NCBI RefSeq assembly: GCF_000143415.4
Contig: NW_003314265.1
Coordinates: 83,231 to 147,230 of the forward strand
Direction: 5' to 3'
From: Selaginella moellendorffii
Lineage: Eukaryota; Plantae; Lycopodiophyta
DNA length: 64,000 nucleotides
Below the pieces are notes generated by a model. It was not told the origin of the DNA, searched no databases, and saw only the letters and a program-made list of their open reading frames with translations. Below are positions 1 through 64,000 of the stretch, in pieces. The position numbers and the translations under genes are program-made. Positions within the stretch are counted from its first letter, which is position 1; the number at the start of each line of letters is the position of its first letter.

Positions 1-33
1 TCGACCCACTTCTCTACGAAGCCCAGAATATAT

Positions 34-1186
34 GGAACTGGGCTGAGTGCTCGATGGTTCCAAGGAAGGAGGGGGAGTGGAAAGGAAGTGATTAGCAGTG
101 ACTCCGAGATTCGAAGTGGATTTTAAGATTGTTTCTCTTTTTTCACTCACTCCACTCACTTGGAGGAGAAGAGCTTACTTGAGAGGCGATAAGTAATTCT
201 TGACACTCGAAAGCAGTGTTCTTTGGGTCGTGCAGGATCGTATTTTTCTTTTCCTGAGGTGGAAATCCTACCTCGTGAAGTAGCTGCCAAAGAATCATGC
301 TCGTCTATCCAAAGAAAAGGGACTGTCGGTGTTGTCTCGTACCCTCTTAGACGACGATCTCAACAGGTTAGCGAGCAGCATTCTTTTTTTCACTCTGTGA
401 TGCTAAAAGCGATAGTTTTGTAGGCTTTGGATGCCATTGAGAGGCTGAGAGCAAACTCTGTAGCACTGCATACTTCTTTTTTGTGCTTTGCTTGGCGGTA
501 CTGATTTCTTTGTTTTTCTCTCCACAGCACTGGTTCCAACTCAAGGCTCGTTTCCGTTTGTGAGAATTCGAAGGACAGGCTGAGCACCTCACTGGTGGTG
601 AAGAAGTCCCAAGACGACGACTGGATTTCCGCGATCTCTGCCGCCTGGTCGCTTACCTTCTTGAGGATGAGCGAGAAGCTGTTTTACAGCGAATCATGCG
701 TGTATAGCGATAAAAAATACTCATGTTTTTTATTGGACTGAGATCAGATGTTTCCAATGTTTCCTGGCATGTGAAGGCGGTCCCGGTTGCGGTGTGGATC
801 ATCTGGTGGCCCCTTGCCTCCAAATTGTGCCAGTTTAATTCAGAGCTGCAAGTACAAAGCCAGCAATGATCTTACTAGCAAATGACCTTGCCATTACCTT
901 GTCAAGATCACACTCGAGGATACATTTGCATGAACCCCCCAGTGCACAGCCGAATTGTCTTGTTCTAGACGGCGTGGGGGTCTTGGTGGAGACAGGTAGC
1001 TCGAGAAAACTCCAGCAATGGAGTCATTCCTCCATCATCCTCGACCACGATGACGAAGCCCAGCATGTCTTGGTTGATCTCCCACATTTTTGCCACTGCG
1101 ACGTGATCCACGAGAATGTGGGCTTCGTCCCGTCGCACCCTATCAATGAAATTGCAATCGATCATACTTGTGCTGCGCGGATGCAT
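34..1186. repeat. Segmental duplication block A, copy 1 (unidentified genic-like sequence)
   Basis: Near-identical to 4747-5871; both start GGAACTGGGCTGAGTGC and share ORF fragments such as KKSQDDDWISA. Product not recognised. Confidence 0.85.
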
Positions 1187-2224
1187 TGTTTACTTTCCAA
1201 TATCAAACATAAACATTTGATCACGTTACTTAGTTTAATAAGTTTCAAGAGTTAAGGTCAAGAAGATTATATTTTTGGTATGGTATTGGCAATATCAAGC
1301 CTGGAAAAATCTGATATTCTAGGTGGTTGTCAAGTCTCGTGTATATTTGCATGAATCGCACATGTAACGTGTTGCCCATGGAACAGCTCTTTCAGTAGGA
1401 AGGACTAGGGCTTCTTTCTTTCCCACGAAAATTTAAAAAGAAGCGCGAAATTGGGTCGGGCGATTGCTCCGCCGACGCCCCCACCAACCGCAGCGATCTC
1501 CAACCGCGCGGCGCCGTTGGATCACGCCCTATCAGGAGCTGGAGCGGCTGGAAGAAGCTTTCGCCGCTCCCTTCTTTGCTTGATCGCCACTTTGATCTTC
1601 TTTTGCCGGATCTTCCGCCGCTGCTGGAGTTTCTTCCCCTGCTGCTTCGTCTTGAGTTGTTTTGGCCTCGGCTTTAGCTCTTCTTTGCCGTTCTCGTTCT
1701 TGGCACCGTGAACGTTGGATTGAGGAATATACGTGGCGGGATGTACGGCGTTCGCCCCGAAGAAGAAGAAGAAGAGGGATTCTTCGTTAGGTTCTATAGA
1801 GAAATTTGGAGCTTGTCGGGAAGAACAGTGGAAGAAGTAGAGATCTAGCTCCGGGCAGCTTCTAGGAACCGCAGGAATCGAAGGATGAGAGTCTCGCGTA
1901 GGGCTTGGTCGTGGTAGCGGCGTCTGGATCGATAGGAGCAGCCATGAATTCCAGGTGTAGAGTGGTGGATCACGACCGGCGGTGCGATAGAGGGCAAGAA
2001 CGCGAGATTACGGCGAGGAATCGCTTGTAGCAGGCCAAGGATTCGAGGCGAGAGATGCGTTACCAGCTGGGAATGGAGCGCTCCAAGCTACTCACGCTCG
2101 GCAAGCCCTCTCCCGAGAATCCAATGGCGATGCTGCCGGGGGCGGCGGCACCGGAGGATCGATCAAGCAGAACATCCAGGACATCGTGTGGTCCTTTATG
2201 TTTGGGGAAGTAGGAGCCGCCAGA
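1187..2224 (+). pseudogene. Duplicated upstream region and truncated 5' end of the ARM-repeat gene (source about 35440-36464)
   Basis: Matches the leader and first exon (MRYQLGMERSK...QDIVWSFMFG) of the gene at 36282, then breaks at GCCGCCAGA into AT-rich DNA. Confidence 0.9.
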
Positions 2225-2674
2225 ATATTATAGTATATTCTTTTATATTTTAATTCATATATCATTAAAACAAAACGTTTGTAGTTAGATAAAACTATCA
2301 TTTGATTTAATCTGATAAATATATCTTTATTCGGAAATTATTATAGGAAAATAATATAAGTATTAAAATTTTCAATTGATAGTATTTATTACAAGCTTAT
2401 TGTATTAATAATAATTTAATTATATTTTCAAATACAAAGTATGGTGTAAAAAATCTAAACATAATTATACATTTGCTTCTTTAAATAATAAAATTAGAAA
2501 CATATATTTAAAATATAATATAAAATTGATCATATATAAACATAATTATGCATTTGCATCTTTAAATAATAAAATTAGAAACATATATTTAAATATAATA
2601 TAAAATTGATGATATAAAATAATTTTATGTTAAAAAAGGAAAGAAATTAATGCAACATACAAGAAAATTATTTC

Positions 2675-3070
2675 TTATTTACAATTATCTTTATAATCTA
2701 GAAATTCAACAATAATTGAACCATTAACATGTTTATAACATCCTTCAAATGACCAATTATTCCAACCATGATCACCTTTTGTTTTATATTTTGCCCAGCC
2801 TGGAAAAACAACTAATTGATAAGGTTCTCCATTTACTCTAAAATCAACAATTTCTATTATTGGATTTGGATCTCTTCTAATTTCAAATGATAAAGAAGAT
2901 TTATATATAAAAACATTTACATCTCTGCCATGCATATTATAATAAATATCTAAATCACAAGTCATGAGTTTTTCCCAGGAAGAATTTGAACAATCAATAC
3001 CATCATTTAAATAAAGATCTATTAAAAATTGAAAGAAAAAAAAAGAAATATAAAATTTAAGAAAATACAT
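2675..3070 (-). CDS. Small putatively secreted Cys-containing protein, YvgO-like (copy 1)
   Basis: 131-aa intact ORF in very AT-rich DNA, with a hydrophobic N-terminus and the motif YQLVVF-x-KGDHGWNNWSFEG. A paralog at 9218-9610 is also intact. Confidence 0.6.
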   Translation of the reverse strand: MYFLKFYISFFFFQFLIDLYLNDGIDCSNSSWEKLMTCDLDIYYNMHGRDVNVFIYKSSLSFEIRRDPNPIIEIVDFRVNGEPYQLVVFPGWAKYKTKGDHGWNNWSFEGCYKHVNGSIIVEFLDYKDNCK

Positions 3071-3539
3071 AGTTAATGGTTAGTTCATTGTAGCTTTGTG
3101 AATAAATATAAATATAAACACATTATAAACTCAGCCAACAAATAATATAAATAATTCCCAAGATTTCTATTTTGTTTTATATGAGAAAAGATATTCCCTG
3201 ATATGAGCATATAATTGGCTATAAAATGTATTATTTCTTTTATATACCGTAACTTATCATTATGTCATTTAAATTAATATGGATAAGTTAGTTTGGTTTG
3301 TTTAATATAGTTCTAAACGTATTGTATAGCCATATGAAGGATGAAGACACCCAAGTCTAGTGTAACCTTAGTACCCAGCATAAGGTTGTGTGGCAATAAC
3401 TTTCCTCTTAAATTTAGCTACATGCTAAAACTTTAATAATATTATTGGGTTCATTAAACCACTGTGAAAATAAATCTTATATTTAATTATAATATAAAAA
3501 TATTTCAAATAGAATTTGAAAAGTTTATAAATCTTTCAG

Positions 3540-4053
3540 AATAGTTCACCACACATAAATTAACAATTCCAAGATATGCCATTGGAAAGAATTCCTTGAA
3601 AAACTAATAATTAAGTACATCTAAATAATTTCACCATATCTAGTAAATTTCTTACCTATACCCACAAATAATTATTGTAAATTAACATAATCTTTCTTGA
3701 GTAGTTTTACAAACTTGATGTTGCCACACATAAAAATAGTCCTCTATTTTAGAAGTTGAAGAAGCTTAATCACTATGTTTTTCATATCTTATTATAAGAT
3801 ATCATATAACTAGATTTGAAGAGGATTGTACATAAATTTATAAGTATTGCCTTTGTTGAATTTTACTTGAGAGTTGTTAATGATTTTTGTTTTAAGAATA
3901 ACACTACAATTAGTTTTTCATATTTATAATTTTGAATAAAATCATGATCTTTACAATAACTAGTAAAGCAATTGGTATTAAACTGGTAAAATGCATAATC
4001 TATCCTTTGATTGTGAGTATACTTTTTCTCCAACCAAAGCCTAGCTTTTATAT
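3540..4053 (-). mobile_element. Decayed Mutator-like (MULE/SWIM) transposase remnant, copy 1
   Basis: Minus strand reads NIKARLWLEKKYTHNQRIDY plus a degenerate CT*...FQGIL SWIM-like segment. Homologous to about 26040-26465. Confidence 0.45.
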
Positions 4054-4597
4054 TGTAGCGTACGTGGTTTTGACCCTTTATCCTATGGTGATTTACCATA
4101 GGATAACTATGAAGTGGAAACTAAACCCTTATTGTGCCACGTGACAGATGTTATGTGTCACATGCCATGTGTCCAAAAGATAATGATGTGGAACCTGAGT
4201 TTCAGGGCCTTGGGCCACTAAACGAAAGAACGGTGCCAAACTCCTAAGGAGTGACGGAATTGAACCACGGAGCAACTCCTGAGCATACAAGCCAAGGAGT
4301 GAAGGGACAGGTGGAGTGACTTGAAACAATCCTAGAGTATCTAGCATCCCAATGCTAAGATCAACATACAAAACGAAACCAAATGGAGTTTAACACTTTT
4401 TCAACATACCGGTAGCCTAACGTGAGGACATGGGTACTCCACCAGCTAGTATGGTGTGGAGTTTGGGTTTAAACCCAAGTTGAACGCAAAACAAAGACAG
4501 CCACGCAAACGGGAATTAAATTATGCCTCAGGTTAGTTAGCCATGCCCAACCTACCCACTATCCCTATTATACATTTGGAACCCCCCATACCCCATA
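4054..4597 (-). mobile_element. Truncated LTR fragment (related to 29885-30322)
   Basis: Starts TGTAGCG exactly where homology to the 26460 copy breaks. 4380-4480 is the reverse complement of about 30030-30130. Carries the shared GGGGTTCCAAA-GTATA-TAGGGATAGTG motif. Confidence 0.65.
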
Positions 4598-4746
4598 TAT
4601 ATTGGAAATGAAATATAAAAATGTGCATATCAATTACTACTAAAGGATTATCTACTTTTAGCACAAAATATTCTTGACACAAAACATCATACACTAAGAA
4701 TATACCTTCAAAGAATAGTCTACTGACAAAAATTGGCTGGAAGGCT

Positions 4747-6560
4747 GGAACTGGGCTGAGTGCTAGATAAGGAAGGAGGGGGAGCGGAAATGAAGTGATT
4801 GGCAGTGACTCTGAGATTCGAAGTGGATTTTAAGATTGTTTCTCTTTTTTCTCACTCCACTCACTTGTGCAGAGGAGAAGAGCTTACTTGAGAGGCAATA
4901 AGTAATTCTTGACACTCAAAAGCAATGTTCTTTGGGTTGTGCAGGATCATATTTTTCTTTTCCTTAGGTGGAAATCCTACCTCGTGAAGAAGCTGCCAAA
5001 GAATCATGCTCGTCGGTGTTGTCTCGTACCCTCTTAGACGACAATCTCAACAGGTTAGCGAGCAGCATTCTTTTTTTCACTCTGTGATGCTAAAAGCGAT
5101 AGTTTTGTAGGCTTTGGACGCCATGGAGAGGCTGCGAGCAAACTCAGTAGCACTACATACTTCTTTTTTGTGCTTTGCTTGGCAGTACTGATTTCTTTGT
5201 TTTTCTCTCCACAGCACTGGTTCCAACTCAAGGCTCGTTTTCATTTGTGAGAATTCGAAGGACAGGTTTAGCACCTCACTGGTGGTGAAGAAGTCCCAAG
5301 ACGACGACTGGATTTCCGCGAGCACTGCCGCCTACGTGGTCGCTTACCTTCTTGAGGATGAGCGGAAGCTGTTTTACAGCGAATCACGCGTGTATAACGA
5401 TAAAAAAACTCATGTTTTTTGTTGGACTGAGATAGATGTTTCCAATGTTTCCTGGCATGTGAAGACGGTCCCGGTTGCGGTGTGGATCATCTGGTGGCCC
5501 CTTGCCTCCAAATTGTGCCAGTTTAATTTAGAGCTGCAAGTACAAAGCCAGCAATGATCTTACTAGCAAATGATCTTGCCATTACCTTGTAAAGATCACA
5601 CTCGAGGATACATTTGCATGAACCCCCCGGCGCACAGCCGAATTGTCTTGTTCTAGATGGCATGGGGCCTGGTGGAGACAGGTAGCTCGAGAAAACTAGC
5701 AATGGAGTCATTCCTCCATCATCCTCGACCACGACAACGAAGGCCAGCATGTCTTGGTTGATCTCCCACATTTTTGCCACTGCGACGTGATCCACGAGAA
5801 TGTGAGCTTCGTCCCATCGCACCCTATCAATGAAATTGCAATCGATCATACTTGCGCTGCGCAGATGCATTACTACCTTCTGTAAAGACATGGAGCTTGC
5901 TTGAGTTGGAGAGCTTCCCGATGAAGCTTCCACTCCTTGACAGCTGCTAAAACTGACTCGCATCTTGCGTCGCGGACCGCGAATGGGGACAGGCTAGAAA
6001 AGCAAGATTGAAATGAAAATCGATTCAAGAAATCGCAAACCTGGGTGGGAGGCACAGCAGGATAGATAATCCTTTTTGGAGCCGACACTGGATCTTTGGC
6101 GAGCAATCTCCCTATGAATCGACATTTCGAGTGGGAATGGCCAAGTTGGGAGCGACAAGCCTCGGACCTGTAGTTTCCATGGCTTTACCATTAATAAAAG
6201 TCATTGATTTTGGACTACAAGGTCAACACTTTCAAAGTTTAGTCTCGATCAATTTCGCGGCACTATCCCCCTTCCAATTCTCCACCAAGTGGTGCTGCGA
6301 ACGTAGGAATTTACCAGTCTCCTTCCTGAAGATCGTTGCTGCAATCCCGATTTTTATAAGCTCTTTGTTTCCTTGCTCGCATCTGAAGTACACATAAACA
6401 TGTGAGTCCATGGCATTGGAAAGAAAGAAAGAAACAATGTTGTTACCTCTTCTGAGAGAGAGAGGCTCTGCCTCTCACTCGTCATTGTGTTGATCGTCGT
6501 GGTTTTTCCTGATCCAAGGGTTTTCGCCATACCTTTGTGTAATCTTTTAAAACCCTAAAA
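4747..6560. repeat. Segmental duplication block A, copy 2 (longer)
   Basis: 4747-5871 duplicates 34-1186. Genic-like composition continues to about 6560; the right boundary is approximate. Confidence 0.75.
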
Positions 6561-6999
6561 GGAATGAGAATAAATATCTAAAGCGATTATATGGTGATCT
6601 AAAACACTGTACCAAATATCACTTTTATTCAAGATTGAGAAGAGGTGGGAGCTATGGACATCGCAAAATGACTTCATTCATTCATTTAACATTTTTGTTT
6701 TGACTAGTTTATAAAGTTTGATTTGATGTGGAAGTTTTTTTCTTAAATAATAAAACTTCACAGTGGAACATTTTTGTTATTTCTCATATTTTTGTTCAGA
6801 AGTTTCAATGTTTGCTGCTGCTTTTTGAGCCAAATACAAACTTGCCAAGCGATGAGACTCAATTCTTCTTGGCTCGATAAATCCTGGAGTCTCATCCCAG
6901 AGATTGAGTACAAAATCTATTTTAAAACAATTTCTATTTTTAAATTGTTCTTATAAGATTGCATGTATTATTAGATTTTGGTGGACCCTTTTATGAGAA

Positions 7000-7425
7000 A
7001 AAGTATGAGCATGTTGAGCTCTCTGTTAGAAAGTGGAACATTCACAAGCAACCTACGATCATTCAAGAAAAACTTAAGAAACTCATACTGAGCTCAGCCT
7101 TTGTACAAATGAAGATGAAGAAATCACCGGTGACACTGCCACTCACAAAATCGCAAAGCAAAGGAAGGAGCTTCGAGCTGGTAGAGCGATTTAGTGCCGA
7201 GAAACTCCAAGCCCCAGAGGTAGGTGGAGCGTGCATTGCAAGTTGTCGACAGGATCATCGAGCTTAAAAGTCACAGACAGCGTCCTCGGATCCATTTTCC
7301 TCAGCGTCTCGGCTGCTTCAGCATCCACGAGCAAAGTGCGACGTAGAAAAATCAACACTGCCCAAGAGTGCCAAGGAAAATCTCTCCAGTGACAGCTACT
7401 TTGGCTCTGGAAGACGAGACAATTT
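7000..7425 (+). pseudogene. Fragment of the 3' end of the START-like gene
   Basis: ELVERFSAEKLQAPE matches 32560-32600 (+) and the last exon of the gene at 40188-42130 (-). Several small deletions. Confidence 0.85.
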
Positions 7426-7478
7426 AAGAGGAAAATGTTTAAAGTAGGGTTCTTCGGGTGGGCTTTGGCGGGAAGGCG

Positions 7479-7852
7479 ATGGGGAAGCCGGCCCGGAGCT
7501 TCGGTAAGGATCTCTCTCGATGCCGGTAGAATGCGGGTGTGGTCGACAAAGTGGACTCCTTCACGGAAGTTCTAGAGGAGGTGAAGGGCTTGTTTCACCT
7601 TCTAAACTTAACTCCTTTCATGTCCTTCACGTTCTAGATGTATAAGATGCTCAAGCAGAAGGAGGAAGCTGGTGAGGGCGATCGTTGCAAACAACAAGCT
7701 GCTGTTGCTCAACAATCCTGTGCATGACGGGAAAATATCCTTGCATTTCCCAGTTTCAAAGAGCTTGCTCCTTTCCTTACTACATTTCTCTTCACATCCA
7801 ACTTCTCAGGCGCTCTGTGAATGAATTACTGGGAGAACCTTCTAAAGTCTGA
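7479..7852 (+). pseudogene. Internally deleted copy of the At4g18490-like gene
   Basis: Exon 1/intron 1 are joined at GCGGGTGT|GGTCGACAAAG directly to the 3' exons, removing about 2.1 kb including both exon arrays. The AT-AC intron copy is retained (ATATCCTT near 7735). Confidence 0.85.
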
Positions 7853-8825
7853 GGTACTTAGTTTGTTTACTTTCCAACGTCAAACGTAAACGTTTGATCG
7901 CGTTACTTAGTTTAATAAGTTTCGAGAGTTAAGGTCAAGAAGATTATATTTTTGGTATGGTATTGGAAGGACGTGCTATCAAAAATATCAAGCCTGGAAA
8001 AATCTGATTTTCTAGGTGGTTGTCAAGTCTTGTGTATATTTGCATGAATCGCACGCATGTAACTACTGTTTACAACGTGGCAACGTGTTGCCCATGGAAC
8101 AGCTCTTTCAGTAGGAAGGACTAGGGCTTCTTTCTTTCCCACGAAAATTTAAAAAGAACCTCACAAAGACAAAGTGAAAGGAAAAGGAATGTTTAATGTT
8201 ATATCTCTAATAAATGCCAAACCATGTAAATACAAACGAGAGGGCGCGAAATTGGGTCGCCAACCGCAGCGAGCTCCCGCCGCGCGGCGCCGTTCTTGAC
8301 ACCGTGACCGTTGGATTGAGGAATATACGTGGCGGGATGTACGGCGTCTCCCGCTCCCCGGCGTTCGTCCCGAAGAAGAAGAAGAAGAGGGATTCTTCGT
8401 TAGGTTCTATAGAGAAATTTGGAGCTTGTCCGGAAGAACAGTGGAAGAAGTAGAGATCTAGCTCCGGGCAGCTTCTAGGAACCGCAGGAATCGAAGGATG
8501 AGAGTCTCGCGTAGGGCTTGGTCGCAGTAGCGGCATCTGGATCGATAGGAGCAGCCATGAATTCCAGGTGTAGAGTGGGGGATCACGACCGGCGGCGCGA
8601 TAGAGGGCAAGAACGCGAGATTACGGCGAGGAATCGCTTGTAGCAGGCCAGGGATTCGAGGCGAGAGATGCGTTACCAGCTGGGAATGGAGCGCTCCAAG
8701 CTATCACGCTCGGCAAGCCCTCTCCCGAGAATCCAATGGCGATGCTGCCCGGGGGAGGCGGCGCGGGAGGATAGATCAAGCAGAACATCCAGAAGGTTCA
8801 TGCTTGGGGCAGGAGGGCCGCCAGA
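7853..8825 (+). pseudogene. Second duplicated upstream region and truncated 5' end of the ARM-repeat gene
   Basis: Matches 35429-36464 with deletions, and ends at the same GCCGCCAGA junction as copy 1. Confidence 0.9.
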
Positions 8826-9217
8826 ATGTTATAGTATATTCTTTTATATTTTAATTGTTATACCATTAAAACAAAACGTTTGTAGTTAGATAACATTGTC
8901 ATTTCACACCAGATTTATATTTAAGCTATGTATTCGGAAATTATTATTCAAAAATAAATTTAATTATTAAAATCTTCAATTGATAATCTTTATTACCAGC
9001 TTATTGTATTAATAATTATTTAATTATCTTTTCTAATACAAAGTAAGTGTTGCTGTATGGTGTAGCAAATCTATAGTGCAGAACATAATTATACATTTGC
9101 ATCTTTAAATATTAAAATTAGAAATATATATTTAAAATATAATATAGAATTGATTATATAAAATAATTTTATGTTAAAAAAGGAAAGAAAGTATTGCAAC
9201 ATACAGAAAATTATTTC

Positions 9218-9610
9218 TTATTTACAATTACTTTTATAATCTAAAAATTCTACAATAATTGAATCATCATGTTTATAACATCCTTCGAATGACCAATTAC
9301 TCCAACCATAATCACCTTTTGTTTTATATTTTGCCGAGCCTGGAAAAACAACTAATTGATAAGGCTCTCCATCTACTGTAAAATCAAAAATTTTTATTAT
9401 TGGATTTGGATCTATTCTAATTTCAAATGATAAAGAAGATTTATATATAAAAACATTTACATCTCTGCCATAGTTATTATAATGAATATCTAAAGCACAA
9501 GTCATGAGTTTTTTCCAAGAAATATTTGAACAATCGATAACTTCATTTAAATAAAGATCTATTAAAAATTGAAAACAAAAAAAAGCTAAATACAATTTAA
9601 GAAAATACAT
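9218..9610 (-). CDS. Small putatively secreted Cys-containing protein, YvgO-like (copy 2)
   Basis: 130-aa intact ORF with motif KGDYGWSNWSFEG. Differs from copy 1 by substitutions and one in-frame 3-nt indel; four mature-region Cys are conserved. Confidence 0.6.
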   Translation of the reverse strand: MYFLKLYLAFFCFQFLIDLYLNEVIDCSNISWKKLMTCALDIHYNNYGRDVNVFIYKSSLSFEIRIDPNPIIKIFDFTVDGEPYQLVVFPGSAKYKTKGDYGWSNWSFEGCYKHDDSIIVEFLDYKSNCK

Positions 9611-12600
9611 AGTTAATGGTAATTTATGAGTAGCCTAGTGAATAAATATAGTCATAAACACATTGTAAACTCAGTCAATAAATAATATAAATAATTCTTT
9701 ATGTGAGGTCCAAGTGTACGACTACGATACTATATATTAATATTAGCATAGTGGGATTTTGGTAGCCATCAGATTGGTTTCAATCTGGACCACTCACTCT
9801 TATATATAAATTAGGGTTTTTAAGCTAATTGATATGCACATTTTTTGTATTTATATTCCATGCACTCATATTGGTGGAATTGAGGGGCACCTTTGATTGT
9901 CCTTGAGGAGTGCTTGGGATTTTGGTTTAGATGTAGCTTTTGTATTATCTAGATCTAGTTTTTTCCATTTCGTTTCTTTTGTTTTGTCCTTTCAGAATTT
10001 TGGTTTATATGTAGCTTTTGCATTGTCTAAATCTCCCTTTCTTTCTAGCTTTTTTTTCACCTCTCTTTTTTTTCTCTTTCCTTTTCATTCATCTTCATGG
10101 CAAATTAGTAGTTTCCTCCTTTTTTGATTGTGGAGTAACAGTTGGTGCAATTGCTTGATATTATGCAATTGCAAAGGATGATGTGTACTTGGTTTGATCA
10201 TTTCACAGTGATTGCCCCATATCATTCTTGGGATGATGTTAGATGTTTGTGTGAGTTTCCCACATATCTCCAAGGCACGGTGTTGCAATAGTACAATGGT
10301 TTGAGCATAGCCACTCATGGGGATTGGAGTGTTCTCCCAGACATCTTTAACTGTGCATTCGAACATGCTGACGATTGTGATGATGCTTTCTAACAATTAC
10401 ATCATCTTCGTCAAGGGCCATTTGAGTCGGTGATGCAATTTGGCATTTGTTTCCGAAGTTTCTTGCTTTATACAGAGCCAAATATGTTAGAGCGGATCAA
10501 GCTAGGAATATTGTGGCGAACACTTTGTCAAAATCTTGTTGGACTTCTACATGCATTTGCTCCAGCCGATGTTCTTTACTTGGCACAATGTTAGGAGACG
10601 TCACCTCTTCCACTTCTTGTTGCACGTCTTTCAGCTCCACTTCCTATGGGTGATAGTCCTGTTACAATAGAGGTTGATGCTGCTACTACTCAAGTCCAAA
10701 GATAAGGACAAGGATGTGGTCGTGGCCATGATGTTCATTGCTGAGTATGTCATGAAGTTAGTCACACTTATTAGCGTTGTTGGCATTTTCCATATTGGCG
10801 GCCACCATTTTCTGGGTGGAGACCTTGGTGTCAACAACGTTTTGTTGGTGCTGCTGCAGTGGAAGGTCTGTAGGGGGTTCCAAAAGTATAGTAGGGATAG
10901 TGAGATTTAGGAATCAATTTTGAAGGAACTCTCCAGTGGTGCTTTCAAACTGACTTGAGGTTAAGATTGGGGCTAAGGGGCCTTGGGTGGGAGTGAGCAT
11001 GGACTCGGGTGGTGCTGGAGGGGCCACCCAAGGAAGTGCTCAAGAACAACTCCCACTCTTGGAAGGGAAACCAATTGTGGTGATCCTAGCTCATGTGGAG
11101 TGGTGCCCCATTTGAGTACCTTGTGGCTCGTTGGTTCTCGCCCTTCCTAGAGGCTTGGGCCTTCCCTTCGGGAAGGAAGTGGGGAGGGGGGTAGAAGTAC
11201 CCATACTAGGTCGTTAGGCCATAGTGTTTCCCCCCGGCATCCCGAAGTGAGAGTTACACCCAAGATTTGGGATTTAGAGGGTCTTATGATTAAGTCTTGT
11301 TGTACCAAGGGATGTTAGGAACCTGGAAGCTTGGTGTACTTGGCTGCTTGTGCCTATGGGGAGTGTAGTTGAACCTTAAGTTTAGTCTAACCCGGGGAGG
11401 GGGATTGGGAGAGATTTGGGAATTCGTGGATGGATGGATAACGCTCCGTTGCTTGTGTAGTGAGTAGCTAAAACCAAATAGGACCAAGTAGGAGCTGGTA
11501 CAATAAGCGGGAACCTTGGCAAGGGAATTTAGCTAAAGCCAAGGCGGTGTTTGTCAGATAAACGACGTAAGCTGGCAAATTGGAAAAGAAAAATTTATGG
11601 CTTACAATTTGGTATTGGAGCATTTTCCTCAGTTCTAGCGAAGGATAAAGGCGGATTACTGGGAAATGGTAATGGCAGGGTGTAAACAAACCAAGACGGA
11701 AATAGAACGTCCTCTAGAGCTGGAGCCTCCGATTGAACAAAAACCTATGGATGAGGAATCTTTGCACGAGGAGGATTCTAGTGAGGAAACTTCCAAACAA
11801 GAGTCCAATAGTGAAGTTCGGTCGTCCAAGGCTCGATTGGATGTTCTAGAAGGACAATTGGCACAGACCAATGGCCTGCTGGAGACCCTCATATGCAAGC
11901 TAAAGTGTGACGAAACGGAAGAAAAAGCGAAAGATTGTAGATGCTGGCAGCGCAGAAGGTGCGGACCCTTCAGTGGGGACTGAGGCGGAACTAAACAAGG
12001 TCAAACAGACTGAAGTGGAATCAATCTCGCAAGCAGTTCCCAAGTACAAACCAAAGCCCCCACTAGTCTTCAAGGAAGTGAATGACTATAAGGTGGTGGA
12101 AGATTGGTTTTATGATATAGAGGACTACTTTCGAGCGTTACGGTTACCAAGCTCGGAGAAGGTTCCATGTGCAAAACCATACTTTAGCAGATAATGCTAA
12201 GTCTTGGTGGAGAACGACAAAGGCCAATGAAGGACCGGTGGCCACTTGGAAAATGATGAAGGCGAGGATCCGTGCGACTTACATTCCTCCGAATGTTACT
12301 CTGCACCTAAGGGATGAGCTAAGTAGGCTGAAGCAGACCAGAACCATTCAAGAGTATGTGAATGGGTTTATGACAAAGAGGATACTTGTCATGGATATGG
12401 GTGATATAGACACATTCCATGCCTTCATATCAGGCTTGCAAACCTGGGCTTGCGATAAGGTGATACATTGGAACTAAACAAATTACAAGGAAGTGTTAGA
12501 TGTAGCTATCAAGATGCATTTCAATGATAACCTGCGAAAGGGAAACACGACAGGGTCAAGGTCCACGTTTGGCAAAAGGGCCAAACCAAGGGGAACATAT

Positions 12601-12961
12601 GGCAAAAGGAAATTCAAGAAGAGTTTCTCTAAGAATGAGTCCTTGGGGTTTCGAAAAGGCAGATCCAAGGGCCAGCAAGCAAGTATGTGTGGGAGTCAAG
12701 CAAAAAAAGACAAACCCACGGATAAGAAACTCAAGTTTGCTAACAGTGTGGGAAACAACGTATGTTTCAACTACGGTGAAGCGGGACACTTTTTAAGGGA
12801 ATGTCTCTACTCGAAGAAGGCTAAAGCCCATATGGCCATTAAGTCGGGTGAAATCCAAATTGAGGTACGTGATCCAGTCCCTAACTCAAAATTACTCATT
12901 ACACGAGCAACTTTGGTAAAGAGTTGTTCACAACATTTACTAGCCCTCCGAGGGAAGCTCG

Positions 12962-14482
12962 TGTGAGACACAAAACCCCTTGGCCCCAAAGTGGAGCCAA
13001 AAGGGTGCCACGTGGTAGTGGTTGAAGCGAAAGCCAAATGAGTGTAACACATTTGGACTAAAAGCTCCGACTTGAAAGGTCGAGAGCGGGAGTGGAACTC
13101 CTAATAAAGTGCTTGAGGAATGAGCACGAAATGAGCAATAAGTGAAGCTCTAAAAAGGGACCCAAAAAGAACTAACATATGACACGTGGAAGTGTTCGAG
13201 ATGGACCCGAGGTGGAGTCCGAGATGGAGTCCAAGATGGACTCGAGATAGAGTCCAAGGTGGACCGAGATGGAGTCCAAGATGGACTCGAGATGGAGTCC
13301 GAGATGGAGTCTGAGATGGACCTGAGATGGAGTCCGAGATGGAGTCAGAAATGGAACTAAGATCGGGACCGAGACCGAGACCGAGTCTGAGTCTGAATCT
13401 GGGACTGAGATCGAGTCTGAGTTTGAGTTTGAGTCTGAGTCCGAGTCCAAATACTAATACAAGCAGTTGGGTGAAAGCCCAAAGCGATCATCCCGCAGGG
13501 GGGGGTGGGGCGGGGGGCTGCAGGGGGTTCCAAAAGTACAGTAGGGAGAGTGTGGGGGTTGAAGCCCAGTGGAGCCAGTTTGGCCAGGAAAGGCCAGTTT
13601 GGCCCAGGAAGACCATACCCAACTGTTGGGTAATGGGATGACCACTGGGAAGTCCAAGACTAGAGTGAATACGGACAGACAAGCAGGGTAGCTTGGTGAA
13701 GTGTTCAAGAGTCGGCTCTAGTTCCCCCGGGAGATCGAATGGTTGATGCTCCTAGTCCAAGTGTGGGTAGCACTACTTACTTGGATACTTGGCGTGGCTC
13801 AACAGAACCTCGCTCTAAGCCAATGGCTAGAGCACCCAAGGACGGAAGGCGGGGAGAGTACCCAAGTGGCTCGCGTAAGGCCATGGTGTTCCAAAATGTT
13901 GCCCCAAAGTCCCAGACGGTGGAAAAGAAGAGGAGCAGACATCTGGTGTACTGATTAAAGATATAGTCACATGGTGAGGAAGTCCTAGAGGACATTGGGA
14001 CTTAGTGGTCGGGCCGGTGGGCTTTGACCCAGTGCAGTGTTGGCGAACACGGCCATGTGTAGGAAAGGACTTGGTGGGGACTGAAAGAGGGATATTGGGG
14101 AAGGCTGTTCCCCTTGTCAGTGAGCATCCTAAGGATGCTAAGGAGTGGATCTGGGACGACCACTCATGGATGGTGGGCCCAGTCTTGGAGAGCCAAGACT
14201 GTGATGCAAGTGGTATTGGACTACCAGTGTGGCAAAGGTGATTGGGCATGGCCTTAGCGTAATAGGCTGTTATGTCGGTGGTACCTTTGAGTGTCGGTCA
14301 TGGGATCGGACACGTGGAGCACTGGGACCAGGTGCAAAAGTTGAGTGGCATGGATGCCATTCTCGGGGCTAGCAAATCCTAAGTCTTGAATTGGACTTAT
14401 GGAGGTTGTGAATGAGACTCTTCCAAGTGGTCGGAGGTGTGGTTAAGTGACTAAAGTAGAATGGAAAATTTAGTCACTTATA
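12962..14482 (+). mobile_element. Solo LTR, family 3, inserted at the start of the family-2 protease
   Basis: TGTGAGACAC...CACTTATA with a perfect 5-bp TSD GCTCG. Removing it restores LRGKLGGSFIKILIDTGA. Confidence 0.9.
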
Positions 14483-15036
14483 GCTCGGAGGTAGCTTTAT
14501 TAAGATCCTTATTGACACAGGTGCTTTGGATAATTTTGTGGCTGCAAACATAATTCGGCAAGCCAGACTAATGGTGCAGCGGCTGGGTGAATTAAGGACT
14601 ATAGAGTTTGTTCAAGGTAGCCAAAGCACCGATGAGGTACTTCGACAAGTGAAAGTCGAAGTAGGGACATGGAAAGTAGACATGAATTTAATCGTATTGG
14701 ACATGGCGGGATTTGACGTAATCTTTAGGATGGATTGGTTCAATCGATTTGTGGTAGCCTTGCATGGACAAGGTAGGAACCTTGTGGTATTGACGAATGC
14801 TCGGGGAGAACGATCTAGGGTGGAGGCCTAGGATCTAAAGGTAGGGCAATGTAAGGCCAAAAACTCTTGCTTAAACCTGGTGTCCACGAAAGGACAACTC
14901 ATTAAAGGAACCAAGGCAGCATTTTTATGCTTACTCTCAGTGAAAAGTGACAAAAAGATGGGAACGGAAGAATACCTTTAGTGATCCAATAGGTGTTCGA
15001 CCAATTCTAGGATACCATGCTAGAGGAGCTATTGGC

Positions 15037-15136
15037 NNNNNNNNNNNNNNNNNNNNNNNNNNNNNNNNNNNNNNNNNNNNNNNNNNNNNNNNNNNNNNNN
15101 NNNNNNNNNNNNNNNNNNNNNNNNNNNNNNNNNNNN
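15037..15136. other. Assembly gap (100 N)
   Basis: Run of 100 Ns; true size unknown. Confidence 1.
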
Positions 15137-16704
15137 CAACGAATAATCTCATTGAATAGTACTCACTGAGACTCATTCTCTTATACCAAATGTAACACAC
15201 CTTATCTCTCTCCCTTTAAGCCAACTGGAAAAGGGGCAATTGCTTGATTAAAGAGCCTTTAGTGGCTATTTTATCCCCATTTATCCCCCAAGGTTCCAAG
15301 GATCCACGGTGACAGTATATCCAAATCTCATCCCATGATCACATGCGCTACAAGCTCTAAGGTCAAGTCCGAGATCAGGTCCGAGGTCGAGTCCGATATC
15401 AAGTCCCAGACCGAGTCCGAGGTTGGGTTCGAGATCGAGTCCAAGATTGAGTCCGAGATTGAGTCCGAGTACTAATACAGGTCTAAGGGTGAAAGCCCAA
15501 AGAGTGTGTCTCCCAGGAGGGGGGGGACTGCAGAGGGTTCCAAAAGTATAGTAGGGATAGTGAGGTTTAGGAACCAATCTTGAAGAAACTTTCCAGTGGT
15601 GCTTTTAAACTAACTTGAGGTTAAGACTGGGGCCGAGGGGCCTTGGTTGGGAGTGAGCATGGATTCGGGTGATGCCGGAGGGGCCACCCAAAGAAGTGCT
15701 CAAGAGCAACTCCACTCTCGGAAGGGAAATTGACTACGGTGCTCTCAACTCATGTGGAGTGGTGCCCTATTTGAGTACTTTGCAGCTCATTGGTCCTCGC
15801 CCTTCTTAGAAGCTTGGGCCTTCTCTTCGGGAAGGAAGTGGGGGGGTAGAGGTACCTATACCGGGCCGTTAGGCCATAGTGTTTCCCCTTAGTGTCCCAA
15901 AGTGAGAGTTGCACTCAAGGCTTGGGATTTAAAGGGTCTCATGATCAAGTTTTATTGTACCAAGGGATGTTAGGAACCTGGAGGCTTGGTGTACTTGGCT
16001 GCTTGTGCTTGTAGGGAGTGTAGCCAAACCTTAAGTCTAGTCTAGGGGGATTGGGAAAGATTTGGGAAATTGTGGATAGATGGCTAACGCTTCGTTGCTT
16101 GTGTAGTAAGTAGCTGAAACCAAGTAGGACCAAGTAGGAGCTGGTACAATAGGTGGGAACCTTGGCAAGAGAACTTAGCTAAAGCCAAGACGGTGTTGGT
16201 CGGATAGACGAGGTAAGCTGGCAAATTGGAAAGGAAAAATTTGTGGTTTATAGAAGGCTAATAGGAACATTCGTTTTTGCATTGACTATTGTCCGTTATA
16301 TGAAGTGACGATTCCGGATATGTACCCTCTTCCTCATACTACTAATCTCTTGGATCGTCTGGGGAGAAGTCATTGGTTCACCAAGTTAGATTTTGCTTCT
16401 GGATATTGGCAAATACTGATGGCCAAAGAAGATAATCCTAAAACTATTTTTCATATATCGTTTGGTTTGTACAAGTTCTTAGTAATGCCATTTAGTTTCA
16501 AAAATGTTCCAAAAACTTTCCAGTGGATGATGGATGAAATTCTTTACGATATACTGAAGGTGACTATTGACTTCATTGATGATGTCTTGATTCACTCGGA
16601 GGGGATGTGGGAGGAGCACATCCGTGATGTTTATAAAGTGTTGGATCGGCTACAGGATGTTAGTTTAAAATTGAAACAATTGAAGTGCATGTTTGAGTCC
16701 AAGG

Positions 16705-16912
16705 TGTAAGCTCCCAAGAAGTCCAAACTCTCAGGATGGATGGCTAACACTCCGTTGCTCATGCAGTGAGTAGTTGAAACCAAATAGGACCAAGTAGGAG
16801 CTGGTGCAATACGTGGGAACCTTGGCAAGGGAACTTAGCAAAGGCTAAGGCGGTATTGGTCAGATAGACGAGGTAAACTGGCAAATTGGAAAGGAAAAAT
16901 TTGTGGCTTACA
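16705..16912 (+). mobile_element. 208-bp mini solo LTR of family 2 inserted in the family-1 RT
   Basis: TGTAAGCTCC...GGCTTACA with a perfect TSD CAAGG. Its 3' part (about 180 bp) matches the family-2 LTR end. Confidence 0.9.
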
Positions 16913-17930
16913 CAAGGACACAACTTATCTTGGGTACCATATTTCTCGTGAGGGTTTGCAAGATAATCCTAACAAACTTGTGGCTATTTTAAAGTTCCCT
17001 ACTCCAAAATGTATGAATGATGTGTAGCGCTTCCAAAGGCAAGTCTGGGGTTTCGAGAAACTTTATGTATATCTACATGGTTCTCAGACATTACTAAAAG
17101 GTGATCATGCTACTGTTACTTCATTATTGAAACGAAAGAACCTAGTTAGTTATATTGTTAGGTGGGCTTTAAAGCTTCAGATATATGATTTTGATGTTAT
17201 TCATTGCCCGAGGAGTTCTATGGCTGGTGCTGATGCCTTTTCCCAAGTTCCTCTTCCTTCTTCACTCTTTTCTCATGCTTCTAACGAGCTTGTTATTCTG
17301 GCATTTGTGGATTTTCTAGACAAGGATTTTGTGTGTTGTACTTGACATTCAATGTCCACAAAGTATAGAGCAAGACCTACCTTCTCTTGATGAGGTTCAT
17401 AAGGCTCAAGATATTGAGTTGTGGATTCGAAGGCTTCAAGAAGGGTTTAAGAATCTTGCATCACTTGGTGATGACTTGCCATTCTGGCATTTACATATCA
17501 ATATCACCTTGAAGATGGCCTTTTTTATTTTATTGGGACAGATCCTGATGATTATTTATGGTTAGTGGTACCTTCAATATTTATTCCATGGTTTCTCCAT
17601 GCCTACCATGATTCTCCTATTCTAGGTGGGCATATGGGACATCATCGTGTGACTGAGAAGCTACACAGGTATTTCTATTGGCTATATATGTGACACAATA
17701 TTATCTAGTATGTGTGTAACTGCATTTGTTGTCAAGTTTGTAATACTCCCCCTCGTGCTGTGGAAAGATGGTTTGAGTCAATTGTAGTTTCCCATCCATT
17801 TGAGTTGGTGGCATTTGATTTTATAGGACTTTTTCCACGATCGACTATTGGCAATGAGTATGTTATTATTGTTTCTAACTATTTGACTCGTTGGGTGGAA
17901 GTTGGTGCTCTTGCTAGCGCACCTGCAACT

Positions 17931-19020
17931 TGTAAGCGACTAAATTTTTCCATTCTACTTTAGTCACTTAACCGCACCTCCGACCACTTGGAGGAGTCTC
18001 ATTCACAACCTCCATGAGTCCAATCCAGGACTTGGGACTTGCTAGCCCCGAGAATGGCATCCATGCCACTTAACATTTGCACTTGGTCCAAGTGCTCCAC
18101 GTGTCCGATCCCATGACCGACACTCAAAGGTACCACCGACATAGCAGCCCGTTACGCTAAGGCCATGCCCAATCACCTTTGCCACACTGGTAGTCCAATA
18201 CCACTTGCATCACCGTCTTGGCTCTCCAAGACTAGGCAAACCATCCGTGAGTGGTCATCTCAGATCCACTCCTTAGCATCCTTAGGATGCCCACCGACAA
18301 GGAGAATAGCCTTCCCCAATATCCCTCTGTCAGTCCCCACTAAGTCCCTTTCTACCCCTGGCCGTGTTTGCCAACACTGCCACTGGATCGAGACCCACAG
18401 GCCCGACCACTAAGTCCCACGGTCCTCTGGGACTTCCTCACCACACGACTGTGTCCTTGGTCACTACCCCAGAGGACTACTCCTCTTCCTTTCCACAGTC
18501 TGGGCCTTTGGGACAACATTTCGGAACACCGTGGCCTTACGCGAGCCACCTGGGTACTCTCCTCGCCTTCTGCCCTTGGGTGCTCTAGCCATGGGCTTAG
18601 AGCGGGTTCCGTTGAGCCACACCAGGTATCCAAGTAGGTAGTGCCACCCACACTTGGACTGGGAGTATCGGCCAGTCGATCTCCTGGGGGAACTAGAGCC
18701 GGCTCTTGAACACTTCACCAAGCTACCCCGCTTGTCGGTCTGTGTTCACTCTAGTCTTGGACTTCCCAGTGGGCAGCTCATCACCCAACATTGGGTCTGG
18801 CCTTCCTAGGCCAAACTGGCCTTTCCTGGCCAAACTGGCTCCACTGCAGTCCTCCCCCTACTATACTTTTGGAGCTCACCAAACCCCCCAGGGTCTGGGA
18901 GACGAACGCTTTGGGCTTTCACCCTCTCAGACTCGGACTCGGACTCGGACTCGGACTCGGACTCGGACTCGGACTCGGGCTCGGCCTCGGCCTCGGCCTC
19001 GGTCTCGTTCTCGGTCCTGA

Positions 19021-19058
<38 letters not shown>

Positions 19059-19697
19059 CCGGTCTCGGTCTCGACTTCGGACTCCATCTCGGACTCCATC
19101 TCGGACTCCATCTCGGGTCCATCTCGGACTCCATCTCGGGTCCATCTCGGACTCCATTTCGGGTCCATCTCGGACTCCATCTCGAGTCCATCTTGGACTC
19201 CATCTCGGACTCCATTTCGGGTCCATCTCGGGTCCACCTCAGACTCCATCTCGGACTCCATCTCGGACTCCATTTCGGGTCCATCTCGGGTCCACCTCGG
19301 ACTCCATCTCGGACTCCATCTTGGACTTCATCTCGGGTCCATCTCGGACTCCACTTCGGACTCCATCTCGAACTCCATCTTGGGTCCATCTCGGACTCCA
19401 TCTCGGGTCCATCTCGGACTCCATCTCGGGTCCATCTCGGACTCCATTTTGGGTCCATCTCGGACTCTTCCACGTGTCATATGTTGGTCCTTTTGGGTCC
19501 CTTTTTGGAGCCTTGCTTTTTGCTCGCTTCGTGCTCGTTCCTCGAGCACTTCGTTGGGAGTTCCACTCCCGCTCTTGACTTTTCAAGTCGGAGCTTTTGG
19601 TCCAAACGTGTTACGCTCGTTTGGCTCTCGCTTCAGCCACTACCACGTGGCACCCTTTCCGGCTCCACTTTGGGGCCTAGGGATTTTGTGTCTCACA
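17931..19697 (-). mobile_element. Solo LTR, family 3, inserted in the family-1 integrase
   Basis: Reverse complement of 12962-14482; TG...CA ends; perfect TSD CAACT. Confidence 0.92.
18929..19466. repeat. Compound tandem repeat inside the LTR (GGACTC/GGCCTC/GGTCTC hexamers, then GGACTCCATCTC and GGGTCCATCTC units)
   Basis: Directly visible. Shorter counterparts at about 13195-13450 and 15360-15470. Confidence 0.95.
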
Positions 19698-20749
19698 CAA
19701 CTGCTGTTGTATACTTTTTCCTCAATCAAGTGGTGTTCCAGCATTCTTGTCCAGAGCAGATTCTTTCGGATAATAGTCCACATTTATGGCTAAGGCATTT
19801 CATGTTTTGACGTTTTGGTTGGGGATACACTACACTTTCACGAGTGCTTATCATCCATAATCAAACAGTTTGGTGAAATGGCTCGTTCGGACATTCAAGG
19901 GGATGATTGCAAAGTACATGAACTTTTAGCATTCAGATTGGGATGGTTATTTGCCGTCTCTTTGGTATGCATATGTCACATGGGTGCCGGGTTTTGTTAA
20001 TGCTTCACCATATAAACTCCTATATGGTCATGATCCAATATTACCAACAGAGCTAGGTTTACTTTCGCAATTGCTACGAGTTGCTGATGCTAGGTCATGG
20101 GATCAATATTTGATAAGCATTCTTTCAATTGTCTGAGCAGAGTTTGCCGAACACTTAGGCCGCGTATAAGTGGGACAACAATAGTGCTACAACTCCCATC
20201 ATCATCCACTTGCAAAGTATAAAGTGGATGACTTGGTGTTAGTCTATTTTATGATACGTGGTTTATCTAAAGGGCTCTTTGCTTAGTGGAAAGGACCGTA
20301 TCGGGTGTTATGGCAAATTAAACCACAAGTTTATGAGGTTTAGCATAACATCCAGCAGACTAATCCTCTAGAAATTGTGCATATGTTGAAATGCTTTGTA
20401 TAAAGGGATCAAAAATAGCTAATACCACCTACAGATCCATTAATGCCTCCTCTTAACATTCCTTTAGATCCTGACCCATCTACAAGAGAATCCTAATGGT
20501 CTTCCATTATTCCAAGAGGAGGGGATGATGTGAGGTCCAAGTGTACAGCTATAATGGCGTATATTAATATTAGCATAGTGCAATTTTGGTAGCCATTGGA
20601 TTGGTTTTAATCCAGACCACTTGCTCTTTTGTATATAAGTTAAGGTTTTTGGGCTAATTGATATGCACATTTTCTATATTTCCTTTCATATTCCATGCAT
20701 TCACACCTAGAGTTTTATTTTGTTAAACATATTTGCATATAATTGGCTA

Positions 20750-23700
20750 TGTGAGTGCATGGAATATGGAAAGGGAATACAGAAATGTGCATATCAATTA
20801 GCCCAAAAACCCTAGCTTATATATAGGAGCGAGTGGTCCGGATTGAAACCAATCCGACAGTTACCAAAATCCCACTACGCTAATATTAGTATACGGCATC
20901 GTAACCATACATTTGGCCCTCATATCATCCCCTCCTCTCGGAATAATGGAAGACCATCAGGGTTCTCTTGTAGATGGGCCGGGATCTAGAGGAACATCAG
21001 AAGGAGGCATCAACAGATCTGTAGATGGTATTAACCACTCTTGATCCCTTTGTATGAAGCGTTTTAACCACTGCATATGCACAATCTCTGGAGGATCAGC
21101 CTGCTGGATGTCATGCCGAACCTCATAAACTTGTGGTCCAACTTGCCGCAACACCTGATACGGTCTTTTCCATTGTGCAAGGAGCCCCTTAGATAAACCA
21201 CGTACCGTAAGATGGGGAAAATGGACTAACACCAAATCATCCACTTTGTACTCCGCAGGTGGACGATGATGGGAGTTGTAGCGCCGTTGTTGTCCCACTT
21301 GTACACGGCCTAAGTGTTCAGCAGACTCCGCTCGGACAAGTGGAAGAATGCTAGTCAAATATTGATCCCATGACCTAGCATCCGCAACTCGTGGCAATCG
21401 CGAAGGTAAACTCAGCTCCGTTGGTAATATTGGATCATGACTATATAAGAGTTTATATGGTGAAGCACCAACAGAACTCTGCACCCTAGTGACATATGCA
21501 TACCGAAGAGACGGCAAATAACCATCCCAATCCGAATGCTGAAAGTTCACATACTTTACAATCATCCCCTTGAACGTTCGAACGAGCCATTCCACTAGAC
21601 CGTTTGATTGTGGATGATAAACACTCGTGAAAGTGTGGCGAATCCCCAACCGAGACATCAAAACATGAAATGCCTCAGCCATAAATGCAGGACCATTATC
21701 TGAAAGAATCAACTCTGGACAAGAATGTTGGAACACCACTCGATTGAGGAGGAAGTATCCAATAGCAGTTGCAAAGGCGCTAGCAAGAGCACCAACTTCC
21801 ACCCAACGAGTCAAATAGTCAGAAGCAATAATAACATACTCATTGCCAGCAGTCGACCGTGGAAAAGGTCCTATAAGATCAAACGCCACCAACTCAAATG
21901 GATGAAAAACTGCAATTGACTCCAACCGTTCTTCCGCAGCCCGAGGGGGAGTATTACAAGCTTGGCACCAAACGCAGCTACGCACATACCGGATAATATC
22001 ACGTTGCATCTCCGGCCAATAGAAAGACCTGCGTAACTTCTCGATTACACAGCAATGTCCCATATGCCCACCTAGAACAGGAGAATCATGGTAGGCATGG
22101 AGAAACCGCGGAATAAAGATAGAAGGCACCACGAGCCGTAAATGATCATCAGGATCTGTCATCACAAAATAAAGAAGGTCATCTTCAAGACAATATTGAG
22201 AATGTAAATGCCGGAAAAGCAAATCATCAGCAAGTGATGTAGGATTTTCAAACCCATCTCGAAGCCTTCGAATCCATGGCTCAATCTTTTGAGCCTCGTG
22301 AACCTCATCAAGCGAAGGTAGATCTTGCTCTGCACCTTGTGGACACTAAACGTCAAGGACAATAACCGCTGACAGCACAGAATCTTCGTCTAGAAAATCC
22401 ACAGATGCTAAAACGACAGGCTCATCAGAAACATGATAAAAGAGTGAAGAAGGAAGAGGAGCTCGAGAAAGGGCATCAGCATCAGCCATAGAACTCCCTG
22501 AGCGGTGAACAACATCAAAATCATATATCTGAAGCTTCAAAGCCCACCGAGCAGTACGACCAACCAAGTTCTTCCGCTTTAAAAACGAAGTAACAGTAGC
22601 ATGGTCACCTTCAAGTAACGTTCGAAAACCATGTAGATATGCATGAAGTTTCTCGAAACCCCAGACTGCTGCTAAACACTCCTCTGTCGTGGAGTAGTTC
22701 ATCTCCGCTGGTTGTAATGTACGGCTTATATATGCAATGGGATGGCACTGACCAGGCACACTCGAGCTCTTTTGCATTAACACACCTCCAAGACCAATGT
22801 CAGAAGCATCCACGCACAAAATAAAAGATCGAGTGTAGTCAGGATATGCCAAAACCGGAGGAGTTGTCAATAATTCTTTGAGATCCCCGAACGCCCGCTC
22901 ACAATCCGGAGACCAAATGAAAGATGACGTTGATGACTTCAGCAACGCTCGCAATGGTGCAGTGCGATCAGAAAGATGATCCAAAACATGCCCGAGATAC
23001 TGCACCTTGCCCAAGAAGTGTTGCACATCATTCACACACTTCGGAGTAGGGAACTTTAGAACAGCCATAAGTTTGTCAGGATCAACTTGCAAACCCTCAC
23101 GAGAAATACAGTACCCAAGATAAATTGTGTCCTTGGATCCAAACACGCACTTCGACCGCTTCAACTTTAAACCAACGTCGCGTAGCCGATCCAACACTTT
23201 ACAAACATCACGAACGTGCTCCTCCCACGTCCCCTGCGAATGGATCAAGACATCATCAATGAAGTCAGCAGTCACCTTCGGCATATCGCAAAGAACCTCG
23301 TCCATCATCCGTTGAAAAGTTGCTGGAGCATTGTTCAAACCAAATGGCATCACCAAGAACTCATACAAACCAAATGGTGTACGAAAAGCAGTCTTAGGAA
23401 TATCTTCTTCGGCCATCGGTACTTGCCAGTACCAGAAGCAAGATCTAGCTTGGTGAACCAACGACTTCGTCCCAGACGATCCAAGAGATCAGCAGTGTGA
23501 GGAAGAGGGTACACATCCGGGATCATTACGTCGTTTAACGGACGATAGTTGATGCAGAAACGAATACTCCCATCAGGCTTCGTCACAAGATGAGGTTCAC
23601 ATGCCCAAGGACTCCGCGACTTCCGAATAACACCCTTCTCCAACATCTCCTTGACATTTGCACATAAAATTTTGATCTCCTTTGGTGACCGATGATGAAC

Positions 23701-25755
23701 AGGAACCTTGATTGGACGAGCATCCCCAGTTGGAATCGGATGACATGTGGTAATCTTGGCTCCAGACGATAGGTCAAAGTCAAAGAGATCAGAATACTCC
23801 TTCATGAGCCGGTCAACTATTGCAACACAAAAATCGTCAGAGGGATCAGAAAAGGGAAGAGCAGAATAAGATGGAAATACAAGAGGAAATAGTGGGGAAA
23901 CAAAAGTAATGGAAGCAGAGGTAGAAATAGAGGGACAAAGAGGTATGGAAGTGAGAGGAATGGATGAAACATAAGGAAGTATGAGACAAAGGGGAGAAGC
24001 CTCAAAGTCACACTTGGCATGATTGCGTTGCAACCAATCCATACCAAGAATGAGGTCAAAAGCTTGATTCGGCACCACCCACAACGACTGCAACTCAAGC
24101 TCGAGATCGCCCACACGCACAACTAGGTCTGCCTCATCCCGTGCACATGCACGTGTATGGCCGTTACCATAAAAAATGAAAACTGGTTCCACCGTACGAC
24201 GCAAGTGTAGACGACAATGTGTGGCAACAGGTCAAGCAATAGAAGATAAACTTGAACCTGTATCAACCAACACGGAGAGAATAATAGGAGACCTCTTGTT
24301 ATAAAGACAAGCTTGGAAAGTAAACACTAGATGAACTGGTGCCAAGTGAACCCCTTGATAATACTCCCGAAAGAAAGATGGAGGGGTCACTGACTTATTC
24401 GCGCAAGGTCCCTTCGTTACTCGCGCGACTCCTCGTTTCCTGGATGCATCTCAGTGTCCAAACCTTCCATTGCAGCAGCACCAACAGGACGTTGCTGACG
24501 CCAAGGTCTCCACCCAGGAAATGGAGGTTGCCAATCCGGAAAACGCCGACAACACTGATAAGTATGACCAACTTCATCACATGCCTAGCATCAAACATCA
24601 CGGCCACGACCACGTCCTCGCCCTTGACCTTGGACTCGAGCAGCAGCAGCATCAACCTCCATTGGAACAAGACCATCACCCACAGAAAGTGGAGCTGAAG
24701 GACGTGCAACGAGAAGTGGAAAAGGCGATGTCTCATAACGTTGTGCCAAGCGAAGAGCATCGTCAAGGGTGGTGGGAGCAAGTGCATGCACAAGTCCGAC
24801 AAGATCTTGACGTAGTGTTGGCCACAACATTCCTAGCTTGATCTGCTCCGACATATTGGGCTCCGTACGAAGCAAAAGACTTCGGAAACGAACACCAAAT
24901 TGCATCACCAACTCAGATGGCCCTTGGCAAAGACGATGCAATTGTTGGAAAGCATCATCACAGTCATCGGCATGTCCGAAGGCGCATTTGAAGACATCCG
25001 GAAGAACACTCCAATCCCCATGAGTGGCTGCTCCCAAACTGTTGTACCACTGCAACGCCGTCCTTTGCAGACACGTGGGAAACTCATGCAAACGTCGAGC
25101 ATCATCCCAAGAATGATATATGGCAATCACCGTAAAGTGATCAAACCAATGGTACACATCATCCCCAGGATTCCCGTGAAAGAACTCCCGCCGAACGCGA
25201 GGATTGGCACCAAGAGCAAGAGGAGTTGTACCATATGCCGTGAACGCCGCCATCAACTGAGTTTAGTTGTTCAATTGCAAACGCATAGCATCAAGCAATT
25301 GTACCAACTACTGCTCTAGAGTCAGGAGGAGATTGCTGATTTGCCATGGAGACGAATGAAAAAAAAAAAGCAAAAGAAGAGAAATGACAAAAAGCTAGAA
25401 AGAAATGGTAGATCTAGACAATGCAAAAAGCTAGATCTAAACCAAAATCCTGAAAGAAAAGAACAAAAGAAAGGAAATGGAAAAGGCTAGATCTAGACAA
25501 TGCAAAAGCTAGATCTAAACCAAAATCCCAAATCCAAGCACTCCCCAGGGACAATCAAAAGTGCCCCTCATCTCCACCAATGTGAGTGTATGGAATATGG
25601 AAAGGGAATACAAAAATGTGCATATCAATTAGCCCAAAAACCCTAGTTTATATACAAGAGCGAGTGGTCCGGATTGAAACCAATCCGACGGCTACTAAAA
25701 TCCCACTACGCTAATATTAGTATATGGCATCGTAACCGTACACTTGGCCCTCACA
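20750..25755 (-). mobile_element. Full-length (about 5.0 kb) Ty3/gypsy retrotransposon, family 1, with frameshifts and stops
   Basis: 175-bp LTRs at 20750-20924 and 25581-25755, perfect 4-bp TSD GCTA, PBS TGGTGGAGATGAGGGG (tRNA-Ala-like), PPT GAGAGGAGGGGATGA. Order gag, PR (LVDTGSS), RT (FIDD), RNase H, integrase (ORF 20957-22222). No chromodomain seen. Confidence 0.96.
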
Positions 25756-28140
25756 GCTATAAAATATATTATTTCTTTTAGATACCCTAAATTATCATTA
25801 TTTCATTTAAATTAATATGGATAAATTAGTTTGGCTTGTTTAATATAGTTCTAAAAGTATTGGTAAGTCTAGTGTAACCTTAGTACTTTGCGTAAAGTTG
25901 TGTGGCAATAACTTTCCTTTTAAAGTTTAGTTACATGCTAAAGCTCTTAATAATATTCTTGGGTGTATCAAATCACTATGAAATAAATCCTGTATATCAT
26001 TATAATATAAAAATATTTCCAATAGAATTTGAAAGATTTGCCATTGGAAAGAATTCCTTGACCAACTAATAATTAAGTACATCTAAATAATTTCACCATA
26101 TCTAGTAAATTTCTTATCTATATGTTAACATAATCTTTCATGAGCAGCTTTATAAACTTGATGTTGCCACACGCAAAAACAATCCTCTATTGTAGAAGTC
26201 GACGAAGCTTAATCACTATGTTCTTCATATCTTATTATAAGATATCATATAGCTAGATTTGAAGAGGATTGTACATAAATTTATAAGTATTTTCCTTGTT
26301 GAATTTTACTTGAGAGCAATTAGTTTTTCATATTTATAATTTTGAATAAAATCATGATCTTTATAATAACTAGTAAAGCAATACTTCTCATAAACTTGGT
26401 ATTAAATTGGTAAACTGTATAATCTATCCTTTGTTTTCTCCAACTAAAGACTAGCTTGTATATTGGTATGGAACACCTTATCAGATTTATTTGTCAAATA
26501 AAAAGAATTTACATGTTAAAATAATGATTTACTTACCAAATTTCTCCTTCCAGTCATCTTAAAATACTTGATAAAAGCTTTTTCATCTTGAAAACCTATC
26601 TTAAAATGTTCAATAAGTTTCTTAAATTCAATTTTCATAATATTATCATTCTAAAAAGTTGTGTGAATCAAATAATACATAATATATTTCCATAAAGTGG
26701 CTCAAGGTTTCACCTTATAAATAATATGCTTGAGCTAGTGCTTTTTCTACTTTTACATATTCTTATTTCTTTACAAATTAGGGCTTCAGAATGTTGGCAC
26801 CATGGCAATCATTGGTTACTAGGGCTTTGTCAATGTAACAGAGCTGGCTCCATTAGGGTTCTACTTGATTGTTGGGGTAACTAATAAGGATCACTTTTAT
26901 TGTTATGTATAAATTGTTGTATAAAAGATAATGTCCATACCAATTTTAGCAATTGTAGATTGTAACTAATAGTGAGAGTAGCACTTATGATAGTAGATAG
27001 CAATAGTAGTGTAGAGATCAACAATGAGGACAAGATAGATATTCCTTCATTTGCAAATTGGAACGGATTAGAATCATAAAAGAGATATGATAGTGAAGTT
27101 TGTTTGACATTATCTTCTTTGTGATTGCAATTTAAAGCAAATAAGCCATGCATTAGGCACCACCCAATAATACTTTTAGACATTGCACCAATTTGGTTGG
27201 CATAAGGTTTATGTTCACAACAAATTGTAGCAAAGCTTCAAGAGCTGATCCCATTAGAGGCTGGTGGGATCAACTAAGGAGTCTAGAATATGCATAAATC
27301 ATTAAGTAAGTTTGTTTTAAAGTCTTCACCAAGAAAGTCTATGAGACATTTATCTTTGTCAACCTAAAAGGCTATGGAAGACGTTTCCTGGGTGATAGAT
27401 TACCAATTGTACAATATTACAGCCTCTATATATGTGTGACACATAACAGATTCTTCTAAATACTTTAATTCTAAAACACTTTTTTTTATTCCTCTAGTTT
27501 GGTGTAAATTAACACAATGAAACCTATGGGTTCATGGGTATTCCACTATATAATTATTATTGTTTTGTGCACTAATATATGAGAGGATACTATCTACAAC
27601 CTTTACACTTCAACAATAAGACTATTAAAGATGACTTTGCCAAATTTTATAACTATATCAAGGAAAACATAAATATTGTATGAGGTTTGAAGTAGAAATT
27701 CATTCATTCAAGGAAATTTCATATGTAATTAAGTAAGTTCTTCCTATTATCCACAATTTTTATATGACTTTTTTCCCATTTTATAAATGATAGAAATGTG
27801 AGTGTTTCAATCAGTTTTATTAGCATTTTCTCTAGAAGTTGGAATTTGAGTAATATTTTGATCCAACTAATCCTCTAGATTATCATAACTTTTCAAAGGT
27901 TTTTATACCAAAACTTGCTATAAGACAAGGACAATATATTTAAGTTTGGAATTGGTATAAAGTCTATGGATGTAAAAAGGGTGCCCATGCTATACTACCA
28001 CACATTCCTCAAGATTTGTGAAAGTTAAAGGAGTGAAAACATGAGTTTTGATAATACCTTTGATATTTTTTTTTGTTTTTTGTTTTTAATTTTAACATTA
28101 AGAATTTTATAGGATTATAAAATAATTGTGCTATTATCAA
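25756..28140 (-). mobile_element. Continuation of the AT-rich block: decayed Mutator-like transposase remnant, copy 2
   Basis: Resumes homology with 3218 onward. Minus-strand fragments FQDEKAFIKYFK, YLTNKSDKVFHTNI and HEPIGF resemble MULE motifs. Many stops; no TIR found. Confidence 0.45.
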
Positions 28141-28194
28141 TGGGAGGCAAATGTATCAACTAGTAGATATTTGTTGGCCAGTCCTTACGAACAC

Positions 28195-29880
28195 TCTTTC
28201 TTTATTGAAACGACGGCAGGAGGTCGGTACTACTGGTTCCCTTTATTAACCCCTCTTATCCAAGTGTTAGTAAACTAGACTTAGCATCTGTACTTAGCCG
28301 GATGAGCATAAGGAAGGAATCTCTAAGTGTTTATTTAGCCAAGCATACTTGGCTTGGCTTATTAGTTCTCTTTTGCTTTGTTTTGCATTGGCTTGGCAAA
28401 AACCCTTATGTATTGAGACTAGTCCTTCAATATCGTCGGATGATAGCTTACTGTGTCTGCTAAACACCCTTGCTATCATACCCTTTGTCAATGGGGTTTT
28501 AATTAATTTATCCTCTATAAACCATAGAGTCCGATTTCGACCTGCTCGAAACCGGGAAAGAGCTCTTCAAGATTTTTTTTAGGGCGGGTGTGACGAGGGG
28601 GACAAAGTAGAATTGGTACTCGAGTCCGTAACCTCCAATCCTCCAGCTTCCAAAGTTCTTGGTGTTGAACTCTGTCGACTCGAGGAGGTACACGTGCCGT
28701 CGTTCCTGAACATGTGCTGCCAAATCCATATTGGTGGTTTCCACGCCCATTCTTCTTCTCCAGCCTCGCTTCTTCCTCTAAAAAACGGCCACAGCTCCTT
28801 CTCCTTCGCTATCTTCCCTTCCTTGCCGTGTTTGATCAGCATGTCCAGGCAAGCTGTGAGTGAGACGATCAATCTGGACCAAACCTTTGAGATAGTTGCT
28901 CGAGCCGAGGGGTCCGTGTCATTGAACAGCCTGGCGCAGCGAGCCTTCCATATCTCTGCTAGTGTGCATCCCCGAAGCACATCGAAGAGCTCCTGGTGGA
29001 GATGTTTAATGTGTGTTCGAGTTTGGTTAAGTTGATCAAAGTGTGGGGCTTCGTTGTGTCGCCACTTCCATGCATCAGGATTCTTTGTTTTTCCCTGGAT
29101 GAAACTACCCCAAAACACTGATTCATATGTGATTGCAGCTCCTCCGATTGACGTTCGTTTGAGTACTGCTGCTGCACCTTCCCATACTTCCTGTGCTACT
29201 GGGCATTCCCATAAGATGTGTCGCTGTGTTTTTGTGGCTCCACAGGTCTTGCAGGCGGTGTTTGGGAGATGTATGGCTGCCAGAGAGGGAAGATGTTCTT
29301 GTTGGGCCAGCCACATGAAATAGTAGTTCTTAGCTGACCAACGCCCCTTCCAAATCTTGTTGATGCAGCATGAGTGGTTCCTGGAGGGGATCTGTTGGGC
29401 CTTTGCTTTCCGGATGAGGGAGGATCGAGTCGGCACTCTAATTAGTTTTCGGCCAAGCTTGGTTTCGTACTGGAAGAAGCCCTTGCACATGGTTCCTCTC
29501 CAACACCACTCTGCAGGATCCCACTTGAGTTCATCCAGGGTTTGTTGGCGGAACCAGTAGAGGTGGGCATATTGTTGTTCTGGGATCAATGGATCAACGT
29601 TGGCAGTTTTTTTCTCCATTTGAATCACTCTGATCGGTTTAGCTCTGCTCATATCAGGGAGGTCCTTGTACTCAGGGGAGATGATGGGGTACAGGCGTCC
29701 GGCCTGTCCTACCTTAAAGATTAGTCCTGATGCCATGTTGGGGAGGGCGCATACAATTGACTCATCCACCTTCCACCATCGATGGTGTTGGTCTTCTTGC
29801 AGGTTTAGTGTTTGGTTGCTAAAAAGGCATTCTATATTTAATAAGTTTTGAGCTTGTCCCAAAGACTAACTCCTGGTACT
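28195..29880 (-). mobile_element. 5'-truncated LINE (L1-like ORF2 C-terminus and 3' UTR)
   Basis: 427-aa ORF 28579-29862 with a zf-RVT-type motif (IWK...FMWL...CKTC...HILWECPVAQEVW). AATAAA on the minus strand at 28201-28206. Confidence 0.85.
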
Positions 29881-29884
29881 AAGG

Positions 29885-30322
29885 GAGGCTTAGGGTGAAA
29901 GCCCAAAGCATGTGTTCCTCAAAGGGGGTTTTAAATGTATAGTAGGGATAGTGATTGGAATGCATATCCGACCACCTGAGACATTAGTTTGGCTCTCACT
30001 GGGTTGTGTCGCTCTTTGTTCTGCGTCCAAGTTGGGTCTAAGCCCAAACTCCATACTACTTTAGTCGGTGGGGTATCCTCCTCCTCGTGTTAGGCTACCA
30101 GTATGCCAAAATTGTGTCAGACTCCATTTAACACCATTTTGCGTACAAGTGCTGGATACGAAGAGTTGGTGCTCATGGAATTGTACTAGACCTTTATTTC
30201 GTAGTGTAACCGGCTTGGAATTCGGCTCCAAATTCAAGTGCACTACACCCAATTCCCATTTAAACAAAAAGTATCAAGCTTTATGCCTATTGAAGGTAAA
30301 TGGATCTAAAGCTCAAACTTCA
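29885..30322 (+). mobile_element. Truncated LTR fragment
   Basis: Contains GGGTGAAAGCCCAAAG and GGGGGTTTTAAATGTATAGTAGGGATAGTG; homologous to 4054-4597. Ends approximate. Confidence 0.65.
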
Positions 30323-32369
30323 TTATTTTTAGTTTGTCTTTATATCTATGCTTTTATACATGATAGTATTCAAATAAAAAACATGGCATATAAAGGTCTC
30401 AATGGGATAAAAAGTCTTGTTGACAAACTTAATGAACTAATATTCAATAAGCACATGAGGAGATAATTAATTTAATATACTTCTTTACAAAACTACATTT
30501 GAATATTAAATTCTATCATCTAAGAAGGAATTCCCACTATGCTACCCTCTCACCATTGCATTGATTGTAAGCAGTTTTTGTTATATTGGGATGCAATTTA
30601 ACTTTGGAAATACATATAAAATAGAGGGAGTCTCAATATCAAAGGATGAAATGATCATTTATGGGCAAATGGAATGTGCTTGAGAAATATTGGGCATAAT
30701 AGAGAAAGGAAGTTGCTGTGAGTTAGGAGGCTAAGTATTGTTATAAAATCAAAGAGCTTGTGCAGTTATGGGGTGTAAACTATTTAATCTATAATTCTCT
30801 CTTTGTAATACTTAGGTAGCACTTCTCTACACACAAACCATCTAAAGAAGTTCTTGATCATGATCTCATGCATTTTCATTTTCATTTTGACTCATGCTAA
30901 ACAAATTATTATCTATTAGTGTTCTAAAGTTCCTACTCTAGGCTATCAACCATCCTCTTACACTAGTTTTTTCATAATAACAATTTTATACATCATAAAG
31001 CCTTTAATGTAGATAGAGTTAGGTAAAAAACAAGAGTTGCACAATTAATTATAGTGTCAAATGGTGATGCATTGACTAGACAAGGAAGATATAAAAGAAG
31101 TTGATACACTTATCCAAATCACTCTATAAAGTGTTATTATTTCTAATTCAAGCTCACACAACTCATTGAAGGTCATCCATGTTTCATAATGAGGTCCACC
31201 ATTTGTAAAGGATCTTAAAGATCCCAACTTTATGGGCTAGTATGCTTGCAAAACCAAAGTGAGCTCAATAAAAGGAAGTTTTGGAGTACCTAAAGCAAAT
31301 ATAAATATCCAATAACATCTAATGGCTTGTTGAATTTGACCCATACTTGGAACAACCATAGAATCTAGTATGGAAACAACTTACTTTGTACTGGATATAT
31401 GATGATCACACTTCATCTTATGTAGTGCTACACTCTTAAACAATTGTTTTGGGCATAACTACTATAAATGGCTTCAAAATTGAATCAACAAGATGTTATA
31501 TTATATTTTGTATAACTCTTACAATACAAATTGTGACACACACCATATGCATCACAAAGTTTGAGCAGTGACCAACTTTTAAATTGCTCTATAGAGTCCT
31601 TAATACCAAAAAAATAAAAAACCCAAGCAAGAGATGAAGATAAGTTTTTAACGTCATATGGATTCTCTGCATACACCTGCTAATGCTAGGTGGAAAAGGA
31701 GGGATTACCTTGATAAAGTATCAAATAGTGCATAACTAACTGCTCCTAGAGCTTGTCATGTTGTGCCGCCTTAATTAAATTTGTCTTAAATAATAAAGTT
31801 GATTTGTTGCATTGACTTCTCATAAGCCAGCACCAATATCCATGCACTAGTACCAAATATAATTATAATTAACAATCTAAAGTATATGTATTCTAAAGAC
31901 AGTTGCAAGTACTAAGATGATGTGGATCAACATGATCTTGAATGTGAATTTTTTTAGACTCTAACCAATTTGCATTTGAGAGTGAGAAGATGGAGGAGGT
32001 ACTAACCAACAGTAACTGGGCAATAAGAACATCCTCAAAATTGCATATTAAAGAATATACAGTTTATATGAGTTTTTGTTAATGCTTTTTAATTTGAATA
32101 ATGCTTATGATGAATTAAGTTGTTTATGATATGTTAAAGATTATTACTAACTCTATGTGTTTCAATCCATTGAGCACCATAGATACTACAATGATTGTTC
32201 TACATTTTCATTATGTCCTCAACCCAATATCTACTATCTAGTGAGGAGTCTCACCATTCTATGGCAACCCTCTATTATTAGATTTTGGCTTATGATTGAT
32301 AGCTATTCTCAAAATTAAAAGTATGAGTATGTTACCCAGCTTGAGCAGTCAATTTATTTTCTCTGTCAG

Positions 32370-32812
32370 AAAGTGGAACATTCACAAGCAATTTCAAGAA
32401 TGAAGTTCCACCGGCCTACGATCATTCAAGAAAAATTTAAGAAACTCAAACTGCTTTGGAGCCTTTGTACCATCGCATCAAGGAAGCAAATGAAGATGAA
32501 GAGAATCACCGGTGACACTGCCACTCGCAAATTCGAAGAAGTAAAGGAAGGAGCTTCGAGCTGGTAGAGCGATTTAGTGCCGAGAAACTCCAAGCCCCAG
32601 AGGTCATCCACATCGACTCAGAGGTGGAGCGTGCATTGTAAATTCTCGACAGGATCATCGAGCTCGTGGAGAACTTAAAAGTCACAGACAGCGTCCTCGG
32701 ATCCATTTCCCTCAGCGGTCTCGGCTGCTTCAGCATCCACGAGCAAAGTAGGAAACGGCGAGGTAGAAAAATTGACACTGCCCGAGAGCGCCAGAAAAAC
32801 TCTCTCCAGTGA
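32370..32812 (+). pseudogene. Inverted duplicate fragment of the START-like gene 3' end
   Basis: KQMKMKRITGDTAT...VIHIDSEVERAL matches 40300-40700 (-); frameshifted. Confidence 0.85.
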
Positions 32813-32876
32813 CAAGACAATTTAAGAGGAAAATGTTTAAACTAGGGTTCTCTGGGTGGGCTTTGGCGGGAAGGCG

Positions 32877-35428
32877 ATGGGGAAGGCGGCCGGGAGCTTC
32901 GGTAAGATCTCTCTCGATGCCGGTAGAATGCGGGTGTTTTACTGTGGATTATGGCGCAGGCGATGATCTGGGGGACGATTTCCTCACGTCTTGGAAGCCT
33001 GGGAAGCTCACCGCGGCGCCGGGGCTGGATCTTGACGACTCGCCGCCTCGGCCCATGGCCAAGACCGGGAAGACGTTTGATCTCTCCAAATTGTGAGTGG
33101 ATGGATTCCGATCGTTTCTTGCTTGTGGACGTGATTGATCGCTGCGATGAATCTTGTTGCAGCGATATGGATTTGGACCTTGATGGAGGTTTTAACAAGC
33201 TAGCCTCGTTTAATATCGATCTCGATCTCCCTGGCATTGACGCTACGATGGAGAAGAACGCTGACACTGGATCCAAAACTAAAGAAGTGAGTTCTCGGTT
33301 TAAAGGCCAAGCTCTAAGTTGAGGATACAGTCCATGGAGGTTTCTCCAGTTTGTCGTCCCCCTACTCGAGACAAGCTGCGCGTTGATCTCTCCGACAAGA
33401 ACCCTGACAAAGTGAGTTTTTCTCTTTTTTTTTGTTTAGAGGCTCAAGTTCTTTAGGATACAGTCGATGGATATTTCTCCAGTATCTCGTCCCCCTGCTC
33501 GAGACACTGATCGCTCCGACAACAACGTTGAGACTGGATCCAAAGCTAAAGAAGTGAGTTCTGGTTTAGAGGCAAGCTCTAAGTTCTTGAGGATACAGTC
33601 GATGGAGATTTCTCCAGTATCTCCCCCCCCTGCTCGAGACAAGCTGCGCGTTGATCTCTCCGGCCTGGATTCGATGAATGAGAAGAACGCTGACACTGGA
33701 TCCAAAACCAAAGAAGTGAGTTCTCTCTCTTTTTTTTTGGTTTAGAGGCCAAGCTTTAAGTTCTTGAGGATACAGTCGATGGAGATTTCTCCGGTATCTC
33801 GTTCCCCTGCTCGAGACAAGCTGCGTATCTCCGGCCTGGATTCTGACAAGAACCCTGACACAGGATCCAAAACTAAAGACGTGAGTTCTTTTTTTGTTTT
33901 TGCTTAAAAGACCAAGCTCTAAGTTCTTGAGGTTACAGTCGATGGCTGTTGTTTCTCCAGCATCTCGCCCCCCTGCTCGACACAAGCTACGTGTTGATAT
34001 CTCCGGTCTGGATTCTAGGAATGACAAGAACGCTGACACTGGATCCAAAACTAAAGAAGTGAGTTCTCCTGTTTATTTTGCTTTAGAGGCCAGGCTCTAA
34101 CTTCTTGAAGGATATAGTCGATGGAGAAAGGACCCGTTGTTTCTCCAGTATCTCGTCTCCCTGCTAGAGGCAAGCTACGTGCTGATCTGTCCGGCCTAGG
34201 TTCTAGGTATGACAAGAACGCTGACACTAGATCCAAAACTAAAGAAGTGAGTTCTATGTTTTTTGCTTGAGAGGCCAAGCTCTAAGTTCTTGAGGATACA
34301 GTCTTCTCCAGTATCTCGTACCCCTGCTCGAGACAAGCTGCGTGTTGATCTCTCCGGCCTGGATTCTAGGAATGACAAGAACGCTGACACCGGATCCAAA
34401 ACTAAAGATGTGAGTTGTCTTTTTTTTTTTGCTTGAGGCCAAACTCTAAGTTCTTGAGGATACAGTCTTCTCCAGTATCTCGAACCGCTGCTGGAGACAA
34501 GCTACGTGTTGACCTCTCCGGCCCGGATTCTAGGAATGACAATAACACTGACGCTGGATCCACAAGTAAAGATGTGAGTATGTTTGTTTTGAAGGAGAAA
34601 AGAACGATGTTAATCTCTTTCCATCCTAGGTTCCAGCAGATAAGCTGGACTCCTTTGAGGTAGACCACTCTGATGCTGCAAAGGAGAAGAGCAACGGATC
34701 CAAAGGCAAAGATGTGGTACGATCGGTGGACGAGTATTCTTCATCACCTCCTCCTGCTCGAGAGAACAATCCTGCCATCTATGCCATCAATGTAAGTAGT
34801 CCCTGCCAAGAAGTCTACTTATCTTGGAGAGTTTCCAGGTGCAAGAGATGGAGTGGCGACCGGAGCCTGCTCCCCCGCTGGCCATCGATGTAAGTCGTTC
34901 CTGCAAAGAAGTCTACTTACCTTGGAGATTTTTCCAGGCGCAAGAGATGGGGTGGCGACCGGAGGCTCCCCCCCCGCTGGCCATCGATGTAAGTAGTTCC
35001 TGCTAAGAAGTCTACTTATCTTGGAGAGTTTTCCAGGCGCAAGAGATGGAGTGGCGACCGGAGCCTGCTCCTCCACTGCTGGAGAAGCCTGAAAACGAGG
35101 TGGTCGACAAAGTGGACTGCTACACGGAAGTTCTGGAGGAGGTGAAGGGCTTGTTTCACCTCCTAACGTTAACTCCTTTCATGTCCTTCGCATTCTAGAT
35201 GTGTAAGATGCTCAAGCAGAAGAAGGAGGAAGCCACAGATCTTCTGGTGAGGGCGATCGTTGCAAACAACAAGCTGCTGTTGCTCAACAGTCCCCTGCAC
35301 GACGAGAAAATATCCTTGCATTTCTCAGTTTCAAAGAGCTTGCTTCCTTTCCTTACTACATTTCTCTTCACATCCAGCTTCTCAGGCGCTCTGTGAATGA
35401 ATTACTGGGAGAACCTTCTAAAGTCTGA
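32877..35428 (+). CDS. At4g18490-like uncharacterised plant protein with tandem-exon repeats (about 17 exons)
   Basis: N-terminal [12 protein letters not shown]...[20 protein letters not shown] and C-terminal [44 protein letters not shown] match the family's conserved ends as I recall them. All predicted exons splice in frame. Confidence 0.8.
33287..34573 (+). repeat. Tandem intron+exon array, 8 phase-0 exons
   Basis: Exons 33331-33411, 33464-33553, 33599-33715, 33776-33880, 33939-34058, 34118-34246, 34302-34409 and 34466-34573, each preceded by TAYAG and followed by GTGAGT. Confidence 0.9.
34792..35078 (+). repeat. Second intron+exon array, 3 units of about 98 bp
   Basis: 51-nt exons 34839-34889 and 34938-34988 plus the start of the exon at 35037 (xQEMxWRPExxPPL), with GTAAGT...TTCCAG introns. 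Confidence 0.9.
35310..35371 (+). other. U12-type AT-AC intron
   Basis: 5' site ATATCCTT, branch-like TTCCTTACT, 3' CAC. Splicing gives in-frame HDEK|[18 protein letters not shown]. Confidence 0.8.
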
Positions 35429-36281
35429 GGTGCTTGGTTTGTTTACTGTCCAACGTCAAACGTAAACGTTTGATCGTGCTACTTAGTTTAATAAGTTTCG
35501 AGAGTTAAGGTTAAGAAGATTATATATTTTGGTATGGTATTGGCAGGACGTGCTATCAAAAATATCAAGCCTGGAAAAATCTGATATTCTAGGTGGTTGT
35601 CAAGTCTTGTGTATATTTGCATGAATCGCACGCATGTAACTACTGCTTACAACGTGGCAACGTGTTGCCCATGGAAGGACTAGGGCTTCTTTCTTTCCCA
35701 CGAAAATTTAAAAAGAACCTCACAAAGACAAAGTGAAAGGAAAAGGAATGTTTGATTTGAAACTAATGTTATATCTCTAATAAATGCCAAACCATGTAAA
35801 TACAAAAGAGATGGCGCGAAATTGGGTCGGGCGATCGCTCCGCCGACGCCCCCACCAACCGCAGCGATCTCCCGGCGCGCGGCGCCGTCGGATCACTCCC
35901 TCTTGGCACCGCGACCGTTGGATTGAGGAATATACGTGGCGGGATGTACGGCGTCTCCCCGCTCCCAGGCGTTCGCCCCGAAGAAGAAGAAGAAGAAGAA
36001 GAGGGATTCTTCGTTAGGTTCTATAGAGAAATTTGGAGCTTGTCCGGAAGAACAGTGGAAGAAGTAGAGATCTAGCTCCGGGCAGCTTCTAGGAACCGCA
36101 GGAATCGAAGGATGAGAGTCTCGCGTAGGGCTTGGTCGCGGTAGCGGCATCTGGATCGATAGGAGCAGCCATGAATTCCAGGTGTAGAGTGGGGGATCAC
36201 GACCGGCGGCGCGATAGAGGGCAAGAACGCGAGATTACGGCGAGGAATCGCTTGTAGCAGGCCAAGGATTCGAGGCGAGAG

Positions 36282-37589
36282 ATGCGTTACCAGCTGGGAA
36301 TGGAGCGCTCCAAGCTACTCACGCTCGGCAAGCCCTCTCCCGAGAATCCAATGGCGATGCTCCCCGGGGCCGGCGGCGCGGGAGGATCGATCAAGCAGAA
36401 CATCCAGGACATCGTGTGGTCGTTCATGTTTGGGGCAGGAGATGTGAGACTGAGGGCCGCCAGAGAGATTCGCAGGCTCACCAAGACATCGGCCAAGACG
36501 AGGGTCTACCTCGCGGCGGCGGGCGTGATTCCGCCGCTGGTTCTGATGCTCAAGTCCTCCTGCCACGATTCCAGAGAGGCGGCGCTCCTGGCGCTCCTAA
36601 ATCTCGCCGTGGGGAATGAGAGGTATCGTGTTCCTCGCATTGATTTCCTTGTTCTTCGTATCTAGGCTATCTCACGCTCGAATTCTTCCAGGAACAAGGT
36701 GAAGATCGTCAAGTCGGGCGCGGTGGCGCCGCTGGTGGACCTCCTCCAGACCGGCTCCACGCTGCGCGAATCCGCCGCCGCGGCGCTCTACACCCTCTCC
36801 GCCGCGCCGAGCAACAAGCCCGTCATCGGCTCCTCTGGCGCCATCCCGCTGCTGGTGGAGATGCTCACCTCGGGCAGCGTCCAGGGCAAGGTGGACGCGG
36901 TCATGGCGCTCTACAACCTGTCCACGCTCCAGGAGAATCGCCCACCAATCCTGGCCGCGCGCCCGGTGCCGCCGCTCCTCCTCCTCCTCAATAGCTGCAA
37001 AAAATCGGGCAACGTCGCGGACAAGGCCACCTCGCTGCTGGAATCGCTGTCCGCCTTCGAGGACGCGCGGGCATCCATCGGCAAGGTGGAGGGTGGGATC
37101 CTCACGCTGGTGGAGGTGCTCGAGGACGGATCCAGCAAGAGCCGCGAGCACGCCGTGGGGACGCTGCTGGCGCTGTGCCAGAGCGATCGATCCAAGTACC
37201 GCGACGCGATCCTGGACGAGGGGGCCATCCCGGGGCTGCTGGAGCTCACGGTGCAGGGCACGCCGCGAGCGCAGCGGATGGCTCACACGCTGCTGGAGCT
37301 CCTGCGCGAGTCGCCGGCGCGGAGCTCCAGTGCTGGCGGCGGCGGTGGCGGCGGTGGCGGCGGAGGAGGAGCGATCGATGGCATGGAGTGCGAGGTTGGC
37401 GGCGGCGGCGGCGGTGGCGAGGAGGAGGAGGAGATCACCGCGAGGAAGATGCTGTCGGAGATGGTCCAGCTGAGCATGGAGCAGAGCATGAGGCACTTGC
37501 AACAGAGGGCGCTCTTTTGCCGCGCCCCGTCCAGTGTCTCATCGTCGGACGATCCATCCTCGTCTCCACAGCTCTCATCGTCCGACTGA
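36282..37589 (+). CDS. ARM-repeat protein (PUB-type ARM repeats, no U-box seen), 2 exons
   Basis: AAREIRRLTK, ALLNLAVGNE-RNKVKIV, DAVMALYNLS, EGAIPGLLELTVQGT. GT-AG intron about 36623-36691. The start could be 36300. Confidence 0.93.
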
Positions 37590-38507
37590 GTGTTTAGCTT
37601 TCCTTTTTTTTCTTTCTCCCTTATCTTGCTGCGCCGCCTTTTTTCCTTTTCTGGCTCATTTTCTTGGTCCGCCACCTTTGCTGTTATATGTACAGAAAAA
37701 AAAAGAGATTTAAAACTTTATTTCAAGGGCGAGAGGGAGAGAAAAAAGAAAGAAGCTTGACTTGCGCGCCTGGATCGATCGATGGAGGGAGACCTCTTCT
37801 CCTGTGGCATCTTTCTCTGATTTCACGCGATCCCTTACACCCCCCCAAACTGCCTTGTCTTGTTCCCCATATTATATTCTATCTGTTGGGGCCGTCCTCT
37901 TGCGAGAAGATGCTCTTCGCAATGTAGAGAGGCGAGAGATATCAATATCGTCTAATCTCCATGGCTTTGCTTCTTTTTCTCTTTAGATTGACGAGGACTG
38001 CCTACACGAGCCCCTGGTCCCGCCATAGCTATATGACCTGCGACCCATCTCTCTGGAAATTTATGAAGTGGTCTCCATCGATCAAGACGAGAGAGAGAGA
38101 CGAGAAAGAGAGAGACCCATTTTTTTAATCTATCTATCTTCTTCTTCTTCTCCATTTCCTGGTCAAATCCCATATCCCAGTAGCTCTAGGACATTGGCCG
38201 CCCATTCCCTGCCTTATCCCAAGCTTGAGCATCATCACCTAAGAAGTACCAGCGAGAAGATCTCTTGATTGACACGGGACTCCGGGACGTTTTTCATTAT
38301 CTATGGAACAATCTCTCTTTCTCAGAGTCTTCCTGCAAATGACACTCGAAGCTTTTCCTTCTCAGTCGTGTTAGAACCAAAAATGGTCACTTTTGACGGC
38401 TGATCGAAACCAAAACGATGCATACCTCAGGGACAAAGGAGAGGGCAAAAGGAGGACAAAATCGTCGCTGGAAACCGGAACTCTGACCGACGCAAAAACG
38501 GAATCCA

Positions 38508-39303
38508 TCAAACCGTCCAGCTCGATCTCGTGTTGCTGCTGTACTTGAGCGGGAGGTTTGCGTACATGGCGATGTCTTCGCGGATGATGCTGCTCTTGAG
38601 ACGAGACCTCTCGTACGAGACTTCTCCCGGGAGCACGGAGTAAAGTCTCTGGGATTTCTCGATGTCCTTGTTCAGTGGCCTCCAGCTCGACTTCAAGCTC
38701 CCTGCGAACGAAAAGATTGTATTTCTTTAAGACAAAGGAGGGAAAGAAGCTCTTACCGAGAGGATTGAAGGATGGTGGCGCTATAGCTCGGACGGGAGGA
38801 AGCGTTGGCATTTTCTCGATCTTGAGAGGAGGATCTTTCCCGATTTGTGGAGCGGCAGGAGATCTCCTCAGAATCCAGTTACCAAGCCGTTTGCCGGGAG
38901 ACATGTCCCATGCTGCGAACTTCTTCTGGATCTTGATGACGGTGTCAAATGCAAACCGCGTCCGCCTTGGAAAGAAAAAGATGTCGGTCAGTACTCTCGA
39001 CTTATGGAGCAAAACTATGACAAGTAGCTCCTCTAAAGGGGAAAAACAAATCCTACTCTCGAACAAGAACACGGAAAGAAAAAGATGCCGACCAGCATTC
39101 TCGACTTATGGAGCAAAACTAGCTCAAGACAAGCAGCAAGAACACGGTTTAAGAATCTAGGGAGATCAAGCATACCTCTGCGCGAAACACCGGAGGCGCC
39201 CGCTCTTGGGCAGGACCTTTCTCTGGATCCTCAGTGCCAGGCGATAGGTGCGCTTGAGCCCAAGGAAGTACGCCGTCGCCAGAGTGAGCTCCCACAGCAC
39301 CAT
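38508..39303 (-). CDS. Conserved plant protein of unknown function (At3g12210-like), 3 exons
   Basis: MVLWELTLATAYFLGLKRTYRLALRIQR...RRTR...LGNWILR and C-terminal IIREDI motifs recognised from memory. Confidence 0.75.
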
Positions 39304-39399
39304 CGCGCCTGCGACCTTCGGTCCCTTTTGCCCTAAACGGATATCAGGGACAATTCAACACAGTAATTGCAACAGGTTGTCTCCATAGAAAATAAAAAA

Positions 39400-40180
39400 C
39401 TCACTTTTTTAGTCTTGGATCGGCCGGAGATATCAACAAGCTTATCTCGAGCAGAGCTATGAGATACTGGAGAATCCTCAAGAACTTAGAGCTTGGCCTC
39501 TCAAGCAAAAAAAAAAGAAATGAGAACTCACTTCTTTAGTTTTGGATCCTGTGTCAGCGCTCTTGTCATTCCTAGAACCTAGGCCGGACAGATCAGCAGG
39601 TAGCTTGCCTCGATACAGGAGAAAAACGGGTCCTCTCTGTGCAAGAACTTAGAGCTTGCAAAGATTAGAGAAAAAAAAGCTCACTTTCTTTAGTTTTGGA
39701 TCCTGTGTCAGCGCTCTTGTCATTCCTAGGCCGGAGAGATCAACATGTAGGTTGTCTCGAGGATACTAGAGGATCCTTTCTGTGCAAGAACTTAGAGCTT
39801 GCAAAGACAAGAGAAAAAAGAGAACTCACTTGTTTAGTTTTGGATCCTGTGTCAGCATTCTTCTCCGTCGCAGCGTCAATACCTCGAGATCGATATTGAA
39901 CGAGGCTAGCTTGTTGAAACCTCCATCAAGGTCCAAATCCATCGCTGCAACAAGACGCATCGCATCGATCAATCACATCCGCAAGCAAGAAACCAATTTG
40001 AAGAGTCTTCCCGGTCTTGGCCATGGGCCGAGGCGGCAAGATCCAGCCCCGTCGCCGCGCTGAGCTTCCCAGCAATCCAAGACCTGAAAAAATCGTCCCC
40101 CAGATCATCGCTTGCGCCATAATCCACAGTAATACCCGCATTCTACTTCCCGCCAAAGCTCACCCGAAGAACCCTAGTTT
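39400..40180 (-). pseudogene. Inverted, truncated and decayed copy of the At4g18490-like 5' end with a few repeat units
   Basis: Reverse complement of 32820 onward ([30 protein letters not shown] units) with deletions. Confidence 0.88.
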
Positions 40181-40187
40181 AAAGATT

Positions 40188-42130
40188 TTAACGGGAAATC
40201 CCATCCCTCCCTTTAAATTTTCCCTTTAAAATATCTTTGAGCAACGCTAGCTTGGATGTCTGTTGTCTCGTTGCTTGGAGAAGTGGCCTTCTTCCAGAGC
40301 CAAAGCAGCTAGTGTCACTGGCGAGATTTTTCTTGGCGTTCTTGGGCAGTGACGATTTCGCTACGTCGCCGTTTTCTAATGCGCTCATCGATGCTGTCGC
40401 CGCTGGCGGAAATGGGTCCGAGGACGTTGTCTGTGACTTCATGTCCTCCACGAGCTCGATGATCTTGTCTAGAACTTGCAATGCACGCTCCACCTCTGAG
40501 TCGATGTGGATGACCTCTTGCCGGTCGGGGGCTTGGAGTTTCTCGGCACGAAATCGCTCTACCAGCTCTTGTGATGTCGAAGCTGCTTCCTTTACTTCTT
40601 CGATTTTGTCAGTGGCAGTGTCAGCGGTGATTCTCTTGGTCTCCATTTGCTTCTTCTCTGATCGTTTCATGCCGTCCTTGATGCGATGGTACAAAGGCTC
40701 CGAAGCCATGAGCTTTTGGAAGACTTTATGCTGGCTTGCAGATAGCACGGCCTGGGAACAAACCGCTGAGTGGTTTAGAAAAGCACAAACTTGTAGGCAA
40801 CGCGTACCTTTTGATAAAGTTTGTAGCCACTGCCAACGAGCTGCCGTGTGATGAAGTTGATCACCCAAGGTGGAACAAAGTCGAGCTTTATATCCATATT
40901 GACCAACGTCCTGCGAAAAACTGAGGTGAAACTGAAAACACGGAGAACGTCGACAAGCTTCAAACTACCTGAAGAAGCTCTGCTCGTTGGTCATCTTTTG
41001 CAGCATAAATCCACCTGAAACTTCCATGCGAACGACATCCTGTGTGGCAGGGGGTAATTCGTCCGCAGAAAATCCATAAATCTCCTCTTCACCTTCGTCT
41101 GGATCTGAAGGAGCCTACACACATGTCGATTTTGCAAACAGCTAAGAGCAGAAACACAGGGACTTCGAGCATACCGTGCCAAAAGTCACAATCACAACGT
41201 CGTCCTCAAAGTACTCCAGCTCAAACTCGGTCATGAGAACCTCCCGTTGCGCCAGAGGCCACGGTACCTTGACTCTGGAGAACTTAGTTAACACTGAAAC
41301 CACAACGCAGCCGCATACCTTATATGACACAGATCCTCGCCGACGCGAATTCTCTTCACCCATTTGGATTCCACAACTTTGAACGTCGGCATGTTAAACT
41401 GCGGCCACCTGTTTAGACGTCAACGAGGAACTCGCAGAAACAAAGCTCCAACATACCATGTATAAAACGCTGGAGCTTCCCAAGCCACACAGATAGCTGC
41501 GACAAAGAAAAAAAAATCCCAAAAGGCCAAAGCTTGAGAAAACCATCTGAGAAATTTTTTTTTCCTACCATTCATCATGGGTCCATTCACAATGCCTTCA
41601 ACACAGTAAGTGTGGAATGGCATGCCTTCTGGGCCTGGCCGATACATAACACGCATAACATCCGTTTCCTCCTTGATCTGACAAAACCACCAAAATAAAT
41701 TCTCCTTTCGATCAGAGCGAAGATGTGATTACACTACCTTCCATGAGAATGGCGTGTCTTCGTTGTCTAGGAGCTCCTGGCGAGCGCTTCTCAGCGCATC
41801 CAAAAACGTAGAAATCTCCGTCGCTCGCTTCTCGGCGACCTTGTCGATCGTCTCCTGGGACCAGGCATGGTAGTGCTTGTCTGGAAGAAATTATCGAAGA
41901 TTTCAGCCACAAACACCTGATCGACAGTGCAATCCTCTACAGGAAGCCTACATTTGACCTAGAAAATCTGCGAATGCGCGATGGATCAATCATCTTGGAT
42001 GCTTACCCAGTGCCGGGCTCGCGCTTAGCTGATCCCGCACGATCTGGACGATTCCAGCTCGCTGCGAGAGGGCTGGCGACATGAGCGACGAATCCAGGCG
42101 CGCGCGACCTCGCTCCTTGGCAGCCGCCAT
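40188..42130 (-). CDS. START/polyketide-cyclase-like lipid-binding domain protein, multi-exon
   Basis: RLDSSLMSP...VRDQL, RVMYRPGPEGMPFHTYCVEG, VKVPWPLAQRE, FRRTLVNMDIKLDFVPPWVINFITRQLVGSG. Confidence 0.85.
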
Positions 42131-42572
42131 GATCGATCCACTCCCCCCCGTGAAGAACACATACTAAAAGAAATCCCAAACAGTAGCAGTTGTATCCAAC
42201 GAAGAGAAAGAAAAACGAGACACAAAGATGCACTAATGGCCTGCGTGGACGGCCAAGATGTGCTCAGATCGGACGGTCCTGGCCACTCACCGAGCTATTT
42301 GACCGAAGCGCGCTCACTGACAAAGTCTACATGGCGAGTCTCGATCCGACGGCTCTAGCCGTGCCAGCTCAGTTGCCTAGCTGGCAAATAGTTTCCCTCC
42401 TTTAGGTTGAGCGCGTAGGGTTTTCGCGATGGAGGAGGCTTTGGAGCTGCAACTAGGGATTGGTGAGCACAGCACAGGAGCTAGAAATCGCTAGAATGCG
42501 GGCGCTAGATTCTCCCAGGACGCGCAGCGGCATGGAAATCTCGTATTCTTGGTAGAATGCTTCCAGGTCGTG

Positions 42573-44521
42573 ATGGAGAAGGATTTTTCTCACTCGGGAT
42601 CTAGCGGGAGGCGGCGGTTAGATAGAGTGAACGCATTGGGGAGAAACACAAGCTATAATTCTACCGAGCCAGGCGATGAGAAGGATCTATTCAGGTTGGA
42701 TGGAGACGACGATGAGAGCGTGTCGAATATGCTCAGCAGGATTGGTATCACGAGGCCAGATATGCTGGGGATTCCGGCAAGCGAATGGAATAACAGGATG
42801 AGCCGGCCCTCTTCCGGTGAGTTGCAATTCAGTGGGCATCCGGAAGCTGAGAATCCAAGCACTAAATTGGTGCTACCATCTAGGCTGGGCATCCGGACGA
42901 GATCGTTTGAGCCGCCTCCTTCAAGGAACACTCTCGAGGTTGATCAACCCCGTAGCTACTCTCTCGAGGAAAAGTCTCGGGAAGATACAACGAGGCAGCT
43001 CAGTCCTTTGTCTTCTAGTCCGGACTCAGCCTCCACTTCATATGATCGCGATCGTGGCGAGGCTCAAGCCGCCGTATTGGATCGGGACTTTACTTTTCTA
43101 AACGATGGGAGCTCGGATTCGAGAAGCCATAGCAGCTCGGGTGATGGCGGTGAAGATAAGGGCCGGAGTATGGATTCGCAGGCGTCAGATGATACACATC
43201 CAACTGAGGCGGTGGAATATGAGCAAAGTCAACAGCCAACAAGTTTGACAACAAGGCTATCCTGGAGTTCATGGAAGAAGCTCGAGTTGCTGGGATCTGG
43301 GTCCTTCGGCTCGGTTTATCGGGCTGTTGGCAGGTACTAGATATCTTTCAACATGTTTTCTTCTAAGCTTCTACGTTCGTTCTTGTGCAGTGATGGGAAC
43401 TATTTTGCGGTGAAGGAGGTCCCTCTTTCCAACGCAAATGACCAAAGTGGTCTTCAGCTACAACAGGTGAGAGTTTTTTCAGTCGTTAAACAAATGCCCT
43501 GACAGGATGCTTTTCCAGGAGGTAAATTTGTTGGGTCACCTCCGACACGAAAACATTGTACAATACTTAGGAACACAAAAAGTAAGGTGCTTTCACGGTT
43601 TCTCGATTGATATTGCATTCTCACTTATCCTTTCCAGACGAACGACAAGCTGTATATTTTTCTGGAGCTGGTGACCCAGGGGTCTATCGTATCTCAGTAC
43701 AAACACTTTGAAATGTTCGACGAACAAATTAGGAAGTATACGAAGCAGATCCTTTCTGGACTCAAGTACCTACATGAGAAGAAGGTTGTGCACAGGTATG
43801 ATATGAAACAATGTGGCAGCGCACATAGTAACCGCAACCTCATGGCTTCTACAGAGATATAAAGTGCGCGAACATTCTTGTTCACGCTCATGGAACGGTC
43901 AAGCTTGCTGATTTCGGAATGGCCAAGCAGGCAAGTTATTTCTTGTGCTTCAGGACCTTTCTAAACAACTTTTCTGCCTCATTTTTAGTTGGAGAAAATA
44001 GACAGCATGAGATCCTGTAAGGGAAGCGTGTACTGGATGGCTCCGGAGGTTGGCCTTGGCAATCTTTACCCGTCTCACAAAATGCTCACAACTTCTCAGT
44101 GTCTTTCAGGTTATAAACCCGAAGAAAACAGCAGGTTTTCCAGCCGATATCTGGAGCTTGGGGTGCACTGTTCTTGAAATGGCCACCGGAAAGCCTCCAT
44201 TTAGTGACTGGGAATGGGTACGTTGTCTTGCCATCTCCTTTTCTCGCGCTGCTGCTTACCCCTTCCTCGCTATGCTAGAACACCGTCTTCTTCAGAGTTG
44301 GTCGTGGGGCGCTCCCTGAAATTCCCGACTCCATCCAAGGAGACGCTCGAGATTTTATCTTAGAGTGCTTACAAGCGGATCCTTCTAAACGGCCAACAGC
44401 GTCGAAACTCTTGGACCATCCGTTCGTAAATTCAAGACCAGTGGTGGACACGACTGGCCTAGTCACCGAATCCACAGAAATCGTCTCAGCGTACGACTCC
44501 TGGGGAGTTTCAGCAAGGTAA
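42573..44521 (+). CDS. MEKK1-like MAP kinase kinase kinase
   Basis: [46 protein letters not shown] and [13 protein letters not shown] across short GT-AG introns. Confidence 0.95.
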
Positions 44522-44842
44522 ACTTTCAGGATTTTCAAGTGGAAAAAACTTACACGTTGGAAAATGTAGGACTGAAACCGTTCGGACTGCGCGATCAGTC
44601 CGGACAAGGCAAAGCATTTACCACAATCAATGAGCGGAGGTTTGTTTCGTGTATTTTATTTGGTAACACGCATTTTAGCACAGGATTTGATCGACGTACG
44701 AGTTCTAAAGAAAAAGAAAAAAACTCGCGCACAGGTTCTCTTCGAAAAATCGTCTCAGGCTATTGTAATTCACAACAGCCATCAACTGGAAAGAGACAAA
44801 CGAATCTCCTATACAGGGTAACCAAAACCGGGAGAGAAACTT

Positions 44843-46944
44843 TTATGCAACCTTGCCGCTATGGCTGACTCTCTTCGCGTTCTTGGCGATGGGAGCTTGC
44901 AAGCGCTGTCGCGGAGCTTTCGCGGTGCTTAACTCAGGGGCCGGGGGCCGCCTGGAACTAGCTCGTCTTTGCTCGATCACGTCTCGATGATATCCCTGCT
45001 CAAACCAGCGCCAAGATCAAAGATTGCTCTTACCCAAGATCAAAAGTTACCTGCACCACGAAGTTTCGTCTCTGGCAATCCAGGAACATGTTGATCCGCC
45101 ATGGAACCTGGGCCATGATCTTGTCCCGGACGATCCCAAAGCTTATCTGGTCTCGCGATGTGAAACGATCCACCTCATTGAACCACAGGCACGTAAATAA
45201 GTTTGTCAGCGGAGTGTGCTCGCGGACGATGACACAGCCCTCGGGGACGTCTGTCTAGCAGCACAAGTTAGTGAATCCCAAACCCGCGATTCTTTGTATC
45301 ATACCACTAACGATTGGCAGCTTGGCAGTTGTGTAAGGCACCAGTCCTTCCTTGCGGTAGAAATTCACCTGCGCATCAATGGAGGCATTGTTGTACTTTC
45401 TAGCTAACTTGTTAGCTTCTGCCTCTGTGAAAACGTCGAAGCGCTTGTAATGCTTGGAGATGGCGAAGGTGTCGTGCGTTCTCCACAAAAATCTGAGAAA
45501 AGAAAAAACGTTCATGCAGGATTGTTTCACCAAACTACGGACGTACCTTTCCATAATCTGGTAGGGATCAACCACGAGCTCGAGCTTGCCATCGATCCAC
45601 AGAGAGAACCTTGCATTTGGAAATAGGCGATGCGAGAGAAGTTTCGGGATCTGCACAGAAGGAAACGTTGAGTGATTCCATATCATTCACAAGCTATAAA
45701 CACCTACCTTCCCAGTGCGCCTTGGATCTAAGTAAGGAATGTTGTGGACTGTCACCACTCTCCACAGACCAACCTTTTTAGTTCTAGAGTAAGAACCACC
45801 CCTCTTGATGATTGCTGCCTGGGTTTCTTCGTCGACAAACATGAAAAAGCAAACGTTTTTCTTACTATGCTCGCTGATGTGTTTGGGCTGCTGCAAGGGG
45901 TCATAGTTCCCTGTAGAACAATATGAATAAGACGAGAAGAAACAGCCGTAGAAAGCTTACCAAAGATGGCAGAGATAACCACAATGCCATGGCACTTTTC
46001 CATGTCATACAAATCGAACTCGTCAATGTCGAAACCGGAACCAACACCGGGTTTGATTCCCCTGGCAAAACTGGAAGAGCATTGGACAATGTGAGTAGAC
46101 AGAATAGAAACTTAAAAGAACCATACCCGCAGTACAAGTGCATCGATTCCTCTATCTTGTGTGATCTTTTGCGATCCTCCAAGGTGGGATGGCCGCCAAA
46201 AGCCGATCCCGGCGAAGTTGCCGCAGTAGAAGCATCTTCTCGTACATAGGTGAGGTTCTGGACGATGAGAGACGGAAAAACGCCAGATGGAGGATAAAGC
46301 TTCTTTGCTTCCTCGACTGGAAGGTAACAGACTGGGCAGGCTGCAACACGCAAGTGTAAGGTTCCAGACTTTGGCTGTAAAACTTTGAGAAAGACTGATA
46401 CTCACGGCGTGGTCCAGTCCTCTTCTTGTCCGCAGGAGGGGGCGGCATCGTGAAAGACTCGCAAGGGTGCCCATGAGGAAGCGGAGGGTCAAGGAAAGAC
46501 GTCGGAGGCAGCAGCCTCAGGTACTCGACCACACTCGCGGCGCCTGCCGCAGCTTCACTCGTCTCATTTGCCGCATTCGTGGAACCAAAGATGGATCTTT
46601 GCTTTTCTCCTGGGAATTTACCAAACAGGGACTGGAGAGACTCGATCCAAGAACAAACAGACAAGAAGGAGTAACAGTCCGATACCTTGCAATGGCGGCC
46701 TGGGAAGCGACACAATGCTGAAATCGCTGACGAGCATGAGAAGAGAGATGCAGGCCAGGAATGCCGCGACATAGAGGCCAGTGCGCCGATTGCTCAAGAA
46801 TCGGCAGAATTTCGAGCTCCAATCCCGGCTACTGGTCGACTGATGCTGCATCCCCCATACTTTGGGAGGAATCTTGGAAATCCGGGGCAATGGCGGCAGC
46901 TGCGCTGTGCTGCTGCCGTTGCGGTACGCCCTGGCGCCGCTCAT
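44843..46944 (-). CDS. DUF616 glycosyltransferase-like protein (MUCI70/TOD1 family)
   Basis: N-terminal TM helix, CPVCYLPVEEA, VCFFMFVDEET, DPRRTGK-IPKLLSHRLFPNARFSLWIDGK, SRDQISF. Confidence 0.92.
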
Positions 46945-47079
46945 TGGGATTTCCTCCCCATCGCTCCGCAAGAACCCTAAGCCCTAGATCAAGAAATATT
47001 TTCCCTCCAGACCGGTCCGAAAATAATGCGATCCAGTAAAAGACATCGAGGAGAATATCCCCGTGCATCTTTTCCCATT

Positions 47080-48630
47080 TTAAATCTCGCGTACCACATA
47101 TTTTCTTGTGCTGGCACCGAACGCCATAAAATCACCGTCTTGGAGCTCTTGCCTGTTCTTCCCGACCCTTTTCTTGTTCACGAAAGTTCCGTGGACCGAA
47201 TCCATATCGACCAAATGCAAACTTTCTCCGCTCCAGAGTAATTTCGCGTGCTGCGAGACAAATGCTGCGATGAATTCCCGCGAGAAGAGTACAAAAAAGG
47301 AGAGGATTCAATGAAACCATTTCGTACCTGTCTCGATATGGATGCGTGATCCAAGACGACGTCGCAAGTTGTTTGGCGACCGAAAATTAGCTCTTCTTTC
47401 TCGCAGGGGTTGATCGTGTCGACGATCTGTCCACTCTGTCGATCGCGGATACCATAAGTTATACAAGGAAGAAACGAAGAACAGAAAACGGGCAAACCTT
47501 GTGAACTTCCACAACAAATTCTTTCGGTGGCCTTCCGCTTCGTTTCCTCTCGACTTCACGCAGCTGCTTGATGAAGCCTGGATTGGGATCAACCTCCTTG
47601 CGCTGCTCCTTGAGGAACCTACAAAATCGAGAAACAATAAACTCACAAGTTACACAAACATCGGTTTCGAAACACCTTGGAACAGCACTTCACTTGATTG
47701 TCTCGTCAACTCCCCAGTGGTTGACACGCATCAGGTAGTAAGCGCACAAGGTCACGGAGCGGCTGGCTCCAGCGCCGCAGTGGACGAGCACCCGAGCTTT
47801 CGCTCTCTTTGCCTCCTCTATAAACTCGAATGCCGGTTCAAAATACTGAGTTATATTTGCGTTCGGTTCATCTGCGAAAAAGCAATAGTTTTAGATTCCT
47901 GGAAAAAAAATCAAAGGAGCTCACCAAAAATGTCGAAGTACTTGTGAGTGCATCCTTTGATTTCCTTTAAACGCTCGGTATGAGCAGTCAATACGTATGT
48001 TATGTGAAGATCGTTGAGAATGGGCACGGAGTTCGCGTGTTCCCAAGTTCCCATGTATAGGAACCGAGGTATAATCTTAAAACCAAGAGTCAGGAAATGA
48101 GAATATAAAAGAGAATTTTTTTATGCGAGTACCTCAGCTGGATAGCTTGGAATCGCCCAAGGTTTGACAGACTTACATATGATAAAAGGATATCGCTTTG
48201 AGAAACAGGCAAACGGGTCCCTGCCTTCCTCATCTATGCCAGAAACGAAAGAATTAGATTTCTTCGCGAAAAAGAAACGAAAGAAATCTAGCTCACCTTC
48301 CATGATTTTGAGAGACTTGACACGATTCTCCTCCATTAAAAACTTGGCAACTGGATCGACAATCACTTCGCTTGCCTTGCGCTTCTTCTCTTTCTCTTTC
48401 TCTTTCTTTTCCTCCTTCGTCGGCCAAACCCCAGGAACAAGAAGAACATCCCTTCCCCACCAGTAATCCTGGGACCAGACCGCGCCCATCACATACTCGA
48501 GCGACGCACCTTTGACGCGCACGCACACAGCATTCCGGATGTGGGCCACCGCGAAGTCCGATTGCTCGCGCGAATCGAAGATGAGCAGTTGTGGATCATT
48601 CACGAGCGCGTTGAACGACCGCCAGGCCAT
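47080..48630 (-). CDS. Rhodanese - dual-specificity phosphatase - FHA domain protein
   Basis: LIFDSRE-SDFAVAHIRNA (rhodanese); IPRFLYMG, ADEP, VLVHCGAGASRS, PNPGFIKQL (DSP); FGRQ, HASISRQH, DMDSVHGTFVN, FGASTR (FHA). Confidence 0.88.
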
Positions 48631-48842
48631 GGCGAGGAGGAAGAACCCTAACCCCCAGAATAATAGAAGATACTTTCCCGCCAAATTTCAAAAAACTTTC
48701 CACGCGGCGCTAATATGGCCTTTGGATGTAAGTTTTTCTTGCTGATCTGTTGAAAGGGCAAAAGCGAAAGCCCCATCAGGGTTTGAAACGCTTGCGCTGA
48801 AACGCTCGCGAGAGATTGATCGAATCTATCAAGAGGTCGGCG

Positions 48843-49967
48843 ATGGCGCAGCACAAGAGGCGATCGACTGTGAGTATTCTTTTGTTCTTGTGTCAATTAG
48901 CTCGGTCGCGAAAGGTTAATGTCAAAAACTCGATCTCGTCACAGCAAAACTAAGAAACCATAAAATGGGGCAAACTTCACTGACTTTGTGGGTCTGTCGA
49001 GCTTCAGTTCTTCGATCCAAATGCCTGCACTACGATGCAATACATTCCTTTTGGATGTAAGTCTTTTGTTTGCTTTGATGTCTAGTTCGTCTTTGGTGTA
49101 ATGTTTGCTTTTCTCGAATTCGAACTTTGATTTCGATTTCGCAGTGCACATTCCGGACATTAAGAAGCGCTTTGCAATCCACCATGCTGTCAAAAGATAC
49201 ATTGAAGCTGGCCATCACGACAGTGTTATCAGAAGCGGGGTAAGCATTTCGATCCAGGAAACTTGATTTTCAATGAAAAACTGCGTGTTTTTTTCTTACT
49301 TTCCCAGTGCCGCATTCGGGACATAACTCCTCCGAAAAGAATACGATGCAAGAAAATCATACCTGGTCCCCATCATCATCCTGGTAAAATCGTGATTCAT
49401 GAATTCGTTCACGAGATCAACCTTTTCTTTCTCTTCTTTTTGTTTTTGGCTTTAGTTCCTCAGAGAAGTGTGATCACTGGAAAACTCGGGCCTAAAGATA
49501 ACATCATACCTCCTCGCTGCGCTCTTGGTCCTCAGTTACTCTCTCCCGGCGGACACTACAACGAAGATGTCATCGATGGCAGATTCATCCCGAAACAACT
49601 AGTTGAGTAGCTTTTGCTTTGATCTTTGTTTTTCTCATGCCACTGTTCTTCCAGAAACCTGACAAGATCACGATAGGACACCAGCAATTCAAGAAGGAAG
49701 AAGTTAAAGACAACTTCTTCAACGTTCACCTGGTAGAACTCCGTGCGAGGAAAGTTTTCTAAAGCCTTTTCTCTCGTTTTCTTGTTCCTTGTCACACAGG
49801 CTCGCCAAGATCACGCAACGTATAAGCTCCGGACGCACGCAGCATTGACAGAGTTTTTGTACGAGGCCAAAGATCGAGCGGGCGAAGTTTTTAACAAGGA
49901 CGAATTCTCCAAAGTAAGGCCCAGCACTGCTCCAGCGGCGTCGCCGGCAAAAGCTCTTAAGAAGTGA
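48843..49967 (+). CDS. Hypothetical multi-exon protein, divergent from the phosphatase gene
   Basis: Alternating coding-like segments and GT-AG introns ending ...STAPAASPAKALKK*. Start and exon structure uncertain. Confidence 0.45.
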
Positions 49968-50180
49968 AAGCTTTCGAACAAGCAAGAGAGAGCTTTCATT
50001 CAAAGAATTTTGGAATTTTTGTTTAGCGTCTACGATTAATGTAGTCACAGCCAGAATATCCCTTTCGCCGGCGTGAAATATGCCTAGAGGATATTCTGAC
50101 AGGTTTTGTGTATATTCTGTTAGATATTACGGCTATGGTTTTCCTCGTTTGATGAATCAAGAACGCGCCTCGCTCGATCG

Positions 50181-51576
50181 ATGGCGATGCGCTCGGCGCT
50201 CATCGGAATCCTAGCGGCATTATTTCTTTTCCCGCAGGCATCGATCGGCGCCAGCGCCAGCAGCAGGCACTCGCAAGACGGCAGGAATTCGTCATCGAAA
50301 TGCTTCCCGCTGCTCTTCTCTTTCGGCGATTCTCTCACGGATACAGGCAATGCGCAGCGGATCTTCCCATTCGAGCAGAACAGAGCCAGCCATTCCCCAT
50401 ACGGGAGGACGTTCTTCGGCCGGCCGCGCGATCGCTTCTCCGACGGGAGGCTGATGATTGATTTCATAGGTAAAGCTTGGTTCTTAGACGAAATTCTGCG
50501 CTTCTTGGTTGAAATCCGTGAATGCATGTCGATCTTTCGCAGCGGAGGCGCTGGGATTGCCATTCTTGTCCCCGTATGTGCAAGCGGTCGGATCCAGCTT
50601 CCAGCACGGGGTAAATTTCGCGACCTCTGGAGCTACGGCCACCGACATCACATTCCTCGTCCCTCACACGCTGGGCGTCCAGTGCTACTGGCTCAAGAAA
50701 TTCAAGGTCGAGGTCCAGGACGCGCGCAGCAATCCGGTAAACACCGCCCTCTTGCCGGATCTCAACTCCTTCAGCAAGGCGCTCTACGTGGTCTTCATTG
50801 GAGGCAACGATTACAACGCTCGCCTCTTCGTCTACAACATGACGATCGATCAGCTCTTCGATGCGGTGCCGGTCGTGGTGGATGAAATCGGTAAAAGAAT
50901 CGAGGTACATTGTCTATCTATCCTTCTTGGGTTCTTTGGGTTCGTTGTTTAAAAACTTTTACCGGCATTCCTTCCAGGATCTCTATGCGGAATCGGCCAG
51001 GAATTTTCTCATCGTCAACGTACCTCCAGTCGGTTGCACGCCGGAGCTGCTAACCTTCTTCAATCACGTCGACACAAATCCGGAGGACTACGACTCCGCC
51101 GGCTGCTTTACCCCATACAACGCGGTCCTGGAAGCGCACAACGATGTGCTCATGGACGCAGTGAATCGGCTGCGAAACGTCCATCCAGACGGGCTCTTCG
51201 TCTACGCAGACTACTACCGGATCACCGGAGACATCCTACGCGATCCACAAAACTACGGTAAAAACGCTTCCTCGCTTAAGTCACTTTTTACAAAACTTCT
51301 GGACACTCAGGGATGGAGGACGTGATCCACGCTTGCTGCGGCACCGGGGGCCGCTACAACTTCAACGTCTCGTCGCAGTGTGGATCCAACAGCGTCGTCA
51401 ATGGCCTGCCTTTCACGCCGCCGTCCTGCCCCAACCCCGCCGCGGCTGCCAACTGGGACGGCGTCCATCCCACCGAGGCGTTCACCAAGATCATCGCATC
51501 GTCCTTCCTCCAGGGCCGCTACATCGAGCCCCACGACGCATTTGATCACTGCCATTTCGACTTTAGCAACTTCTAA
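50181..51576 (+). CDS. GDSL esterase/lipase, secreted
   Basis: Signal peptide, FSFGDSLTDTGN, RFSDGRL, GVNFA, IGGNDY, WDGVHPTE. Confidence 0.96.
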
Positions 51577-51634
51577 GCTTTCCCGGGTACGTTGTTTCGC
51601 TCTCTAGCTAGATCAAAAGGTATAGAACGTTTTG

Positions 51635-53446
51635 CTACGAATCCTCAATTGCCGCAACCATGTTGAAGAGCAACACAAAAGGAGCCGCTCCATTGTTAGC
51701 GGTGGTAGTGTCGACGCTACACGCGTGCATGGCCACCCTCCTCCCGGCCTCCACGTAACCATGCATCTTACACCCGCTCAACAGTGTATTGAGCGCCACA
51801 CTGTCCGGCAAGTACGGCATTGTGTGTAGCAGCTCCTCGGCGTCGTACACACGGCCAGCCCTGGCCAGCAAGTCGACCGTACAGCAAAAGTGGTCCCTGG
51901 TGGGCATCTGGCCGTGGTAGTCGTGGTTCATCAGCCTCACCGCCTCGCAACCTCGATCCACCAGTCCTAAATGGCTGCACGCGTTGATCACCTCCACGAA
52001 TGTGATATCGTCTGGCCTCTCGCCGTGCAGCCGCATTGAGTCGAACAGCGCGAGGGCCTCTTGCCCTAGGCCGTTTCTCGAGTATGCTCCAATCATCGCG
52101 TTCCACGCCGCGAGATTCCTCTCAGGCATTCGCTCGAAAAGGGCTCTTGCGGCAGAAAGATCCCCGGACTCGGCATATGCGGAAGTTATTCCTGTCCATG
52201 CCGCGGAATCTGGGTCGGGGATGGAATCGAATACGGCACGTGCGCGGGAAAGATTCCCGGATTGCGCGTGTGCGGTCATTAGCGCAAATGCGGCCAGAAA
52301 ATGGTTTTGCGGCATTTTGTGGAACAGGGAGCTCGCGTCGCTCAGATACCCGTTCTGAGCATAAGACGATATCAACGCGTTCCACGACGCCACGTCGCGC
52401 TCGATCATGCGGTCGAAGAGAGCCCGGGCCTGGCACAAATTGCCGCTCGCCGCGTGGCCCTGGACGACAGCCGTCCACGTCACCACGTCGGCGGCCTGGG
52501 CCACGTGGGCGAAGAGGGCAAGAGCCACGTGGACGTTCCCGGCCTGGCCCTGCGCCGCGATCATCGCGTTCCAGGAGACGAGGTCCCGCTGGGGAAGGCG
52601 ATCGAAGACGACCTGTGATTGGTCGAGGTCGCGCGCGTCGATGTGGCACTGGAGGATCGTGTTCCAGGAGATTATGCTGCGCTCCGCCATGGAGTCGAAG
52701 AGCTCGCGCGATTCGGCGCATTGCCCTAGCTGGGAATGCGCTGCGAGCATCGTGTTCCAGGAGAAGAGATTCCGGTAGGACATCCGATCGAAGAACCCTC
52801 TGGCGCGATCGATGCCACGGGACTGGCTGAAGCCCTGGATCATCGCCGTCCAGGTGATGACATTGCGCTTGGGCATCTCGTCGAAGAGCGTTGTGGCCTG
52901 ATCCAGATGCCCTTTCGCGGCAAATGCTGCGACCATTGCATTCCAGCAGGCGAGGTCTCGCTCGGGGATTTTCCAGAAAAGCCCGGATGCCTCGCGGAGC
53001 TGAGAGTGGTCCGCGTAGATCACGATCATCACTGTCAAAGAGACTACTGTGTGCTGGGGCATCTGGTAGAAAATTTCTTGCGATTGGGCAAAATGCCCGC
53101 TCCTGGCAAATGCCGCAAGGATCGAGTTCCACGACACGGCGTTCCTCTCAGGCGACGAGTCGAACATTTTCTTGGTTTGGCACGTGAGATTGTTGTGAGC
53201 GTAGGCCGCGATCATCATGTTCCAGGAGAAAACATTGGGCTGCGGGATGGATTCGAAGGCCTTGCGCGCCTCGTCGACGCTCTTGCACCGCCCGTACATC
53301 TCCACCACCAGGTTGCGCAGCAGCGTGTCGCCGCCCACACGGCTGCGCAGGAGCCGCTCGTGAATCGCTCGCGCGTCGCTCAGGCTCTTGCAGCACTTGA
53401 TCAGGCGCTCGAACGCATCGATCTCGCGCAGGAAGGGTCGTGGCAT
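51635..53446 (-). CDS. PLS-class pentatricopeptide repeat protein with E domain, no DYW
   Basis: Intronless 603 aa; repeated SWN/TWTAM motifs; INACSHLGLV...VDLLARAG...LLSGCKMHG. Confidence 0.95.
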   Translation of the reverse strand: MPRPFLREIDAFERLIKCCKSLSDARAIHERLLRSRVGGDTLLRNLVVEMYGRCKSVDEARKAFESIPQPNVFSWNMMIAAYAHNNLTCQTKKMFDSSPERNAVSWNSILAAFARSGHFAQSQEIFYQMPQHTVVSLTVMIVIYADHSQLREASGLFWKIPERDLACWNAMVAAFAAKGHLDQATTLFDEMPKRNVITWTAMIQGFSQSRGIDRARGFFDRMSYRNLFSWNTMLAAHSQLGQCAESRELFDSMAERSIISWNTILQCHIDARDLDQSQVVFDRLPQRDLVSWNAMIAAQGQAGNVHVALALFAHVAQAADVVTWTAVVQGHAASGNLCQARALFDRMIERDVASWNALISSYAQNGYLSDASSLFHKMPQNHFLAAFALMTAHAQSGNLSRARAVFDSIPDPDSAAWTGITSAYAESGDLSAARALFERMPERNLAAWNAMIGAYSRNGLGQEALALFDSMRLHGERPDDITFVEVINACSHLGLVDRGCEAVRLMNHDYHGQMPTRDHFCCTVDLLARAGRVYDAEELLHTMPYLPDSVALNTLLSGCKMHGYVEAGRRVAMHACSVDTTTANNGAAPFVLLFNMVAAIEDS

Positions 53447-53671
53447 TCATCTCTGTATGGGTAAATGCGAGAGCTAGAGCTGCCCAAGAGGAAGGAGGTT
53501 TCGATCTGACACTCAGTGGATACAAACTGTGTGTGATGCTCATCCAGCAGTCACCACAAAGGCGATCATCATCGTGTCAAGAATGCCGCAAACACTAAAA
53601 CCCTACCCAAGAACCCTAGCATGTTTTACCATTTACCCAAGAGCCCTAGCATTTCCCCATTCGTTTTATTC

Positions 53672-55249
53672 ATGAGAGTGGCGGCATCCAAGCTCAGGAA
53701 GAGCGGCATTGCGCAGCGCATTTCATCCGGTAAGGTGATCTACCTCTCGATCGACGCGGAGGCTCATACGCATTGCAGTGAGTGACGATCTCGTGAAAAT
53801 CCGTCAAGCCGAGAGGCGCAAGGTCGAGATTGTCACGGATCAATCTTTCGAGCTCCCAGGTGGGAAATTTCTCCACATTTCGTCCGATCACAGCAAACAC
53901 AAGGGCACGAAGTTCGCATTTCTCGGCACTTCTCTCTTCCCTGGAAGAACCGAACCGTGCCTTCTTGTAAAAAATGGTGAGTTTTTCTCTCTTTTTGTTT
54001 TCTTGGCTTTCGAGAACTTTCTTTTAGAAGGACGATGCTTCATTTTTAACTGCGGAGACAATGTGTATCGCGAACTTCAGCGTGCCTCTTATCTCGAGAA
54101 GCAGTGCACGATTTTTATAACGAGCATGGACATCAACAATGTATCCAAAGAAGGTCTTTTCATTTTTTTCGTTCTAGCTCGAACCTTGACAAAGAAAATT
54201 TCCTCCCAAATGGAACTATCAGATCGTTGGACTCCCTGGTAAGAAGCTCTTTCTTTCTCTCGTTTTATTCTTCTCACCGTTGCGATTTATCATCCTTCCA
54301 GGTCTTTTGTCGCCTGGAGTTTTACCTCCACCCGTGGTAATCTATGGGCCTCAAGGTCTGCGGCAGTACATTAGAGCTACGCTACGAGCCTGCTTTGCTA
54401 GAGTTCCCACAAAGTATACCGTGCATGAACTCCTTTTAAACAATGTAAGGACCTTGTGTTGCAGTATGCTGATTTGTATATGGTTTTTTTTCTTTTCAGG
54501 ACTTGAGAGTTGGAAATCAGCAATCTCAAGACTTGATGCACGAAGATGAGCTTTATGGAGACGATCTGCTGTGCTCTGGAAACGATTCATATCCACTGTA
54601 AGTCCTTTCGTTATTCGCGTCGTAATGAAGCCTTGTCTAACTCTGTGCAGCGTCGAAGATGACCACCACAACGTGATATCCTGGTCTTTGTGCCAAAAGA
54701 AACAAAGCTGCGGTTTCATCTACAAGGAAACGGGAACGTAAGTTTTCTATTATGTTCCCAAACACAGTGGGTAGCAAACTAATGATGTCACTAGAAAGGA
54801 TTGCAGTTCGGGAAACTCCATTGGTAAGCTCTACGCTAAGCGTCTTTCACTAAAGTTGAGAATTCTACGTAGCTTTGGTGAGCCGGAAGAGCGAGAGAGT
54901 ACCATGGTGCTTGAAAGCCAAAGACGTGGATGTTCTCGTTCATGAAATTGACAATACCATCCATGGAGCTCGTAAGTGTCCCACCCTCTAATCCAGAGCC
55001 TTGAAATAAGAGAACTTCTCATGTCAATCCAGAAATCGCTGGGGATCAAGCCAAGGCTATCAACGCCAAGTCCCTTGTGATGAGCGGCTGTTCAGTGAGT
55101 CTATTTTGTTGCAATGCAACTGTATGTTGACAAATTCTTGGCAGAGAACTGGAAGCCAGGAACTTGAAGCAGCTAAGTCGAGATTTGGAAAAGCAAGCGT
55201 AGCTCTAAGCATGGACCACGTTACCTTCACTTTGAATAACAATGGATGA
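53672..55249 (+). CDS. RNase Z-like metallo-beta-lactamase-fold protein lacking the catalytic histidines
   Basis: FLGTS, FIFNCG, IFITSMDINN in place of IFITHxHxDH, IYGPQGL, GFIYKE, DVLVHE. Start uncertain. Confidence 0.7.
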
Positions 55250-57284
55250 TCAAGCTATTATATGGTTTGGACACCTTATAATCACTTTAGAAGCTTTCTA
55301 AGTATGTTCTAGCATATTTTCACCTTTATACTAAAGTTAAAAAACTCGTTTTATAAGAAAAAATCATCCCTGTCCAAGACAATGTATTGTATGAAAGCCT
55401 TTCCACCCACAAATGGATTATAAAGCCAAGTTTGAGAGCTTGGAGAGGGTGCTCTTGTTTTCTCTTAAATATGACATTTTTTGGTTTGTCACAATCCTCT
55501 ATAGCGAGCTTGCAATGGCCCATATATGTGTAACTAGATAACAATATTGCGTTGCATGGTATTAATTAAACCTTTTCCCAAAAATTCCTACTTTCCAATA
55601 TTTTAGCATTTGTTAAGTGATACATAAAATTAAAACAGTTTCCTACTCTTTATCATCCCAATTATTTAAAGCTATTAATTTATTTTTCTTGTAACAAAAC
55701 TAAAGAATACCATTCAAAATAAAAAATTAATATTAGTATTCTATACTACATATATTCTAAAAGTAGTAAAAAACAACCACCCAAAATTTAATTTCTCAAT
55801 GAAAACAAGAAAATGTAAAATAAATACATTAGTTATATGATTGAGCTTATGTGCCCATACAGGTTTAAAGACAATTATAAATCTCCTTCTAATATATATA
55901 AATATTAAAAAAATTAGTTTCACAAAGAAATATAATTATTTTAAAAATAAATAATTATAAAAAATAATCATTAATAAAATATTGGTAATGAGATATTTGT
56001 AAAACTATTACCCTTTGCGAAAGAAGAGTGATCCCTCATTTGAAACTTGTTGCCCCTTTTTAGTTTTGTGATCCTTATCCATAATACAATACCGAGCTGT
56101 AACAGCGTATCCTTTTGCAAATAATGCACAAGTCCATTTAATCAACATAGGTAAGTAAACCATATTATACATTATTAAACCATTCATTATGAAAAACAAA
56201 ATTTCATTAGAAAACTTAATTCACATAATTAATTAATTTATTAATTCTGACTTAACAATAACAATTTATATTAAAAGTTTTGTCCTTATGTTTGTCCAAA
56301 ACTTAAACTTATGAATTTGACTATCAAATTTAATTTCTAAATGTCCTATGATATTTAAATTATATAATATATCAGTTAGTTATGATTTAAATATTAAAAA
56401 AAATCTTTAATGTTCTCAATATAAGAAGAAATTAATTAAAAAATTTAAGTCCCCACTTCCTATTTAAACTATAATAAGTTAGAGAAGTATTTATTTTGAT
56501 ATCAATTATTACTAAAACTACTGATTGTTATTTCGTTACTTAAATAAAGTCTTCTTCTTTATTCTAAATTAGCAACAATGTCTCATACACAAAAATGAAT
56601 TACTCCCACAAGATATCCCTAAAGTTTTATATTATGATCACTATCTATTAATAGAATGTTAAGCTTCTTCATTATTTAAATTTTATGTAAATCTCAAATA
56701 TTTGGTAAATGTATAGAATTTTTTTATATTTAAAAATTTTATTTAGAAAAATATTTTAATCCATATCTTATTGAAAGAAATGTCATATTATTAATAATAA
56801 AATATGTAATAATAAAAGTCCATTAATACAAAAAATAACTTATCATTACCATAGGGATGTAAGAAAATTATATTACTTAATAAGCAATACAAGAATGGAT
56901 GAACCACATTCAATCCCAAATGAATAATTTATATATTATATATTACTATAATAAATGTATTAATTAAGTAAAGTAATACTTTTATATATTTAAATGTCTC
57001 TCAAATTACTCATTTTGGTTGTTTATAATCCACCACACTTCTCTCAATATATGGTGTGATTCCCTTAAACCAACAAACACCATTCTAGTATGAAATTTTA
57101 AATTTTAAATTAAAACTTCTCAAAAAGTTATCCAATCCAATATTACTCAAACCTAAATATCAAATATCCCAATACCCTTAACCAATTCAAAGAAAAATGC
57201 ACTTTTATTTATATGCCCTTTCCTTTTATATTTGAGCTCTTTTAAATAATCTTTTGAATCTTTCCTTTTGGTTATATTCACTCT

Positions 57285-57560
57285 TCTATATAAGTTAGGG
57301 GTTTTGGGTTAATTGTTATTCATATTTTTATATTCCATGCACTCACATAAAGGGTAATTTTGATTATCTTTGAGGAATGTTTGGATTTGAGATTTTTATT
57401 TATATCTAACTTTTGCATTCTTTAAGTTTGACTTTCGTTATAACTTTTTTAATCTCTTCCCTTTTGCTTTTTCTTTTTTATTCATCTTTATAGTAGAGTA
57501 GTAACCTCTTCCTCCTTAACTTTGGAGTAGTAATTAGTGTAGTTACTCAATGTTATATGG
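57285..57560 (+). mobile_element. Old family-1 LTR and 5' leader remnant
   Basis: TTAGGGGTTTTGGGTTAATTG...TATTCCATGCACTCACA matches the family-1 LTR 3' end; downstream sequence resembles 9890-10160. Confidence 0.75.
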
Positions 57561-57829
57561 TTGTAGTTGAACAATTATGTAAGTACCTAAAAAGAACAAC
57601 CCGAAAGACGATCCATAGGGTTCAAATATAAAGAGAAAGAGCCTATAAATAAGAGTGCATTCCCTTTTCCAATTGGTTAAGAGTTCTTAAAATATTTAAG
57701 ATTAAGTATCCTTCGGTTTAAATAATACTAGGCTTTTTCAATTCGTTAAGGGTTTTTAAGTGTCTTTAGGTTTGAATAATGCTAAATTAGGTAGTCCAAA
57801 CTCTGGAGAGTACACTTGATATCAAAGGG

Positions 57830-58260
57830 TGTAAGCCACAAATTTTTCCTTTCTAATTTGCAAGTTATCTTGTCTATCCGACCAACATTGCCTTGGGCTT
57901 AACTAAATTCTCTCGCGAAAGTTCTTGTCTATTGCATTAGCTCTTACTTAGTCCTACTTAGTTTTAGCTACTCACTGCACAAGCAACAGAGCATTAGCTA
58001 TCCATCTACGGATTCCCAAATCTCTCACTATCCCCCTCCTTATATTAGATTGAACTTAAGTTTTGGCTACATTCCCCATAAGCATAATCAGCCAAACATA
58101 CTAAGCCTCCAAATTCCTAACATCTTTTAGTACAATAAGACTTGATCATGGGACCTTTTAAATCCCAAGCCTTCGAGGGACGTCGAGGGGAAACACCATG
58201 GCTTAATGCCCAGTATTTGTACCCCCACTTCCATCCCCAAAAGGAAGGCCCAAGCCCCTA
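57830..58260 (-). mobile_element. Family-2 LTR 3' fragment
   Basis: TGTAAGCCACAAATTTTTCC... is the reverse complement of the LTR ends at 11606, 16252 and 16912. Confidence 0.85.
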
Positions 58261-58425
58261 GGTGTAAGCTCCTTGAATTTGAACTTCTCAGGTGCAACAC
58301 TTGCTTCGGGACGTCGAGGGGAAACACCATAGCTTAACGCCCAATATTGGTACCCCCACTTCCATCCCCGACAGGAAGGCCCAAGCCCCTAGGTGTAAGC
58401 TCCTTGAATTTGAACTTCTCGGGAC
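58178..58425. repeat. Direct duplication with a period of about 131 bp
   Basis: GGGACGTCGAGGGGAAACACCAT...GAATTTGAACTTCTC occurs at about 58178 and 58309. Confidence 0.9.
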
Positions 58426-60514
58426 GTTACCCAGCCTAGTACTATTTAAACCCAAGGACACTTAACCTCAAATATCCCCAGGAAGTTTAAATTCAAGAAG
58501 TTATAAATATCTAGAAGTTTAGTTTGTTTTAGTTGGGTTAGATAGGAAGTTAAATTCACTTTGTTCATTTTCCACTTCAATTTCGAAGCATCATCTCCAT
58601 TTAGACTCATTTGTGGTTATCCTCATTTTACTATTTATGTTCAGTAGCATTTCACTATCATATTTGTTCATACTCACTATATTGGGGTTTGATGTTCCCT
58701 TTAGACTCACTAAGCTTGTTTCACTTCACAATTAATATCATTTATCTTCACTCCAGTACCATATCCAATTGTTGTCAGAAAAAAAAAAAGAGAAATTAAA
58801 AAAGGAAAATGTGCTCAAAGCTTGAGGACCTCTTGTTATAAAACACTTCAGCCACCACAAGATAAATAAATAACATATTTACATTGCTTAACCTCCTTAA
58901 TACATAATTTAATACTTGAGATAGGAAAAATCAATAAAAAATTCCACACTTTCAAGGAATATATAAAATCTTTAGCAATAACAGCAAAACAAAGGCTCTC
59001 AATGCCACTCACACTAGGGACATTCACTAAACCCAAAACTATAATAAAAATAACTTAGCCCTAAAAATAAAAGAATATGAAGAACTAAAATTGATTAAGA
59101 ATTTTGCCAATAAACTAAAACAAGATTCTTGGTTTTATGCACATGATCAACACCTAAATTAATATAAAAAGGACAACTTAACACCAAATTGAGAACAATA
59201 GTTACAAATGATCAACATATTAGGAGAAAGAAATGCTACAAATGAAGAAAAAACACTATAAATATGAGAAGGTGGCTCAAGTTTAAAATAAAAAGTATTA
59301 GGAAAAAATAAAAAGCAAAGAGAAAATATTAAATGGTAAATTAAACAATTGACACTTATTTCACAACATTTCCAACTAATCACTAAAGTTATCCTTAAAA
59401 TAATCAAATTCCTCAATGACAGAAATCTATAAACATTGTAGTCCTATATATTTAATCCTCAAACATTCTCCAAGAATCAAATTGTATCATCCATAACTCC
59501 CCAATCAATGTTATGGTCATGCTCCACATCAGTCAAAAATGGTAAAATACCAAAAATAAAAAACACCATGTAATTACATCCTATGGAAATTAGAGATGGT
59601 AACAAATTAAAGATTTGGAGCATCATGCTATACAACACTAAAAATTTGATTTGAAAAGGGCATAGCTACAGAAACAATGTTACTAGGTGACAATAATGAT
59701 GCATCATCTATAGTCTTGAACAACACTCCTCAATCTACATTAACATAACATAACAAAAGAAAAGAATGGAATGAGGATCAAAAGAAGAATAGATTAGATA
59801 GCTATTTAATCTTGAATCTAGCAAAAAGTTCTAACAAATCTAAAGAAGAAAAAAGAATGATAAAATAAAAGTAAAACACATTGAGTAAAACATTGTCAAA
59901 AAGCTCTACCCTTTAAGAACAAATTACAGTGTTTCTCATGTCCATCAATGTTGATGCTTAAGATATAGCAATAGATATATTAATTAGGTATATAAAAATG
60001 GATGGACTAGATTCAGTCACAAATAGATATGCTATATTATTAGAATTAGTTTATTACCTAGGTAGGGTTATATGTATATATACACAGAGCTAAATTAATT
60101 TAATAAATATAAATGGATACAAATTAATATAGTTGGTTAAAAATTGTGGGGGATTTAGTAGAAGAGAAAATCTTTGCATTGAGACAAGCAAGTGCAATTC
60201 ACGCCATGAAGAGCTGTTATTGGAGACAGCCGCAGCATTGAAGAGTGGCATATCCAACAAGATTTTATCTACTACCTTATACATTTTCTGCCTTACACTG
60301 TTTGAGGAGAATTAGTAATCCAAGGATTGTTGCATTGCAACATTCATTCCAGGCAGCAGAAGCAATGGGAGAAGTATTTTTCTTGTCACCGAGGTTTCTA
60401 CCTGTTGCTTCGAGCACATCTCTGAGGCTTTAGAAAAGCATTACGCGAATTTTGCTTAGCCTCCAAACAGGCGGCAACATTAATTTTGAAATTTAGGGTT
60501 TATGAGCCCTAGCA

Positions 60515-63510
60515 ATGGAGGAAGAGTGGCGAGGCCGCCCTCGTCTTCGGTTGCGTGACCTGGAGCGCTTCACGGGTCCCTTCACAGTTGCCGCAGATCC
60601 AGGTAGTGATGCGCCCGCATTCGGAGTTTCCAAGCGCCAGAAGGTACAAGTAGAGGAATCTAGAGGGGGTCTGCTGCTGGCTTCAAGGGTTCCGTGGGTA
60701 ATCGTAGGCAAGATCCAGCTCTGGAACGAGGGGTTTTGCTGCCACTCCTCGTCTGGGCATTCTGGCGATAGCTTCGCCCTTGCAGATGATACAGGTGTGG
60801 GGTGTTGCTTGCTAAGGAACGTGGATCAGTGTCCTCTGGGTTCCAAAGTGGTGATCACGTCTTTCAACTACATTCCCTCTATCCGAAAGCTCAAGCCTGA
60901 GAAAGCAAGGGAGGATTGTCTCTCCGTTTGTCTGGAGGTCCATGAGCTTCATGTCGTGCAAGATGGATCGATACTTCAGGTTTTTCCACGGTTGTGTCTC
61001 AGTCCAGCGTCGGCCGACGTGAAGAATGAGATGCTGGAGACGCCACCTCTGAAACGAAGTGGTGGAAAGGCTCGGCTCACGCTGCGGGGATGCTTGCATT
61101 GTTTTAGCCCATCCTTCGCTCTTCCCTGCACAGGCTCAACGTTTTCCATGGCGAAGAGCTTGTTCGCTGGGGGTGAAAAGGGCGATGGACAGGTCCTTAA
61201 AGGCTTTCTTGTGGAGCTAAGGAACTGTAGTCATCAGCGTCTACGCTCGAAGAAAGATGCGGAAGAAGATGGTCAGCTGGTTCGGGTTTTCTTCTCGGGG
61301 GCTTTGTCTGCCTGGCGTCCTGTTCTACTGGATTGCGTCGGCAGCTGGATTTGCATCACCGGTCTAAGAAAGAAAATGATCAGCGTTGGACCGAAAGACT
61401 TGCACCTGATTTTGGCGGCCACAAGGACTACTTTCGTCAGCCGAACACCGGATGAACTTGAGCGTCCGAGAAGCTTGCGGAGTGATCTGGTTCGGGACAA
61501 GAAAACTTTTGGCTCCTACGTTGGTGTAGTTACTGGGGTACAATTCGAAGGAAGGATGGTGGAGCTGGATGAGAACGTTTGCTTGCTACTGACTCACCAG
61601 GAGCATACTTTTCTGCATGGTCTTCGCGTTGGAGCAACGGTAAAAACATTTCCGTTTCTTCTTTACGGTTTTTTCCTGACTATCCATGGCTTACAGATAC
61701 TCGCTCTTAATGTACATATCGCTGCTGTAGGCTGGGGTTGGAGAAAGTACCTATTGCTGGGTGCTTGTTTTCGTTCTACTGTAAAAATTGTTTGTTTTTC
61801 TTCGTTAGATACAGTGTAAGTTCTTACGGTCCTTCTAAACTTTGTGTTATCTTCTCTATGTTCAGCATTTCAGTGCCTGTGAGAACCGCGTGCCTAAGTA
61901 AATTTCAGCACTTATCTTTTACCGAGACATTTGGGTAAGCTTTCCGTTTCCATTCTCACGAAAAAAAAAATGCGAAGACTTTCTTGAGCAGGTTACTTCG
62001 AGCAGTTTTAGATTTGAGAAAGAAGCTGGGCAGTGGACCGGATGTTTTCGATTGCATTCAAACGACGTCGACGCGTGTTTCTCGGGTATGTACTAATGCA
62101 AAGGTCCATGAATTTTAGCTTCCACGTTCAGGATGGTTTGAAGGAGTTTATGTCTCACGAGCAATCTTGCTTCCTTGGACAAAGGGGAAATATTAAGTCG
62201 TCTTTGCAGGTTTCTCTCTTTCCATTTTGAAGCTTCAAACTCCAGGCATCCTGTATCGGCAGAGAATTCCACCCTTTTTGGAACTCAAAGAATATCTTCA
62301 GCAACTCTGGGAGGACTCTAGTTCATTTATCTGGCAGCAAAAACAGCACAGCAACCGTTTCAATCGTTGCATTATTTCCAGTGACGACTTGAATTTTGTT
62401 GTTTTGGGCCGCCTCGAGGTATGCATGCTTCATAAGTTTTGGAAAATAACAAGGCGCTGACAGGTCTCTAAAACCTCGGGGGCCCTTCAGTTTTTTGATG
62501 CGACGCACGAGATACATGTCGTAATTCCGGACCTCCATTGCTCATCGATGCTATATCAAGTTTACAAGGTTTTGCGCCTTTTATTCTTCTTTGTTCGTGA
62601 GTAGTCTTTCTTTCAGGTGTCCAAATTTGATTTAGTGATGGAAGGAACGCCTGGGAGCTGCCATTTTTATTTTGTATTCAGCTCCAAAGATGCTTATCGC
62701 TGTTCAGCTTTGGGATGCGAAATACCGAAGTCCAGTCCACACTGGATTTCTAGCTTGCCTAACTTACCGCCGTCACCATCGTCTACAATAAGCTTTCGCG
62801 CGAGGGTAAGTTTTGTTTACATACAACATTGTTCATACACTGAAATGCGAGCTTGTACAGGTTGTTGCCGTATCAAAACTCGTGCTCGTCTGGAATAAAT
62901 GGTTAGGCTACACTCCTGCCAAAAGTCTCGTGTCCAACATCAATGTCTCTTTTGGTTGTTTCGTCATTGGTAAGCGATTGCTCCACTTGTACCAACCTGT
63001 GCCTCCAAACTTTATATCCAGATGATGGCTCTGGCGTAACCGAGTGCTCGGCTCACGGAGTGCTTGCTGATCACCTCTTGGGACTGAAATTTGATCGGGA
63101 CCAATGCGTTACAAGGCACACGAACGCCTTGTGTGCCATTCTTCGCAACTATGAGCGCATTGTCTACGAAAGAGACCAGAGGAAAGACTTCTCGCAAAGT
63201 TATCGAGTTCTAGGCGATGGAAGTACACCTCTAAGCGAGAGCGACCATGCGGTCATCGACATGTTTGCAACTAGAGCCTGTCATCGTCCTCCTATGGTAA
63301 ATAATTTGTATACACTTCAAAGGCAGCTTGTATTGACGAGGAGCTTTTTCTTGCTACTTGCAGTCTCTGGTTTGCGAGATTTGTCCTAGAGAATTTGACA
63401 ACAAAGCTCGCGTGCTTGTGAGATCAGTAGAAGAGATATCATACGTTAGAGAAGCTCACAATCTCAGCAAAGAGATCGAGCTTGCACTCAACAAAAACAA
63501 GGTTTTGTAG
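60515..63510 (+). CDS. CTC1: CST complex subunit CTC1 (telomere maintenance), compact
   Basis: CC...LGSKVVITSFNYIP, FSG...WRPVL...VG...GLRKK, GSYVGVVTG...VELDENVCLLLT...HGLRVGA and LLLGAC match plant CTC1 motifs. 3' exons less certain. Confidence 0.82.
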
Positions 63511-63516
63511 CTCGTG

Positions 63517-64000
63517 TTAATCTGTGTAGTTGTCTTCCGCTAGAGTCGCTTGGATGACAGTGTAGTGATGGTTTAAGCTCGGTTGTCTGTGTAGGAAAAA
63601 CTTCCCACCGAGAGCTCCATTGTCTGGATTTGAGGTTCTAAAGATGACCCTTCGAAATCTCTGATGCACCATAGCCATTGCACACCTGAAGAAGAAAACA
63701 AGCTTAGCAAGCAGCAAACAAAGCTCACTTCACGAAAACAACCCTTACATTGCACAGGGCTCCCTCGTCAAGTATATGTCGAATCCCGTGCAGAGGTAAG
63801 GCCGAGAAGCCTCGACCGTGATAGAGGAGGACCTCGACTCGATGTGGATGCTCTCGGCAGCGCTGGCTTCGCAGCGTTGTCTCTTGACGGATAGCGTAGC
63901 TTCGTCGCATTCTTTATCGTCGGGAAACAAACGTCGATCCCTCTCGGACGCTTGCTCAATGGCGACCATAGCTGCGTGCCGGAGAGGATGCCAGCCTCCA
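63517..64000 (-). CDS. TAD3: tRNA-specific adenosine deaminase subunit TAD3/ADAT3 (3' part; runs off the window)
   Basis: [39 protein letters not shown], GALG...LH...SLNHHY. Confidence 0.93.

Follow-up and report, generated by a model that had tools for sequence, protein, structure and literature searches.

We consider it probable (about 0.6) that the Selaginella moellendorffii DNA analysed here, a stretch of 64,000 nucleotides which is called the window in the following, carries a locally duplicated intronless nuclear gene for a diverged, cysteine-bearing protein of the YvgO family. The mature protein would have ~107 residues and would be a secreted antimicrobial if it is expressed. Outside this plant, members of the YvgO/DUF7888 family are seen in bacteria, and fungi have proteins that resemble them in fold. 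The pair of genes adds to this known family and is not a new kind of protein. In the initial annotation the locus was presented as the best candidate in the window for an undescribed system. This has to be narrowed to a single small gene which belongs to a known family (Pfam PF25411/DUF7888) and for which no reads were found in three RNA-seq runs.

The features of the window are collected in Table 1. Copy 1 had been described as an AT-rich, intronless ORF of 131 aa with a hydrophobic N-terminus and four cysteines in the mature region, and this was confirmed by direct reading of the sequence and by its composition. The ORF has a GC content of 24% (9% at third codon positions), compared with ~47% GC for the window and 45-50% for the neighbouring kilobases. 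The cysteines of the mature part are C27, C38, C111 and C130. The motifs listed before for this protein (KLM, NVFIY, GEPYQLVVF, KGDHGWNNWSFEG and VEF) are all found in copy 1. The first ~20 residues are hydrophobic with a single Lys close to the start, and the presumed cleavage region shows no clear -3/-1 pattern. A second intact copy, which is absent from the initial annotation, is also located in the window. The core motif reads TKGDHGWNNWSFEG in copy 1 and TKGDYGWSNWSFEG in copy 2. The two copies are 82% identical at the amino-acid level and 91.6% at the nucleotide level, and they differ by a single 3-bp indel, which is in frame. No third copy was detected in the window by tblastn.

Table 1. 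Coordinates of the two YvgO-like open reading frames and of the surrounding features, given as positions in the window.
Feature	Position	Strand	Basis or remark
Copy 1: YvgO-like protein	2675..3070	minus	intronless ATG-to-stop ORF, 131 codons + stop; profile match
Copy 1, codons 1-24: hydrophobic Phe-rich N-terminus	2999..3070	minus	putative signal peptide or membrane anchor
Copy 1, codons 25-131: YvgO/DUF7888-like domain	2678..2998	minus	one helix, then beta-sheet (predicted)
Copy 2: paralogous intact ORF	9218..9610	minus	130 codons
AT-rich island 1 (holds copy 1)	2153..4116		GC 24%, CpG observed/expected 0.32
AT-rich island 2 (holds copy 2)	8768..10126		GC 27%, CpG observed/expected 0.38
AT-rich islands 3-6	25688-28236, 30227-32287, 55484-57731, 58468-60230		no copy of the gene
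Duplicated block	1186..3157 = 7863-9697		window self-blastn; GC-rich gene-fragment flank and AT-rich part with the ORF
Further duplicated block	33-1187 = 4746-5871		window self-blastn
GC-rich/AT-rich breakpoint	2207..2225		three-copy alignment; GC-rich fragment adjoins island 1
Ty3/gypsy gag and aspartic protease	11666-14831 (domains ~12.2-14.8 kb)	plus	Pfam
Assembly gap, 100 N	15037-15136		
Ty3/gypsy protease, RT, RNase H, integrase	20957-25256 (domains ~21-24 kb)	minus	Pfam
zf-RVT remnant	28579-29862		Pfam
Intronless PPR frame, 603 codons	51635-53446	minus	Pfam

For the assignment to YvgO, searches with the single sequences were of little help. No matches were obtained for either copy in Pfam and NCBIfam scans, no relative was found by phmmer among the PDB sequences or by a word-indexed search of 5.8 billion proteins, and a search of the ESM Atlas by language-model features returned no entries. 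Bacterial genomes were also searched with patterns drawn from the putative signal peptide, and nothing was found. When 1.84 billion representatives were searched exhaustively with phmmer, the sole match was a repeat-rich T9SS surface protein of Bacteroidota (E 9e-4). This match was rejected as spurious, since five repeats add up to its score and the only Pfam domain above threshold in this protein is CHU_C.

A set of YvgO proteins was obtained by searching bacterial genomes, one for each species, for DNA able to encode K-G-D-x-G-W-x-N-W, which is common to both plant copies. The search revealed 117 loci, compared with ~35 expected by chance as estimated from the specificity of the pattern, and by manual count more than half of the 117 loci belong to one family. 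Among its members are secreted proteins of 154-180 residues from the Bacillus subtilis group, Paenibacillus, Brevibacillus, Streptomyces and cyanobacteria, and it also includes C-terminal domains of large proteins of Promicromonospora and Streptomyces. The database label of the retrieved proteins is "stress response protein YvgO", Pfam PF25411 (DUF7888). With an HMM built from 31 YvgO-type ORFs, copy 1 scored 33.5 bits and copy 2 scored 38.0 bits, and none of 4000 shuffled sequences exceeded 7.0 bits. As the YvgO set had been retrieved by the query's own motif, the test was repeated with the motif anchored, so that the seed motif was kept fixed and only the mature flanks were shuffled. The anchored shuffles gave a mean of 9.8 bits and a maximum of 26.2 bits, and none of the 5000 reached the real scores. 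Thus, the sequence outside the motif contributes ~24-28 bits, independent of the route of retrieval. Masking of the motif with X left only 3.7-4.0 bits; this control was discarded because HMMER penalises X in conserved columns, and the anchored shuffle was used instead.

An alignment of the two copies with 14 YvgO proteins by hhalign gave a probability of 94.7% and an E value of 5.6e-8 over residues 40-115. The joint alignment is colinear across the mature domain. Among the 23 columns which are invariant in 13 bacterial members, 14 are identical in the plant copies and three further ones show conservative changes (Y/F, F/Y, R/H). Neither copy matches the local version of the family model (PF25411.1). 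Genuine YvgO proteins of Bacillus, Paenibacillus and Streptomyces score only 12-15 bits with this model, compared with the cut-off of 27 bits, so that a negative result with PF25411.1 says little about membership; the precomputed PF25411.3 in the database covers the bacterial YvgO proteins. Judged by these sequence comparisons, both ORFs are true but very distant members of the YvgO family, with 18-26% identity to the sampled bacterial members. The YvgO-like identity proposed in the initial annotation is therefore backed by the HMM scores, the anchored shuffles and hhalign, and the Bacillus motif quoted there matched real genes.

The opposite assumption would be that copy 1 is a chance frame which resembles YvgO only through a short motif that arose by coincidence. 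It could draw on the single-sequence searches, which gave no true relative, and on the retrieval of the YvgO family by the query motif itself. However, the flanks outside the motif add to the score, as described above, and no anchored shuffle reached it. Moreover, an ATG frame of at least 130 codons occurred anywhere in the six AT-rich islands in only 9 of 1000 dinucleotide-preserving shuffles, and a frame of 131 codons is thus not expected by chance. The frame has also been kept in both diverged copies. A chance frame is refuted by the anchored shuffles and the island shuffles, and its probability is practically nil.

The fold of copy 1 was predicted with AF2 from an alignment of 30 sequences made of YvgO proteins. 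The model shows a helix followed by a beta-sheet (pLDDT 76.6, pTM 0.67) and, at low confidence, an N-terminal helix at residues 4-20. In a model built from the single sequence, residues 73-122 have the same strand pattern, also at low confidence. The best match to the AF2 model in the ESM Atlas was a PF25411 "stress protein" cluster of actinomycetes (TM 0.66, 102 residues, 2.2 A); two clusters of Basidiomycota came next (TM 0.59-0.61, 96-100 residues). The structural agreement with YvgO is partly built in, since the alignment for the model consisted of YvgO proteins. In the PDB, Foldseek and VIA-align gave no credible fold match to the model (best Z 4.7). The structure prediction and comparison suggested in the initial annotation thus point to PF25411 as the closest Atlas cluster, with no credible counterpart in the PDB.

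In addition, we analyzed the genomic setting of the two copies. A Pfam scan of 20 ORFs of the window revealed Ty3/gypsy domains, zf-RVT, PPR and CTC1. The PPR gene, the CTC1 exon and the gypsy elements identify the window as plant nuclear DNA. The closest relatives of the PPR frame are PPR proteins of Selaginella moellendorffii, followed by Diphasiastrum and Ginkgo, with an identity of only 30-36%; this search by itself places the window only among land plants. Exact-sequence look-ups of both YvgO-like copies, the PPR ORF and the CTC1 ORF gave no entries. The PPR frame, whose exact sequence is absent from the protein collection, may be unannotated or may belong to an assembly which the collection does not cover.

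Six AT-rich islands were identified in the window, with a GC content of 24-31% and a CpG observed/expected ratio of 0.04-0.38, compared with 0.85 elsewhere in the window. The depletion of CpG fits methylation and deamination over a long time. The YvgO-like gene is present in only the first two of the six islands, and there is no other island frame of more than 100 codons. The right part of island 1 (3218-3972) is repeated without the gene in island 3 (25756-26382). The GC-rich left flank of copy 1 (~1400-2225) duplicates an expressed locus which is found at ~35.4-36.5 kb. All three versions of this flank can be aligned as far as the breakpoint given in Table 1; beyond it, copies 1 and 2 continue as AT-rich sequence and the third stays GC-rich. 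Together with the two duplicated blocks, these alignments indicate that the two gene copies arose by a rearranged local segmental duplication (~6.6 kb) in which the GC-rich flanks were included. The partial copies of the locus at 35439-36458, which are located at 1186-2225 and 7863-8840, are unexpressed and each of them adjoins an AT-rich island.

A very high-copy element is located at 4001-4600. The summed depth of DNA contigs exceeds 50,000 there, compared with 10-60 in the neighbouring bins, and some contigs link this region to CCCTAAA-type repeats, which resemble plant telomeres. Rfam gave no matches for 1-11000, which includes this region.

The initial annotation had regarded the gene as horizontally acquired. 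The phylogeny which was suggested there was calculated for a set limited to the plant pair and 70 bacterial domains. In this tree, the two plant copies group together outside all sampled bacterial domains, separated by a branch of ~4.5 substitutions per site, and do not nest within any of them. Copy 1 has the same GC content as the island of ~2 kb around it, and four of the six islands do not hold the gene. The AT-richness is thus a property of the CpG-depleted island as a whole and does not mark the gene itself as foreign. Horizontal acquisition was therefore not shown: the pair nests in no bacterial clade of the tree and the AT-richness belongs to the island.

A recent transfer from a bacterium, or a bacterial contamination of the assembly, would agree with the absence of introns and with the best 120 matches of the profile search, all of which are bacterial, so that among these matches the family outside the plant lineage is only bacterial. 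But the low identity applies to every sampled bacterial member, and the outside branch is very long. The composition fits the surrounding plant island and not a bacterial genome. The cysteine pairs are of eukaryotic style, and the bacterial members lack them. Furthermore, the ORF sits between plant repeats on one contig, and in a separate DNA run one contig (2164-2518) spans the GC-rich/AT-rich junction and other contigs cover the ORF of copy 1, so that it is not a contaminant of the assembly. Recent transfer is already largely refuted and seems extremely improbable. An ancient transfer from microbes is possible. In our preferred reading of a duplicated nuclear gene, the first origin would be either such an old transfer or an old inheritance with loss elsewhere, and the gene would have been resident long enough to take on the surrounding base composition.

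An association with a Mutator-like element had also been proposed. No inverted pairs of at least 30 nt which bracket island 1 or island 2 were found in 1-11000, and no MULE, DBD_Tnp_Mut or SWIM domains were detected by Pfam in the 20 ORFs, a scan which short or spliced remnants could escape. The link to Mutator is therefore unsupported, and the ordinary flanks were duplicated together with the gene. More generally, the gene might be the cargo of a mobile element (Mutator-like, Helitron or an integrated virus) and be intact through recent spread of this element. The repetition of a part of island 1 at 25.7-26.4 kb would fit such a spread. However, the islands lack surrounding inverted repeats, no MULE or other DNA-transposase domain is present in the scanned ORFs, and no other long ORF occurs within the islands. 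The GC-rich, host-like flanks are duplicated in both copies, which fits a segmental duplication and not a transposition. The copies have diverged by 8-16%, so that the duplication is not recent. Overall, mobile-element cargo appears very unlikely. A fragment of a giant virus or of another virus was considered separately and was dropped, as no relative was found in 2.9 million viral contigs and no match in viral fold libraries.

Expression was analyzed in three RNA-seq runs of one study with the same species label (~1.4 Gb read per run). Not a single RNA read of these three runs was located at 2401-7000. The RNA-seq mapping that had been recommended thus gave zero reads at copy 1 in three runs of one study. 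In this part of the window, reads were present only at 1401-2200. They are 95-99% alike with fixed differences, and from 2207 on their unaligned ends follow the sequence found at 36436; these reads therefore come from the paralogous locus. The direction of the reads at 1401-2200 switches near 1800. Three silent samples from one study are compatible with conditional expression, which may apply here. The CpG-depleted, retrotransposon-rich setting looks silenced.

Selection on the gene was examined by comparison of the two copies. The dN/dS ratio is 0.78, a value derived from no more than 7.5 synonymous changes. Within the ORF, 8.4% of the sites differ between the copies, compared with 15.9% in both flanks (identity 91.6% versus 84%; Fisher p 7e-4), and the single in-frame indel of the ORF compares with nine gap openings in the flanks. 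Despite the extreme AT pressure, both copies have retained all cysteines and every Trp codon of the core motif, together with 14 of the 23 family-invariant columns. The chance that both frames stay open under neutral substitution was estimated at 0.06-0.13. This pattern corresponds to weak purifying selection or to a recent relaxation, and selection is at best weak.

These data bear on the question of whether both copies are decaying relics of a once-functional, silenced YvgO-like gene whose frames are still open by luck. Zero RNA reads, a dN/dS ratio of 0.78 and the CpG-depleted islands within a retrotransposon-rich stretch all speak for relics, and the neutral chance of two open frames is not tiny. 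On the other side, the divergence of the ORF is half that of both flanks (p 7e-4), the sole indel is in frame, and the four cysteines, the core-motif Trp and the 14 invariant columns are kept in both copies. We regard decaying relics as possible, but rather unlikely. A stronger version of a functional gene would be an anciently acquired antifungal family of bacterial or fungal type which multiplied in the lycophyte lineage and is under selection as a set of intronless genes in AT-rich islands. These genes would stay silent until an attack, for example by fungi or oomycetes, or in all but one cell type, and would form an unannotated family of plant defence proteins. This scenario is doubtful.

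For the reading given at the outset, a secreted protein of the YvgO family, the following mode of action can be assumed. The hydrophobic N-terminus would direct entry into the secretory pathway, where the four cysteines would pair as two disulfides and stabilise the domain of helix and beta-sheet. The mature protein of ~12 kDa would act outside the cell as an antimicrobial of the YvgO type, probably an antifungal one, by analogy to the bacterial protein described below. Expression, if there is any, would be conditional.

If the gene works, an early-diverging vascular plant would have a microbial-type secreted antifungal protein among its defences, and the pair would be a clean case for studying the entry of such genes into plant genomes and their persistence there. 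If it is a relic, it illustrates that short frames without introns escape the gene annotation of this genome when they lie in AT-rich DNA, and that such frames can stay open for a long time. The YvgO family is without a solved structure and its mechanism is unknown, so that every member suitable for assays is of value. The plant protein is small and predicted to bear disulfides, and it would be easy to express and assay. In the literature, no paper was found that mentions DUF7888 or that ties YvgO to the plants' own genomes.

The bacterial protein used for comparison is YvgO of B. thuringiensis SF361. According to PMC8703302 and PMC9755354, which both cite Manns et al. (2015), it is secreted and has a reported broad antifungal activity with an unknown mechanism. 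The probable antifungal action of the plant protein is extrapolated from this one bacterial member. Other bacterial proteins combine the YvgO domain in different ways: P0002 has two such domains in tandem, in P0105 the domain is fused to a CVNH lectin domain, and in P0090 it is joined to a beta/gamma-crystallin domain. The fusions to the CVNH lectin and the beta/gamma-crystallin domain fit an extracellular role, perhaps a glycan-directed one, if the plant protein can be judged by analogy. In Promicromonospora and Streptomyces, proteins of 500-850 residues carry a C-terminal YvgO-like domain. These large actinomycete proteins have no other Pfam domain and therefore give no hint of a function.

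Like YvgO of Bacillus, the plant protein is small, with a putative N-terminal export signal which is followed by a colinear domain of ~95 residues. Both share the elements G..NV..[FY], ..Y.[IL].VF.G, KGD.GW.NW.F.G and a C-terminal V.F, and the same fold of helix plus sheet is predicted. The clusters of Basidiomycota in the Atlas are also similar; they are eukaryotic, of similar size (~172 aa) and have the same predicted fold, in a comparison by shape alone. The plant copies differ from the bacterial YvgO proteins by the lack of the amphipathic N-terminal segment "DVLGIA..." and of the long linker. The second Gly of KGDGGW in bacterial YvgO is replaced by His or Tyr. The amino-acid make-up of the plant protein is driven by the GC content of 24%, unlike that of YvgO. 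The plant copies reside in a plant nuclear genome with no expression seen, in contrast to bacterial YvgO, and they carry four conserved cysteines which are absent from YvgO of Bacillus.

Follow-up and report, generated by a model that had tools for sequence, protein, structure and literature searches.

Tandem intron–exon cassettes in a Selaginella moellendorffii homolog of SCEP3

Within the stretch of DNA that we analyzed (64,000 nucleotides of contig NW_003314265.1 of Selaginella moellendorffii, referred to here as the window), positions 33287–34573 of the plus strand hold eight tandem units, each of which consists of an intron of 44–60 nt followed by a stop-free, phase-0 exon. The gene that contains these units is, as judged by protein homology, the S. 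moellendorffii homolog of Arabidopsis At4g18490 (SCEP3). We consider it probable that in this homolog a single cassette was amplified to ~8.5 copies, extending the disordered region of the protein, and that selection acts on the spliceability and frame of the resulting array.

The cassette array and the surrounding gene

The anatomy of the array was read from the sequence and checked by script. The lengths of all eight cassette exons are multiples of three, and the exons are free of stops in the frame given by the upstream exon; all eight introns start with GTGAGT, seven of them ending in ACAG and one in ATAG. A preliminary description of the array had listed the eight exon lengths, their 0-0 phase and introns of 44–60 nt, and our coordinates agree with it exactly. 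It had also proposed that a whole intron-plus-exon unit was duplicated in tandem, which is borne out by a MAFFT alignment of the eight units (mean column identity 78%); Tandem Repeats Finder reports periods of ~163 and ~351 nt across the array, with scores of 879–1057. The array does, however, extend further upstream than the start at 33287 that had been assigned to its eight units. In particular, the 3′-terminal ~64 nt of exon 33163–33286 (from ~33223) match the 3′ half of a unit, with a DNA alignment score of 72 versus 14 ± 2 for shuffles, and a hidden Markov model of the unit also matches the half-unit stretch in P0119, the RefSeq model of a sister locus on another scaffold. This half unit brings the total to ~8.5 units.

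Our revised model of the gene comprises 17 exons and 16 introns with canonical signals and encodes ~558 codons, 286 of which lie in cassette exons; when the exons are translated one after another in running phase, the frame is unbroken from start to stop. The features are as follows.

32877–32901 (+): exon 1; start codon, encoding MGKAAGSF plus 1 nt, matching the N-terminus of P0119 and P0001
32902–32959 (+): intron 1; 58 nt, GTAAGA..GCAG, required by the N-terminus of P0119 and P0001
32960–33092 (+): exon 2; the conserved N-terminal domain begins here, by BLASTP to the Nelumbo At4g18490 protein
33163–33286 (+): exon 3; remainder of the N-terminal Phe/acidic motif, with the half repeat unit at its 3′ end
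33287–33411 (+): cassette U1; intron 33287–33330 (44 nt), exon 33331–33411 (81 nt)
33412–33553 (+): cassette U2; intron 33412–33463 (52 nt), exon 33464–33553 (90 nt)
33554–33715 (+): cassette U3; intron 33554–33598 (45 nt), exon 33599–33715 (117 nt)
33716–33880 (+): cassette U4; intron 33716–33775 (60 nt), exon 33776–33880 (105 nt)
33881–34058 (+): cassette U5; intron 33881–33938 (58 nt), exon 33939–34058 (120 nt)
34059–34246 (+): cassette U6; intron 34059–34117 (59 nt, ends ATAG), exon 34118–34246 (129 nt)
34247–34409 (+): cassette U7; intron 34247–34301 (55 nt), exon 34302–34409 (108 nt)
34410–34573 (+): cassette U8; intron 34410–34465 (56 nt), exon 34466–34573 (108 nt)
34574–34629 (+): intron; 56 nt, with no detectable kinship to the cassette introns
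34630–34791 (+): unique exon of 162 nt, with motif-level echoes of the unit and no intron between them
34792–35141 (+): second array of cassettes, with a 99-nt period; each of its three exons follows a GTAAGT..CCAG intron of 47–48 nt
34839–34889, 34938–34988 and 35037–35141 (+): exons of the second array (51, 51 and 105 nt)
35142–35198 (+): intron; 57 nt, GTGAAG..CTAG
35199–35309 (+): exon; holds the core of the C-terminal helix that is conserved in the family and that binds ZYP1 in Arabidopsis SCEP3, from phmmer, AF2 and PMC12283363
35310–35371 (+): putative U12-type AT-AC intron; 62 nt, donor ATATCCTT, ends CAC
35372–35428 (+): last exon; ends with the stop and fits the pattern I-x-x-[VILM]-[QRK]

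Comparison with the family changed both ends of the model. The ATG at 32877, which is the start used in P0119 and P0001 (the latter a further S. moellendorffii model), is the most likely start codon by sequence, and it replaced a start at the ATG at 32917. Similarly, at the C-terminus a read-through tail ending at 35396 gave way to an intron at 35310–35371, which we read as such because its removal gives a tail that fits the spliced C-terminus of the family (the I-x-x-[VILM]-[QRK] pattern is present in 22 family models). This last intron is likely of the U12 AT-AC type, and it contains a branch-site-like TCCTTAC at 35350–35356. The public gene models are thereby corrected at the start, in the eight cassette exons and at the missed, putatively U12-type last intron.

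Downstream of U8, intron 34574–34629 aligns to the units with a score of 17, inside the range of shuffles, and the DNA similarity of exon 34630–34791 to the units likewise does not exceed that of shuffles. The 99-nt cassette array that follows (34792–35141) is younger than the eight-unit array; Tandem Repeats Finder assigns it a period of 99 nt, 2.9 copies and 90% matches, and its column identity is 93%.

Several other identities for the array were considered and set aside. A transposon or dispersed satellite was rejected since blastn copies occur only in two gene remnants within the window, a minus-strand gene was rejected despite long antisense open reading frames since the plus strand is fixed by family homology, and a cluster of mutually exclusive exons was rejected since the units are of unequal length and the gene models contain all of them. 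Scans of the window for tRNA genes and Rfam families were empty.

Kinship with SCEP3 and the repeat-built middle of the protein

The window encodes the public model P0118 (SELMODRAFT_405447), 615 of whose 616 residues are covered by exact 8-mers. A phmmer search with the helix exon in its initial read-through form (35199–35393) returned 116 proteins at E ≤ 1e-3, including three S. moellendorffii models; in full-length proteins (550–950 aa) the match is the extreme C-terminus, and many of the other matches are short fragments. Half of the named proteins that we looked up carry the source name "uncharacterized protein At4g18490" (in Nelumbo, Mercurialis, Pistacia, Chenopodium and Zingiber). Against the Nelumbo member, BLASTP aligns an N-terminal block (E = 1e-11, 41% identity over 64 residues) and a C-terminal block (E = 3e-10, 47% identity over 77 residues), and the two blocks are colinear. 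The N-terminal Phe-rich/acidic motif DFLxSWK ... FxFxKxDMDxxLDGxFxKLxSF is present, with its F, S, W, F, K and F columns invariant in a 40-row alignment. A Pfam search with six exon peptides found no family, ESM Atlas gave no usable match for the helix exon, and a literature query on the locus tag found nothing. The searches were run exon by exon, the public models P0118, P0119 and P0001 taking the place of the full-length protein.

The preliminary description had placed the array in a conserved uncharacterised protein, a designation that no longer holds: At4g18490, the Arabidopsis homolog, is SCEP3, which was described in 2025 as belonging to the central element of the synaptonemal complex, in a study that also lists an S. 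moellendorffii homolog (PMC12283363). Arabidopsis SCEP3 has 803 residues encoded by 16 exons; its N-terminus is conserved and Phe-rich, a helix of ~70 residues at its C-terminus binds ZYP1, and everything outside this helix is disordered (PMC12283363). At the level of sequence, all three family features (the N-terminal motif, the disordered middle and the C-terminal helix) are found in the spikemoss protein; the Phe/acidic motif, the long disordered middle and a helix of ~45–70 residues are shared with the Arabidopsis protein and occur in the same order. The two differ in length (~558 versus 803 residues) and in that half of the spikemoss protein is an 8.5-copy repeat. This repeat is peculiar to the spikemoss among the proteins that we compared. 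Specifically, among 133 fetched proteins the unit HMM matches only those of Selaginella; the comparison with homologs lacking the array that had been suggested as a check bears this out, the unit being unmatched in 128 non-Selaginella proteins, almost all of which the helix search had returned as members of the family. When the unit profile was compared with the family alignment, the best match was to the conserved KMDMPDLDF motif, over just 9 columns and with a probability of 0.7%.

The array encodes ~286 residues, half of the ~558-residue protein, in repeats of ~39 residues that are rich in Ser, Asp, Arg, Lys and Pro. These repeats occupy the part of the protein, predicted to be disordered, that separates the C-terminal helix from the conserved N-terminus. 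In an AF2 model of P0119 built from the 40-row alignment, residues 95–384 have pLDDT values below 55 (39–54 for the repeats) and are without secondary structure; the single confident element is a helix at residues 473–518 (pLDDT 78–97), and nothing else is ordered. The composition falls below the Uversky boundary. The repeat segment contains 10 of the 13 Ser/Thr-Pro sites that the sister locus has in its RefSeq model. The AF2 model and the composition thus agree with the earlier suggestion of a disordered linker that carries Ser-Pro sites, the disorder being a prediction.

Repeats of other kinds occur in the same part of the family's angiosperm members. Indeed, 13 of 43 full-length non-Selaginella representatives have their own internal repeats within the disordered middle, with a spacing of ~39 residues in Pistacia, ~24 in Lithospermum and ~46 in Heliosperma. 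These lineage-specific repeats resemble the spikemoss array in where they lie; they differ in that their sequences are unrelated to the spikemoss unit, and they were compared as proteins alone.

Age of the array and selection on its frame and splicing

The assembly contains at least three intact-looking copies of the gene. P0119 uses exactly the exon boundaries of the preliminary description and includes all eight units. When the present locus is compared with it unit by unit, identity along the diagonal is 0.77–1.00 and each unit keeps its own idiosyncratic indels; the exon peptides of the present copy are 95% identical to those of P0119. Comparisons between loci were made at the level of gene models, two of which contain evident local errors, and it is in the protein models that P0001 shows one extra U7-like unit, that P0119 has two copies of the 99-nt unit versus three here, and that U1 differs by 9 nt between loci. 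Comparison of copy number, which had been put forward as a check, gave, on the public models of two further loci placed on another scaffold, the same units in the same order with differences in copy number; judging from these models, the copy number of the array is still changing between loci.

The window also contains two remnants of the gene.

39380–40160 (−): decayed, inverted partial gene copy; equivalents of exons 2–3 plus about three cassettes, blastn identity 72–81%
7122–7924 (+): remnant copy; upstream region joined directly to the last exons, blastn identity 82% and 91%

The inverted copy (40160–39380) is without a start codon, the donor of its exon 2 is deleted, its counterpart of exon 3 carries a frameshift, one unit measures 95 nt and one acceptor is lost, with the frameshift, the 95-nt unit and the lost acceptor all falling within ~400 nt. 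(JGI model P0121 fuses this copy to a START-domain gene.) The other remnant is without everything equivalent to 32937–35100, and its helix exon has a 14-nt deletion. Two units of the decayed copy, which is the older one, find their best matches in U6 and U7. This match, together with the one-to-one correspondence of units that carry their own indels at the sister locus, indicates that the array predates the duplications and that no homogenization has occurred since. The decayed copy is, moreover, an internal neutral control for the array.

Set beside this control, the intact array bears the marks of selection on its frame. By parsimony on the unit alignment, the exons have undergone at least eight indel events (3, 6, 6, 9, 9, 9, 18 and 18 nt), all of them multiples of three, and the lengths of the introns modulo three are 2, 1, 0, 0, 1, 2, 1 and 2 (Fisher p = 0.007). 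Every one of the eight introns keeps its GTGAGT donor and its AG acceptor, though the exons depart from the unit consensus at 7.7% of their positions. The argument from frame preservation to selection, made originally from the indels in the exons, is upheld by the indel sizes, by the 16 intact splice sites and by the broken state of the decayed copy, and together these support, at the level of sequence, the conclusion that selection maintains the frame and splicing of the array.

Another way to account for the array would be as a minisatellite that lies within one long intron, with exon 33163–33286 spliced to 34630 and the open frame a leftover of recent coding origin. The direct junction would be in frame (both sides are phase 0), the pooled pN/pS of the repeat exons is 0.80, introns and exons are equally conserved across units (86% identity in each case), and the absence of stops is unremarkable when taken alone (P = 0.17 under neutral substitution), all of which would suit such an account. 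We nevertheless hold it to be very improbable. If one-third of neutral indels were in frame, eight or more independent in-frame indels would have a probability of ~1.5e-4; none of the 16 splice sites is broken; the neutral copy elsewhere in the window decayed fast; and the units, which predate the divergence of this locus from its sisters, persist intact at the sister loci. Under the preferred reading, in which the cassettes are exons of a SCEP3 homolog, constraint on the residue sequence of the repeats is weak, and the data fit a segment whose length, composition and open frame would matter and whose exact sequence would hardly matter.

The number of copies bears on a separate question, which is whether the locus described here functions at present. 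With at least three intact-looking copies in the assembly, this one could be redundant, a paralog or allele drifting toward a pseudogene while the P0119 or P0001 locus supplies functional SCEP3. The three intact-looking loci and two remnants indicate a region prone to duplication, and the weak constraint on the repeats points the same way. This copy, however, reads without interruption from its start codon to its stop codon, each of the 16 introns in the revised model retains canonical signals, and the peptides remain as close to those of P0119 as noted above; redundancy therefore seems unlikely to us. (Note that this possibility concerns present function only and is compatible with the anatomy described.)

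Splicing, origin and significance of the array

Actual splicing of the introns, meiotic expression of the gene and the normal inclusion of every unit are inferences on our part. The preliminary description had instead raised the possibility that the symmetric exons are included in many combinations, such that regulated splicing tunes the length of the linker and its number of Ser-Pro sites. With all exons and the whole array in phase 0-0, any subset of exons could be dropped without a frameshift, and skipping is in this sense formally possible; in addition, the near-identical splice sites could pair across units, and by analogy the tandem exon arrays of the titin PEVK region, which are differentially spliced (PMC6469411), would offer a precedent. 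The tiny introns, the consensus sites and the plant host nonetheless make combinatorial skipping unlikely a priori. Consensus GTGAGT donors and introns of 44–60 nt are conditions linked to efficient recognition across the intron, whereas skipping goes with weak splice sites, and skipped exons in plants show no bias toward multiples of three (PMC6142364). Intron retention is the main mode of alternative splicing in S. moellendorffii, at 42% of events (PMC5310277). Furthermore, all eight units are contained in P0119, and the RefSeq isoforms of angiosperm SCEP3 homologs vary at their termini and not within their repeats. Taken together, these points leave regulated skipping quite improbable. As for retention, intron 3 of the array (the 45-nt intron of U3) is in frame and stop-free if retained, JGI models P0118 and P0001 do retain it, and from the sequence it is the only cassette intron whose retention would be harmless. 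A word-based protein search with the 93-residue read-through open reading frame, looking for short RNA-derived fragments, gave no match.

The array probably arose as follows. The starting point would have been a unit of ~125–190 bp that comprised one very short U2-type phase-0 intron and one exon, and unequal recombination or replication slippage is the likely route by which it was amplified to ~8.5 tandem copies. Because copies of one phase-0 intron would flank each new exon on both sides, a duplicate would be frame-neutral at birth, its symmetry and its length in multiples of three coming free, and selection would afterward merely have to maintain them. Removal of the eight small introns would yield an mRNA that encodes ~286 repeat residues, and these would lengthen the disordered stretch that links the N-terminal Phe/acidic motif to the C-terminal helix. 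The probable target of selection is the length and composition of the array and hardly its residue sequence. The introns are so short that the genomic period (~163 bp) falls within the range of minisatellites. We regard the array as a real and tidy example of a known route to a longer disordered segment.

The closest functional family of the array gene is that of SCEP3, and the closest structural analog of the array itself is found in titin. The PEVK exon arrays of titin (PMC6469411) likewise consist of short, frame-symmetric exons that were duplicated in tandem with their introns, and they likewise encode a disordered repeat product whose length varies between lineages; the spikemoss array has the corresponding features of a whole exon plus intron per unit, symmetric exons with lengths in multiples of three and a copy number that varies between loci. 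The two differ in that differential splicing of PEVK is documented and tunes a mechanical spring, whereas the spikemoss array is known from genomic sequence and gene models. Titin is a vertebrate gene, and the spikemoss introns are of 44–60 nt in a plant. The PEVK region has long introns and is spliced by exon definition.

A more general link between exon-phase symmetry and intrinsic disorder is indicated by a statistic from the human genome (PMC3632108). The likeness to the present case is that a symmetric exon for disordered sequence can multiply without harm to frame or fold; the difference is that the spikemoss gene is one concrete case, from a plant, whose symmetry is imposed by the duplicated intron itself.

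What the array illustrates is that a very short intron lets a whole exon–intron unit behave as a minisatellite, so that a protein can gain hundreds of disordered residues with the frame never broken. Synaptonemal-complex proteins are noted for rapid sequence change. It would be a long shot, but the cassette arrays might make the disordered arm adjustable in length, through copy number that varies among haplotypes or species or through occasional skipping, and thereby alter the assembly of the synaptonemal complex or the control of crossovers. Were this so, the repeat expansions of angiosperm SCEP3 would represent the same adaptive lever, reused. The spikemoss copies that differ by whole units, together with the independent repeats of angiosperms, provide natural length variants with which the disordered arm of SCEP3 could be tested.

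Copies of the gene and fused models

The window contains, besides the Selaginella SCEP3 (At4g18490) homologue itself, two duplicated forms of it and two neighbouring genes, each of the latter known from its ORF alone:

39380-40640 (minus) and 32373-32820 (plus): inverted segmental duplication, START-gene 3' end with SCEP3
7122-7924: third, gutted SCEP3 copy, in which the upstream region and gene start abut the last exons
36282-37589 (plus): gene for an ARM-repeat protein whose tail is rich in Gly/Glu
~39330-38400 (minus): small gene, start MVLWELTLATAYFLGLKRTYR

The inverted segmental duplication took in SCEP3 as well as the 3'-terminal part of a START-domain gene. On the plus strand SCEP3 is apparently intact and the START gene is reduced to a 3' fragment; the minus-strand copy has a decayed SCEP3 portion, which the JGI model P0121 links to START-domain coding sequence located upstream. 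START-domain gene and SCEP3 are erroneously merged both in this model and in P0118, the JGI model of the plus-strand locus. The third copy lacks the equivalent of 32937-35100 and carries a 14-nt deletion in the exon that encodes the core of the conserved C-terminal helix.

Cassette introns and repeats within the gene

34792-35141: second intron+exon cassette array, same SCEP3 gene, three copies, 99-nt period
33554-33598: intron 3 of the main cassette array, 45 nt, stop-free and in frame

In the second array, introns of 47-48 nt (GTAAGT..CCAG) alternate with exons of 51 nt that encode 17 residues, the third exon extending to 105 nt. Column identity among the 99-nt units is 93%, and the RefSeq model of the sister locus, P0119, contains two such units compared with three here. 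Because intron 3 of the main array is 45 nt long and stop-free in frame, its retention would insert 15 residues harmlessly; the JGI models P0118 and P0001 both treat it as coding. None of the other seven cassette introns could be retained without disrupting the frame or introducing a stop.

Tandem repeats are also found in the disordered middle of SCEP3 homologues from Pistacia (P0083), Lithospermum (P0022), Heliosperma (P0090), Chenopodium (P0054) and Mercurialis (P0007). These angiosperm repeats are unrelated to one another and independent in origin; in Chenopodium the duplicated block spans 212 residues and takes in the N-terminal Phe motif.

A likely AT-AC intron at the 3' end

35310-35371 (plus): likely U12-type AT-AC intron, 62 nt; donor ATATCCTT, 3' end CAC

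The last intron of the homologue is likely to be of the U12-type AT-AC class. Its donor, ATATCCTT, lies immediately 3' of the codons for ...LHDEK, a branch-site-like TCCTTAC is positioned 16 nt upstream of its 3' end, and its removal yields an 18-residue tail compatible with the spliced C-terminus of the SCEP3 family. Translated ATATCCTT, reading 'IS[FL]...', takes the place of such a tail in all three public Selaginella models and in 48 of the 79 family models, which suggests that the AT-AC intron has been kept across land plants and that annotation frequently overlooks it.
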